A DNA stretch of 64,000 bases from Macrostomum lignano (GCA_002269645.1 NIVC01000930.1:62001-126000); one strand, 5' to 3'; counted from the first letter of the stretch, positions 1 through 64,000 are shown. Program-made: numbers and translations. The notes: generated from the sequence alone by a model not told the origin.

Positions 1-347
1 GAATTTGATATAAAATTAACTGGGAAGAGTCCATATACATGTGCATGTAAAAAGCTATACAACTACATGTATAAATACCACTACGTACATGTAGTAGCTA
101 CATGTGCATGTTAATGACTGCTTAAGTAGAAGGACGGGAGACCTCGTTTCTTAAAAAATTAGGGTGCACGTTTTTTAGAAAAAATACTTGACGGAAATGG
201 AGGCTTTCATTTTTCAGCACAAATATTGTATTTCTATTGATAGGAGGCGGATCCTATGTACATGTAAGCTAAAGTGCTAGTGTTTCTCAATCGAAAAACT
301 GGAACATATATTTTGCAGCATTTCATCATTGAAGCTTCAATAGAACT

Positions 348-589
348 TGTGACAGTGACACTATGAACTTTGCAATAGGTTGCGTGCACTTAATTGTTGA
401 CTCACTTGCATGTGAACGATATAATTGTTATTAACCGGCTTAGTGATTTGAATGGTATTATATCAACCCCCACCCCATGCGCGCTTGTATCTGTCTGCAC
501 CCACCACCTCATTGCTAAACTAATAAAATAAGATCAGCCAAGTATACAGTAGCTCTCAAGAGTACAATTCAACACTATACTGCCTCACA
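348..589 (+). repeat. 5' LTR (may extend to 606)
   Basis: TGTGA...TCACA termini; near-identical to 3107-3358. A second TCACA at 602-606 sits 1 nt before the PBS. Confidence 0.85.
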
Positions 590-606
590 GTTATTAAGAT
601 ATCACA

Positions 607-2720
607 ATGGCGACGAGTCCGCCCACGCTGGGCCAACTGTTACCATCTACAAGCATCGAGATATTCCTTGAGCGTCTCGAGCAGTACTTTACTACGGAGT
701 CTTCCCAGCCGGACTAAAGTGGCGCGAAGTGTTGCGCTGACATGAGGAAGCTGCTGACAACACACTTTGCACCCAAGCCTTCGGAGATAGCTGCGAGATT
801 CTGTTTCCAACAACGAACTTCTGCAACGAACTCCGTTTCCAAGAGCTTCACGGCATTCATCGCGGGGCTCCAGGCTCTGTCAGCTGACTGCAACTTCGGT
901 TCTGCAGTCACACTGATGCCGCAGCGGCTGCAGAAAAAGTTTCTCCCTCAGCTAAAACTTCATGGCTCCATCGGCTGCAGTTCCGCGAACTTTCACCAAC
1001 GAACGCTTTCATCCGCGGGGCCAAGCCACAGGCCGAGCCAGCACAACGCCAAGCAGCTACAGCTACCGCTGCTTGTAGTCGACAAAGGAGACACGGCGCT
1101 GCTGAGACATGACTGGCTGGCTCACCTTCGGCGACTAATTTTGGCCCAGGTGCACGCGGCACACGACATCAGCGACCACCTGCATGTGAGATTCGCTGCG
1201 GTGTTCGGGGACCAACCTGGCGAATATCGACACGGAAAAGTGCGGCTCAACGTCGTCGACGGTGCCCAACCTTGGTTCTTTAAAGCCCGCCCGGTTCCGT
1301 GTGCACTACGAGAGCGCGTGGAAGAGGAGCTTCATAGACTGGAGGCCAACGGCATCATCATTTCGGCGGTCAAGCACAGCGACTGGGCCTCTCCGATCGT
1401 TCCGGTGGTCAAGAAGGATGGCGGCGTCAGGATTTGCGGTAATTATACGCAAACTTTCAACCCCGCGTGCCTGACCGAGCAGTACCCTCTGCCCAAGATC
1501 GAGGACCTGTTTGCCAAGATGGGAGGCGTCTGCAAGTGGGTAAAGCTCGATCTGTCCAATGCCTTCCTGCAGCTTGCGCTCGCCGAAGACAGCAAAGTCT
1601 TCGATCACGATCAACACACCCAAGGGACTCTACCGCATATGCCTTTTGGCATCAAGTGCGCCACTGCGATCTTCCAACGGACGCTGGACACTGCTAGGAG
1701 ATCTCGACTCTGTCCAGGTGTTTGTCGATGACATTTTGGTCACCGGCAAGACGATGCAGCAACATACGAAAAACTTAGGAGTTCTTTAGCTGCACCGCTT
1801 CCATCAATTCCTATACGGCCGGAGATTCACCATGGTAACTGATCACCTGCCGCTACTCGGGTTACTGGGCGAGCGGAAAGGAATCCCGGCACACGCTGCC
1901 GCTCGCATGTAGCGATGGGCGACCCGACTGGCGAGCTATGACTACACGCTAGAGTTTCGGCCGACGGAGAAGCACACCAACTGCGACTCGTTGTCCCGGC
2001 TGCCATTACCGCAGCAGTTCGACGAGGAGACAGCGGTTAACTCGCTGCTGATAGACGAGGGCGCAGGTTCGTCCGCCACTGCAGCGACGGTGGCGCGGCT
2101 CACCACGACGGATGCGGTGCTAGATCGCGTGCTGCGCTGCCTGCAGACGGGTTCGACCACTGTCCATTGACTAGGGCTGCGTGCTGTGGGGTGCTCGAGT
2201 TGTGGTGCCAGCCGCCCTGCGACAACAAGTGTTGAACGAGCTGCACCAAGCCCACCCTGGCATCAGCCGCATGCGTGCCCTCGCGAGAAGCTACGTCTGG
2301 TGGCCAAGTATCGACAAAGACCTGAAGGCCGCAGTAAAAGCCTGACGCACCTGCCAGCTCAATCAGGCGGATCCATCTAAGGCCCGGTGCAGCCATGGCC
2401 ATTCCCGACTGAGCCATGGGAGCGGTTGCACATCGACTTCGCGGGACCCGTGGAAGGCCGCACTTACCTGGTCCTGGTCGACGCGCACAGCAAGTGGCCA
2501 GAGGTGCACAAGATGAGCAGCACCACTGCAACTGCGACGAGCAACTGCCTGCGAGAAATCTTCGCTTGTCTCGGCCTAGTACCGAATACTTTGGTGCCGG
2601 ACAACGGGCCACAATTCGCTTCAGCCGAGTTCGCTGAGTTCGTCAGTTCCAACGACATCCGACACATCTTCTCGGCGCCATTCCAACCAGCGACCAACGA
2701 CCAGGCCGAGCGCTTCGTCC
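607..2720 (+). pseudogene. Frameshifted gag-pol remnant
   Basis: Gag start MATSPPTLGQLLPSTSIEIFLERLEQYF; RT motifs SPIVPVVKKDGGVRICGNY, YPLPKIEDLF, KLDLSNAFLQL and FVDDILVTG in a shifted frame; integrase WERLHIDFAGP, DNGPQF, QAERFVQ. Confidence 0.92.
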
Positions 2721-3106
2721 AGGTGCTGGATCTCCTGACCCCGTCGTTCAGCAGCAGCGGCCAGCACGCCAGTTCCAGCCTGGAGATCGTGTGCTCTACC
2801 GCGATTTCAGCACTGCTGCTTGTACTGGAGAAAGCAGCCGCTGGGCCGAAGGTGTCATCGTCAATGCCGGCACTCGCAACTGCACAGTCGATTCCGGACG
2901 CGGCGTAGTATTAGCGCGACACGCTGACCAGCTGGCCGAATCGAACGAGGACTGGCATGCCGGCACCTGACGCTAGCGGAACGTCGGCCTCGCCGCAGGC
3001 AGACACGGCTGACTCTGCTGACGAGACATCCCGGCGCTACCCGACTCGAGTTCGAGCACCACCTGACAGATTGATGCTGCAGTGAGGGCGTTATCTAAGA
3101 GGGGGA

Positions 3107-3358
3107 TGTGACACAGTGACACGATGGACTTTGCAATAGGTTGCATGCACTGAATTTTTGACTCACCAGCATGTGGCGATTGTTGTTAACCGGCTTAGTA
3201 ATTTTTGAATGGTATTATATCAACCCCCACCCCATGCGCGCTTGTATCTGTCTGCACCCACCACCTCATTGCTAAACTAATAAAATAAGATCAGCCAAGT
3301 AGCTCTCAAGCGAGCACCTTTCTCTCTCCTACCGTACAATTCAACACTACTGCCTCAC
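3107..3358 (+). repeat. 3' LTR
   Basis: Follows the PPT; matches the 5' LTR up to CTGCCTCAC with a small insertion near 3311-3333. Confidence 0.88.
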
Positions 3359-4013
3359 CCAGACAGAAATTAATCACTAAAAATGTCGATTGTACCGATT
3401 CCTATTGCTCGTAAATTACCTTTTTATGAAAAGCAAGATAAATATCGATTTCGTTCAAGCCAGGAACTTGCAAATCTGTAATTGCTCTTACTAAAATACA
3501 ATGGGCATCGTGGGCTATTCTTACAGTTTTAATTTGGTTTCCTATGTATGTAAACAGGGTCAGTGCATAAATAAAATAGTCATAGTAAATGGACACACGT
3601 GACCATGCAAATAATGCGCAAGACACACTGAAACAACAACTTTAATTACTTACGTTGAATATGCCCAAGTTTATTTCGTTCTGGTGCATAAAACGTAAAG
3701 ATAAGTCCAGTCCAACTCAGGATATTGAGTATAACAATAACAAGTAAATGCAATATTGTAAACAATACTTTTTAAGGAGCAATAAAGCAGGTGCATATTA
3801 CAGTTTAAAAAGGAAAGAATGTAGAGAATGGTGCGGTTTTTCTTATCTGTATTTAAAGCCCAAATTTGGTGTGCGTGTAATGCTGGCTCCACTTCTTGGT
3901 ACGCGGGTAGATAATATTAGTAAGTTCACAAAAAGTGACAACTGCGCGCGCATTATTACTGAAACCAAATCGATTCTGCCTGTCTTACCTGGCATGCCTG
4001 GCCTCGCTCGCAG

Positions 4014-5040
4014 TCACGGTCGCCTGTGCTTCCCGTGCTTGCTTCTCCGCGAAAACCAATCGCCTACCCACAGCGGCACAAACTTTTCCTCGTCGTCTAA
4101 CAATGAAGTCCTCGACGGTTCGTCAATGTCTGGCAGGGCTGGCAGCTCAGCGAAGTCCAGTCCCGCCGTGCTGCCATCGTCCGCAGTAGTAGGCAAGCTG
4201 CTGCTGTTGTAGCTGCTGCCGCAGCCGCCGCCAAAGCTAACGGCATTGCTGCAGAAGTTATTTAAATTCCTCCTCCGACCCACAACCAGCTTGGCTCGTG
4301 CGTGTGACGAATAATACTGATTATCCTTTGCTGGCACAGGCGGGCCCAAGCTGGGCTGAAGCATCGGAAGTTGCTGCTGATGAAGCAGTTGCGGTTGTTG
4401 TTGCTGTTGCAAAAGTTCCACAGGCTGCTGCTCCCATAGTTCGCTCGCTGGCTGGGGCTGCGGCCAGTTCGGCTGTTGTTGCTGCATCTGCTGTTGCCAT
4501 TCCTGTTGCCGCTGTTGCCACCTCTGCCACAACTCCTGCTGCTGTTGCTGCATCAAAATTGCCGCGGCACTTGATAGGCTGGCTGGGCGAAATTGTTCGA
4601 CACCAATTGCAATGAGTTCGACTTGTTTCGGTTCCCGCCGCCCGCCTTGCCACCCGCTTTGCCGCCCGCTTTGCCGCCCGCTTTGCCACCCGCTTTGCCG
4701 CCCGCTTTGCCGCCCGCTTTGCCGCCCGCTTTGCCGCCCGCTTTGCCGCCAGTCGCTTTGCCACCGCCCGTCTGGCCGCCGCCCGCTTTGCCACCAGTCA
4801 CTTTGCCGCCGCCCGCTTTGCCGCCACCCGCTTTGCTGCCGCCCGCTTTGCTGCCGCCCGCTTTGCCGCCACCCGCTTTGCCGCCGCCAGCTTTGCCGCC
4901 GCCAGCTTTGCCACCGACCACTTTGCCGCCGCCCATTTTGCCGGTTGAAGCTGGGGTTTTGCCCTGTCTTGCCTCACCGCCACCTTCGCCTGCCTCATCG
5001 CCACTTTCTCCTTCCTCGGTTTCGCCTCCGCCATCCTCTG

Positions 5041-5071
<31 letters not shown>

Positions 5072-5376
5072 CCCTTCGCCGCTTTCACCTCCTTCGCCTC
5101 CTTCGCCTCCTTCGCCGCTTTCGCCGCTTTTGCCTCCTTCGCCGCTTTCGCCGCTTTCGCCAGCTTCTTCGTCTCCATCTTCGTCGCGCTTCGTCCAGCC
5201 GATGGAGTTGCCGCCCTGCATGCCCAGCTCGCAGATGATCTGCCAAATCTCTCGATGATAGCGCAGTTTGCATTCGCGAATTTTGTTGCGCAATGGCGCC
5301 AAGTCCAAGCCTAAGTCCACCATAGTTCCAAAGAGGCCGAAGCCTGGGGTGCAGAAGACCTTCTTGTCCACAGCAT
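4014..5376 (-). pseudogene. Paralog 1 of an unknown intronless low-complexity protein gene, frameshifted
   Basis: Same N-terminal block, Q-rich block and C-terminal motif as 6359-7396. ATG at 5376 is out of frame (2 extra nt) and a 1-nt deletion near 4570 splits the ORF into 5371-4553 and 4556-4014. Confidence 0.65.
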
Positions 5377-5828
5377 GTTTGCCATAGTGTGATAAGCTAG
5401 GCGCTGGTTTATACGATTAAGTACTAGCTGGTACGTATGATTCCACTGTTACGGATTTATAATGACTTGCTGCTTCGCGTTAATTTGTGCACTTCAATTA
5501 ACTAACAATATTGGTATAAAGATATAAATTATATAATAAATACTATTTGCCATAGACAAACCCGTACCGATCAGCTCTGACTCGGTGCTCAATAATATTT
5601 CCATATCTTGTCTGTTAGAATGAGCGATCAAATTCAAAAATAGTCTCACTTCCTTGGGATAGTTGTGGTCTACTTTACAACGCACAAGTTTAAGCAGTTG
5701 ATTCATTGCTGCGGAAGAGAAAGAGGTCGCCTAGTACGATACAGTACGACGTCATGATGTCGTTAATGCGTTAGTGTAATTCAGGACATATTGTAACATG
5801 GGACATTACTAGTGGACATTAGGGGACA

Positions 5829-5868
5829 TTACTACTATTACTACTACTACTACTACTACTACTACTAT

Positions 5869-5952
<84 letters not shown>
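5829..5952. repeat. (TAC)n microsatellite
   Basis: Direct reading; lies between the two paralogs. Confidence 0.98.
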
Positions 5953-5954
<2 letters not shown>

Positions 5955-6358
5955 TTAGAATTTCAGGAAATAAGTACATTCAGAAGGTGTTTATTGAAGT
6001 ACTTGTAATGTAAAATTTTGTAATAAAAATGTTCAAGTTGTCTATAAACAAATGCTACAAAGTTAAGACAACAATTTAAGGTACTTATGCTGCACAAGTT
6101 TAATTTTTATCAGGTGCATAAACATAAATATAAGTCCAACTCAGTGTTAAGAGTAACAATTGCGACTGCAATCTTGCAAAGAATACTTTTTAAAGAGCCA
6201 ATAGAAACAGTGAATTACAGTTTTAAGATAAAATGAGTGAGAGTCGGGTGCGGTTCTTTTATAATACATTTTTTACCGGTGCAACTTCGGGTTGGGGGGA
6301 TGTTGGTTCACTTTGAAAATAGAAATAGGGCGCAATGTCATCTGCAAGCCTGGTTGCG

Positions 6359-7396
6359 TCACAACCGCCTGTGCCTCTCTTGCTTACCGTGCCTGCGCTT
6401 CGATGGCTCCGGTCGATCATCGGCTCTGGTTTTCGTCGCAGCCGGTTTTTGCGAAGACCAATCGCCGCAGCGGAGCGGCACAAACCTTGTCTCATCCAGC
6501 AACGAAGCTCTCGGCGGAACATCAATGTCTGGCAGGGATGGCAGCTCAGCGAAGTCCAATCCGGCCGTGGTCACGTCGTCTGCCGTGGTTGGCAAGCTGC
6601 TGTTGCTGCAGCTGCTGCCGCAGTTGCCACCATAGGGAACTCCTCTGCTGCCAATGTTGCTGGAATTCTTCCGGCTCACGGCCAGCTTGGCTCGTGCGTG
6701 TGATGAATAATACTGAGGATCCTTTGCTGGCACAGGCGGGCCCAAGCTGGGCTGAAGCAGCGAAAGTTGCTGCTGATGAAGCAGTTGCGGCTGTTGTTGC
6801 TGAAGCAGCAGTTGCTGCTGTTGCTGCTGAAGCAGCAGCTGCTGCTGTTGCTGCCCCCATAGTGCTGCTGACTGCTGCGGCCATTGCGGCGGCTGCTGCT
6901 TCCATGCCTGCTGCTGATGCTTCTGACGCTGCTGCTGTTTTTGTTGTTGCTTCAAAATTGACGGGGTCATTGGATTTGCTAGCTGGGAAAAACTGTTTGA
7001 CGCAGCCAACTGTGACGCATTGGACTTGTTTCGGTTGCCTGCTGAGCGACCGCCGCCTCGACGTACCGCAAGAGTGTTACTCTGGTTGGCCTCCTCGCCG
7101 CCACCTTCTTCGCCACCGCCGCCTTCACCGCCGCCTCCTTCGCCACCGCCGCCATCGTCACCGCCGCCATCGTCACCGCCGCCGCCTCCATCCTCGCCGG
7201 CTTCGTCGCGCTTCTTCCAGCCGGAGGAGTTGCCGCCCTGCATGCCCAGCTCGCAGATCACTTTCCAAACTTCGCGATGGTAGCGCAGTTTGCATTCGCG
7301 AATTTTACTGCGCAATGGCGCCAAGTCCAAGCCTAAGTCGATCATTGACCCGAAGAGGCCGAAGCCTGGGGTGCAGAAGACTTTCTTGTCTGACAT
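6359..7396 (-). CDS. Paralog 2, intact 345 aa protein of unknown function
   Basis: ATG-initiated ORF; the first ~65 aa are nearly identical to paralog 1 with several synonymous and conservative differences; homologous 3' flanks (about 3680-3830 vs 6110-6230). Confidence 0.7.
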   Translation of the reverse strand: MSDKKVFCTPGFGLFGSMIDLGLDLAPLRSKIRECKLRYHREVWKVICELGMQGGNSSGWKKRDEAGEDGGGGGDDGGGDDGGGGEGGGGEGGGGEEGGGEEANQSNTLAVRRGGGRSAGNRNKSNASQLAASNSFSQLANPMTPSILKQQQKQQQRQKHQQQAWKQQPPQWPQQSAALWGQQQQQLLLQQQQQQLLLQQQQPQLLHQQQLSLLQPSLGPPVPAKDPQYYSSHARAKLAVSRKNSSNIGSRGVPYGGNCGSSCSNSSLPTTADDVTTAGLDFAELPSLPDIDVPPRASLLDETRFVPLRCGDWSSQKPAATKTRADDRPEPSKRRHGKQERHRRL

Positions 7397-7616
7397 GTTT
7401 ATTGTATGCTCTGATTTTAGTAGGTATATATATGCTATATTATATTCAATTCACAAGCTGCTACGGTACGAGAGTACGTCTCATGCATTATGCATTACAA
7501 ATAGCTGTTATCTTGTGTTCTCTTCTGCATCCACTTCAATACGCGTTGTAAATTCTGGCCATAGACAGGCCCCGTACCCAGCAGCTGCTGAAGCAGATTC
7601 TCTGAACTGCTGTAGG

Positions 7617-8176
<560 letters not shown>

Positions 8177-8598
8177 TAAAGCCAGGATCCCTACTGCATG
8201 AAGTGTGTTTGATTTTAGTGAATTACGAGCGTATAATTACACTTTAGCATAAAAGTGCAATTTTACTTCAATCTCGAATGTAGATGCAGAGCTTCATAAG
8301 CAGCATATTCAGTCGCATAGCAGAGCTTTAATACACATGGATAGCTCATGCTGGGCACATTATTTATTCACGATGTCGTCTTAAGCTAAGACCAGCTATA
8401 TATTATATCGTTCTAGTGAAAGCTTTTCAGTCGGTCACGGATGTGTGCATACTGTATGGGGCTAGTGGCAGACTTTTATGGATCCGTAGCCTGCTGCCCA
8501 GCTAATGTCCTTACTAATTTAATATAGAGATAATGATTTATAATTGGCTACAAAGTACACGCCTGAGCCGAGTGGCAGACGAGAGCAGAGTGACTCAA

Positions 8599-8896
8599 TG
8601 AGTTCATGAGTGAGTTCATGAGTGATTTCATGAGTGAGTTCATGAGTGAGTTCATAAGTGAGTTCATGAGTGAGTTCATGAGTGAGTTCATGAGTGAGTT
8701 CATGAGTGAGTTCATGAGTGAGTTCATGAGTGAGTTCATGAGTGAGTTCATGAGTGAGTTCATGAGTGAGTTCATTAGTGAGTTCATGAGTGAGTTCATT
8801 AGTGAGTTCATGAGTGAGTTCATGAGTGAGTTCATGAGTGAGTTCATGAGCGAGTTCATGAGTGAGTTCATGAGTGAGTTCATGAATTCATGAGTT
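8599..8896. repeat. 12-bp satellite GAGTTCATGAGT, left part
   Basis: Direct reading; resumes at 10801 after the insert. Confidence 0.97.
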
Positions 8897-10799
8897 TGAT
8901 GTAACCATGCTCTGGTCGCGGGATCTGGTGGGGGAAATTTTTCGGAATCTCCCAGATCTCCCTTGACTCACCGGGCACAGCTGTCGAGACTGGGCCGGGT
9001 ACCTGACCACCTGACTCCCGCTCTGTTGCATTCCCCTGCCGGCTCGGTTCCGTCTCCCACTCAGCCACACGTGCCTTTCCGAAGCCCCTTTTCTACTGCA
9101 CCTCGTCTGCCTCCCCCATTTTTCACGCGTTTCACCCCATGTATCATGAACTTATCATGTTCCTCATCTTCTTCACCATGTTTTAGCCCATTTTTCTTGC
9201 GCTGTCACCTTCTCATGCGACACCCACCCCACCTCCGCTTCTATTGTTCTCGTTTTTGATTCTTTTGTTCTCGTTTTCGCACCCGATTAGCACCTTTTCT
9301 CCAATGTTTACTTTTCTATTGTTCTCGGCTCTCCCGCCAATTATCTCCGATTTCCATTTCCTTTGTTCTCGGTCTGATTCCCATTGTTCTCAGTGTTTGC
9401 TTGCGCAACACTATCTCGACCCCCCGCTGTGCTCATTATCCACCCACCCTACCTCCAGATTGCGCAGTTTTCCCATTTCTTATGTTGCTATGCCGTTCTC
9501 ATGCTTCTCATCATGACTCATTCTGACGTCATTCTGCCGGCAGCCAATCAGAGAGAGGGAGTCATGGAAACGACCTTGGAGCAGCGGCCGTGAGGACTAT
9601 TTAAGGGAGTGATTTTCGGCGTGAGAACACTACTTGCCGTGAATAGTACTTTCCGCCAGACGTTGATCTGACCCCCCATTCGTCTATAGGACGAATCTCT
9701 GCCGGCCCGCGATCTGATACCGCCCAGCATCCTCAGCATCGCCTGAGCTACATCAGCGCCTCGTCGCTCCAGCGCATCGCCGCTTCACCGTCTGCCTGAC
9801 TGCAGCCTACAGCCGCCCTCGGTCACTCCGCCTCTCTCTCTCTCTGTGCAGCTGCCGGTAAGTTCCTACTACTAATTTGTGCTCTAATTGCCTTTGCTTA
9901 TCCGGGGTTTGCCTATTTTCCATTGTCTGATTAGAGAGCTGAGCCAATTGTGATACCGTATCTTTTGCTGTACTTTTACTCAATAGTGAAGCCGCCTAAT
10001 TGCCTGCTTATTTTGCCTAAGGGCCTAATTATTAACCATTACTAAACTCCTCATTATTCACACATTCACCATCATTTCACTCATGGCTTGCTAAGCCTTT
10101 CTCCCTAGGTGGCAAAGCATAAGGAAGTTTGGGTAAGCTAATGGCCTCTCCCCGTGCGAAGCCCGCCTGTGTGTGCGTGCTGCGGGTCCGTGTGTGCGTG
10201 CAGTAGAGGGATTAGCGAGTCTTGGCACAGAATGGCGGCAGGAAGGTTGCAACCCCATGCTTACGCGTCCCTTCGCCCTGAGCAATCTAAACCATAGCTA
10301 GTACATGTTCATCTCACACTACTCTTAGTAATTGAAACCGCAAGTCCGCCTCGTTCACACCCACAAAGGATCCCCTGCTGAGAAATCCTCCAGATTGAGC
10401 CCAGAGTTCCCGAATAGAGCAGAGTCCCTGTACTCGGCTGCATGCGTCTCCCCTGTTAGCCTAAATCCCCTGGTAACCAATCCAGGCGGGGCTCTAGCCT
10501 CGAGAGGTCTGGTAGTGAGATCCAGGTGCGCCAGGTCACATAGAGTGGTGGCAGCCACTCGGTCATGCTATGACTGAGTGACCAACTATTGCACCTTGGC
10601 TACAGGTGGGGTCCATGTGGGTCCTTGGCCCTCTGGTCACGAAAGCGCTACCAAAGCTATCAATCATATGTGCGGGACAGTCTGGTGCTGGAGGTCCGTC
10701 AGGTCATTGCCCGGTCATAGGCAGCCTACGGCCATTGCCCCCTATGGTCATACGCCCTCCTCCCCGCTGAGCAGACGGTCATCAAGGGCGGTTACATCA
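8897..10799 (+). mobile_element. 1.9 kb solo-LTR-like insertion
   Basis: Perfect 10-bp terminal inverted repeat TGATGTAACC / GGTTACATCA (TG...CA); interrupts the satellite; imperfect target duplication (AGTT vs GGTT); no TE coding domain recognised. Confidence 0.75.
9514..9605 (+). promoter_or_regulatory. Pol II promoter-like motif cluster inside the LTR
   Basis: TGACTCA 9514-9520, TGACGTCA 9524-9531, CCAAT 9544-9548, TATTTAAG 9598-9605, in promoter order. Confidence 0.55.
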
Positions 10800-10800
10800 G

Positions 10801-11490
10801 GTTCATGAGTTCATAAGTGAGTTCATGAGTTCATGAGTTAGTTCATGAGTTCATGAGTGATTTAATGAGTGAGTTCATGAGTGAGTCCATGAGTGAGTTC
10901 ATGAGTGAGTTCATGAGGGAGTTCATGAGTTCATGAGTGATTTCATGAGTGAGTTCATAAGTGAATTCATGAGTTCATGAGTGAGTCCATGAGTGAGTTC
11001 ATGAGTGAGTTCATGAGTGAGTTCATGAGTGAGTTCATGAGCTCATGAGTGAGTTCATGAGTTCATGAGTGAGTTCATGAGTTCATGAGTGAGTTCATGA
11101 GTTCATGAGTGAGTTCATGAGTTCATGAGTGAGTTCATGAGTTCATGAGTGAGTTCATGAGTTCATGAGTGAGTCCATGAGTGAGTTCATGAGTGAGTTC
11201 ATGAGTGAGTTCATGAGTGAGTTCATGAGTGAGTCCATGAGTGAGTTCATGAGTGAGTTCATGAGTGAGTTCATGAGTTCATGAGTGAGTTTATGAGTTC
11301 ATGAGTGAGTTTATGAGTTCATGAGTTCATCAGTGAGTTTATGAGTTCATGAGTTCATGAGTGAGTTCATGAGTTCATGAGTGAGTTTATGAGTTCATGA
11401 GTGAGTTTTTTGAGTTCATGAGTTCATGAGTGAGTTTATGAGTTCATGAGTGAGTTTATGAGTTCATGAATGAGTTCATGAATGAGTGAG
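10801..11490. repeat. 12-bp satellite, right part with 8-bp variants
   Basis: Direct reading. Confidence 0.97.
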
Positions 11491-11729
11491 TGAGTAAGGC
11501 AAACATCCAGCTCAGCTCTTTCCTCATACTCTTACAGCCAATAGAAGAAGAGCGGCAGTGCAGGCGCCCCCGTATTGGCAGTGCTCAAATCGTTAGTTGG
11601 GATAAATGCTCCTTTCAGCCTTCTTAACCGCTGATTTGCCTTTTCCTCAATCATTAACGCAGATATATCTGTAGATAGTAAAAAGCTATCATAAATCTGA
11701 GCAGTCGGTTCGGCATTTCTGCTGGCGTC

Positions 11730-14700
11730 ATGTTCTCAACACTGGCCGGAGGTCGCAGGTATCCGGGATCAATCGCGCACAGGCACAAGAATGTCACATT
11801 TGGCAAAGTTGCCGTCGGAGTGGCCAAGGGAACCGCGATGATTGGTGAGTTGCGGTTGTGGGGAGCAATGGCTCATGGGATGCAGGGTGTGAGAGTGGAG
11901 GGAGGGATGCAGGGTGTGAGAGTGCAGGAAGAGTACAGGGTGTGAGAATGAAGGGAGTTAGATGCAGGGCGTGAGAGTGAAGGGAGCTAAATGCAGGGTG
12001 TGAGAGTGCAGGGAGCTAAATGCAGGGTGTGAGAGTGCAGGGAGCTAAATGCAGGGTGTGAGAGTGCAGGAAGCTATATGCAGGATGTGAGTGTGCAGGG
12101 AGTTAGATGCAGGGTGTGAGAGTGCAGGGAGCTAAATGCAGGGTGTGAGAGTGCAGGGAGCTAAATGCAGGGTGTGAGAGTGCAGGGAGCTAAATGCAGG
12201 GTGTGAGAGTGCAGGGAGCTAAATGCAGGGTGTGAGAGTGCAGGGAGCTAAATGCAGGGTGTGAGAGTGAAGGGAGCTAAATGCAGGGTGTGAGAGTGAA
12301 GGGAGCTAAATGCAGGGTGTGAGAGTGAAGGGAGCTAAATGCAGGGTGTGAGAGTGAAGGGAGCTAAATGCAGGGTGTGAGAGTGAAGGGAGCTAAATGC
12401 AGGGTGTGAGAGTGAAGGGAGCTAAATGCAGGGTGTGAGAGTGCAGGGAGCTAAATGCAGGGTGTGAGAGTGCAGGGAGCTAAATGCAGGGTGTGAGAGT
12501 GCAGGGAGCTAAATGCAGGGTGTGAGAGTGAAGGGAGCTAAATGCAGGGTGTGAGAGTGCAGGGAGCTAAATGCAGGGTGTGAGAGTGCAGGGAGCGAAA
12601 TGCAGGGTGTGAGAGTGCAGGGAGCTAAATGCAGGGTGTGAGAGTGCAGGAAGAAATCAAATTTGCTGGTGAATAGGCAGGACAAAAACCGAAAGCCAGT
12701 CACCGCTTAGGTACTGGTGGGATTAACTAATCTATGAAAAAGCTTTCCTAAATTTTTATCTAACCTTTTTGCTGCCCCCGCAAGCAGGAGGCGCCTTGCA
12801 ATATCGAAAATCAATCAATCCCCAGTAATTGCGGAGCAAATTTGATCCCACAACATTTTTGTAGAGTACCTATCTTGGGAATAAGATGCATGAGCATTAT
12901 TGCTTTGACGTTATTTGAAAGTTTTTTTGAGAAAACAGAAATTAATTTATTTGAAAAATTATTATTGACTTAATAATCCATTCTTTAAAAAATTCATAAT
13001 GGACATTGAAGATTTAAAGAAACATTTCTTTGAAAAATATTTTTGCATAGTTTATGAAAATTTCTCCTCCAAACAGACGCCTCTTTCAGCCACTTTTTCT
13101 CCCTCTCTTTGCCCTCCTTTCTCCCTCTCCTTCCCCTCCTTTCTCCCTCTCTTTGCCCTCCTTTCTCCCTCTCTTTGCCCTCCTTTCTCCCTCTATTTGC
13201 CCTCCTTTCTCCCTCTCTTTGCCCTCCTTTCTCCCTCTCCTTCCACTCCTTTCTCCCTTTCTTTGCCCTCCTTTCTCCCTCTCTTTGCCCTCCGTTTTCT
13301 CTCTCTTATTTTTCTTATTTATTATTACGGACAGTAAAGTGCTCTCTGAACCCTACCCATCCCTACCCAACCCTATTCTAACCCTTCCTAATCCTACCCT
13401 AAGCTTACCCCAACTCTACCCCAACTCTACCCCAATTCTACCCCAACCCTACCCCAACCCTACCCCAACTCTACCCCAACCCTACCCCAACTCTACCCCA
13501 ACTCTACCCCAACCCTACCTCAACCCTACCCCAACTCTACCCCAACCTTACCCCAACCCTACCCCAACCCTACCCCAACTCTACCCCAACTCTACCCCAA
13601 CTCTACCCCAACTCTACCCCAACTCTACCCCAACCCTACCCCAACCCTACCACAACCCTACTCCAACCCTACCCAACTCTACCCCAACTCTACCGCAACT
13701 CTACCCCAACTCTACCGCAACCCGCAGTGATCGGGTGCCAGTCTGCACGATCGCTGCTGGCCTGGGCGCCACCGCTATTGTTGCCTACGGCCTCGCCAGC
13801 CCGTTCTATTATGGCGGCCGGAAACTGGTGCGGAAAATCCGCAGACATCGCCTACACCGCCGGGATGAGCTGCTGGGGGCCGCCGGGGACAACGCGGATG
13901 CCACAGCCGCCGCAGCTGCTGACCGACTCACCCGCGAGGACATTCTCATCTGGTTGGAGAACTGCGACGATGCCGAATTCTGTAGGTGTCGATGGCTCTA
14001 TTGTCTCAAATCCCACACTCTCAGATCCCACACTCTCAGATCCCACACTCTCAGATTCCACACTCTCAGATTCCACACTCTCAGATCCCACGCTCTCAGA
14101 TCCCACACTCTCAGATCCCACACTCTCAGATCCCACACTCTCAGATCCCACACTCTTAGATCCCACACTCTCAGATCCCACACTCTCAGATCCCACACTC
14201 TCAGATTCCACACTATCAGATCCCACACTCTTAGATCCCACACTCTCAGATTCCACACTATCAGATCCCACACTCTTAGATCCCACACTCTTAGATCCCA
14301 CACTCTCAGATCCCACACTCTTAGATCCCACACTATCAGATCCCACACTCTCAGATGCCACACTATCAGATCCCACACTATCAGATCCCACACTCTTAGA
14401 TCCCACACTCTCAGATCCCACACTCTCAGATCCCACACTATCAGATCCCACACTCTTAGATCCCACACTCTCAGATCCCACACTCTTAGATCCCACACTC
14501 TCAGATCCCACACTCTCAGATCCCACACTCTCAGATTCCACACTCTTAGATCCCACACTCTCAGATCCCACACTCTCAGATCCCACACTCTTAGATCCCA
14601 CACTCTTAGATCCCACACTCTCAGATCCCACACTCTCAGATCCCACACTATCAGATCCCACACTCTCAGATCCCACACTATCAGATCCCACACTCTCAGA

Positions 14701-17700
14701 TCCCACACTCTCAGATCCCACACTATCAGATCCCACACTCTTAGATCCCACACTCTCAGATCCCACACTCTTAGATCCCACACTCTCAGATCCCACACTC
14801 TCAGATCCCACACTCTTAGATCCCACACTCTTAGATCCCACACTCTCAGATTCCACACTATCAGATCCCACACTCTCAGATCCCACACTCTCAGATCCCA
14901 CACTCTCAGATTCCACACTATCAGATCCCACACTCTCAGATCCCACACTCTTAGATCCCACACTCTTAGATCCCACACTCTCAATCCCACACTCTCAGAT
15001 CCCACACTATCAGATCCCACACTCTTAGATCCCACACTCTCAGATCCCACACTATCAGATCCCACACTCTCAGATCCCACACTCTCAGATCCCACACTAT
15101 CAGATCCCACACTCTTAGATCCCACACTCTCAGATTCCACACTATCAGATCCCACACTCTCAGATCCCACACTCTTAGATCCCACACTCTCAGATTCCAC
15201 ACTATCAGATCCCACACTCTCAGATCCCACACTCTTAGATCCCACACTCTCAGATCCACCACCTCATATTTCTAGGTTAGAGTCTAAATATGGTCAGATC
15301 CCCTGTCTTCAAGTGTAATTACACACTGATATTGTACTCAAAGCAGCTCAGCAGTTGGAATTGCATGCTCAAGCACGACTGAATATTTGATGTGAAAATT
15401 TATTCTTTGATACTGCTATGTACCGCCAGCTTCACATCAAAGAAGCCGCGAGAATGAAACAATGTGTTGCTATGCGTCGGTTGGGTCAGAAGTAGGAAAT
15501 TCAGGGTTTAACTTCGGTCAGACCGTCCATATTTGGTGCCTCACTTCCATTGCAAAAACAAGATAGGATACAGTGCTATGAAATTCATTCTGCTTTTTCA
15601 AAATTTGAATTTTCAACGCCTATCCCAATTTCTAAATCCCAAATCCCCATTTCCCTATTCCGAATCCTCATTTCCACATTCCGAATCCCAATTTCCCCAT
15701 TCCAAATCCTCATTTCCCATCCCGAATCCCAATTTCACTATTCCGAATCCTCATTTCCCATTCCGAATCCCCATTTCCCCATCCCGAATCCCCATTTCCC
15801 TATTCCGAATCCCCATTTCCCTATTCCGAATCCCCATTTCCCTATTCCGAATCCCAATTTCCCCAGTCCGAATCATCATTTCCCATCCCGAATCCCAATT
15901 TCACTATTCCGAATCCTCATTTCCCATTCCGAATCCCCATTTCCCCATCCCGAATCCCCATTTCCCTATTCCGAATCCCCATTTCCCTATTCCGAATCCC
16001 CATTTCCCTATTCCGAATCCCAATTTCCCCAGTCCGAATCATCATTTCCCCATTCCGAATCCCCATTTCCCCATTCCGAATCCCCATTTCCCTATTCCGA
16101 ATCCCAATTTCCCCAGTCCGAATCATCATTTCCCCATTCCGAATCCCCATTTCCCCATTCCGAATCCTCATTTCCCCATTCCGAATCCCCATTCCCCATT
16201 CCGAATCCTCATTTCCCCATTCCGAATCCCAATTTCCCTATTCCGAATCCTCATTTCTCCATTCCGAATCCTCATTTCCCCATTCCGAATCCTCATTTCC
16301 CCATTCCGAATCCTCATTTCCCCATTCCGAATCCTCATTCCCCCATTTCGAATCCTCATTCCCCATTCCGAATCCTCATTTCCCCATTCCGAATCCTCAT
16401 TTCTCCATTCCGAATCCTCATTTCCCCATTCCGAATCCTCATTCCCCCATTCCGAATCCTTATTTCCCCATTCCGAATCCTCATTCCCCCATTCCGAATC
16501 CTCATTTCCCATTCCGAATCCCTATTTCTACACTTTGAACCCCAATTTTCAAGTTTCACTTCTGCATCCCAAATTTCATAAATGGTTCAGACTCGGCTCA
16601 GCAAGACGACATCCCGCTTACATGTACATCGCACGCCTCCGAGTCCACCTCCTCGTCATCTGAGGTGGCAGCAGCGGTGCGCAAGAAGCCAGCTCTGAGG
16701 CGGCTCTTCAGCCGAGAGAGTCGCAGTTTTGTGCTGCAGAAGGAGCAGCAATTGCAGCAGCAGCAGCAGCCGCAGCAACAGCAGTTGCAAAAGCATCGCA
16801 CCAAGCGACTGCAGTACAGTGAACTGGTTAGCGAGGAGGCCGAATCTGGGGACGAGTCAGGTGAGACAGACTGACTGTATGCTGTTTACTGTATGCTGTA
16901 TGCTGTTGGCTGTTTACTGTATGCTGTATGCTGTTTGCTGTTTACTGTATGCTGCATGCTGTTTGCTGTATGCTGTTTACTGTATTCTGTTTGCTGTATG
17001 CTGTATGCTGTATGCTGTTGACTGTATGCTGTTTACTGTATGCTGTATGCTGTTGGCTGTTTACTGTATGCTGTATGCTGTTTGCTGTTTACTGTATGCT
17101 GCATGCTGTTTGCTGTATGCTGTTTACTGTATGCTGTTTACTGTATGCTGTATGCTGTATGCTGTTTACTGTATGCTGTATGCTGTTTGCTGTTTACTGT
17201 ATGCTGTATGCTGTTGGCTGTTTACTGTATGCTGTATGCTGTTTACTGTATGCTGTATGCTGTTGACTGTATGCTGTTTACTGTATGCTGTTTGCTGTAT
17301 GCTGTATGCTGTTTGCTGTTTACCGTATGCTGCATGCTGTTTGCTGTATGCTATTTACTTTATGCTGTTTGCTGTATGCTGTATGCTGTATGCTGTTGAC
17401 TGTATGCTGTTTACTGTATGCTGTATGCTGTTTGCTGTTTGCTGTTTACTGTATGCTGCATGCTGTATGCTGTATGCTGTTGACTGTATGCTGTATGCTG
17501 TTGGCTGTATGCTGTTGACTGTATGCTGTATGCTGTTGGCTGTTTACTGTATGCTGTATGCTGTTTGCTGTTTACTGTATGCTGCATGCTGTATGCTGTA
17601 TGCTGTTGACTGTATGCTGTATGCTGTTGACTGTATGCTGTTGACTGTATGCTGTATGCTGTTGGCTGTTTACTGTATGCTGTATGCTGTTTGCTGTTTA

Positions 17701-20700
17701 CTGTATGCTGTATGCTGTTGGCTGTTTACTGTATGCTGTATGCTGTTGACTGTATGCTGTTGACTGTATGCTGTATGCTGTTGGCTGTTTACTGTATGCT
17801 GTATGCTGTTTGCTGTTGACTGTATGCTGTTTACTATATGCTGTATGCTGTTGACTGTATGCTGTTTACTGTATGCTGTTTGCTGTATGCTGTTTGCTGT
17901 ATGCTGTTTACTGTATGCTGTTTGCTGTATGCTGTATGCTGTTTGCTGTTTACTGTATGCTGCATGCTGTTTGCTGTATGCTGTATGCTGTATGCTGTTT
18001 GCTGTTTACTGTATGCTGTATGCTGTTGACTGTATGCTGTTTACTGTATGCTGTTTGCTGTATGCTGTTTACTGTATGCTGTTTACTGTATGCTGCATGC
18101 TGTTTGCTGTATGCTATTTACTTTATGCTGTTTGCTGTATGCTGTATGCTGTATGCTGTTGACTGTATGCTGTTTACTGTATGCTGTATGCTGTATGCTG
18201 TATGCTGTATGCTGTATGCTGTATGCTGTATGCTGTATGCTGTATGCTGTATGCTGTTTACTGTATGCTGTATGCTGTATGCTGTTTACTGAATGCTGTA
18301 TTCTGTATACTACTATACATCATAGTCACTTTGATGTATAGTACATAGTGTACTTTTTATTATATGAACTATAAGTTTTGGAATTCTGAACACTTTAATC
18401 CCAACAGAGCTACGACAGATCATACTACACCATTACTAGCCACACTAAATTGTAAAAGCAGCCAGGCAAACCACTCGCTTATAAACTTTTTTTACGATGT
18501 CGCCGTTGATCAATAATTTATTCACACGCAAGCCTACCCGATCTAAGTAACTCTGCAAGCTGAGGGTGGCTTTTTCCTAATAGAGATTTTCCTATAAATA
18601 CATGTATCACAATGGCGTGTAAGTCCCCGAGTCTATGCAATAATCCTCGCATATCAACACACATTTTTTTTATAATCTGAAAGCGCAGAAAAAAGGTTTT
18701 CGCGAAAAGGCTTCTAATCCTGATGGAACAGGGGCTTCTTGAAGCTTGCTTGGCTCTCTTTGGCATTGAATCGGAATTTTTAGAGAAGTTCTGCATGAGA
18801 GAAATATTTGAGTGGCTATTTTTGTAAGAGAATACAAGAGCTTATCATACAGTGAAATCCAACAACAGATCGATGCAGTGTAGGGACATTTATTGGAAAT
18901 AATTGAAGCCTAAGATTTCGCGGGGAGACGGGAAATGGAAACGTAGATGGGTTTAAAAATTATAGAGATTTCAAATCTGCAGGAGGATTAGGCGATGGGG
19001 CAGGGTAAAAAAGGAAAAGGAGAGGGGTAGGGTAAGCAGGGAGGGGTAGATAGAGAAGAGTAGATAGGGAAGAGTAGATAGGCAAGGGTAGATAGGCAAG
19101 GGTAGATACGGAAGGGTAGATACGGAGGGGAAGATAGGGAAGGGTAGATAGGGAAGGGTAGATACGGAAGGGTAGATAGGGAAGGGTAGATAGGCAAGGG
19201 TAGATACGGAAGGGTAGATACGGAAGGGAAGATAGGGAAGGGTAGATACGGAAGGGTAGATAGGCAAGGGTAGATAGGCAAGGGTAGATAGGGAAGGGTA
19301 GATAGGGAAGGGTAGATACGGAAGGGTAGATAGGGAAGGGCAGATAGGGAAGGGTAGATAGGGAAGGGTAGATAGGGAATGGTAGATAGGGAAGGGTAGA
19401 TGGGGAAGGGCAGATAGGGAAGAGTAGATAGGGAAGGGTAGATAGGGAAGGGTAGATAGGGAAGGGTAGATAGGGAAGGTTAGACAGGAACGGGTAGATA
19501 GGGAAGGGTAGATAGGGAAGGGTAGATAGGGAAGGGTAGATAGGGAAGGGTAGATAGGCAAGGGTAGATAGGCAAGGGTAGAAGGGAAGAGAAGGGAGGG
19601 AAGGGAGGGGGCACTGAAGGGAAGAGATTGAAAGGAAAGAGGCGAGGAAGGGAAGGAGCGAAGGGGAATATGGGAAAAGGCTTAGAGAGAAAAAAGATGG
19701 AGAGGAAGAGAGAGAGAGAAAGGTTAGGCATTGCCCGAGAAAGAGCCATCGCGGGTTCAAGCATGATGGCATTTGTTGGCATGAGTCCATCAAAAAGAAT
19801 TTTCTTGCTAGCCACAGACATGGACAGCGGCCGCAGCAGAATCAACATCAAATTCTCCCCAACTGGGAATTCGCAACCCGATGTCGCTTGGTGCGGAAAA
19901 ATAATTCTTTATTAGCCAGTATCGTCTCATAAATCAATATTTTGATGTGAATTATAAGATGCAGACGGACCGGACGATTCTGCAATGGGAAAAAATTCAC
20001 AAGCGCGAAAATTGAAAGGCTCTGTATAATGCAGGTTCGTTAAAGTAGCTAGAAATTTTGACTTGAGAAATAGAGATAGAGAAGGGGAGGGAGAGAGAAA
20101 GCAGAAAGGGGGAGAAAATGGCTGAGTGGGAGGGGTAGAGAGGGAGGGGGAGAGCAAGGGGAAGAAAGGAGATGAGAGAGAGGAGATGAGTAGAGAGGGA
20201 GGGGGAGAGAGGGAGAGGAAGAGAGGGAGGGGGAGAATAAAGATGGGAGAGAGGAGATGAGTAGAGAGGTAGAGAGAGAGAGAAGAGAGGTCACGGCGTG
20301 TTTAAAAAAATCAAAGACTTAATTAATTTAATATGGGCTACCGGTTTCGAGCCTCTGGGCTCTTCGTCAGGCCAAAAAATCTGTGTGTCATGCAATTCAA
20401 GTTGGTCTTTTAAGTATTATTTTTCTTAGTCTGATAGAATTGATGAGTAGTTGTACATATGAAGGATGTACATTTAAAACCCTGTTTTGCCTAGCTCTAA
20501 CTTGTCCCAGAGGCTTTCCACCATTCATTTTAAACGACAGTATATTTGTTATAAAAAATTGTTATTTCGAAGTACTATACGATATGCGATACTATACGAT
20601 TAGATGAAATGCCGGTATTGGGGGTAGGAGCATAAAAATCAATATTGAGCGTACAATTAAGCAGTTTGAATGAAATAAAATAAAATAAATGACACGTGAA

Positions 20701-23700
20701 TAAATATTGTACTTTAATAGGGTGAAAATAGCGCATTGGTTAAAATGATTAAATGTTTCCTGGCTGAGACTTGAACTTATTGGGAGCCAGGAGGCTCTGT
20801 AAGTTACGTTGCCGTGTAAAAGCGGGCAGTATGCGGGAGCCTGGTTTATTTTGTAGCTTATCAAAGTTTTTAGCAATCTCGTTGGCAAGCCAGACCGTAG
20901 ATGGGTGAAAAGGAAGGACCATTGGGATGGGTCGGAGAAGATGATTGTCGACCCTGATGTTCGTACCTGGCGGTTTGTCAGTCCCTAGTTTTTTAATCCA
21001 GATTTCTTCCCTTAGTTCGATTTTGTTGTTATTAAGAACTTGTTCGATAGCAATGGAGACAAAGTTTGCAATTGAGTGATTGGGGGTGAGAAAGTGCTCT
21101 GACCCCGAAGTTACGACTCTCCTGTTAATATTTGACCTGTGCTGGTTCATTCTATCTCTCATTGTTCTTCTAGTCATCCCTACATAGAAGATTTTCCCAG
21201 GGTGGCACTGGTTGCAGGAGATGCCATAGATGATGTTCTTGGAGCCACAGGACAGGCTCTGAGAGATTAAAAAACCAGAAGCCGGTTGCAGTCCCTGGGC
21301 GGAGAGAGCAGGCGGTGAGTGGGTGCAGCATTTGCAACGGGATGACCCACAGGGATGGAACCCTTTGGGAAGCAGACCCAGATTGGTCGTTGGTCCTGCA
21401 GTCCAGTTCATAAGTATGAGGACCTCCTTTTTGCAGTTTCTAAGAAAAATCTTCGAGTAGCCTAATTGCTTGAGTTCCGATTTTAAAGAATTGAAAGCAC
21501 GGTTGAAAGACTTGTAGTCATCACAGATTCGAGCGTACCGAAGGACTTGGGATTTTACTACCCCCTTGAAGGTGTGTGACGGATGGAAGGACTGTCGGTG
21601 CAACAATCTATGAGTGTCTGTTTCTTTTGAAAACAGTTGTGTTGTGAAGCGGTTTTCAGCTTTCCTGATGGTCATGTCAAGGAAACTGACCTCAGTTGAT
21701 GAGGAGCTGACGGTGAGTTTGATGTTGGGGTTGATTGAATTTAGGTGTACAACAAATTCTGTCAGAGTTTCAGCCGGGTGGTCCCAGTGAATGAAGATAT
21801 CATCTATGTACCTAAAATAGATGTTCGGCTTATAAAGAGCAGTTCTCAAGGCAGTTTCCTCCCAGAGGCTCATGAAGAGACAGGCATAGCTGGGCGCAAA
21901 TATGCGCCCCATGGCTGTGCCTCTAAGTTGTAGGAAAATCATTTTGTCAAATTCAAAGTCATTCCTGTACAAACACAATTCCAGTAGCTTTATTATTTCA
22001 GCATCCGGTCTAATGGGATCCGGGTATCGGTTAAAGAATTCCTGGATCGCTGCAATGCCCTGATCTATTGGGATCATGGAGTACAGACTCTGGACATCAC
22101 AGGTTGCCAGAGTCGAACCTTCCGTGCAGCTTTTATCCATAAGGTGTGCCTTGAAGTCATAGGAGTCCTTAATGAAAGTGGGTTGCGCTTGGGCAATCGG
22201 TTTAAGAAAGAAGTCTATGTACTTTTCTGCCCCAATTGCTTCAGAACTACATCCGCTCACAATAGGTCTGCCTGCTGGGACCCGAAAGGGGATCAGCCAG
22301 GTGGCCGGGTCCTTGTGAATTTTTGGGAGCAGGTAGAAATGCCGGGGACGGAAGTTCTCTCCGGGACAAAGAAATGCACACTGTTTCTTAGATATGAACT
22401 TTCTGTTACATAAATTGAGGAAGATCCCCCTAATAAGTTCCGCAGTCACGGGTTGCAATGGCTGGTCCAGCTGTTGATAGGCATCAGTGTCAAACAGTTG
22501 GTTGTAGGCTGCAAATTCGTAGTCCTTAGGGTGCATGATGACCACTGCGTTGCCTTTGTCCGCCTTTTTTATAAGGACGGAGCTGTTTCGCTTGAGCCTC
22601 TGAATCGCCCTGGTCTCTGGTGCCTCTAGGTTGCTTTTGATCTGTACCGTTGTCAAATTCTCTACCAGATTTTGGTTCTCAAGTACCAACAAGTTGCACT
22701 CATCCCTTCTAAGTCTGAGGGGAACCTCCTTCCCTGATTTCCCGGTGAAGGGGGGCGGGCTGGTATTAGCGAGACCCCTCTTTTTGAAAAAGTCTTTCCA
22801 GAAAAGTTTACGATGAAATTCCGTCATGCAGTTCCTCAACTCATCGAAATCAAGGGCTTGGGTTGGGATAAAATTGAGTCCCTTATCTAGCAGCCTCGTC
22901 TCAGACTCGGAGAGTTTGAAGGTAGGGTGTAGATTTAAAATGTTGCCTTCCAGTTTGGGAGGCCTACAGTAGTCAGCTAGTTTAAAGTTCTCAGCCAGGA
23001 AGCCAGCGCCAGTATAAAGTCCGGCGCTGAGAAGGATACAATTGGTTTAAGAGGAGGAGAAGCAATAAGAGTAACAGGTGAGAGTTTCTTACTCAGAGAT
23101 TGAGTCAATTCTTCACCGCTGGCAAAGGACGGAACCAGAAGGATCTTACGTGTCAGACTGTCCGCTCTGAGAAGATCGATAGCCTCAGAGAGCAACTCTC
23201 GCCAGTGGTCTGTGCTGAGCAGCTCGTCCGGCAGGACCAGCACCGTTGACTGAGCGCATTGCCGGTTCCGCAGGGCAGCCGACCTCAGTAGGGATGGTAA
23301 GGCTGACAGTGAGTACTCATGTACCTCTGTGATTGCCGGCAGTTTGAGGCCCTCGAAAGGCTTTGGGCAGAGTACCAGGTTCCGGCAGTCCCTGCTGATG
23401 ATGAGCGAAACAGGTTGCTCAAAGGTGCTGGGTGAGTCATTCAGATGCGGCCTGTGGCGTTCCGGACCACCAGGGGAGTCTTCAGAGTCCGGCGATGGTA
23501 AGCGGCGTTTGGCAGGTGAAGCAGGCAGTCCCACCCGTGGAAGAGGCGGGGTCACAAAGAGGTCGTCAGCTGCCGACGTACAGCCGTTCTCAGGTGAGGC
23601 GACTTCGGTGGTCCCGCTGTTTACTGTATGCTGTTTGCTGTATGCTGTTTACTGTATGCTGTTTACTGTATGCTGCATGCTGTTTGCTGTATGCTATTTA

Positions 23701-26700
23701 CTTTATGCTGTTTGCTGTATGCTGTATGCTGTATGCTGTTGACTGTATGCTGTTTACTGTATGCTGTATGCTGTATGCTGTATGCTGTATGCTGTATGCT
23801 GTATGCTGTATGCTGTATGCAGTATGCTGTATGCTGTATGCTGTTTACTGTATGCTGTATGCTGTATGCTGTTTACTGAATGCTGTATTCTGTATACTAC
23901 TATACATCATAGTCACTTTGATGTATAGTACATAGTGTACTTTTTATTATATGAACTATAAGTTTTGGAATTCTGAACACTTTAATCCCAACAGAGCTAC
24001 GACAGATCATACTACACCATTACTAGCCACACTAAATTGTAAAAGCAGCCAGGCAAACCACTCGCTTATAAACTTTTTTTACGATGTCGCCGTTGATCAA
24101 TAATTTATTCACACGCAAGCCTACCCGATCTAAGTAACTCTGCAAGCTGAGGGTGGCTTTTTCCTAATAGAGATTTTCCTATAAATACATGTATCACAAT
24201 GGCGTGTAAGTCCCCGAGTCTATGCAATAATCCTCGCATATCAACACACATTTTTTTTATAATCTGAAAGCGCAGAAAAAAGGTTTTCGCGAAAAGGCTT
24301 CTAATCCTGATGGAACAGGGGCTTCTTGAAGCTTGCTTGGCTCTCTTTGGCATTGAATCGGAATTTTTAGAGAAGTTCTGCATGAGAGAAATATTTGAGT
24401 GGCTATTTTTGTAAGAGAATACAAGAGCTTATCATACAGTGAAATCCAACAACAGATCAATGCAGTGTAGGGACATTTATTGGAAATAATTGAAGCCTAA
24501 GATTTCGCGGGGACACGGGAAATGGAAACGTAGATGGGTTTGAAAATTATAGAGATTTCAAATCTGCAGGAGGATTAGGCGATGGGGCAGGGTAAAAAAG
24601 GAAAAGGAGAGGGGTAGGGTAAGCAGGGAGGGGTAGATAGAGAAGAGTAGATAGGGAAGAGTAGATAGGCAAGGGTAGATAGGCAAGGGTAGATAGGGAA
24701 GGGTAGATACGGAAGGGTAGATAGGCAAGGGTAGATAGGCAAGGGTAGATAGGGAAGGGTAGATAGGCAAGGGTAGATAGGGAAGGGTAGATATGGAAGG
24801 GTAGATAGGGAAGGGTAGGGAAGGTTAGACAGGAACGGGTAGATAGGGAAGGGTAGATAGGGAAGGGTAGATAGGGAAGGGTAGATAGGGAAGGTTAGAC
24901 AGGAACGGGTAGATAGGGAAGGGTAGATAGGGAAGGTTAGACAGGAACGGGTAGATAGGGAAGGGTAGATAGGGAAGGGTAGATAGGGAAGGGTAGATAG
25001 GGAAGGGTAGATACGGAAGGGTAGATAGGCAAGGGTAGATAGGCAAGGGTAGATAGGGAAGGGTAGATAGGGAAGGGTAGATAGGGAAGGGTAGATAGGG
25101 AAGGGTAGATAGGGAAGGGTAGGGAAGGTTAGACAGGAACGGGTAGATAGGGAAGGGTAGATAGGGAAGGGTAGATAGGGAAGGGTAGATAGGGAAGGTT
25201 AGACAGGAACGGGTAGATAGGGAAGGGTAGATAGGGAACGTTAGACAGGAACGGGTAGATAGGGAAGGGTAGATAGGGAAGGGTAGATAGGGAAGGGTAG
25301 ATAGGGAAGGTTAGACAGGAACGGGTAGATAGGGAAGGGTAGATAGGGAAGGGTAGATAGGGAAGGGTAGATAGGGAAGGTTAGACAGGAACGGGTAGAT
25401 AGGGAAGGGTAGATAGGGAAGGGTAGATAGGCAAGGGTAGATATGGAAGGGAGGGGGCTCATATTGATTGAGATTGAAAGGAAAGAGGCGAGGAAGGGAA
25501 GGAGCGAAGGGGAATATGGGAAAAGGCTTAGAGAGAAAGAAGATGGAGAGGAATAGAGAGAGAAGTTACATGTAGGCATTGCCCGAGAAAGAGCCATCGC
25601 GGGTTCAAGCATTATGGCATTTGTTGGCATGAGTCCATTAAATAGAATTTTCTTGCTAGCCACAGGCATGGACAGCTGTTGCAGCAGAATCAACATCAAA
25701 TTCTCCCCAACTGGGAATTCGCAACCCGATGTCGCTTGGTGCGGAAAAAATAATTCTTTATTAGCCAGTATCGTCTCATAAAATCAATATTTTGATGTGA
25801 ATTATAAGATGCAGACGGACCGGACGGCTCTGCAATGGGAAAAATTTCACAAGCGCGAAAATTGAAAGGCTCTGTATAATGCAGGTTCGTTAAAGTAGCT
25901 AGAAATTTTGACTTGAGAAATAGAGATACAGAAGGGGAGGGAGAGAGAAAGCAGAAAGGGGGAGAAAATGGTTGAGTGGGAGGGGTAGAGAGCGAGGGGG
26001 AGAGCAAGGGGAAGAAAGGAGATGAGAGAGAGGAGATGAGTAGAGAGGGAGGGGGAGAATAAAGATGGGAGAGAGGAGATGAGTAGAGAGGGAGGGGAAG
26101 AGAGGGAGGGGGAGAGAGGGAGGGGAGAGAGGGAGGGGAGAGACGGAGGGGAGGGGAGAGAGGGAGGGTGGAGAGGGAGGGGAGAGGGAGAGGGGGACTG
26201 GGAGGGAGGGGAGAGGGAGAGGGGGAGAGGGAGAGAGGGGAGAGAGAGAGAGGGGAGAGAGAGAGGGGAGAGGGAGGGGAGAGAGGTAAGCAAGCGGCCA
26301 GTATCAGGGATATTATAGAAGAACGAGTGGAACTCCTCCTTCGGAGGAGAAAGGGGAAGAACTCCCATCACCGGAATTCCATTCCCTGAAATATCTATCA
26401 ACTGAAATTCCATGTCTTTAACCCTATCTTCCAAATCGTCTCCAAATTCTTTACAAAATCTTTCAAAGACCATAGCTCAAAGACTCTCAAGTCTCTCATA
26501 TCTCCTCTCTCCTCTCTCTCATCTCATCTCTACCCCTGCTCCCTTATTTATCTCTTCTCCCTCGTCTTTCGTCTGTACCTTCTCCTGTCTTCTGTCTCCT
26601 CTCTTCACTCTTATCTCTCCCTCTTCTCTCCTCTCTCATATTTCATCTCTACTCACTTATCTATCGTCTCTCTTAACCCTCTCTCTCTCTTCTCTTTTCT

Positions 26701-29700
26701 CTTCTCTCTGCTCTCATTTCTCATATTTCATATACGCTCTGACACTACTTTCTTGTCTCCCATCTTTCTTCCTCCTTTTCACTATCCCCTGTCTCTTCTC
26801 TTCTCTCTTTTCTATTCTCTCCATTCTCTCTTTTCTCCTTTCCTTGATCCTTTCATCTCTCTCCTCTCTCCTCACTGTCTTCTCCTCTCGCTTCTCTCCC
26901 TCCTCTCTCTCCTCTCATCTATACTACCTTATTTATATCTTCTCCCTGGTCTTTCGTCTCTACTCTCTCCTGTCTCATTTCTCCCCTCTTTTCTCCTCTC
27001 TTCTCTCTCCCCTCCTCACTCATCTCTCATCCCTCATCTCACTCCTTCTTTCTCCTCTACTCTCCCCTCTTTTCTATTACCTCTGTACGCTCTTATCCCT
27101 CATCTCTATTCTCTCTCCTATCATCTCTCTTGTCTCCCTCTGCTATCTCATATCTCCCCTCTCGTCTCCTCTCTCCTCTTCTCTTCTCTCTCCTTCGTTT
27201 CCGCCTTACTTCCCTCTTCTCTCCCATCTGTCATGTCTAATTTCTCCACTCATTTCTCCTCTGTTTTCTACCCACTCATCTCTCTTCTTTTTTCATTCTT
27301 CTCTTTACTCTCTTCTCTGACTGATTGAAGATGCCAAATCCATCAAGATCCTCTCCGCGAAGCAGTCTGTGCAACTGAAAACCATCGAAATCCTCTCCGT
27401 AAAACTGAAAACCATCGAAATCCTCTCAGCGAAACAGAAATCCTGTCCGTGAAACTGATAACCATCGAAATTCTCTCTTTAAAACTGGACTCAATCGAAA
27501 TTTTCTCCGTCAAAAAGAATAAAATATCATGATTCACTGGTTAGGGTTATTGTTAGGGTTAGGGTTAGGGTTAGAGCTACACACAGCTGCGTGTCCAAAT
27601 AAAAAAAATTGAAACAATTGAATCAATTGATTGCGCAACAGATTTCTCAGTCAGTCAGTATCAGTCTCAGTTAAAGTTAACAAAAAGATTGCGCAATTTA
27701 AATCAACCCTCCAGTACACAGAGACCGACCCCTTTTCAATACGCAGTGGCAATTAGAAATTGAACCCCCAACTGTTGGGGGCATTGAACTAAAAATGAGT
27801 ACAATCTTTGCAGAAAGCTAAAAGTATGGAAATAGTTTTTTTATGCTGTGCTTTTAGTCTTTATATTTAAAGCAAACAATTTATATCCTTGAACTCAGCG
27901 TTGCAAGATCTTTTCAGCAGTATAAGTCTCTTCTCTTAAAGTTTAGAACTCGGAGAGCAGTAAGCATTTGAAAGTTCCCGTTTTAAAGCATTGAAATATC
28001 GAGTGTACGTTCACTGCCTGCCAAAGAGGCTCGCAAGTTTATTCATTAATTACACACGCCGGCTATTACACAGGGCAGCCTATTGAAAGGCACAGATAAT
28101 AAAACAAATTGATGGCGCAACCGATTTCACAGTCAGTCAGTATCAGTCTCAGTTAAAGTTAACAAAAACATTGCGCAATCTAAATCAACCCTCCAATACA
28201 CAGCAGCAGTGAGAAGTTAAACCCTCCCCCAACTTTAACTATTACGTCTCGCAAAACTGAGTACAATTTTTGCAGAAAGTTAAAAGTATGGAAATACTTT
28301 TTCAAAAATCTAAATCAACCCTCCAATACACAGCAGCAGTGAGAAGTTAAACCCTCCCCCAACTTTATCTATTACGTCTCGCAAAACTGAGTACAATTTT
28401 TGCAGAAAGTTAAAAGTATGGAAATACTTTTTCAAATGCTGTGCTTTTTCTTTTCATATTTAAAGCAAACAACTTATATCCCCGAACTCAGCGTTGCAAG
28501 ATCTTTCCAGCAATATAAGTTTCTCCTCTCAAAGTTTAAAACTCGAGGAACAGTTAGCGTTTAAAATTTACCGATTTCCCGACTGCTTGCTAGAGAAGCT
28601 CGCAAGTTTATTCATTGAATTTCACTGCCCAGCTAATACACAGGGCCGATAATAAAACCAATTGAATCTCGGCACAGTTCTATCTGTTTACAACAGCTAT
28701 GTACACTCAGCCCAAGCCCAACCCCCCGTTCCGGGGGAATCATTAAATTTAACTCAACCCCTCAACTCGCGGGGGTTTTATTTGCATTGAACGCAGAACA
28801 CGCGCACCCACCACCCCTCAATACACAGCGGCCCGCGGGCGGAGGTTGGGGTGGCTATTTTTACAAACTGGCTGAAGCCCCAGGCAGAGTGGCAAAAGAA
28901 GGTCATTGGGGGTCAAAAAAGCAGTTTTCTGCTTTTTTGAGGATCTTAGAAATTAAAATTTCAGAATTAAAATAGCCTATAGCCGACCTCGGATAATTTC
29001 CAATCTTCCCATATAAGTTTCAACGCTGAGTTGCCACTATTCAAGGAGGAGTTGTCGAAATGACAGACAGACACACAGACAGACAGACAAACAACGCGTC
29101 AACTTTAGTATATATAGATAGATAGATAGACGAGTGGAACTCCTCCTTCGGAGGAGAAAGGGGAAGAACTCCCATCACCGGAATTCCATTCCCTGAAATA
29201 TCCATCAACTGACATTCCATGTCTTGAACCCTATCTTCCAAATCGTCTCCAAATTCTTTACAAAACCTTTCAAAGACCATAGCTCAAAGACTCTCAAGTC
29301 TCTCATATCTCCTCTCTCCTCTCTTCACTGATATCGTGACTCTCTTCTCTCTCCTCTCTCCCATCTCATCTCTACCCCTACTCCCTTATTTGTCTCTTCT
29401 CCCTCGTCTTTCGTCTGTACCCTCTTCTGTCTCCTGTCTCCTGTCTCTTATCTCTCCCTCTTCTCTCCTCTCCCGTATGTCATCTCTAATCTCTCCTCTC
29501 TCATATCTACTCTCTTTTCTCTCCCATTGGAAGAACTCCTATCACCAGAATTCAATTCCCTGAACTTCATTAGCTGAATTCCATGACCCGAGTTCCATCA
29601 TCCAAGTCCTCTCTGAAGACAAAAGATCCTCTCCGTGAAACTGGACTCAATCGAAATTTACTTCGTCAGACAGAACTCAACTCTCAGGATTCAGTGGCTA

Positions 29701-30655
29701 GGGTTAGGGTTAGGGTTTGAGTTACACACAGCTGCGTGTTGAAAGGCACCAATAATAAAAAATTGAACTATTTAAAGCAACAGATTGAGCAATCGATTTC
29801 TCAGTCAGCCAGTATCAGTCTCAGTTCAAGTTAGCAAAATGATTGCGCAATTTAAATCAACCATCCAATACACAGCGACCGCCCCCCTTCCAATACGCAG
29901 TGGCAAGTAGACGTTGAACCCCCCAACTTTATCTCTGACCTGTCGCAAAAATAAGTACAATCTTTGCAAAAGTATGGAAATCGTTTTTTGAATGCTGTAT
30001 TTTTAGTTATTATCATATTTAAAGCAAACAACTTATATCCCCGAACTCAGCGCTGCAAGCTCTTTCCAGCAATAAAAGTCTCGTCTCTCAAAGTTCAAAA
30101 ATCGAGCAACAGTTAGCGTTTGAAACTTTCTGATTTAAAGCATTGAAATATCGAGTGTACGTTCACTGCCTGCAGCAGAGGGAGGCTCGCAAGTTTATTC
30201 ATTGAATTTAACTGTCCAAAACTACACAGGGCAGCCTATTGAAAATCAGAACACATATCGTTGCGCAATTGTCTATCTATACAATCAGCCAGTGAGCTAG
30301 GGTCCGATTGTACACACGCAGCCACTGAGAATGCGACCATCCCCCACTGGAGAGAAAATACACTGTAGAGATAGGAGACAGTTGTGGCGCAATCACTCAA
30401 AATTCATGCAAATTTTCAGCTCCAAGCAGAAAGAGGGGACAATTAAGATTATCAAAGGTCAAGACCACCGTTTTCTGCTTTTTTAGGGATCTTAAAATGT
30501 AAAAATGCAATATTAAAATAGCCTAAAGCCATCCTCGGTAAATTTGCAGTTTTCCAATATAAGTTTCAACGCTGAGTTGCAAGTATTCTAGGAGGAGTTA
30601 TGCAACAGACAAACAAACACACAAACATCGCACCAACTTTAGTATATACAGATAG

Positions 30656-30700
<45 letters not shown>

Positions 30701-32409
30701 CGAATCACGCAGGAGCAGCGCAGCACTTCTCCGCCAGCTCACATCCGAGTCTCCATATCCGATCGAATGCAGGAATAACCAGGCTGTATCCTTCGCCTCT
30801 GCCTCACATTTGTGTACACTGTGACATTATAGATGGCAAAGTGGCTGGGGCCCAGCTGCAGCAGCAGCAGCTCCTTCAGACTAAGTGGCCCTTACCTCGT
30901 GCGAAACTGTTAGTCAGTAATTATGCCTCAGAATATGAGGGCAAGCCAGGTGCAGTAGGCTTTCATTATTCATTTTTAATTATTTTTAAAATGGGCTTCC
31001 CCTAAGCGCACTCGAAAAAAATCGAAATATCCAAATTAATACCCGAAAATACCCCAAAGTTTTTATATTCTCATAGGAAAATACTCTAAACAATTTTCAT
31101 ATTCCCTTATAAAAAATACCACAAGATGTCCTCTCCAGGATGTGCCAGTCATTGCAAATCACATTATTCTCAAACATCTAGGACTGGATGCAATGGAATA
31201 CATTGACAGGCCGTGTTTTACAATTACAGTTCAGCGCATAAATAGATGATGAAGTGATAAAGCTGAGCAACCGTTTCAATCGCAGGCTCATCGCGCTATT
31301 TAACTTGATCTCCATTGCAACTGCAGCCACGATTTTACATTCACGTGAGCGGAGATCAATAAAATTGAAAATAAGCCACCAAATTCGCTCAAACTCTGAA
31401 AGTTCTCAAAAATTACGCCCACACATTAACTGATTTCTTAAGAGACTACTGAAAATCACCTAGATACCCGACTCTTCCAGCCGTTTGATCTGTCGCACGC
31501 ACTTCTCTTTTTTTACTTTTGATCTTACCGCCTCACTCTCGATCCTTATCTTTGATCTTACCGCCTCACTCTCGATCCTTATCTTTGATCTTACCGCCTC
31601 ACTCTCGATCCTTATCTTTGATCTGATCGCCTCACTCTCGATCCTTATCTTTTGATCTGATCGCCTCACTCTCGATCCTTTTCTTTTGATCTGACCGCCT
31701 CACTCTCGATCCTTTTCTTTTGATCTGACCGCCTCACTCTCGATCCTTTTGATATTACCGCTTCACTCTCGATCCTTTTGATCTGACCGCCTCACTCTCG
31801 ATCCTTATCTTTTGATATTACCGCTTCACTCTCGATCCAATTGATCTGACCGCCTCACTCTCGATCCTTGTCTTTTGATCTGAGACCGCTTCACTCTCCC
31901 ATCTCCCTATCCTTTGATCTGACCGACTTCAACTCTCATTATCTTTTTATCTAACCGGCACTGATAACCCCCCCCCCCCAGACCACTCGGACCTGTGGAA
32001 GGAGATGCAGTCAGCCGTGAGTCGCCTACGCGAGGACCGGCACTCGATCTGTCCGGAGACCGTGGTCGCCATGGACCAGCCGCTGCTGCTCACGGACGGC
32101 CAGGACGTCCTGCGATTTGTCCGCCAACTGCAGCTGGACGGCCATCTCGGCCAGATGATGCGGGCCAACTCGATGCCGACCTTGAGCAGCGTAGAGTCCT
32201 CCGAGCTCACGGGCATGCTGGACTCGGACGAGCCGCCTGCGGGATCGGCAGGGGGGAAGGACGACCTGCCGCTGCAGTCAACTGAGGACCAGGTGGGCTG
32301 CCTGCAGCAGCAGCGGGCCAGCAACCGGACGAAACAGCAGCGCAGGTACAAGCGGACAGTGTCCGAGGGCTGCGGCATGGCGGCACAGGCGACTCTGCTG
32401 AAGGGCTAG
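11730..32409 (+). CDS. 4-exon gene, ~350 aa unknown protein with an N-terminal hydrophobic segment and basic patch
   Basis: Exons 11730-11844, 13742-13981, 16591-16860, 31982-32409; all GT-AG and phase 1; 1053 nt total, open to TAG. Exon 1/2 join reads KVAVGVAKGTAMIVCTIAAGLGATAIVAYGLASPFYYGGRKLVRKIRRHR. A possible extra phase-1 exon lies at 30713-30916 (or 30949). Confidence 0.65.
11935..12650. repeat. 29-bp minisatellite GCAGGGTGTGAGAGTGCAGGGAGCTAAAT
   Basis: Direct reading; intron 1. Confidence 0.97.
13095..13720. repeat. 22-bp CT-rich and 11-bp CTACCCCAACY minisatellites
   Basis: Direct reading; intron 1, ending ~20 bp before the acceptor. Confidence 0.93.
14011..15255. repeat. 15-bp minisatellite TCCCACACTCTCAGA
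   Basis: Direct reading; intron 2. Confidence 0.98.
15640..16520. repeat. 21-bp minisatellite CCGAATCCTCATTTCCCCATT
   Basis: Direct reading; intron 2. Confidence 0.96.
16870..18295. repeat. 7-bp satellite TGCTGTA and variants
   Basis: Starts ~10 bp after the exon 3 donor. Confidence 0.97.
18036..20270. repeat. Direct duplication, copy A
   Basis: Satellite tail + unique AT-rich block + 14-bp TAGATAGGGAAGGG array + unique block + GA-rich tract, repeated at 23616-26090 with scattered substitutions. Confidence 0.93.
20336..20373 (-). ncRNA. Minimal type I hammerhead ribozyme motif
   Basis: Minus strand GGC-CUGACGA-A-GAGCC(CAGA)GGCUC-GAAA-CCG-GUA-GCC: stem I GGC/GCC, 5-bp stem II, palindromic ACCGGU at stem III; predicted cut after GUA (20339/20338). 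Confidence 0.85.
20749..22986 (-). CDS. PLE reverse transcriptase + GIY-YIG endonuclease (frame open from ~23088; first ATG only at 22827)
   Basis: LSESETRLLDKGLNFIP, CDVQSLYSMIP, GTAMGRIFAPSYACLFM, YFRYIDDIF, Cys linker PCGSSRCKCC, IIYGISC...FYVGMTRRTMRDRMNQH. No stops or frameshifts. Confidence 0.95.
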   Translation of the reverse strand, partial: FKLADYCRPPKLEGNILNLHPTFKLSESETRLLDKGLNFIPTQALDFDELRNCMTEFHRKLFWKDFFKKRGLANTSPPPFTGKSGKEVPLRLRRDECNLLVLENQNLVENLTTVQIKSNLEAPETRAIQRLKRNSSVLIKKADKGNAVVIMHPKDYEFAAYNQLFDTDAYQQLDQPLQPVTAELIRGIFLNLCNRKFISKKQCAFLCPGENFRPRHFYLLPKIHKDPATWLIPFRVPAGRPIVSGCSSEAIGAEKYIDFFLKPIAQAQPTFIKDSYDFKAHLMDKSCTEGSTLATCDVQSLYSMIPIDQGIAAIQEFFNRYPDPIRPDAEIIKLLELCLYRNDFEFDKMIFLQLRGTAMGRIFAPSYACLFMSLWEETALRTALYKPNIYFRYIDDIFIHWDHPAETLTEFVVHLNSINPNIKLTVSSSSTEVSFLDMTIRKAENRFTTQLFSKETDTHRLLHRQSFHPSHTFKGVVKSQVLRYARICDDYKSFNRAFNSLKSELKQLGYSKIFLRNCKKEVLILMNWTAGPTTNLGLLPKGFHPCGSSRCKCCTHSPPALSAQGLQPASGFLISQSLSCGSKNIIYGISCNQCHPGKIFYVGMTRRTMRDRMNQHRSNINRRVVTSGSEHFLTPNHSIANFVSIAIEQVLNNNKIELREEIWIKKLGTDKPPGTNIRVDNHLLRPIPMVLPFHPSTVWLANEIAKNFDKLQNKPGSRILPAFTRQRNLQSLLAPNKFKSQPGNI
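22977..23615 (-). CDS. PLE upstream ORF (ORF1), 5'-truncated, unknown function
   Basis: Open for over 210 codons from the junction to TAG at 22979-22977; overlaps the RT frame by ~110 nt. Confidence 0.65.
   Translation of the reverse strand, partial: GTTEVASPENGCTSAADDLFVTPPLPRVGLPASPAKRRLPSPDSEDSPGGPERHRPHLNDSPSTFEQPVSLIISRDCRNLVLCPKPFEGLKLPAITEVHEYSLSALPSLLRSAALRNRQCAQSTVLVLPDELLSTDHWRELLSEAIDLLRADSLTRKILLVPSFASGEELTQSLSKKLSPVTLIASPPLKPIVSFSAPDFILALASWLRTLN
22980..22986 (-). promoter_or_regulatory. Candidate -1 ribosomal frameshift heptamer U_UUA_AAC
   Basis: Minus strand ACT TTA AAC TAG in the ORF1 frame; the -1 frame reads TTT AAA CTA GCT into the RT. Confidence 0.65.
23616..26090. repeat. 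Direct duplication, copy B
   Basis: Colinear with 18036-20270; the ORF track gives the same 92 aa translation at 18518 and 24105. Confidence 0.93.
26324..29118 (-). mobile_element. Non-autonomous Helitron-like element 1
   Basis: Minus-strand 5' end A|TCTATATATACTAAAGTT; 3' end is a 7-bp hairpin (26333-26349) then TTCCA-CTCG|T; internal (CTGT)n and internal tandem duplications (~27640-28640). Confidence 0.65.
27541..27576 (+). repeat. Short interstitial TTAGGG tract (homologous tract at ~29698-29715)
   Basis: TTAGGGTTATTGTTAGGGTTAGGGTTAGGGTTAGAG, at the same position in both Helitron-like copies. Confidence 0.85.
29131..30652 (-). mobile_element. Non-autonomous Helitron-like element 2, head-to-tail with element 1
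   Basis: Same 3' hairpin + CTCG|T at 29131 and a similar 5' end TCTGTATATACTAAAGTT at 30652, followed by (TAGA)n to ~30700. Confidence 0.65.
31505..31930. repeat. 33-bp minisatellite
   Basis: TTTGATCTTACCGCCTCACTCTCGATCCTTATC and variants, ending ~50 bp before the exon 4 acceptor. Confidence 0.93.
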
Positions 32410-32569
32410 CCGAAGGGATTAAGGATTAATGGATCGTGTTTTGGAGATTAGAGAGCCGGCGGTAATTAATCAGCGAATGAGAGACTTTGTCCCCCCCCCC
32501 TGATTCTGTGCATGCCAGTAATTAATCACAATTTACCACGTGGAGGAGGCAATAGACTCATATTGCTAA

Positions 32570-32900
32570 TGGGATCTCAGCTCATATTGCTGATTCTGTC
32601 CTAATACACAATGGGATCTCACTTCCCTCAATCCAAACACTTGATGGTATGGGATCTCACTTCCCCATCCCATTCTCCCAATACACTATGGGATGGGATC
32701 TCACTTCCCCATCCCATTCTCCCAATACACTATGAGATGGGATCTCACTTCCCCATCCCATTTTCCCAATACACTATGGGATGGGATCTCACTTTCTCAG
32801 CTGATTCTCCCAATACACCGTGGGATGGGATCTCACTTCCCCATCCCATTCTCCCAATACACTATGAGATGGGATCTCAACTTCCCCATCCCATTCGCCC
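32570..32900. repeat. 44-bp minisatellite
   Basis: GGGATCTCACTTCCCCATCCCATTCTCCCAATACACTATGGGAT, period 44. Confidence 0.9.
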
Positions 32901-33829
32901 AATACAATTGCGCATATCTCAGACAAAATTGCAACACAATAATAAAATGGAATGTACCTAAAATACAGTTTTTAAACTTGGAGATTAAACCGTTAACAGA
33001 CAATAACTTTGCATATTTCATTGCAAAATATACGCGTAAAAATGCAATGTATTCCAATTCTTGGCTTCGGCTTATGGATTATTTCGATACAGCTGAATCG
33101 CGTAATCAAGCTCGCAATTCTAAGCTGCACTCTCTCATAGACTTAGGAAATTCAAGAACACGGGTTAAATTTTTGTTGCGCACCTTCTCAAACAAGAATC
33201 AATTGTAGCCAGCCCACCGGACCGTCTAGAGATATTCAACAGTTCTGCCAGAAGGTCGGATTTTTTCCCTTAAGCGCCAGTGTATTCAATACACCCCTCA
33301 GTGCGGTCTTGCCAATTAAAGCCTTCAAATTTTATCAGCGTTGACCACCTGTCTGCATCAGCTCTGATTTCTGCTTCTGGAACTTCGACAGGTGACACCA
33401 TGCAGGCGACTATGGACACCAGGGGAAATCCCCATTCTTGGTAGTTCTACTGTTAAGAAAACAATCAAGTAGAGAATTTCAAAGCCTGTATTCTGACCCC
33501 GGCTATTGTCGAGTGCAGTTCCGTGGCAGTGGGTGAACTGTGAGCATTGACAATTGCTCACAAAATGGCTGAATTCAGGGGGGCTGCGTAAGTGATGTAC
33601 TAACCGCGGCCACCTCTGCTTAACTTTTACAGGCGCTGGCCCTCTTTGTATCTACATTCTACATGTATGTCAACAATAATGATAATAATAATAATATCTG
33701 ATTACACCTTCCCTAATGTGCAGATGTGCAACCGACAGCTCAGCCGCAGCTATTGCGCGGCGCATCTGAAGGCTGCGTACGGCTGTTCAGTCCAAGGACT
33801 GGGGGGTCGCCACACACTCAGTTACCCCA

Positions 33830-33978
33830 GCTAATGCTGGCACCCATTTTACAGCTGGGTGAACTGAAGCATTGCAGAGTTAAGTGTCTTGCTCAAGGAC
33901 ACAAATTGTTCCGAGTAGGTTGAGAATCGAACCCCCGACCTTTCAGTCGTGAGTCTAATGCTTTGACCCACTGGAGCA
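33830..33978 (+). mobile_element. SINE-like fragment resembling the core/3' region of widespread invertebrate SINEs
   Basis: GCTGGCACCCATTTTACAGCTGGGTGAACTG...GAGTTAAGTGTCTTGCTCAAGGACACAA...GAATCGAACCC; recognised from memory only, no tRNA head seen. Confidence 0.4.
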
Positions 33979-34805
33979 ATTTGTGTCCTTGAGCAAACAT
34001 GTATTATGTCAAAAAAATTAAGAAATAATGAACACAAAAATACGGATAATAAGGCAAGTTTTTTCAATTCTTTATGCGAAAAATGCAGTTTCCCGAATCA
34101 GTCATAATAATTAGTATACTTTTTACTGTCAAATGCTTTCTACAGAACTTGGAGCAGTGCATTTTAAAGGACAAACATCTTTTTCCAAATAATTAAACTG
34201 TCTTGATAGGAGTCACCCGTCAACTGAGGCTGCGGATCCTAAACTTATCAATGAAAATACCTAAATTTTCCTAAAATCGCGGATCAAGGAATCCCAAATT
34301 ATGTGAGAATCTCAACTTATTTTGGCATCCATGCTGATTATAAATCCCTACTGCTGAAATCCATATTTACTTAACATCCCAAGAAAAGAAATCATATAAG
34401 ATCCCAAATCCCTATAAGATCCGAAATCCCTATAAGATCCCAAATCCCTAAAAGATCCGAAATCCCTATAAGATCCCTAGTCGCTATAAGATCCCAAATC
34501 CCTTAAAAATCCCAAATCGATACAATGAGTCCTATACATGTAGGATCCAAATCCAAATCCGTATAAAATCCCAAATCTGAATAGGATCCCAAATCCCTGA
34601 AAGATTCCAAATCCTAATAAGATCCCGAATCCCTATAAGATCCCAAAATCCCTTAAAGATCCAGAAATCTTATAAAATCCCAAATCCCTATAAAATCCAA
34701 ATCCCTAAAAGATTCCAATTTGCTGCTAGAAATCCCAAAACACTCCAATGCTAAACAAATCCTATAGAGTCAAGGAAGTCCCAGCAGATCAGTAGGACAG
34801 GCGGG

Positions 34806-37800
34806 TCACACGGGACCGGCCCTGGCCAGCTCCCCCGCCCGCCTCGGGCCGCACAGAGGAGCCACCGAGTGCCAATCGGTGGCGCTGTCAACCAGAATGG
34901 CGCAGGCGGGGGCGGCAGGCGCGGCGTCGGCGAGAGCCAGGCGGCAGAGCTCCTCAAAGAAGGCCGGGTGAGTCGGGGGCCCGTAGAACAGCAGGTTGTG
35001 GATGCCTCTCAGCCGCTGCCGGTGGTAGAAATGGTAGCGCTCAGAGTAGAGTAGGATTCGAACCTGGCCTTCGCGAAACAGGCCTTGGTAGCTGCAGAGA
35101 GCAGGTCGGGGTTGACTACTCTTTACTAATATTGTTTGGAGTCGAATTAAACAATTTTAAGAGAAAATCTCACCTAAAGACTTTCAAATCTCATTCTAGA
35201 GACTTTCAAATCTCATTCTAGAGACTTTCAAATTTCACCCCATATATTTTTAAATCTCACCCCATATATTTACAAATCTCACCCAGAGACTTTCAAATCT
35301 CACCCGATAGATTTTCAAATCTCACCCGATAGATTTTCAAATCTCACCCGATAGATTTTCAAATCTCACCCTATAATATATTTTCAAATCTCACCCTATA
35401 ATATACTTTTAAATCTCACCCCATATATCGAATATTTTAAAATCTCATCCAAAGACTTTCAAATCTCATTCTAGAGACTTTCAAATCTAATTCTAGAGAC
35501 TTTCAAATCTCACCCTATAACAGATTTTCAAATCTCATCCTAGAGACTTTAGAAACCCCATATATTCTTAAATCTCACCTAGAGACTTTCAAATCTCACA
35601 CAGAGACTTTCGAATCTCACCCTATAGATTCTAGAATCTCACTCTATAACAAATTTTCAAATCTCACCCAAAGATTTATAAATCTCACCCCAAGATCAAG
35701 TAATCCCAAATTATGTGAGAATCTTAAGCTGTTTGGCATCCTTATTGATTATAAATCCTTAATCCTGAAAAATCTCAAATTACTTTAATAAAAATGCCAG
35801 ATTAAAATCCCTCTTAATAAAAAACTCAAAAATTCTTAAAATTCCCAACCCGAAAAATTCAGACCTCACTTTTAGATAAAAACATCTTTACTCTTAAGGC
35901 AGAAAAAGAACACTTCTAAATGAAAATATCCATCCTGCTAAAAATCTCGCCCTCAACATTTAAAATCTAATCCCTAGATCCCTAGATAATCCCTAGAAAA
36001 ATCACTCAAAATCAACACCTGATCTTACCCTGAGGTTTGAAATCTCACACTAAGATTTGATATCTTTCCTTGAGATTTGAAATCTCACCCTGAGATTTGA
36101 ATCCCACACTTAGATTTGAAATATCACATTGAGATTTGCAATCCCTCCTTGAGATTTGTAATCTCACCCTGAAATTTGAAATCTCACCTTGAGATTTAAA
36201 TCCCACACTTAGATTTGAAATATCTCATTGAGATTTGCAATCTTTCCCTGAGATTTGTTATCTCACCCTGAGATTTAAAATATCTCCTTGGGATTTGCAA
36301 TCTCACCCTGAGATTTGTAATCTCACCCCTGAGATTTGTAATCTCACCCTGAGATTTGTAATCTCACCCCTGAGATTTGAAATATCTTCATTCAAGATTG
36401 AAATCTCAACCTCTATCTAGCCTGCCGGACACTGGAAAAGCATTCACCCTCATTCCTTCCCCAGCCCGAACCTGGCAGCCTTATTCGCGGGCGTGTACTC
36501 GCTGATCGCGCAAAAGTCCAAGCTCTCCTTGCGCAGCTCCGCCCTCAGGTCCGCCCAGTCCAGGTAGCTGGGCGCGTAAACCAGCACCCGGATCAGGCGC
36601 TGGCCCTCGCGTAGCCATGGCAACAGGCGCCGACGGAAAGCGGCCAGACGAGCCGTCGAAGCCTCGGCCGGGCCGGACGAAGCGAACTGGACGAACCGGA
36701 CGGCCAGGGGCCCGGCGCCGACGGACGCCAGCGGGCCGCCAAGCAGACCGGCTTCGCCGTACAGACCGGCGTAGTGCGGCCTCAGAGCCAGCTTGCCGCG
36801 CCAGTTGCGCATGTGGCCGCCAAACAGGCCGCTCAGCTCTGGGAAGCGGACGCCAGACAGGCAGACTGTCTGCCGGTACAGGCTGGCTCGGCCTTCCAGG
36901 TACCTGAGAGGTGGTACGTGGGATTAGTTAGTTAGGCCAGTCTGTCTGTCTTAGTGTCTATCAGATCAGGTGAGGTGAGGTCAGGTGAGGTGAGGTCAGG
37001 TGAGGTCAGGTGAGGTCAGGTGAGGTCAGGTGAGGTCAGGTGAGGTCAGGTGAGGTCAGGTGAAGTCAGTCAGTCAGTCAGTCAGTCAGTCAGTCAGTCA
37101 GTCAGTCAGTCAGTCAGTCAGTCAGTCAGTCAGTCAGTCAGTCAGTCAGTCAGTCAGTCAGTCAGTCAGTCAGTCAGTCAGTCAGTCAGTCAGTCAGTCA
37201 GTCAGTCAGTCAGTCAGTCAGTCAGTCAGTCAGTCAGTCAGTCAGTCAGTCAGTCAGTCAGTCAGTCAGTCAGTCAGTCAGTCAGTCAGTCAGTCAGTCA
37301 GTCAGTCAGTCAGTCAGTCAGTCAGTCAGTCAGTCAGTCAGTCAGTCAGTCAGTCAGTCAGTCAGTCAGTCAGTCAGTCAGTCAGTCAGTCAGTCAGTCA
37401 GTCAGTCAGTCAGTCAGTCAGTCAGTCAGTCAGTCAGTCAGTCAGTCAGTCAGTCAGCAAGCAAACGCACCAGAGCCGACACCGGAACAGATCAGCCTCG
37501 CCAGTGTCCTCCGGTATCCGGTTGGCAGCCTCAACAATGTCGAGCACTCGGCACCAGTTCTGAGCAGCAATCGAGTCGGCCTGATCGATGATCAGCAGCT
37601 CCAGAGAGCTCAGCAGGCGCGGCTGCTCAGCCACAATATCCGCCAGGCCCAGAGGCGAGGCAACAATAAGATCCGAAGCCAGAAACGGCGTGTACAACTT
37701 CAATGTCCGCTTGGCAACGGCGATACCCAATCGGAAATCGTCATCAGAGTTGGCGCCGAACAGTTCCTCAAAATCTGGCGGCTTCTTGCCGCGTCGCCTG

Positions 37801-38573
37801 TCCGAGTCTGATGAAGCCGAACTGCAGCGAAACTCGCGAAGGAACCGAGCCCGATGACTGACCAGAGCTCCGGCCGGCAGCAGGGAGATTAAAGTTTCCA
37901 CGGCTTTCAATGCCGACTCCCTGACTGGAAGCAGCAAGAGAACCCTGGGCCTGGCGAAGCCTTGATCGCGCAGACTCTCAGGATCCGCAGCTGATGATGA
38001 AGAGTTATTCCTAAGCACCAGACGCCGTGTCTGATACAGGTGGTTGAGCAGGTGCAGACAGTAGCACAGGCGGATCCTGTCGGCACTCTCTGGCCCAGGC
38101 CGCCGGTCGCACAGTGTCAAATCTCTGTAGCCAGTGAGCAGGCTCAGCAAACTGCTCCATCTGTCACCCAGGCCAGCCGCCGCCTCAGCTGCTGGCCTGA
38201 GAAAGCTGACAAAATCAGCTGACAAACTGTCAGAGTCGGAGGCTAGTCGGGTTTTCAGTTCGTCAAGACACCGGGGCAGCTTGTAGAAATAGGCCTGCTC
38301 GCCGACAAAGCCGGGCAGTTCAAGGCTGGCTGAGAGGCACTGGCCATCGCGCAGAGTGCTGGTCTCCGAGTCGGTGAGCACAGCAGATAAGTGCCTGTGA
38401 AAACTGCTATTGGCAGAGGAACTCTTTGCCGTTGAAGAGGACCGACTGTCTACAGGACGAGATCGTTTCGCTTTTGAAGCAGAAGTTTCGCTGCCGGTTT
38501 CGCTGTCGGTGTTGCTTTCGTCTTTGAGAGCCTCGGCTGGTCGCTTCGGCGGCAGCTTTGTCGAGGAGTTCGG
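34806..38573 (-). CDS. UTP25: U3 snoRNA-associated protein 25 (Def/DIEXF) homolog
   Basis: Exons 38573-37471, 36903-36472, 35091-34806, GT-AG, phases match. Motifs LRDQGFARPRVLLLLP, DLIVASPLGL, LLIIDQAD, LVYAPSYLDW, LLYSERYHFY. No ATG in exon 1. Confidence 0.92.
35180..36410. repeat. Degenerate 21-22 bp AAATCTCACC arrays in UTP25 intron 2
   Basis: Two arrays, ~35180-35700 and ~36030-36410. Confidence 0.85.
36965..37457. repeat. (TGAGGTCAGG)n then (CAGT)n filling UTP25 intron 1
   Basis: Direct reading. Confidence 0.98.
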
Positions 38574-38679
38574 CTGGGCGGCGGTGGCCAGGAAATATGA
38601 AAAATTATGTACTTTAGTAATGATAACTGCTGGGGTTAGAAACTGGGAGGGGTGGAAAGAGTGGGAGAAAGGAAGGGAA

Positions 38680-39375
38680 GGGGGGAGGAGGGAATGGACA
38701 GAGGATGAGAGGAGGGGAAGAGGGGAGATGGAAGAGAAGAGGGGAAGGAAAGGGAAGAGGGGAAGAGGGGAAGAGGGGAAGAGGGGAAGAAGGAAAGGGA
38801 AGAGGGGAAGAGGGACCCAGGAAGGTAATAAAGGAAGGGGAAGAGGGAAGGGGAAGGTAATAAAGGAAGGGGAAGAGGGAAGGGGGGAAGGTAATAAAGG
38901 AAGGGGAAGAGGGAAGGGGGGAAGGTAATAAAGGAAGGGGAAGAGGGACCCAGGAAGGTAATAAAGGAAGGGGAAGAGGGAAGGGAGGAAGGTAATAAAG
39001 GAAGGGGAAGAGGGAAGGGAGGAAGGTAATAAAGGAAGGGGAAGACGGAAGGGAGGAAGGTAATAAAGGAAGGGGAAGAGGGAAGGGAGGAAGGTAATAA
39101 AGGAAGGGGAAGAGGGAAGGCGGGAGGTAATAAAGGAAGGGGAAGAGGGAAGGGAGGAAGGTAATAAAGGAAGGGGAAGAGGGAAGGGAGGAAGGTAATA
39201 AAGGAAGGGGAAGAGGGAAGGGAGGAAGGTAATAAAGGAAGGGGAAGAGGGAAGGCGGGAGGTAATAAAGGAAGGGGATTAGGGAAGGGAGGAAGGTAAT
39301 AAAGGAAGGGGAGTAGGGAAGGGAGGAAGGTAATAAAGGAAGGGGAGTAGGGAAGGGAGGAAGGTAATAAAGGAA
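38680..39375. repeat. 34-bp purine-rich minisatellite between TCEANC2 and UTP25
   Basis: GGGAAGGGAGGAAGGTAATAAAGGAAGGGGAAGA, period 34. Confidence 0.95.
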
Positions 39376-39565
39376 GAGGAAATGTCCAGTTGAAAAATTG
39401 ACACAAATCCAGACAGCATAATGAAAAAAATGAAAGCAACCAAGTTCGTATTAAATTGTATTATTTGTATTGTATTTCAATTTAAATGCACTGCAATAAA
39501 CAGACAAATGATAAAAGTAACATTGGATTTCGGAGCGCAATATAATTAAAGCATTAGCAAACTTG

Positions 39566-40246
39566 TCAACCAGTCAGAGCAGCCAGAAGCCCCTTATAGT
39601 CGGCGTCAGCAGCAGTGGCAGCCGCCCGCAGGCTGGCATCCGACCTCAGTTTAGCCGTCAGCCGCCTGGCCGCTTGCCAATAATTATGACCAACTAAGCT
39701 GCGGTAATTAAAGAACAGCTGTCGCTCAATGCCGACAGCGGCTGGCGAGTCCTCCGAGCAGCTCAACGCAGCAGCCAGCAGCTGTCGGGTCCGCCTTCGC
39801 TGCTCTGTACAAGCGGCGTCGCAGGCCACGTCCAGCTGCTGACGGCTCTGAACTTCGATAAAATGAGCCAGCCAGGAGTCGCAGATGGCGCTAGCCGCCC
39901 TGGCAACTTCAGCATCCGGATGGTTGGTCAATCGTTTCACGTGAGCGCCAATCTTGGTGAGTTTGAGCAGCTCCCTGCTAGGCTGCTTGGCTGCTAGCTT
40001 ATTCAGAGTGTCCAGCAGCTGACCCGGGCTCCATCGCTCCGGAGCTCTCAGTACCTCCTTGTAGCGGTACAGGTCTTCCACCACGACAACGCCGCGCATG
40101 TCGGTGATGCGCACCTGCCGGCTGGAGCCCGAGGAGACGCCGAGTCCGCCGCCTGTGTCCGGCTGTCGCTTCAGAAAATTGTCGATTCGAATTTGACGCA
40201 GCCGGCCGTCGCCTTGCGGCCGTCTGGATGAAGCTCGGGGCGGAGA
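39566..40246 (-). CDS. TCEANC2: TFIIS N-terminal and central domain-containing protein 2 homolog
   Basis: VVVVEDL...PSRELLKLTKIGAHVKRLTNHPDAEVA...IERQLF...RRLTAKLR matches the remembered family pattern. Single coding exon; no ATG upstream of the conserved region. Confidence 0.85.
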   Translation of the reverse strand, partial: SPPRASSRRPQGDGRLRQIRIDNFLKRQPDTGGGLGVSSGSSRQVRITDMRGVVVVEDLYRYKEVLRAPERWSPGQLLDTLNKLAAKQPSRELLKLTKIGAHVKRLTNHPDAEVARAASAICDSWLAHFIEVQSRQQLDVACDAACTEQRRRTRQLLAAALSCSEDSPAAVGIERQLFFNYRSLVGHNYWQAARRLTAKLRSDASLRAAATAADADYKGLLAALTG

Positions 40247-40529
40247 CTGGGGGGATGTGGGAGTTTTGTTTATAGTAGCAATCGACAATTAAAAAAAAAT
40301 TTAAGGACATCTTTAAGACGATTGGGACCTATAAATGGATCTATAAGACAGCCTACAGGATCTATAGAGATAGATAGATCCAAGAATCACTGTAGTATAA
40401 CAGGACGTAAAACTCAAGGATTGTGTAATTTTTAGGGGGCCGATTTTCTGGAAATACACTGCGGTGATAATAAAAATCATTTTTTATCTAAAAAATCAAG
40501 GATTGCATTTGATCTGGAGCTATTTATAA

Positions 40530-43500
40530 GACAGTAGAAATCTACAGAGATCTATAAGACAGTAGAAATCTACAGAGATCTATAAGACAGTAGAAATCTA
40601 CAGAGATCTATAAGACAGTAGAAATCTACAGAGATCTAGAAGACAGTAGAAATCTACAGCGATCTATAAGACAGTAGAAATCTAGAGATCTATAAGACAG
40701 TAGAAATCTACAGAGATCTAGAAGACAGTAGAAATCTAGAGATCTATAAGACAGTAGAAATCTACAGCGATCTATAAGACAGTAGAAATCTAGAGATCTA
40801 TAAGACAGTAGAAATCTACAGCGATCTATAAGACAGTAGAAATCTAGAGATCTATAAGACAGTAGAAATCTACAGAGATCTAGAAGACAGTAGAAATCTA
40901 CAGAGATCTAGAAGACAGTAGAAATCTACAGAGATCTATAAGACAGTAGAAATCTACAGAGATCTAGAAGACAGCATAAATCTACAGAGATCTATAAGAC
41001 AGTAGAAATCTACAGAGATCTATAAGACAGTAGAAATCTACAGAGATCTAGAAGACAGTAGAAATCTACAGAGATCTATAAGACAGTAGAAATCTACAGC
41101 GATCTATAAGACAGTAGAAATCTAGAGATCTATAAGACAGTAGAAATCTACAGAGATCTAGAAGACAGTAGAAATCTACAGAGATCTATAAGACAGTAGA
41201 AATCTACAGAGATCTAGAAGACAGTAGAAATCTACAGAGATCTATAAGACAGTAGAAATCTACAGAGATCTAGAAGACAGTAGAAATCTACAGAGATCTA
41301 TAAGACAGTAGAAATCTACAGAGATCTATAAGACAGTAGAAATCTACAGAGATCTACAAGACAGTAGAAATCTACAGAGATCTACAAGACAGTAGAAATC
41401 TACAGAGATCTAGAAGACAGCATAAATCTACAGAGATCTAGAAGACAGCATAAATCTACAGAGATCTATAAGACAGCATAAATCTACAGAGATCTATAAG
41501 ACAGCATAAATCTACAGAGATCTAAAAGACAGTAGAAATCTACAGAGATCTAGAAGACAGCATAAATCTACAGAGATCTATAAGACAGTAGAAATCTACA
41601 GAGATCTATAAGACAGTAGAAATCTACAGAGATCTATAAGACAGCATAAATCTACAGAGATCTATAAGACAGTAGAAATCTACAGAGATCTAAAAGACAG
41701 TAGAAATCTACAGAGATCTAGAAGACAGTAGAAATCTACAGAGATCTAGAAGACAGCATAAATCTACAGAGATCTACAAGACAGTAGAAATCTACAGAGA
41801 TCTAGAAGACAGTAGAAATCTACAGAGATCTAGAAGACAGTAGAAATCTACAGAGATCTATAAGACAGTAGAAATCTACAGAGATCTATAAGACAGCATA
41901 AATCTACAGAGATCTAAAAGACAGTAGAAATCTACAGAGATCTAGAAGACAGTAGAAATCTACAGAGATCTAGAAGACAGCATAAATCTACAGAGATCTA
42001 TAAGACAGTAGAAATCTACAGAGATCTATAAGACAGTAGAAATCTACAGAGATCTAGAAGACAGTAGAAATCTACAGCGATCTATAAGACAGTAGAAATC
42101 TAGAGATCTATAAGACAGTAGAAATCTACAGAGATCTAGAAGACAGTAGAAATCTAGAGATCTATAAGACAGTAGAAATCTACAGAGATCTAGAAGACAG
42201 TAGAAATCTACAGCGATCTATAAGACAGTAGAAATCTAGAGATCTATAAGACAGTAGAAATCTACAGAGATCTAGAAGACAGTAGAAATCTAGAGATCTA
42301 TAAGACAGTAGAAATCTACAGCGATCTATAAGACAGTAGAAATCTAGAGATCTATAAGACAGTAGAAATCTACAGCGATCTATAAGACAGTAGAAATCTA
42401 GAGATCTATAAGACAGTAGAAATCTACAGAGATCTAGAAGACAGTAGAAATCTACAGAGATCTAGAAGACAGTAGAAATCTACAGAGATCTATAAGACAG
42501 TAGAAATCTACAGAGATCTAGAAGACAGCATAAATCTACAGAGATCTATAAGACAGTAGAAATCTACAGAGATCTATAAGACAGTAGAAATCTACAGAGA
42601 TCTAGAAGACAGTAGAAATCTACAGAGATCTATAAGACAGTAGAAATCTACAGCGATCTATAAGACAGTAGAAATCTAGAGATCTATAAGACAGTAGAAA
42701 TCTACAGAGATCTAGAAGACAGTAGAAATCTACAGAGATCTATAAGACAGTAGAAATCTACAGAGATCTAGAAGACAGTAGAAATCTACAGAGATCTATA
42801 AGACAGTAGAAATCTACAGAGATCTAGAAGACAGTAGAAATCTACAGAGATCTATAAGACAGTAGAAATCTACAGAGATCTATAAGACAGTAGAAATCTA
42901 CAGAGATCTATAAGACAGTAGAAATCTACAGAGATCTACAAGACAGTAGAAATCTACAGAGATCTAGAAGACAGCATAAATCTACAGAGATCTAGAAGAC
43001 AGCATAAATCTACAGAGATCTATAAGACAGCATAAATCTACAGAGATCTATAAGACAGCATAAATCTACAGAGATCTAAAAGACAGTAGAAATCTACAGA
43101 GATCTAGAAGACAGCATAAATCTACAGAGATCTATAAGACAGTAGAAATCTACAGAGATCTATAAGACAGTAGAAATCTACAGAGATCTATAAGACAGCA
43201 TAAATCTACAGAGATCTATAAGACAGTAGAAATCTACAGAGATCTAAAAGACAGTAGAAATCTACAGAGATCTAGAAGACAGTAGAAATCTACAGAGATC
43301 TAGAAGACAGCATAAATCTACAGAGATCTACAAGACAGTAGAAATCTACAGAGATCTAGAAGACAGTAGAAATCTACAGAGATCTAGAAGACAGTAGAAA
43401 TCTACAGAGATCTATAAGACAGTAGAAATCTACAGAGATCTATAAGACAGCATAAATCTACAGAGATCTAAAAGACAGTAGAAATCTACAGAGATCTAGA

Positions 43501-43640
43501 AGACAGTAGAAATCTACAGAGATCTAGAAGACAGCATAAATCTACAGAGATCTAGAAGACAGTAGAAATCTACAGAGATCTAGAAGACAGTAGAAATCTA
43601 CAGAGATCTAGAAGACAGCATAAATCTACAGAGATTTATA
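40530..43640. repeat. 28-bp satellite AGACAGTAGAAATCTACAGAGATCTATA with 1554-bp higher-order duplication
   Basis: Variant CATAAA marks recur at 40975/42529 and 41421/42975. Confidence 0.97.
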
Positions 43641-44957
43641 GGACAGCCTTCATTCCTAGAGCAGCTTTACTGGCAGTCAGAATCGTCAAAGATAGCATTA
43701 AGCAAACAGGTCTGACCCATTTAGCTTAGCACAGTGAAGCCAGACGTGGCAGAAAAGCTATTTCCAGCATAAATACAAATTCAGCATCACCGAAGACTTA
43801 TCTCAAATTTGAGAAATTTCGCCTAGAATCCCTCTCACCCCACCCATCTCAAATGGCGAATATATAGCTAGCAAAAGGTCTAAAGTACTTCTGAATAGAA
43901 ACTCGGCTATAAAGCAAACAGGCAGAGAGCCCCGGGCCTGTCACACACAGAAACAGCTCGAGCGGATTAACGATAGGCCGACCCTTCCAGAGAGCAACTG
44001 AGCGTGAGGCGGTGTACGATGGCGCGCACACAACAGCCATGGCATAAACGAAATGAGCCTGGATAGGGGGATCAGGGATCAGGGAGAAACGAGAGCGGCC
44101 CTGTTGTAGCAATTCGCAACTAATAGAAAATATGCTCAGCCATCGCCATTGAAGCCATCTCTATAGTGTAGCATGCCCTGAGCATTGTAGCTCTCATTAT
44201 CTCAAATGACATTTCACGAGCCGGAGTTAGAGACAAAAAATAATTAAGATAGATCTTTACAAATAAATGGTTTAACAGTAAGATAGAAGCGAAGTCATTT
44301 CTCAATTTATTTACTTAATAATAAATTTTTTATAAAGAGTTACTATGCCAATTAACTATTCTAAAAAAAGATTAAATTCTTTTACCTAAAAAATTATTTT
44401 ATTAACTTTCAGAAAAATTTACGCAATTTTGTAGAACGTGAATTCATTTAAAATTGCCTGACAGGAATTCCCATCCCCCGAAAATTTCCTACAAAATGGA
44501 ATTCCCAAACGTCGGTAACTGCCACTGATTCACCTTGACGGGAATTCCCCAGGATAGCCCGGTATGGGAAATCCCCACAATTTCTACGACGGGAATTCCC
44601 AATAATTTTTCACAACGGGAATTCCTCAAATTTTCCACGAAAAGAATTCCCCAGGATTTCCGAGAACGGGAATTCCCTAGGGGTTTCCCACGACGGTAAT
44701 TTTCCAGGATTTTCCAGTACGGAAATTCCCTAGGATTTCCTACGGAAGGAATTCCTCAGGATTTCCAACAAAAGGGAATTCCTCAGGATTTCCCAAGAAG
44801 GGAATTTCTCAGGATTTCCCACGAAGGGAATTCCCCAGATATCTTAGAAAAACCGGAAGTAGAGTTGAATTTTTACGTCTGGCGGAAACTATATAAGTGA
44901 TCATATATAAGCAATAAAATTATGGTGAAGTTCAATGAATTCGCTATCGAAGGCTTC

Positions 44958-47900
44958 TCAACCGACCACCTCGCCCCGGTTGTCGCCGACATTGTAAGCC
45001 ACCCAGTCGGCGGCAATGGGGGCGGACAGCAGCTTCGGGCTCAGATCGAACGCGTCCACCACCGCCCTGGTGTCGATGGTGCTGCACAGCCGCCTGGCAG
45101 CCTTGGAGACGGCGGCGCCCTGCTCAGGCGAGATGAGTCCGGTGCTCATAATTGAGCCGAGATGACGCTCGACGCAGTTCAACAGATACAGATGCCGGAT
45201 GCTGGACAGCAGTTCGCGACCGGGCGAGCCTTCGGGCAAGTCGGCGACAGCCTTGGCCACCGCCTCGGCGGTGAGTCTGTAGCCGTACATCTTGGCGGCT
45301 TCTTGCACCTCGTCGCTGAGTTCGCACATCCAGGCTTGAAACAAACCGGAGGCGCCAGCTTTGCCTAGCGCGCCAACTAGGGCGCCATTTAGGCGCGTCT
45401 CGTGCGACGCTAGGACGGCTTCGAGGAAGGCCGGATCGTTCACTGCGCTGGCGTCCTTAGCAACTGAAGCCGGCTTGGTTGGCTTGAATAGCGACAGGCG
45501 CTCTTTGGCCACTTTCTGCATCAGCACCGAGTTGTCGCCCTCGGCGGTGAGGGCGGCGTGGGCGTTGCCGATGTAGGTGCCGAACCTTGACAAAGTGGGA
45601 GAAATTTGATAAATTTGATATTTGCGGGACGTCCAGGATGAGAATTCTCACAGATTTCACACGGATTCCCGGGTATGGGATTCCCCACGGATTCCCAGCT
45701 ACGGGATTCTCCACGGATTCCCAGTTACGGAATTCCCAACGGATTATTAGCTACTGGATTCCTCACGGATTTCCGGCAACAGGATTCCTCACGGATTTCC
45801 GGCTACGAGATTCCTCACGGATTTCCGGCTACGGGATTCCTCACGGATTTCCGGCTACGGGATTCCCCACGGACTCCCGGCTACGGGATTCCCAACGGAT
45901 TCCTGGCTACGAGATTCCTCACGGATTTCCGGCAACAGGATTCCCCATGGATTTCCGGCTACGGGATTCTCCACGGACTCCCGGCTACGGGATTCCCCAC
46001 GGATTTCCGGCTACGGGATTCCCCATGGATTCCCGCTATGGGATTCTCCACGTATTTCCGACTATGGAATTCCCCACCTATTTCCGACTATGGGATTCCC
46101 CACCTATTTCCGACTATGGGATTCCCCACCTATTTCCGACTATGGGATTCCCCACCTATTTCCGACTATAGGATTCCCCACCTATTTCCGACTATGGGAT
46201 TCCCCACCTATTTCCGACTATGGGATTCCCCACATATTTCCGACTATGGGATTCCCCACATATTTCCGACTATGGGATTCCCCACCTATTTCCGACTATG
46301 GGATTCCCCTTGTATTTGTTCCCCTTGAAAAAATGGTAACTCCTTGTATTTACCATGGAATTCCCGCCAAACAAGACAAGAGAAAGCATTAGAGTATAAT
46401 TGTAAAAAATTATTTCTTATAAATATTACAGATATTACAGATATGTTTCTTAGAAAATATTTAAACTGCAGCCGTATTCCTCACCTATTGCAGGCCAGGT
46501 AGCCCTGGCCGCCGCATCGCTCCCTAGTGATGCTGGCTACCCGCTCCATATGCCAGCCGCAGAGCGGTTTGATAGCGCAGCACATGGTCACCAGGTTGGC
46601 GTGCTCTGCCTCAGTCTTGGCCGTAGCAAACGCGTCCTTGACCTGGTCCAGGCCGATATTCAGAGCCACGGTGTCGGCCAGCAGCGGAACCAGGGCCCGC
46701 TTCTGCAGCTCGTAGGTGAGAATTGGAGTGTCGGATTTGCCAGTCGGCCCGACAGTCAGGCGGGTGGAGGCGTAGCGCAGAGCGATGGACAGACAGGCCT
46801 TGACGCCACCCATGCACATGCTGGCAATGCAGATTCGGCCGGAGAGCAGCTGGTCGGCCACGGTCAGGAAGCGAGCTCGGTTGCTCTTGATTGACGTGGT
46901 GAAATTGCCCTGCTCGTCAATGTCGCTGTATCTGAATTTGGGCGGGGAGAGGGGAGGGAGACTCAGGCTGAAGGCAGAGGGAATGGCAAATGAATGACAA
47001 AGGAAATGGAAGATGCAATGGCAGATGGAATGGCAGATGGAATGGCAGATGGAATGGCAGATGGAATGGCAAAGGAAATGGCAGGGGGAATTTCATATGG
47101 AATGGCAGATGGAATGGCAAAGGAAATGGCAGGGGGAATTTCAGATGGAATGCCAGATGGAATGGCAAAGGAAATGGCAAGGGGAATTTCAGATGGAATG
47201 GCAGATGGAATGGCAAAGGAAATGGCAGGGGGAATTTCAGATGGAATGCCAGATGGAATGGCAAAGGAAATGGCAGGGGGAATTTCAGATGGAATGGCAG
47301 ATGTAATGGCAAAGGAAATGGCAGGGGGAATTTCAGATGGAATGCCAGATGGAATGGCAAAGGAAATGGCAGGGGGAATTTCAGATGGAATGCCAGATGG
47401 AATGGCAAAGGAAATGGCAGGGGGAATGGCAAAGAAAATGGCAGATGGAATGCCAGGTGGAATAGCAAAGGAAATGGCAGGGGAAATGGCAAAGAAAATG
47501 GCAGATGGAATGCCAGGTGGAATGGCAAAGGAAATGGCAGGGGGAATTTCATATGGAATGGCAGATAGAATGGTAAAGGAAATGGCAGGGGGAATTTCAT
47601 ATGGAATGCCAGATGGAATGGCAAAGGAAATGGCAGGGGGAATTTCAGATGGAATGCAGATGGAATGGCAAAGGAAATGGCAGGGGGAATTTCAGATGGA
47701 ATGCAGATGTAATGGCAAAGGAAATGGCAGGGGGAATTTCAGATGGAATGCCAGATGGAATGGCAAAGGAAATGGCAGGGGGAATTTCAGATGGAATGCC
47801 AGATGGAATGGCAAAGGAAATGGCAGGGGAATGGCAAAGAAAATGGCAGATGGAATGCCAGGTGGAATAGCAAAGGAAATGGCAGGGGAAATGGCAAAGA

Positions 47901-50900
47901 AAATGGCAGATGGAATGCCAGGTGGAATGGCAAAGGAAATGGCAGGGGGAATTTCATATGGAATGGCAGATAGAATGGTAAAGGAAATGGCAGGGGGAAT
48001 TTCATATGGAATGCCAGATGGAATGGCAAAGGAAATGGCAGGGGGAATTTCAGATGGAATGCCAGATGGAATGGCAAAGGAAATGGCAGGGGGAATGGCA
48101 AAGAAAATGGCAGATGGAATGGCAGATGGAATGGGAGATGGAATGGCAAAGGAAATGGCAGATGGAATGGCAAAGAAAATGGCAGATGGAATGGCAGATG
48201 GAATGACAAAGGAAATGGCAGGGGAATTTTAGATGGAATTTTAGATGGAATGGCAAAGAAAATGGCAGATGGAATGGCAAAGAAAATGGCAGATGGAATG
48301 GCAAAGGAAATGGCAGGGGGAATTTCATATGGAATGGCAGATGGAATGGCAAAGGAAATGGCAGGGGGAATTTCAGATGGAATGCCAGATGGAATGGCAA
48401 AGGAAATGGCAGGGGGAATTTCAGATGGAATGGCAGATGTAATGGCAAAGGAAATGGCAGGGGGAATTTCAGATGGAATGCCAGATGGAATGGCAAAGGA
48501 AATGGCAGGGGGAATTTCAGATGGAATGCCAGATGGAATGGCAAAGGAAATGGCAGGGGGAATGGCAAAGAAAATGGCAGATGGAATGCCAGGTGGAATA
48601 GCAAAGGAAATGGCAGGGGAAATGGCAAAGAAAATGGCAGATGGAATGCCAGGTGGAATGGCAAAGGAAATGGCAGGGGGAATTTCATATGGAATGGCAG
48701 ATAGAATGGTAAAGGAAATGGCAGGGGGAATTTCAGATGGAATGCCAGATGGAATGGCAAAGAAAATGGCAGGGGGAATTTCAGATGGAATGCCAGATGG
48801 AATGGCAAAGGAAATGGCAGGGGGAATTTCAGATGGAATGGCAGATGTAATGGCAAAGGAAATGGCAGGGGGAATTTCAGATGGAATGCCAGATGGAATG
48901 GCAAAGGAAATGGCAGGGGGAATGGCGAAGAAAATGGCAGATGGAATGCCAGGTGGAATAGCAAAGGAAATGGCAGGGGAAATGGCAAAGAAAATGGCAG
49001 ATGGAATGCCAGGTGGAATGGCAAAGGAAATGGCAGGGGGAATTTCATATGGAATGGCAGATAGAATGGTAAAGGAAATGGCAGGGGGAATTTCAGATGG
49101 AATGCCAGATGGAATGGCAAAGGAAATGGCAGGGGGAATTTCAGATGGAATGCCAGATGGAATGGCAAAGGAAATGGCAGGGGGAATGGCAAAGAAAATG
49201 GCAGATGGAATGGCAGATGGAATGGGAGATGGAATGGCAAAGGAAATGGCAGATGGAATGGCAAAGAAAATGGCAGATGGAATGGCAGATGGAATGACAA
49301 AGGAAATGGCAGGGGAATTTTAGATGGAATTTTAGATGGAATGGCAAAGAAAATGGCAGATGGAATGGCAAAGAAAATGGCAGATGGAATGGCAAAGGAA
49401 ATGGCAGGGGGAATTTCATATGGAATGGCAGATGGAATGGCAAAGGAAATGGCAGGGGGAATTTCAGATGGAATGCCAGATGGAATGGCAAAGGAAATGG
49501 CAGGGGGAATTTCAGATGGAATGCCAGATGGAATGGCAAAGGAAATGGCAGGGGGAATGGCGAAGAAAATGGCAGATGGAATGCCAGGTGGAATAGCAAA
49601 GGAAATGGCAGGGGAAATGGCAAAGAAAATGGCAGATGGAATGCCAGGTGGAATGGCAAAGGAAATGGCAGGGGGAATTTCAGATGGAATGGCAGATGGA
49701 ATGGCAAAGGAAATGGCAGATGGAATGGCAGATGGAATAGCAAAGAAAATGGCAGGGGGAATTTCAGATGGAATGGCAAAGGAAATTGCAGATGGAATGG
49801 CAAAGGGAATGGCAGATAGAATGGCAAAGGAAATGGCAGATGGAATGGCAAAGGGAATGGCAGATAGAATGGCAAAGGAAATGGCAGATGGAATGGCAGA
49901 TAGAATGGCAAAGGAAATGGCAGATGGAATGGCAGATAGAATGGCAAAGGAAATGGCAGGGGGAATTTCAGATGGAATGCCAGATGGAATGGCAAAGGAA
50001 ATGGCAGGGGGAATGGCGAAGAAAATGGCAGATGGAATGCCAGGTGGAATAGCAAAGGAAATGGCAGGGGAAATGGCAAAGAAAATGGCAGATGGAATGC
50101 CAGGTGGAATGGCAAAGGAAATGGCAGGGGGAATTTCAGATGGAATGGCAGATGGAATGGCAAAGGAAATGGCAGATGGAATGGCAGATGGAATAGCAAA
50201 GAAAATGGCAGGGGGAATTTCAGATGGAATGGCAAAGGAAATTGCAGATGGAATGGCAAAGGGAATGGCAGATAGAATGGCAAAGGAAATGGCAGATGGA
50301 ATGGCAAAGGGAATGGCAGATAGAATGGCAAAGGAAATGGCAGATGGAATGGCAGATAGAATGGCAAAGGAAATGGCAGATGGAATGGCAGATAGAATGG
50401 CAAAGGAAATGGCAGATGGAATGCCAGATAGAATGGCAAAGGAAATGGCAGATGGAATGGCAGATAGAATGGCAAAGGAAATGGCAGATAGAATAGCAAA
50501 GGAAATGGCAGTTGAAATGGCACACAGAAATCAAATGCCAACCTATTAAGCAGGTTGTCCCTCGGCACCCGGATAGAGTCGAAGGACAGCTTGGCATTGT
50601 CCACCCCGTTCAGGCCCATCCTGACTCCCATATCGTGAATGTGAACGCCCGGCATCGGTTGAAGGTCATCGTCTCGAATCCTAGCCAGAATGCCGTGCAC
50701 TCCGCACTGCTGGCCGTTGACGCGCAGCTGGGCGAACACAACGCAGTGCTTGGCGTGCAGAGCACCATTGGTGATCCAGTACTTCTGCGACAGCGGAGTC
50801 GGGCTGTTGATAACGAATTCACCAGCCTTGGCATCGTACTCGGCCGTGGTCTCCATCTCCACGGCGTTGTTGCCGTAGCCCAGCTCCGTCAGGCCGAAGC

Positions 50901-51184
50901 AGCCGACGTCGTCAAGAGTGTCAATGCCGGCTAGCAGGCGGCTGTGATGCCGCTCGGTGCCCAGCTTCAGCACTGTGCCGCCGAACAGGTTGAACTGGAC
51001 CTGCGGGCGGTCGGGCGGGGCAGGGCGGCGGATGTAACTAACAGACAGGAAGACAGACAGACAGACAGACAGACAGATAGACAGGCAGACAGACAGACAG
51101 ACAGATAGACAGGCAGACAGACAGACAGACAGACACACAGACAGACAGACACACAGACAGACAGACGGAGAGACACACAGACAC

Positions 51185-51243
<59 letters not shown>

Positions 51244-51256
51244 CACAGACAGACAC

Positions 51257-51302
<46 letters not shown>

Positions 51303-51320
51303 GGAGAGACACACAGACAC

Positions 51321-51375
<55 letters not shown>

Positions 51376-51388
51376 CAAAGACAGACAC

Positions 51389-51435
<47 letters not shown>

Positions 51436-51437
51436 GG

Positions 51438-51474
<37 letters not shown>

Positions 51475-51534
51475 GGACAGACACACAGACAGACAGACAG
51501 GCAGACAGACAGACAGACAGACAGACAGACAGGC

Positions 51535-51567
<33 letters not shown>

Positions 51568-51975
51568 CTAAGACAGACAGACAGACAGACGGATACACAG
51601 AGCACCAACCGTCATCTTGGTGGACATGGCCGGATCGGTGATGGCTGACAGCTCGTGGGCGGCAAAGATCCTGTAGGGATTATTCTGAAAGTCCAGCACG
51701 GAGATGAACCCGGCCTGGCAGACTTTCTTCAGCCGCTGGTAGGACAGCTCGCGGTCCTCCTCCAGGCTGACATTGTAGCGCGGCTGGAACAGCGGGTCCG
51801 CCGCCATGAAGGCCTTCATCTGGTCGCGCATCTCGTGATTGTCGTGGTCCAGAATTCGCTTCAGCTCGGCGGCGGCCGCGGCCGGAGCGTCGGCTCCGGA
51901 GGCGACACCCCGACAGTGATGATGAGGCAATTGCAGGAGGCTGCGACTGATCCGATTGCTGAGTAGCCGATGCAT
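44958..51975 (-). CDS. Acyl-CoA oxidase, 632 aa
   Basis: Exons 51975-51610, 51000-50543, 46931-46485, 45585-44958 (1899 nt, phases match). Motifs [55 protein letters not shown]. Subfamily not assigned. Confidence 0.93.
45660..46310. repeat. 26-bp minisatellites in ACOX intron 3
   Basis: CACGGATTTCCGGCTACGGGATTCCT grading to CACCTATTTCCGACTATGGGATTCCC. Confidence 0.92.
46990..50515. repeat. ATGGCAGATGGA-derived satellite filling ACOX intron 2
   Basis: 12-bp-based units with block duplications of 1091 bp (48205/49296) and 456 bp (49786/50242). Confidence 0.97.
51040..51600. repeat. (GACA)n filling ACOX intron 1
   Basis: Direct reading. Confidence 0.98.
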
Positions 51976-52059
51976 TGCTGCTTGATGCCGGCTTTTTTAA
52001 AGCTGAGGAACATTTAGACAAGCGGACAGTAGGGGAGAAATATCCTTAGCGTGTCAGGA

Positions 52060-52640
52060 TCTGGGATGCAGGCCCAGCAACTGAGGATCCGAGAGGCTGG
52101 CCCAGCAGCTGGGGATCCGAGAGGCTGGCCCAGCAGCTGGGGATCTGAGAGGCTGGTCCAGCAACTGAGGATCTGAGAGGCTGGCCCAGCAACTGAGGAT
52201 CTGAGAGGCTGGCCCAGCAACTGGGGATCTGGGAGGCTGGTGGCCCAGCAACTGAGGATCTGGGAGGCTGGCCCAGCAACTGGGGATCCGAGAGGCTGGC
52301 CCAGCAGCTGGGGATCTGAGAGGCTGGTCCAGCAACTGAGGATCTGGGAGGCTGGTCCAGCAACTGAGGATCTGGGAGGCTGGTGGCCCAGCAACTGAGG
52401 ATCTGGGAGGCTGGCCCAGCAACTGAGGATCTGGGAGGCTGGTGGCCCAGCAACTGAGGATCTGGGAGGCTGGCCCAGCAACTGAGGATCTGGGAGGCTG
52501 GTGGCCCAGAAACTGAGGATCTAGGAGGCTGGCCTAGCAACTGAGGATCTGGGAGGCTGGCCCAGCAACTGAGGATCTGGGAGGCTGGCTCAGCAGCTGG
52601 GGATCTTGGAGGCTGGCTCAGCAACTGAGGATCTGGGAGG
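52060..52640. repeat. 28-bp minisatellite upstream of ACOX
   Basis: GATCTGGGAGGCTGGCCCAGCAACTGAG. Confidence 0.95.
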
Positions 52641-53031
52641 GCATGCTATAATATTTCCGGTTTTACAATAATAAATATTTGAAATTATTTCACAACGATG
52701 ACAAATAATCGCTTTGGAAAAATCGATAAAAGAATAAATCATGTATTTAAAGTGAATGAATACCGTAGAGAAAGCAAAAATATTGGCAAACGTCTGAATA
52801 ATATAACAATAAATTTTATCAAAAAAACCAAATCTTAGGTCGAATGAATTAGAAGTTTTTTCGAAAATTGTTTTTATTAAAAACCAAGAGAAAAAAATTA
52901 CAAAATCAGACAGATATCAAAGAATAATTTAGATATACGCGCAAACTATGCTACTGATTTTATTAAGTCAGTAGACAAAATAGGACATAACAACCGATAG
53001 TTAATTGTTTAGAATGGAAAAACTGGATCGC

Positions 53032-56000
53032 TCACTCCACTCTGCTGTTGGCCTGCTGCTTCGCCCACTGCATTCTCCGCCCGGCCGAGTCACATCCGGA
53101 CACGGACGAGCCGTTGCCATTGTTTCCTAGCAATCGGAGTCTGGCCGCCTCATCTTCGGCCTTATGCAACGGATCGAGCATTTGAAGCCGAGTAAGGAGG
53201 CTGGATAGCTGCATCGGGGCCTGGCTTGAGTGAACCTGGATCCAGGGGGGTGCGTTTAGGAAAGCAAACTGAAACTGATCTCGCCAATACTGAAAATGTG
53301 GCAGCCTTTCCGTCTCTCACTTCACATTCTTACCCTGGTTCCTTCCCTCTTTTTCCTCTTCCGCTTTACCCCCCACTTCCGCTCTCTACCCCTCACTTCC
53401 GCTCTCTACCCCCCACTTCCGCTCTCTACCCCTCACTTCCGCTCTCCACCCCTCACTTCCGCTCTCTAACCCTCGCTTCCACTCTCTACTCCTCACTTCC
53501 GCTCTCTACTCCTCACTTCCGCTCTCTAACCCTCGCTTCCGCTCTAGACCCCTCACTTCGACCCCTCAATTCCACTCTCTACCCCTCACTTCCGCTCTCT
53601 ACCCCTCAATTCCGCTCTTTACCCCTTACTTCCGCTCTCTACTCCTCACTTCCGCTCTCTAACCCTCAGTTCCGCTCTCAAACCCTCACTCCCGCTCTCT
53701 ACCCCTCACTTTCGCTCTCTACCCCTCACTTCCATTCTCTACTCCTCACTTTCGCTCTCTACCCCTCACTTCCGCTCTCTACCCCTCACTTCCATTCTCT
53801 ACCCCTCACTTCCATTCTCTACTCCTCACTTCCGCTCTCTACTCCTCACTTCCGCTCTCTACCCCTCAATTCCGCTCTCTACTCCTCAATTCCGCTCTCT
53901 ACCCCTTACTTCCGCTCTCTACCCCTCACTTCCGCTCTCTACCCCTCACTTCCGCTCTCTACCCCTCAATTCCGCTCTCTACCCCTCACTTCCGCTCTCT
54001 ACCCCTCACTTCCGCTCTCTACCCCTCACTTCCGCTCTCTACCCCTCAATTCCGCTCTCTACCCCTCACTTCCGCTCTCTACCCCTCACTTCCATTCTCT
54101 ACTCCTCACTTCCGTTCTCGACCCCTTACTTCCGCTCTCTACTCCTCAATTCCGCTCTCTAACCCTCAGTTCCGCTCTCTAACCCTCACTCCCGCTCTCT
54201 ACTCCGAATTTACTCTTCCCTTCCCTACCCTCTCATCCTCTCTCTACCTCTCATCCTCCTTTCTGCCCTTTCTCCTCTTTCCTCTTGTTTCCTCTTTGCT
54301 CATCTTCCTTGCTATTTCCAGCATGCCTACCTTAGCCCATCTTCTCCTGGGCTCCAAATCTCCAAACTGTCGATAATTAGCCAATGTCTCGGCAACCTCG
54401 GCGTCTAGAGAGTTGCCACCAATAGCCGTGAGATTTCTCAGCTCGGCGTGGCAGACAACCAGCAGCCAGAGAGGCGAGCTGGCCAACAGGCCCGCACTGC
54501 GGCTGCCGACAATCACTGGCACAAGGCAGCGCAGTTGAGTCAGACGAGAATTGCACTGCCGTTCAATCAGGCAGCGGCATAGATGGGCAACCCATTCGTT
54601 TCGATCGAATATGGCCACCGGCTCGTCTACGGGATAGTCAGAGCCTGCCAGAGACACGCGTGAGCATTTGTATTGATGAATGCTGTGCCTACCAGTCTTA
54701 TTGAATGTGTCTACCAATCGGAATTCGTGTCTGCAAGTATTTATATTGTTCTGACTGTTTTCTCACTCTCTTCGAAACAGAGCAGAGCACCTTGCCAGTT
54801 CTTTTTGAGTGTCTGCTATAGTCTTGTTGAGCATCTCTTACATACATGCGCAACACCCGGCCGACCCGAGAAAATACAGACGTAGTACTAATTAGATGAC
54901 GAGGCATTTAGCCTTAATAAGACAGTTATAGTTACTCCTGTCATTTACCCAAAATTGCGTTAATTTTTGCTTTAGGATTCCTTTCACAGGTAAGTCGCAT
55001 TTTTGGTCAAAAAGTAAGTCGCGCAGCCAGTGTAAATCAGGGGGGGGGCGTTGCTCATGTATGATCTCTCAGTCAGTTTCTGAGTATCTGCAAGTCTTAC
55101 TAACCTTACTTGCCAGCCCTATTAAGTGTCCATTAGAATTACTAATTTATCTTTAATTGTCTGTCAGTCTTAAGAAACCAAGCCGAAACTATTTTGTTCT
55201 ATAGCAACTCTTCATCGAGACCCTCTTTGTCACTGTTCCCCATTTACCCAATTCATAAGCTTTTGACAGTTTCTACCGTACCCAAGCTCCCGGCTCTAAC
55301 CTTACCGAACTCTAAGTCATTTCTGTTTGCTCTTGTATTCTATTTGCATCTTAAAATTCTACATGCAAATCGTCCCAAAGTGCTCCGTTCCAAAACAGCG
55401 TGCTAGATTGTGTTAACTGAATTTTTTGCCGTCAAACTTCGTCCAAGAAATCTAGCTACTAGTCCAAGAAAGTTCTAGACATCCATGGCTCGGTTTAGCG
55501 GGTATGGTCGTCCCTCTATGCCCCGGTCCTTGCGCTGAGCTCCCTCATCTACTTAGTAACGACCCTCTCTAATTGGTCTGCCAACATACCACCCCTCTCA
55601 ATGCACCTCTTAACATTTCAGCCTGTTTTCTACATTGAAAAATGTCGTTTCAACACTTTCAACACAAATTAGGAATGTTGTTTCACAGGTTGGATTGGCC
55701 GCCTTAGTTAAGGAGTCCCTCACAAGTCTCACAGCCAGTCAAGCGACTCTACAACTTAGCCAAAGCTTTCACTATTTGGCTACAACAATTGGCCATGCGA
55801 CCTCCTATGCCGAATTGCTCAATCCTCTGGGACCGCCGCCCACTCCGCAGCCACCAGACCGCTTTGTGAACTATAGGAGACAAATGCTTGTGCCCGGCCA
55901 GGACCAGCCGCGTCCACGACGGCTCATCTTGCCCATGAACTACGCATCGACAAGCACATACATCCAGTCTGCCAGTCATTCTGAGAAGTGGCATCAACTG

Positions 56001-59000
56001 CTCAGCTACGATCACAACTACAACCCCTGAGTCTGAGGAACTCAGCAACGGGAGCTTGCTTTATTTCAGATACAACATAACGGGTGTCCCAAAAAGGTCG
56101 AAAAAGGTTTAATCCAATACTGAAAAAACTGTCTGCTCCTGTTTCCTAGCAACTGATAGTTGCTACATGACTGATAGTCAACATTTAGGAGTTTTGTTCA
56201 CTGCAGTTCTTATTTCGATTGGTGCTAGGCTATGGGTTAATGGGTTAATGCCACAGACCAGAGAATGCAGCGAGCAGTGAGAGAGTGACAGAGCAGTAGC
56301 AGCATCAGCAGCAGTTGCCTCGTGAAGCATTCACCCAGTCTTACGATGGCGATTTCAGCCAGTTCTGAATGCTGTTGCTCATGAACAGAAGCACCAATCG
56401 AAATAAGAACTGCAGGAAACAAAACTCCTGAGTGTTGACTATCAGGAGCTAGGAAACAGGAGCAGAGAGTTTTGTACAGTATTGAATTAAAATTCGGCCT
56501 TTTTTGGGGCACCCGATATACAACTGGCGAAGAATAAAGCCAGTAAGTCGATTATATAATTGTACATGTAGTTCGAATTGAAGTGTTTACTATGCAGGAC
56601 AATTAGTCTATGGGCCAGGTCGCGAAATAGCACTATACTGGTAAGTAAAAGAAAGTACTTTATCACTTTAGCTTAGCCATTCGCGCACTCCCTCTGCTGC
56701 TGTAAATTATCTATTAGGGCTCAAGCAAGGAGAAATCATGACGTCCGTTGCGTACCACAGCCTCAACTACACAATCGACAAGGTTGCCAAGTGGATGGCC
56801 GCCTCCGACTCGCAGGTGTGCCTATTTGCAGACGACACTTCCGTTTCCACTCTGTCATCGCCGTCCATGACAACAAACACAACCGTCGAACAGGGCCGTC
56901 AGATGCTAATAGACCGGCTAAAATTTGACGCAGTGACTCGCATGAAGTCGCTGCTACGGAGCACAACTAATCAAGAGAATAATCACAACGAGTTCAAGAA
57001 AAAATACAGCGACAGGCGCGCCGCCGCCGTAGAAGCGTGCTCTGACGACTCGCTGAACTGCAACCAGAACAACCGAGGCCGCGGCACTGAGGCAGAGCAC
57101 CGGCGCAAGACGCACACGGACAGTCGGCACAGGCGCCAGTCGCAACCGTCCAACAGTCACTCGGTTGTCAAGCAGCGCCAGGACAGCGGCGACGGTAGCG
57201 GCGAGTTTAAAGAGGACAAGTACCTTGAGAGAATAATCGAACGGGCCACTCAAGAGATTCGGTCCGCAATTTACAAGCTCAGCGCCGAGAACAAGCTGCC
57301 AGAGAAGTGTCACCTGAAGATGAAGCTGTCAATCAAACCGCAGCAGACAGTCGGCGAGGTAAACAGCCCAATAGAGGAGACCGGACGACATCAAGGCGGC
57401 GGCCAGCCGGACAGTCGAGGCCACAGGGTCTCGAACTCTGGACGTCATCACAGGACATCGCAGAAAGACGACAGCGGCAGGCCACACCGGGAGAAGCGAG
57501 CTGCCTCGACGTCAAACAAGCGCGACCATCGAGAACAGAGGAAGGACAAACGGAAGCATTGAGTAGAAGGACCTTGTGGAGCTTTTATTAAACTACTACC
57601 TTTGCATTGCTTTCATTCTTTGACACTAAAGCTATCTAAGCTATATAGCATTTTAATTGCTAAGCGCTACTTTACATTGAAGATCGGAACTTGGACGGAC
57701 GCCAGAGATACGTGCCGCAACAAACTGTTGTCAGTCGGCAACATGTCAATGGTAGCCTCTTTTTAGTAACGCCATTTCGCAGCATGGTAACAAAGCTGAG
57801 AACAGTTTTTAGTTAAATTGGTTATTTAGTTAATAAATACACAATATTATATTAAAAGTGTCTTTTTGTTACAATTGACCAATGACGAATAGCATAAATG
57901 AAAAATCAATGCATTAAGATTGGTCGTTATGTGAGTAGACTAAAATCCATCGTGCCGCTTCCCCTCAAGGCTGGTGTCGTCTATCAGTTCCGTTGCTGGT
58001 CAGAGTATTTCCTACTTGTGTGTTGCGAGAACGAACAAATATGCAGCCGTATGCGTTTTACTTTTATGGCCGTATTGCCTTGAAAAGCCAGATTGCCCAG
58101 ACTTGGGATATGGCATGCAGAAAGGCGACGCCAGCTCAGTTAGTCTATCACAACCGAAACTGTGGTAGCTCAGTCTAGGGTACCCGATGAAAACGGTACC
58201 CAGGCCAAGAAGCGTCCCGGAGTCACTAGCGTCGCCTCAGAGTCGTTTCAGACGCGTTGTAGATGACACAAGCAAATAGGAAAGAAGTGCTTCTAAATGA
58301 CTCTAAAACGACGACATGTCTCGGTACAAGTCGCCAAAAAGTCCTCAGAGTCGCGCGACTCTAGTGACCCTGGGGCGACCGTATAACGACCCTAAGGCCG
58401 TAGAGTCCTATTTGATGCGTTCCAGAGTCGCATTAGAGTCGCTTGATCAAGCAGAGTCACATTTCCGGCGTTTCAGCGGCTTTCTGCAGTCGCTAAAAAG
58501 TGGCAGAAGAAGCGCTTTAGCGTCACTGTAGAATCGTTAGTGCATTACTTCTGAGGCGTTTTGGACGCGTTACAGTCTAATACCGGCCTTAAAAAGACTG
58601 CTGGAAATGCATGCGCATCGACTCAGAAGTGATGCACTAACGATTCTATAGCGACGCTAAAAGAGCTTCTTCTGCGACTTTTTGGCGATTTGTCTCGTGA
58701 CATGTCGTCATTTTAGAGTCGTTTTAAAATCACTTCGCAAGGGGCGACGCAAGTGCTCACGTGGGGATTGTTGAGATGTCAAGGCTCACGTAGGGGGGGG
58801 GGGGATAGCTGAGATGTTAGGGCTTACGGGGGAATTCGCCGAGATGTCAATTCTTGCAAGGGTAATTGCTGAGGTTTTTGAAAGGAGAAGCTACATGTAG
58901 TTTATTCAAAAAATTTATTCAATTTATTGTTGGCTCCCCAACGGGGGGCGCTGATTGCCAGTATGGAAACTCGCATTTCAGAGAAGTGCTTCCCGGAAGC

Positions 59001-59362
59001 CAAGCCTCGGGAAAAGGTGAGTTAGAGAAAATAATTAAATATTGGGGTCCAGGGTCCAAGCAAGCCATCAATGAATTAATAAGTGTCTAGCCCGTCCTAT
59101 TGAAAACATTGAAAGTTCAACTGACATGTGCGAATATCTGTGCAAACCAACCTTGCCCTCCACTCAGAAAATTAGAAAACCTTGCCTGTCCGTCTGTCCT
59201 CTGTCGGTCTGTCTGTTTGTCTGTCTCAGTGTCTGTCTACTGTCTGTCTGTCTGTCCTTCTGTCTTTCGGTTTGTCTGTCGCTCTGTCTGCCTGTCCTTC
59301 TGTCTGTCTGTCTGTCTGTCCTTCTGTCTGTCTGTCTGCCTGTCCTTCTGTCTGCCTGTCCT

Positions 59363-59409
<47 letters not shown>

Positions 59410-59434
59410 GCCTGTCCTTCTGTCTGCCTGTCCT

Positions 59435-59493
<59 letters not shown>

Positions 59494-62400
59494 TTCGGTC
59501 TGCCTGTCCTTCTGTCTGCCTGTCTGTCTGTCTGCCCGCCACGCCAAACCTACCCAGTTCAACGGCGCGCCGGCCGCAGGCCACAGACTGGGGATCCCAG
59601 TAGCCCCAGCACCAGGCGGGGGTGTCAGCAGACAGGCGCGTGAGCTGCAGGCTGCAGTCGGCAGCCCGACTAAGAAGCGCCAGGTTGCCGCGAAGGCCGC
59701 TGCTGGCTGGTAGATCCGACGGGTCAATTTCGACCACCTAAAATCAGAAAGTTTAATAAAAAGCAACTCATAAGAAGCAAAATTCTAGAAAAATTCCAGA
59801 AAGAAAGAATACAATAAATACTCGTTAATTTCTTAGAAAATATTCTAGGAAATACCAGATACGATTATTTGGAAGGAGATTCCACATTTAGCGATAAACA
59901 ATTCATAGCAATCTGCGACCCTCCTTGGAGAGGCAACAAAGGAATAAAACGTTTTTTTAATAAACTACATGTAGCTTTTGACCTTGTTGATCTCTTAAGG
60001 AAAATAATATTTAAAGCAAAAAAGCATCAGCCTTGAAGGCCAGCTATCTGACAAAGGTATCAGCATCTCCTGTGAGCTCTGGCATCAAAGCCTCCCTTAA
60101 GCCAGATCTTAACCCCAACGTTCTCTACATGTATAATGTTTCGCCTACCAACAACTCCCAATGACTTTTGGTATCTGAGCAACCAATATGAGCCACAGCA
60201 TTTCAGCAATTCCCCTCGTGAACATCAAACTATCAGCAATTCCCCCGATGAGCCTTGACATCTCAGGAATTCCCCCCGATGAGCCTTGACATCTCAGCAA
60301 TTCCCCATTGAGCCTTGACATCTCAGCAATTCCCCCGATGAGCCTTGACATCTCAGCAATCCCCATTGAGCCTTGACATCTCAGCAATTCCCCATTGAGC
60401 CTTGACATCTCAGCAATTCCTCATTGAGCCTTGACATCTCAGCAATTCCTCATTGAGCCTTGACATCTCAGCAATTCCCCATTGAGCCTTGACATCTCAG
60501 CAATTCCTCATTGAGCCTTGACATCTCAGCAATTCCTCATTGAGCCTTGACATCTCAGCAATTCCTCATTGAGCCTTGACATCTCAGCAATTCCCCATTG
60601 AGCCTTGACATCTCAGCAATCCCCATTGAGCCTTGACATCTCAGCAATTTCCCATTGAGCCTTGACATCTCAGCAATCCCCATTGAGCCTTGACATCTCA
60701 GCAATTCCCCATTGAGCCTTGACATCTCAGCAATTCCCCATTGAGCCTTGACATCTCAGCAATTCCTCATTGAGCATTGACATCTCAGCAATTCCTCATT
60801 GAGCCTTGACATCTCAGCAATTCCTCATTGAGCCTTGACATCTCAGCAATTCCTCATTGAGCCTTGACATCTCAGCAATTCCCCATTGAGCCTTGACATC
60901 TCAGCAATTCCCCATTGAGCCTTGACATCTCAGCAATTCCCCATTGAGCCTTGACATCTCAGCAATTCCCCATTGAGCCTTGACATCTCAGCAATTCCCC
61001 ATTGAGCCTTGACATCTCAGCAATTCCTCATTGAGCCTTGACATCTCAGCAATGCCTCCATGAGTTGCTAAACTTGCAATTGTGATCACCTACCTGATCA
61101 AAGTTGGGTCCTTCGACCACATCCTCGCTATCGTTCTCGGCGACTCCAGCATCTGCACTGGCGCACCTGAGCAGCACGGCCTGTCCAGACAGAGGCACTT
61201 TGGTTAGCAGGCGGCCCCCAGGCCCAAAGGCCAGCAGCTCAGCCCAGTAGGCCTGTGGCAGCAGAGAGGCGCCATCGCCAACAGCTGGCGGCAGGTGCGA
61301 TTCAATTAGCGACCAATTTGCTCGCCACACTTCCGCAGTTAGCGAGCTGAAATTATCCAATTATTGATTACTAGACTGGGCAAATTTACACTCACACTAC
61401 TTTTCATATTCAGTAGTATAAATTCTTATTAAATTCAAATTTCTTTTGTTGAAACACTGCACCCAGTGATGTGTGATTCTGTACTCTATTGGAGTAAGTT
61501 AGAGATGAGAAGAGACACGAGAAAACAGGTAAGATGGGAGATGATAGAAGAGAAGAGATCAGAGCAGATCAGAGGATAAAAGGCAAAGAGAAGAGAAGCG
61601 AGGGGATGAGAACAAAGATAAGAGGAGAGGAGAGGGAGAAGACGATGGGAAAGAGTGCGAGTGGAAGGGACCAGAAAAGAGATGGAAACGGAATATAGGA
61701 AGGAAGGAAGCAGGTCAAGTGACAATCAGACAATAGAGGCAAACCAAGCTGCCTTACCCAAGCACAGCTTTGTAGAAATCTTCCTGACTTCCATCATGCA
61801 GCGGAGCCCGAAACGCCTCCCTCAGGCGTCGGGAATAATCGGCAGCCAAGCTGCTCAGACCATTAAACAGGCGCCTAGCAGCCAGCCGTCTGACATGAGA
61901 TTGCAGCAGAATGGCGCAGGATTGCAATTTGGCTTGAGTTTGGTACAGGCCTAGCAGATGGCGATAGTGACAGAATACGAGCTTGGGGCCAAGCAGCAAT
62001 GGCCCGTCTGAAAAATAGAAAGACGGAGGAAAGACGACTTTACGCGCTGCCTTCTTAGACCGCGAATCGTACGACAAACGTCGTACGAATCGTACCAAAG
62101 TTTTTTGTGTGCTTCCTAATAATGATGGCCAATCCAGCTACCTGGGTGCGTTGGCACTGAGCAACACACTCTTATCCTACTCTGAGATTGATCTAGATTA
62201 ATGGAAGTCTCACCATAAGATCGCTTGGCAATCCGTTTAACATAGGGGCCAGCCTTGACACAGGCCTGGCTACACTTCTCATCGGCACTAGCCTGACAGG
62301 CGCTCAACTGATCAGCCTTGGTGTACGGCAGAACAGCCTCCGAGAACGTGTTCAAAAGTCTATGCCTAGAGGTTGAACACTGGAACAAGCTGCAAGCTTT

Positions 62401-63787
62401 TACGGCGGCCAGTTGGCAAGCTCGAAGACGCAGCAACGCCTGCGAAGACGGCACCGAAAGTGACGGCAAGCGATCAACAAATAGCAGCTTGACGCTGACG
62501 GACGCTGGCAAAGACGAGTCAGCGGTCAGGTTCAGCTGATCAGGATCTGTCAGCAGTGAAGTCAACAAAGTTAAACTGTGCGTAGCTAAGGTTGACGATG
62601 CTTTCAACAGCTGTTGCTGTCTCAACAGCTGAGATGATTGTATGAGAAACACGCTGGCCGCTTCAGCCTCGTGTGGTGCCAGAGATGCCAGGCTGGCAAG
62701 ACGATAAGTTCGAGTCACCAGCCAGTGACGCACCTCGAGCAGCATCTGGGGAGATTAAGATGCAGAATCAAAATGTTAGATTTAGTTAAATCAATAATTT
62801 GCGCAATCTGGCAGTATCAACATCAACTACTGCCTCGCCTCAGTGCTGAGGCATTTCAGTACATTCTGCTGACTCCTGAGCACATACAAGCGCCAATATT
62901 GTACACAGGCACACACTCTCACAGCGGTGTACAGCGGCCCTGACAATCTAATCATCAGACATGTACACTCTGTGCCTTGGGGGTTGGCCCTAATGGCTGT
63001 TAATTGCACAACCCCTGGCACAAGCCCCAAATAAATGTGACCGCGCACGGATATCCTCTGGCCCCAACATCAACCATTCTCACTGACAATTTCATCAATC
63101 ACAGTTTAATAACCTCCGAGAAAGTAATGCTCATCCGCTTCGAGCAAGAAACCCACCTGGTCAACACCGCCACCCTTGACCTTGGACAACCGAAACACAT
63201 TCGAATCGGCCGAGCCAGCAGTCGCACTGGCGGACAATTTCTTAGCAGCCGCGACGGGATCGCCGCGTCCAAATGCCACACCCAAAAGCGTGGGAGCTTT
63301 GACGCTGCCCAACGATCGATAGGAGTCGATTAGAGCAGCGGATGGCGAGGCCGCCTTCGACGCTTCAGCGAAGCCCCTCGGAGCGAGCACCTCCGGCGCC
63401 AGCTTAACATAAGCCTCGCCTAGCAGAAGCAACGGAGTGGAAGATATCAGACGAGAACGAAGGCTGGCCAAGAGATCGCACAGATAATTGTACTCGAAAT
63501 TCAACGCATCCAGAGCAGCAGTTGAAGAAGAAGAGTCTGTTGCATCAGTCTGGCCTAGTAGTAGGTGAGTTGGCCCAATTAAAAATGTCATTCGACCGCC
63601 ATCGCCCGCACCAGCAGCAACGTTTTCGCACAGCCGTCCATCAGCCAGTCTCTGATTTAGCCGGCCGACAACAAACTGCACTAATCGGCGATAGATGGCG
63701 CGAACCATGCCGGCCAGTGCGGCGTTGCACTCTTCGGCTGTGCGATTGCGCAACGCTTTTCTGTGACCATCGCGCAGGACTTCGTAT
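53032..63787 (-). CDS. Highly divergent myosin-like gene (partial motor, IQ, novel tail); 5' end outside the window
   Basis: Phase-compatible exons 63787-63157, 62745-62181, 62007-61758, 61346-61094, 59737-59550, 54730-54331, 53220-53032. Myosin-like segments in the right order: ALAGMVRAIYRRLVQFVVGRLN, LLRLRACQL, LLGPKLVF, IQ-like LLQSHVRRLAARR. The 59550-to-54730 join uses a weak donor. Confidence 0.5.
53350..54200. repeat. 20-bp minisatellite CTTCCGCTCTCTACCCCTCA
   Basis: Fills the last intron of the myosin-like gene. Confidence 0.96.
56081..56515. mobile_element. MITE with ~140-bp imperfect terminal inverted repeats, Tc1/mariner-like ends
   Basis: Starts CGGGTGTCCCAAAAAG, ends CTTTTTTGGGGCACCCG; inner arms CTGCAGTTCTTATTTCGATTGGTG / CACCAATCGAAATAAGAACTGCAG. 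TA TSD ambiguous. Confidence 0.75.
56738..57562 (+). CDS. Intronless 274 aa hydrophilic ORF nested antisense in an intron
   Basis: ATG in AAATCATGA context, GC-rich, non-repetitive; AATAAA near 57832; no recognised domain. Confidence 0.55.
   Translation: MTSVAYHSLNYTIDKVAKWMAASDSQVCLFADDTSVSTLSSPSMTTNTTVEQGRQMLIDRLKFDAVTRMKSLLRSTTNQENNHNEFKKKYSDRRAAAVEACSDDSLNCNQNNRGRGTEAEHRRKTHTDSRHRRQSQPSNSHSVVKQRQDSGDGSGEFKEDKYLERIIERATQEIRSAIYKLSAENKLPEKCHLKMKLSIKPQQTVGEVNSPIEETGRHQGGGQPDSRGHRVSNSGRHHRTSQKDDSGRPHREKRAASTSNKRDHREQRKDKRKH
58287..58733. mobile_element. Foldback-like non-coding element with nested inverted repeats
   Basis: 58489-58555 pairs with 58622-58690; 58287-58343 pairs with 58676-58733. 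Confidence 0.55.
59180..59535. repeat. (GTCT)n-derived microsatellite
   Basis: Direct reading. Confidence 0.96.
60195..61050. repeat. 29-bp minisatellite CCCCATTGAGCCTTGACATCTCAGCAATT
   Basis: Period 29; degenerate inverted copies at ~58765-58875. Confidence 0.97.
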
Positions 63788-64000
63788 CTGCGTAGTGCGT
63801 TTGTTGATTGAAAGGAGAGGATATACAAACGAGCAAGAGACTTAGTGTTTTTGTTTTCTAAACATTTAATACTTTTCTCCGAGGAAGAACAGATTGATAT
63901 GCAGACGTTACAACCTAGAGCATCCTATTCGGAGCCATGGACAAAGAATAATTGACCAAGAAACTAGATTTTAATTACCGCAACACACCTGACAGTGATC

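Follow-up and report, generated by a model that had tools for sequence, protein, structure and literature searches.

Two genes predicted to take their start codons from an AUG-ended spliced leader in a same-strand cluster of Macrostomum lignano

Where does translation begin in a gene whose first coding exon opens at a splice acceptor and carries no ATG ahead of its conserved N-terminal residues? Two neighboring genes in a 64,000-nt stretch of Macrostomum lignano DNA (assembly Mlig_3_7, contig NIVC01000930.1; hereafter the window) raise this question. An initial annotation had proposed that TCEANC2 and UTP25 belong to a polycistronic unit resolved by spliced-leader trans-splicing, with the terminal AUG of the leader as initiator. 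We followed up this proposal by comparing the window with its sister genomic copies, GenBank and ML2-derived proteins, orthologues and the published leader.

Gene order and the spliced leader

Protein comparison gave exact matches among GenBank M. lignano proteins, and closely spaced minus-strand genes followed one another in the order myosin, ACOX, TCEANC2-like, UTP25 (Table 1). The identities assigned initially hold, with domains found for UTP25, ACOX and TCEANC2-like. UTP25 contains the NTPase-like PF22916 (E = 5.6e-66) and the Utp25 C-terminal PF06862 that characterize its class, and flatworm and fungal orthologues align with it over their full length, the window protein being equally long. 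ACOX combines acyl-CoA dehydrogenase-type middle and C-terminal domains with ACOX C-terminal domains; exons 51975-51610, 51000-50543, 46931-46485 and 45585-44958, which are one of seven enumerated 632-aa maps and were picked by eye, are separated by satellite-filled introns. The TCEANC2-like protein has a TFIIS N-terminal bundle (PF08711) and 156 homologues, mostly of 200-216 aa, and the comparison of its family profile with solved structures placed a TFIIS N-terminal domain at 41-119 and a central domain at 121-205. It shows the features of TCEANC2 (~210 aa, TFIIS N-terminal and central domains, no zinc ribbon), the name itself being supplied by no named match. The ORF of the last myosin-like exon, 1029 nt before the candidate ACOX acceptor on the same strand, matches L001:900-984, the end of a Myosin_head-called gene with a 1113-aa product. 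No gene was called over the next 10 kb on the 3' side of UTP25, and no spliced-leader gene was found within the window.

The M. lignano genome shows hidden polyploidy, and its copies are redundant (PMC5730564). The adjacency of TCEANC2-like and UTP25 is kept in 3/3 genomic copies, with ACOX upstream in two of these (L001 and L003). The species has a single spliced leader of 35 nt, CGGTCTCTTACTGCGAAGACTCAATTTATTGCATG, which ends in ATG (PMC8629364), so an AUG-ended leader (...TTGCATG), on which the initial proposal depended, does exist. About 30% of M. lignano genes are trans-spliced and ~15% lie in operons, and the published acceptor motif is [T/C]TNCAG and the donor consensus GT[G/A]AG (PMC8629364). 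For Macrostomum, an earlier study regards the leader ATG as a likely start codon (PMC10468722), and flatworm leader AUGs are known as initiators (Cheng et al. 2006, as cited in other papers). In the public annotation, gene 5' ends were placed where trimmed spliced-leader reads peaked (PMC5730564). Boundaries set in this way are indirect evidence of leader use, and reads multi-map among the three near-identical copies.

Table 1. Features of the cluster, in window coordinates (a slash marks a splice junction)
Feature	Coordinates	Strand	Remark
Myosin-like gene, last coding exon	53032..53214	-	stop codon 53032-53034
28-nt satellite, bulk of myosin-to-ACOX spacer	52056..52640		444 nt of spacer non-satellite
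Candidate spliced-leader acceptor TTCCTCAG/ for ACOX	52003..52010	-	exon would start 52002
ACOX coding region, own ATG at 51975	44958..51975	-	Pfam matches; annotated product 632 aa
ACOX-to-TCEANC2-like spacer, 4711 nt	40247..44957	-	satellites 3423 nt, unique 1288 nt
Predicted TCEANC2-like trans-splice acceptor CCCCCCAG/	40247..40254	-	AG conserved in 3/3 genomic copies
TCEANC2-like single coding exon, 226 codons + stop	39566..40246	-	predicted mature protein M+SPPRASS..., 227 aa
ATC (Ile21) where orthologues have initiator Met (MDKFV...)	40184..40186	-	orthologue alignment
Earliest ATG (any frame) of the TCEANC2-like exon; codon 50, in frame	40097..40099	-	downstream of conserved N-terminal motif
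TCEANC2-like-to-UTP25 spacer, 977 nt	38589..39565	-	C/T-rich satellite 670 nt at 38712-39381; unique 307 nt
Codon before annotated UTP25 5' end	38589..38591	-	CTG in window; ATG in L001, L002; Gln in ML2-derived protein of L001 copy
UTP25 exon 1 as annotated, begins ATAAQPNSS	37471..38588	-	predicted mature N-terminus M+ATAAQPNSS...
Initially proposed UTP25 acceptor GCCCAG/	38574..38579	-	in frame, conserved, inside annotated exon; exon would start 38573
UTP25 exon 2	36472..36903	-	reproduces GenBank protein
UTP25 exon 3, stop codon 34806-34808	34806..35091	-	reproduces GenBank protein

Two coding exons that open at acceptors

The TCEANC2-like gene had been described as opening at CCCCAG/TCT, with its exon running from 40246, and the description stands: an in-frame TAA (40291-40289) lies 15 codons upstream of the junction, and no ATG occurs before 40099. 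GenBank TCEANC2-like proteins from the three copies are all 5'-partial and without Met, starting at the 40246 acceptor or 3 or 18 nt after it, and protein P0002 starts exactly at the base that follows the acceptor. GC content rises from 0.35 to 0.67 across this acceptor, whose CCCCAG falls outside the published motif. Orthologues of 205-216 aa align their initial MDKFV to I21-D22, and the comparison with orthologues, suggested at the outset as a check for a missing ATG, placed the conserved N-terminal residues upstream of any genomic ATG. A genome-encoded start is extremely improbable for this gene. A cis-spliced 24-nt mini-exon (ATG at 40310, intron 40286-40247) would be in frame and has GT and AG, but the donor ATT/GTCGAT is far from the consensus, 4/24 nt differ between copies versus 1.5% in the coding exon, and the mini-exon is in no annotated transcript of any copy; its intron, first given as 39 nt, measures 40 nt. 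Initiation at the internal Met50 would retain the TFIIS N-terminal domain but lose the conserved DxF(L/V)xR motif, and a leader AUG would in any case precede Met50 on the mRNA. The TCEANC2-like gene would almost certainly receive its start codon from the AUG-ended spliced leader.

GenBank UTP25 (PAA74660.1), which begins ATAAQPNSS at 38588, was exactly reproduced by the three exons in Table 1. No in-frame ATG was found in exon 1 or in the 230 in-frame codons upstream, and the first Met comes long after the conserved SxFxRH motif at residue 63. The claim that UTP25 has no Met at its start is limited to the window copy, because both sister copies as assembled read ATG in the codon just before 38588. 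Annotated UTP25 proteins are all partial and without Met, with starts 0-3 nt from the 38588 junction, where GC content rises from 0.33 to 0.72. The initial annotation was right that exon 1 lacks an in-frame ATG and that GCCCAG/CCG is present in frame at 38573, but the annotated 5' end lies 15 nt further upstream, and the product MPNSS... gives way to MATAAQPNSS... from 38588. Trans-splicing at 38573 to yield MPNSSTK... is quite improbable. Its AG is in frame and conserved in all copies, and in the window no other intact in-frame AG follows the altered site more closely; however, all three annotated proteins carry five residues upstream of it (four in L001), the preceding sequence is G/C-rich and coding-like with no pyrimidine tract and does not match [T/C]TNCAG, and GC content changes more sharply at 38588. 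The 38573 site could be a minor or fallback acceptor.

Both acceptors had been called phase 0, and the junctions at 40246 and 38588 are indeed in phase and open through to the conserved domain. Two phase-0 acceptors have a chance of 1/9, and the stronger argument is that no in-frame genomic AUG precedes the conserved N-terminal residues, which applies to TCEANC2-like and, in this copy, to UTP25. Divergence between copies also steps down at the junctions, 6.5% giving way to 1.5% at one and 3.1% to 1.5% at the other. UTP25, too, would almost certainly receive its start codon from the AUG-ended leader. At ACOX, the proposed acceptor at 52003 is present 27 nt before the ATG and its sequence is identical in copy L001; a leader AUG joined there would open AUG-CUU-UAA only, with the gene's own ATG 27 nt downstream. 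The initial observations were thus borne out for the TCEANC2-like gene, the spacer and the ACOX site, and the interpretation was supported for the TCEANC2-like acceptor and the leader as AUG source, while the UTP25 5' end and its junction at 38573 had to be revised.

The codon ahead of UTP25

The assembled window lacks an AG at 38589-38590; its UTP25 junction reads CCTG/, and that of the sister copies CATG/. The ML2-derived protein P0043 matches the L001 protein at 610/610 residues, yet it reads YFQ/ATAAQ where L001 has ATG. ML2 supplies only the amino acid Gln (CAA or CAG), of which we take CAG to be the codon; if so, the junction becomes TTTCCAG/GCC, a canonical acceptor whose TTCCAG fits the published motif. 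ML2 and Mlig_3_7 were assembled from the same PacBio data, and Mlig_3_7 was Pilon-polished with RNA-seq reads (PMC5730564). If the original is taken to be CCAG, every altered base is exactly the one that the leader carries; the alteration affects -2 in 3/3 copies, -3 in 2/3 and -5 in none. We infer that CTG in the window and ATG in the sister copies are probably the CATG tail of the leader, imprinted on a true CCAG acceptor by RNA-seq polishing, and the sister-copy ATG is probably an artefact.

It is unlikely that the sister ATG is real and the UTP25 start genome-encoded, the window CTG then being a start-loss allele that is silent, initiates at CUG or relies on fallback acceptors at 38573 or 38642. 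L001 and L002 do carry TTTCATGGCC, in which the ATG is in frame, the copies of this hidden polyploid are redundant, and in-frame fallback AG sites are present. However, the L001 and L002 transcripts begin just past the ATG and are flagged partial, which fits a trimmed leader and not a 5' UTR; ML2 has Gln at this position for the same, otherwise identical copy; and the two altered bases are those of the leader tail. That CAG, CTG and ATG are real alleles or homeologues and not polishing errors appears rather improbable. If they were, the UTP25 family would have been caught switching between a leader-donated start (CAG acceptor) and a genome ATG at the same position, and CTG would be an intermediate with neither acceptor nor ATG.

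Gene spacing and comparison with known systems

M. lignano operons have been defined by same orientation, a trans-spliced downstream gene and a repeat-adjusted spacer of <1 kb (PMC8629364). The TCEANC2-like-to-UTP25 pair fits in orientation and spacing, with 307 nt after repeat adjustment, trans-splicing of the downstream gene being taken from the annotation; the gap of ~1 kb, mostly satellite, that had been noted before UTP25 corresponds to the spacer in Table 1, which is 604 nt long in one sister copy and 1028 nt in the other. The myosin-to-ACOX spacer, at 444 nt, is also below 1 kb, the acceptor at ACOX being a candidate. From ACOX to TCEANC2-like, 1288 nt are left when Tandem Repeats Finder repeats alone are removed (satellites at 40525-43646 and 44538-44838), which is >1 kb and borderline; in none of the copies was a gene called in this spacer. 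A polycistronic unit that includes ACOX and TCEANC2-like is accordingly a borderline case, and the cluster may reach back to the myosin gene. TCEANC2-like and UTP25 form a plausible polycistronic pair and would most likely derive from a single precursor RNA.

Each gene might instead have a separate promoter, with leader trans-splicing and the leader AUG both real but the tight spacing no sign of an operon, which is possible although somewhat unlikely. Only ~40% of the trans-spliced genes in M. lignano are assigned to operons, ~60% lying outside them (PMC8629364), and in the 4.7-kb gap between ACOX and TCEANC2-like the interval 43650-44300 offers ~650 nt of unique sequence in which a promoter could lie. 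Against separate promoters stand the 307 unique nt between TCEANC2-like and UTP25, within the published limit, the adjacency of the two genes in three copies, and the ML2 gene model P0039, the sole hint of a polycistronic RNA, which fuses both, possibly as a prediction merge.

Taken together, we favor, with a probability of roughly two in three, a same-strand cluster with leader-AUG starts at 40246 and 38588, one TCEANC2-like/UTP25 precursor and a polishing imprint at 38589-38591. The 35-nt leader would join the phase-0 acceptors of the two genes, at bases that are predicted, and its terminal AUG would initiate MSPPRASS... (227 aa) and MATAAQPNSS... (612 aa). Both mRNAs would come off a single precursor, and polishing with RNA-seq reads would leave the CATG tail on the true CCAG acceptor of UTP25.

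One of the closest known systems is trans-splicing and operon organization in M. lignano itself (Wudarski et al. 2017, PMC5730564; Ustyantsev and Berezikov 2021, PMC8629364), with the same genome and the same 35-nt leader. As in the published operons, the genes share one strand, the spacers are satellite-inflated, and TCEANC2-like and UTP25 lie within the 1-kb repeat-adjusted limit; unlike them, the ACOX-to-TCEANC2-like spacer exceeds that limit and the assembled UTP25 acceptor is not AG. Neither paper discusses this locus or leader-AUG-dependent genes. The cluster also resembles the SL2 operons of C. elegans, in which trans-splicing frees a downstream cistron close behind the upstream 3' end and the spacer is pyrimidine-rich. 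However, M. lignano has one leader type with no SL1/SL2 split, the spacers here are satellite-inflated to 0.6-4.7 kb, and the start codon would come from the leader. To our knowledge, start-codon supply is not known for nematode leaders. Compared with the leader-AUG frames of the type described by Cheng et al. 2006, the present case concerns another species, a free-living macrostomid, and is predicted from sequence; moreover, the ancestral ATG position of the TCEANC2-like gene visibly holds ATC, ahead of which the leader AUG would add 20 residues. The shared features are a leader that ends in AUG, a phase-0 acceptor and no usable genomic AUG before the conserved residues. The leader-supplied AUG is a mechanism already known in flatworms, in a species already known for its leader.

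Predicted translation start of the TCEANC2-like gene

The reading frame of the TCEANC2-like gene exactly matches M. lignano GenBank proteins (GCA_002269645.1, Mlig_3_7), and domain matches bore out the gene identities proposed in the initial annotation (UTP25, ACOX and TCEANC2-like). Domain search found a TFIIS N-terminal helical bundle in the protein, which has 156 homologues, mostly of 200–216 aa, whose profile additionally hits the central domain of TFIIS in solved structures; the combination of these two domains in a small gene is the TCEANC2 architecture. As first described, the acceptor CCCCAG^TCT (^ marks the junction) is present with an exon start at 40246, and an in-frame TAA lies upstream at 40291–40289. 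Before codon 50 (40099), no frame of the exon contains an ATG. The acceptor AG is kept in all three genomic copies of the locus, namely the copy in the window (L003) and its sister copies L001 (NIVC01000460.1) and L002 (NIVC01003105.1). In GenBank names, the suffixes g1, g2 and g3 number the genomic copies. The GenBank proteins of the three copies are flagged partial and lack Met, starting with SPPRASS (directly after the AG), PPRASS (+3 nt) and SRRPQG (+18 nt). Because gene 5' ends in Mlig_3_7 were defined by trimming the leader off RNA-seq reads, mapping the rest and cutting transcripts at the resulting peaks (PMC5730564), these starts provide indirect evidence for spliced-leader junctions.

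Alignment showed that 12 orthologues start with M(D/E)(K/R)(F/Y)..., one of them after its own 13-residue N-terminal extension, and that the orthologue Met aligns to Ile21 of the TCEANC2-like protein (ATC, 40186–40184), where the motif reads IDNFLKR. Conserved residues therefore lie upstream of the sole genomic in-frame ATG, and initiation at this internal Met (codon 50) was rejected on that account. The AUG at the 3' end of the 35-nt leader, joined in phase 0, would be the first AUG on the mRNA. A start codon could otherwise come from a cis-spliced 24-nt mini-exon (ATG at 40310) followed by a 40-nt intron, but this is unlikely, since its donor ATT^GTCGAT departs strongly from the GT[G/A]AG consensus of the species, 4 of its 24 nt differ between copies as against 1.5% in the coding exon, and none of the annotated transcripts contains it. 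Judged from sequence, the ancestral ATG of the TCEANC2-like gene has clearly become ATC, and a start is predicted at the leader AUG 21 codons upstream. No product beginning with MSPPRASS or MATAAQ occurs in the protein collection, whose clusters have GenBank and UniRef members only.

Predicted UTP25 junction and the codon preceding it

UTP25 has an NTPase-like domain (E = 5.6e-66) and a C-terminal domain. The GenBank protein of the window copy (PAA74660.1, 611 aa, partial) starts with ATAAQPNSS, and three exons (see table) reproduce it exactly, which places the annotated 5' end 15 nt upstream of the initially proposed acceptor. That acceptor sequence, GCCCAG^CCG with 38573 as its next base, is indeed present; as the main UTP25 junction, however, it was rejected, since the annotated proteins begin upstream and GC content rises more steeply at 38588 (from 0.33 to 0.72) than at 38573 (from 0.43 to 0.62). 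The N-terminus first put forward was accordingly corrected to a predicted MATAAQPNSS... (junction 38588). The L002 protein shares this start, and that of L001 begins 3 nt further on. As claimed, exon 1 lacks an in-frame ATG, and so do the 230 in-frame codons upstream. UTP25 equals its flatworm and fungal orthologues in length, and its first Met comes only long after a conserved SxFxRH motif (residue 63); the N-terminus lacks no exon. Two more in-frame AG sites flank the annotated start on the minus strand, 38573 and 38642, the latter (tccacccctcccag^TTT) with a good pyrimidine tract, and either might serve for alternative or fallback trans-splicing.

Neither CTG in the window nor ATG in L001 and L002, the codons directly before the UTP25 5' end, yields an AG at the junction. 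A0A1I8IQ85, a UniProt translation from the older assembly ML2, is identical to L001 UTP25 over 610/610 residues and is extended as YFQ^ATAAQ, so ML2 has Gln at this codon (CAA or CAG). We infer that the original codon was CAG, which is closer than CAA to both CTG and ATG, and the putative original TTCCAG^GCC fits the published acceptor motif [T/C]TNCAG (PMC8629364). ML2 and Mlig_3_7 share common PacBio data, and Mlig_3_7 was further polished by Pilon with STAR-mapped RNA-seq reads (PMC5730564). The leader tail ...TATTGCATG matches the putative original genome sequence TATTTCCAG at 6 of 9 bases, so leader-bearing reads would be able to align across the junction, and Pilon polishing with such reads may have turned CCAG into CCTG or CATG. 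With CCAG as the original, the changed bases are exactly the leader bases and become fewer further from the junction: A to T at position -2 occurs in 3/3 copies and C to A at position -3 in two, and position -5 is unaltered in all. This pattern leads us to favor, at a probability of roughly 70–75%, a genuine CAG acceptor at UTP25, with CTG and ATG as imprints of the leader. If the ATG were real instead, two UTP25 copies would have ordinary start codons and the window copy would be a start-loss allele, for which the in-frame AGs at 38573 and 38642 could act as fallbacks.

A leader-tail scan for more imprints (GCATG or TTGCATG ahead of open frames) gave counts below chance and none that was convincing. 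At window position 38603 (minus strand; -15 from the junction), the base is T, while L001 and L002 have G, which creates an out-of-frame ATG (ataATGttt) in their presumed outron. An ML2 sequence once taken for the spliced-leader RNA gene falls, in Mlig_3_7, at the 5' end of Mlig013257.g1 (scaf577:45663-48770), a protein-coding gene that is trans-spliced (PMC8629364), and may be another instance of leader sequence in an assembly beside such a gene.

Coordinates of the features discussed (window positions unless stated; contig base = 62000 + window base)
Feature	Position	Strand	Details
L003, copy in the window	29566-50243	reverse	base-for-base identity with NIVC01000930.1 locus
UTP25 exons 1-3	38588-37471, 36903-36472, 35091-34806	minus	reproduce PAA74660.1
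Codon before UTP25 5' end, window	38589-38591	minus	CTG
Codon before UTP25 5' end, L001	11689-11691 (L001)		ATG
Codon before UTP25 5' end, L002	10806-10808 (L002)		ATG
ACOX putative exons	51975-51610, 51000-50543, 46931-46485, 45585-44958	minus	632 aa, as annotated product; picked by eye among 7 four-exon maps giving 632 aa
Myosin-like gene	53032-64000	minus	extends to or past right end of window; 1113-aa product in L001
Spacer, myosin to ACOX			total 1029 nt; satellite 585 nt; unique 444 nt
Spacer, ACOX to TCEANC2-like			total 4711 nt; satellite 3423 nt; unique 1288 nt
Spacer, TCEANC2-like to UTP25			total 977 nt; satellite 670 nt; unique 307 nt
Large satellites in cluster introns and spacers	38712-39381, 40525-43646, 45653-46309, 46973-50522, 51041-51601, 52056-52640		

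Gene order, spacers and the operon question

The TCEANC2-like gene is followed by UTP25 in all three copies, ACOX lies upstream of it in L001 and L003, and in L001 the end of a myosin gene is directly upstream of ACOX. The cluster may start upstream of the interval first annotated, at the myosin gene. The 10 kb downstream of UTP25 are without any called gene. The myosin-like exons are divergent: Pfam search of ORFs in this region returned only a weak IQ motif (61754–62098), and a homology search with ORF 63106–63828 gave zero matches. An Rfam scan of the whole window gave 0 matches at gathering thresholds, and the leader sequence had no match even when 3 mismatches were allowed; the window contains no leader gene. 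ACOX domains are present, as is the reported TTCCTCAG^ at 52003, 27 nt ahead of the ACOX ATG (51975). ACOX has its own ATG, and a candidate leader junction at 52002 would give just AUG-CUU-UAA before it.

An operon pair has been defined as adjacent same-strand genes, the downstream one trans-spliced, with a repeat-adjusted spacer of <1 kb; by this rule ~15% of M. lignano genes are in operons, and spacers are inflated by repeats (PMC8629364). Within the polycistronic unit originally proposed, TCEANC2-like/UTP25 qualifies by spacing and orientation, whereas ACOX to TCEANC2-like is borderline in its unique sequence. An operon is plausible for the final gene pair alone, whose spacer ranges from 604 to 1028 nt across copies from satellite copy number alone. 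P0039, an ML2-derived protein (UniProt A0A1I8JCQ3; window 40246–34806), fuses the TCEANC2-like N-terminus (SPPRASS...) to the UTP25 C-terminus. The fusion either reflects dicistronic RNA or arose when two predictions were merged, and is a weak hint of read-through RNA.

On the minus strand, which is the one transcribed, the cluster satellites seem rich in pyrimidines; between 38 and 52 kb the plus strand shows strongly positive GC and AT skews, and the 34-nt satellite unit ahead of UTP25 has a sense-strand consensus without AG or GT. The ACOX-to-TCEANC2-like spacer includes, between its two satellite blocks, ~650 nt of unique sequence that is GC-rich in part (43650–44300) and contains an 87-codon ORF (43849–44112) called in no copy; this region could hold the ACOX 3' end (AATAAA at ~44400 and 44315) or a promoter.

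Implications and comparison with known leaders

Polished with RNA-seq reads, Mlig_3_7 probably carries leader-derived bases at a trans-splice acceptor. If such imprints are common, acceptor-motif statistics would be distorted in this assembly, where the motif occurs at only 9551 of 21754 spliced-leader sites (PMC8629364); if general, spurious genomic ATGs or lost AG sites are possible in a widely used reference. This practical side probably outweighs the biology, the probable imprint being the most useful by-product. The 'partial' GenBank proteins of both genes are likely complete save for the leader-supplied Met.

What was first observed in the sequence is largely right, and its interpretation right in kind. 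Every reported flatworm spliced leader ends in AUG. In Schistosoma mansoni, 28% of trans-spliced mRNAs have the leader AUG in frame, and >40 cDNAs require it (Cheng et al. 2006, as cited in PMC9851317 and PMC12582326). For Macrostomum, PMC10468722 describes the terminal ATG of the leader as a likely start codon for translation. Because AUG-ended leaders are known in flatworms, and trans-splicing and operons are documented in M. lignano, the locus adds one more case of a known mechanism and opens no new question. TCEANC2-like and UTP25 are two further flatworm genes with predicted dependence on the spliced-leader AUG; initiation of this kind was shown in Schistosoma, while here the same is predicted in a free-living macrostomid.
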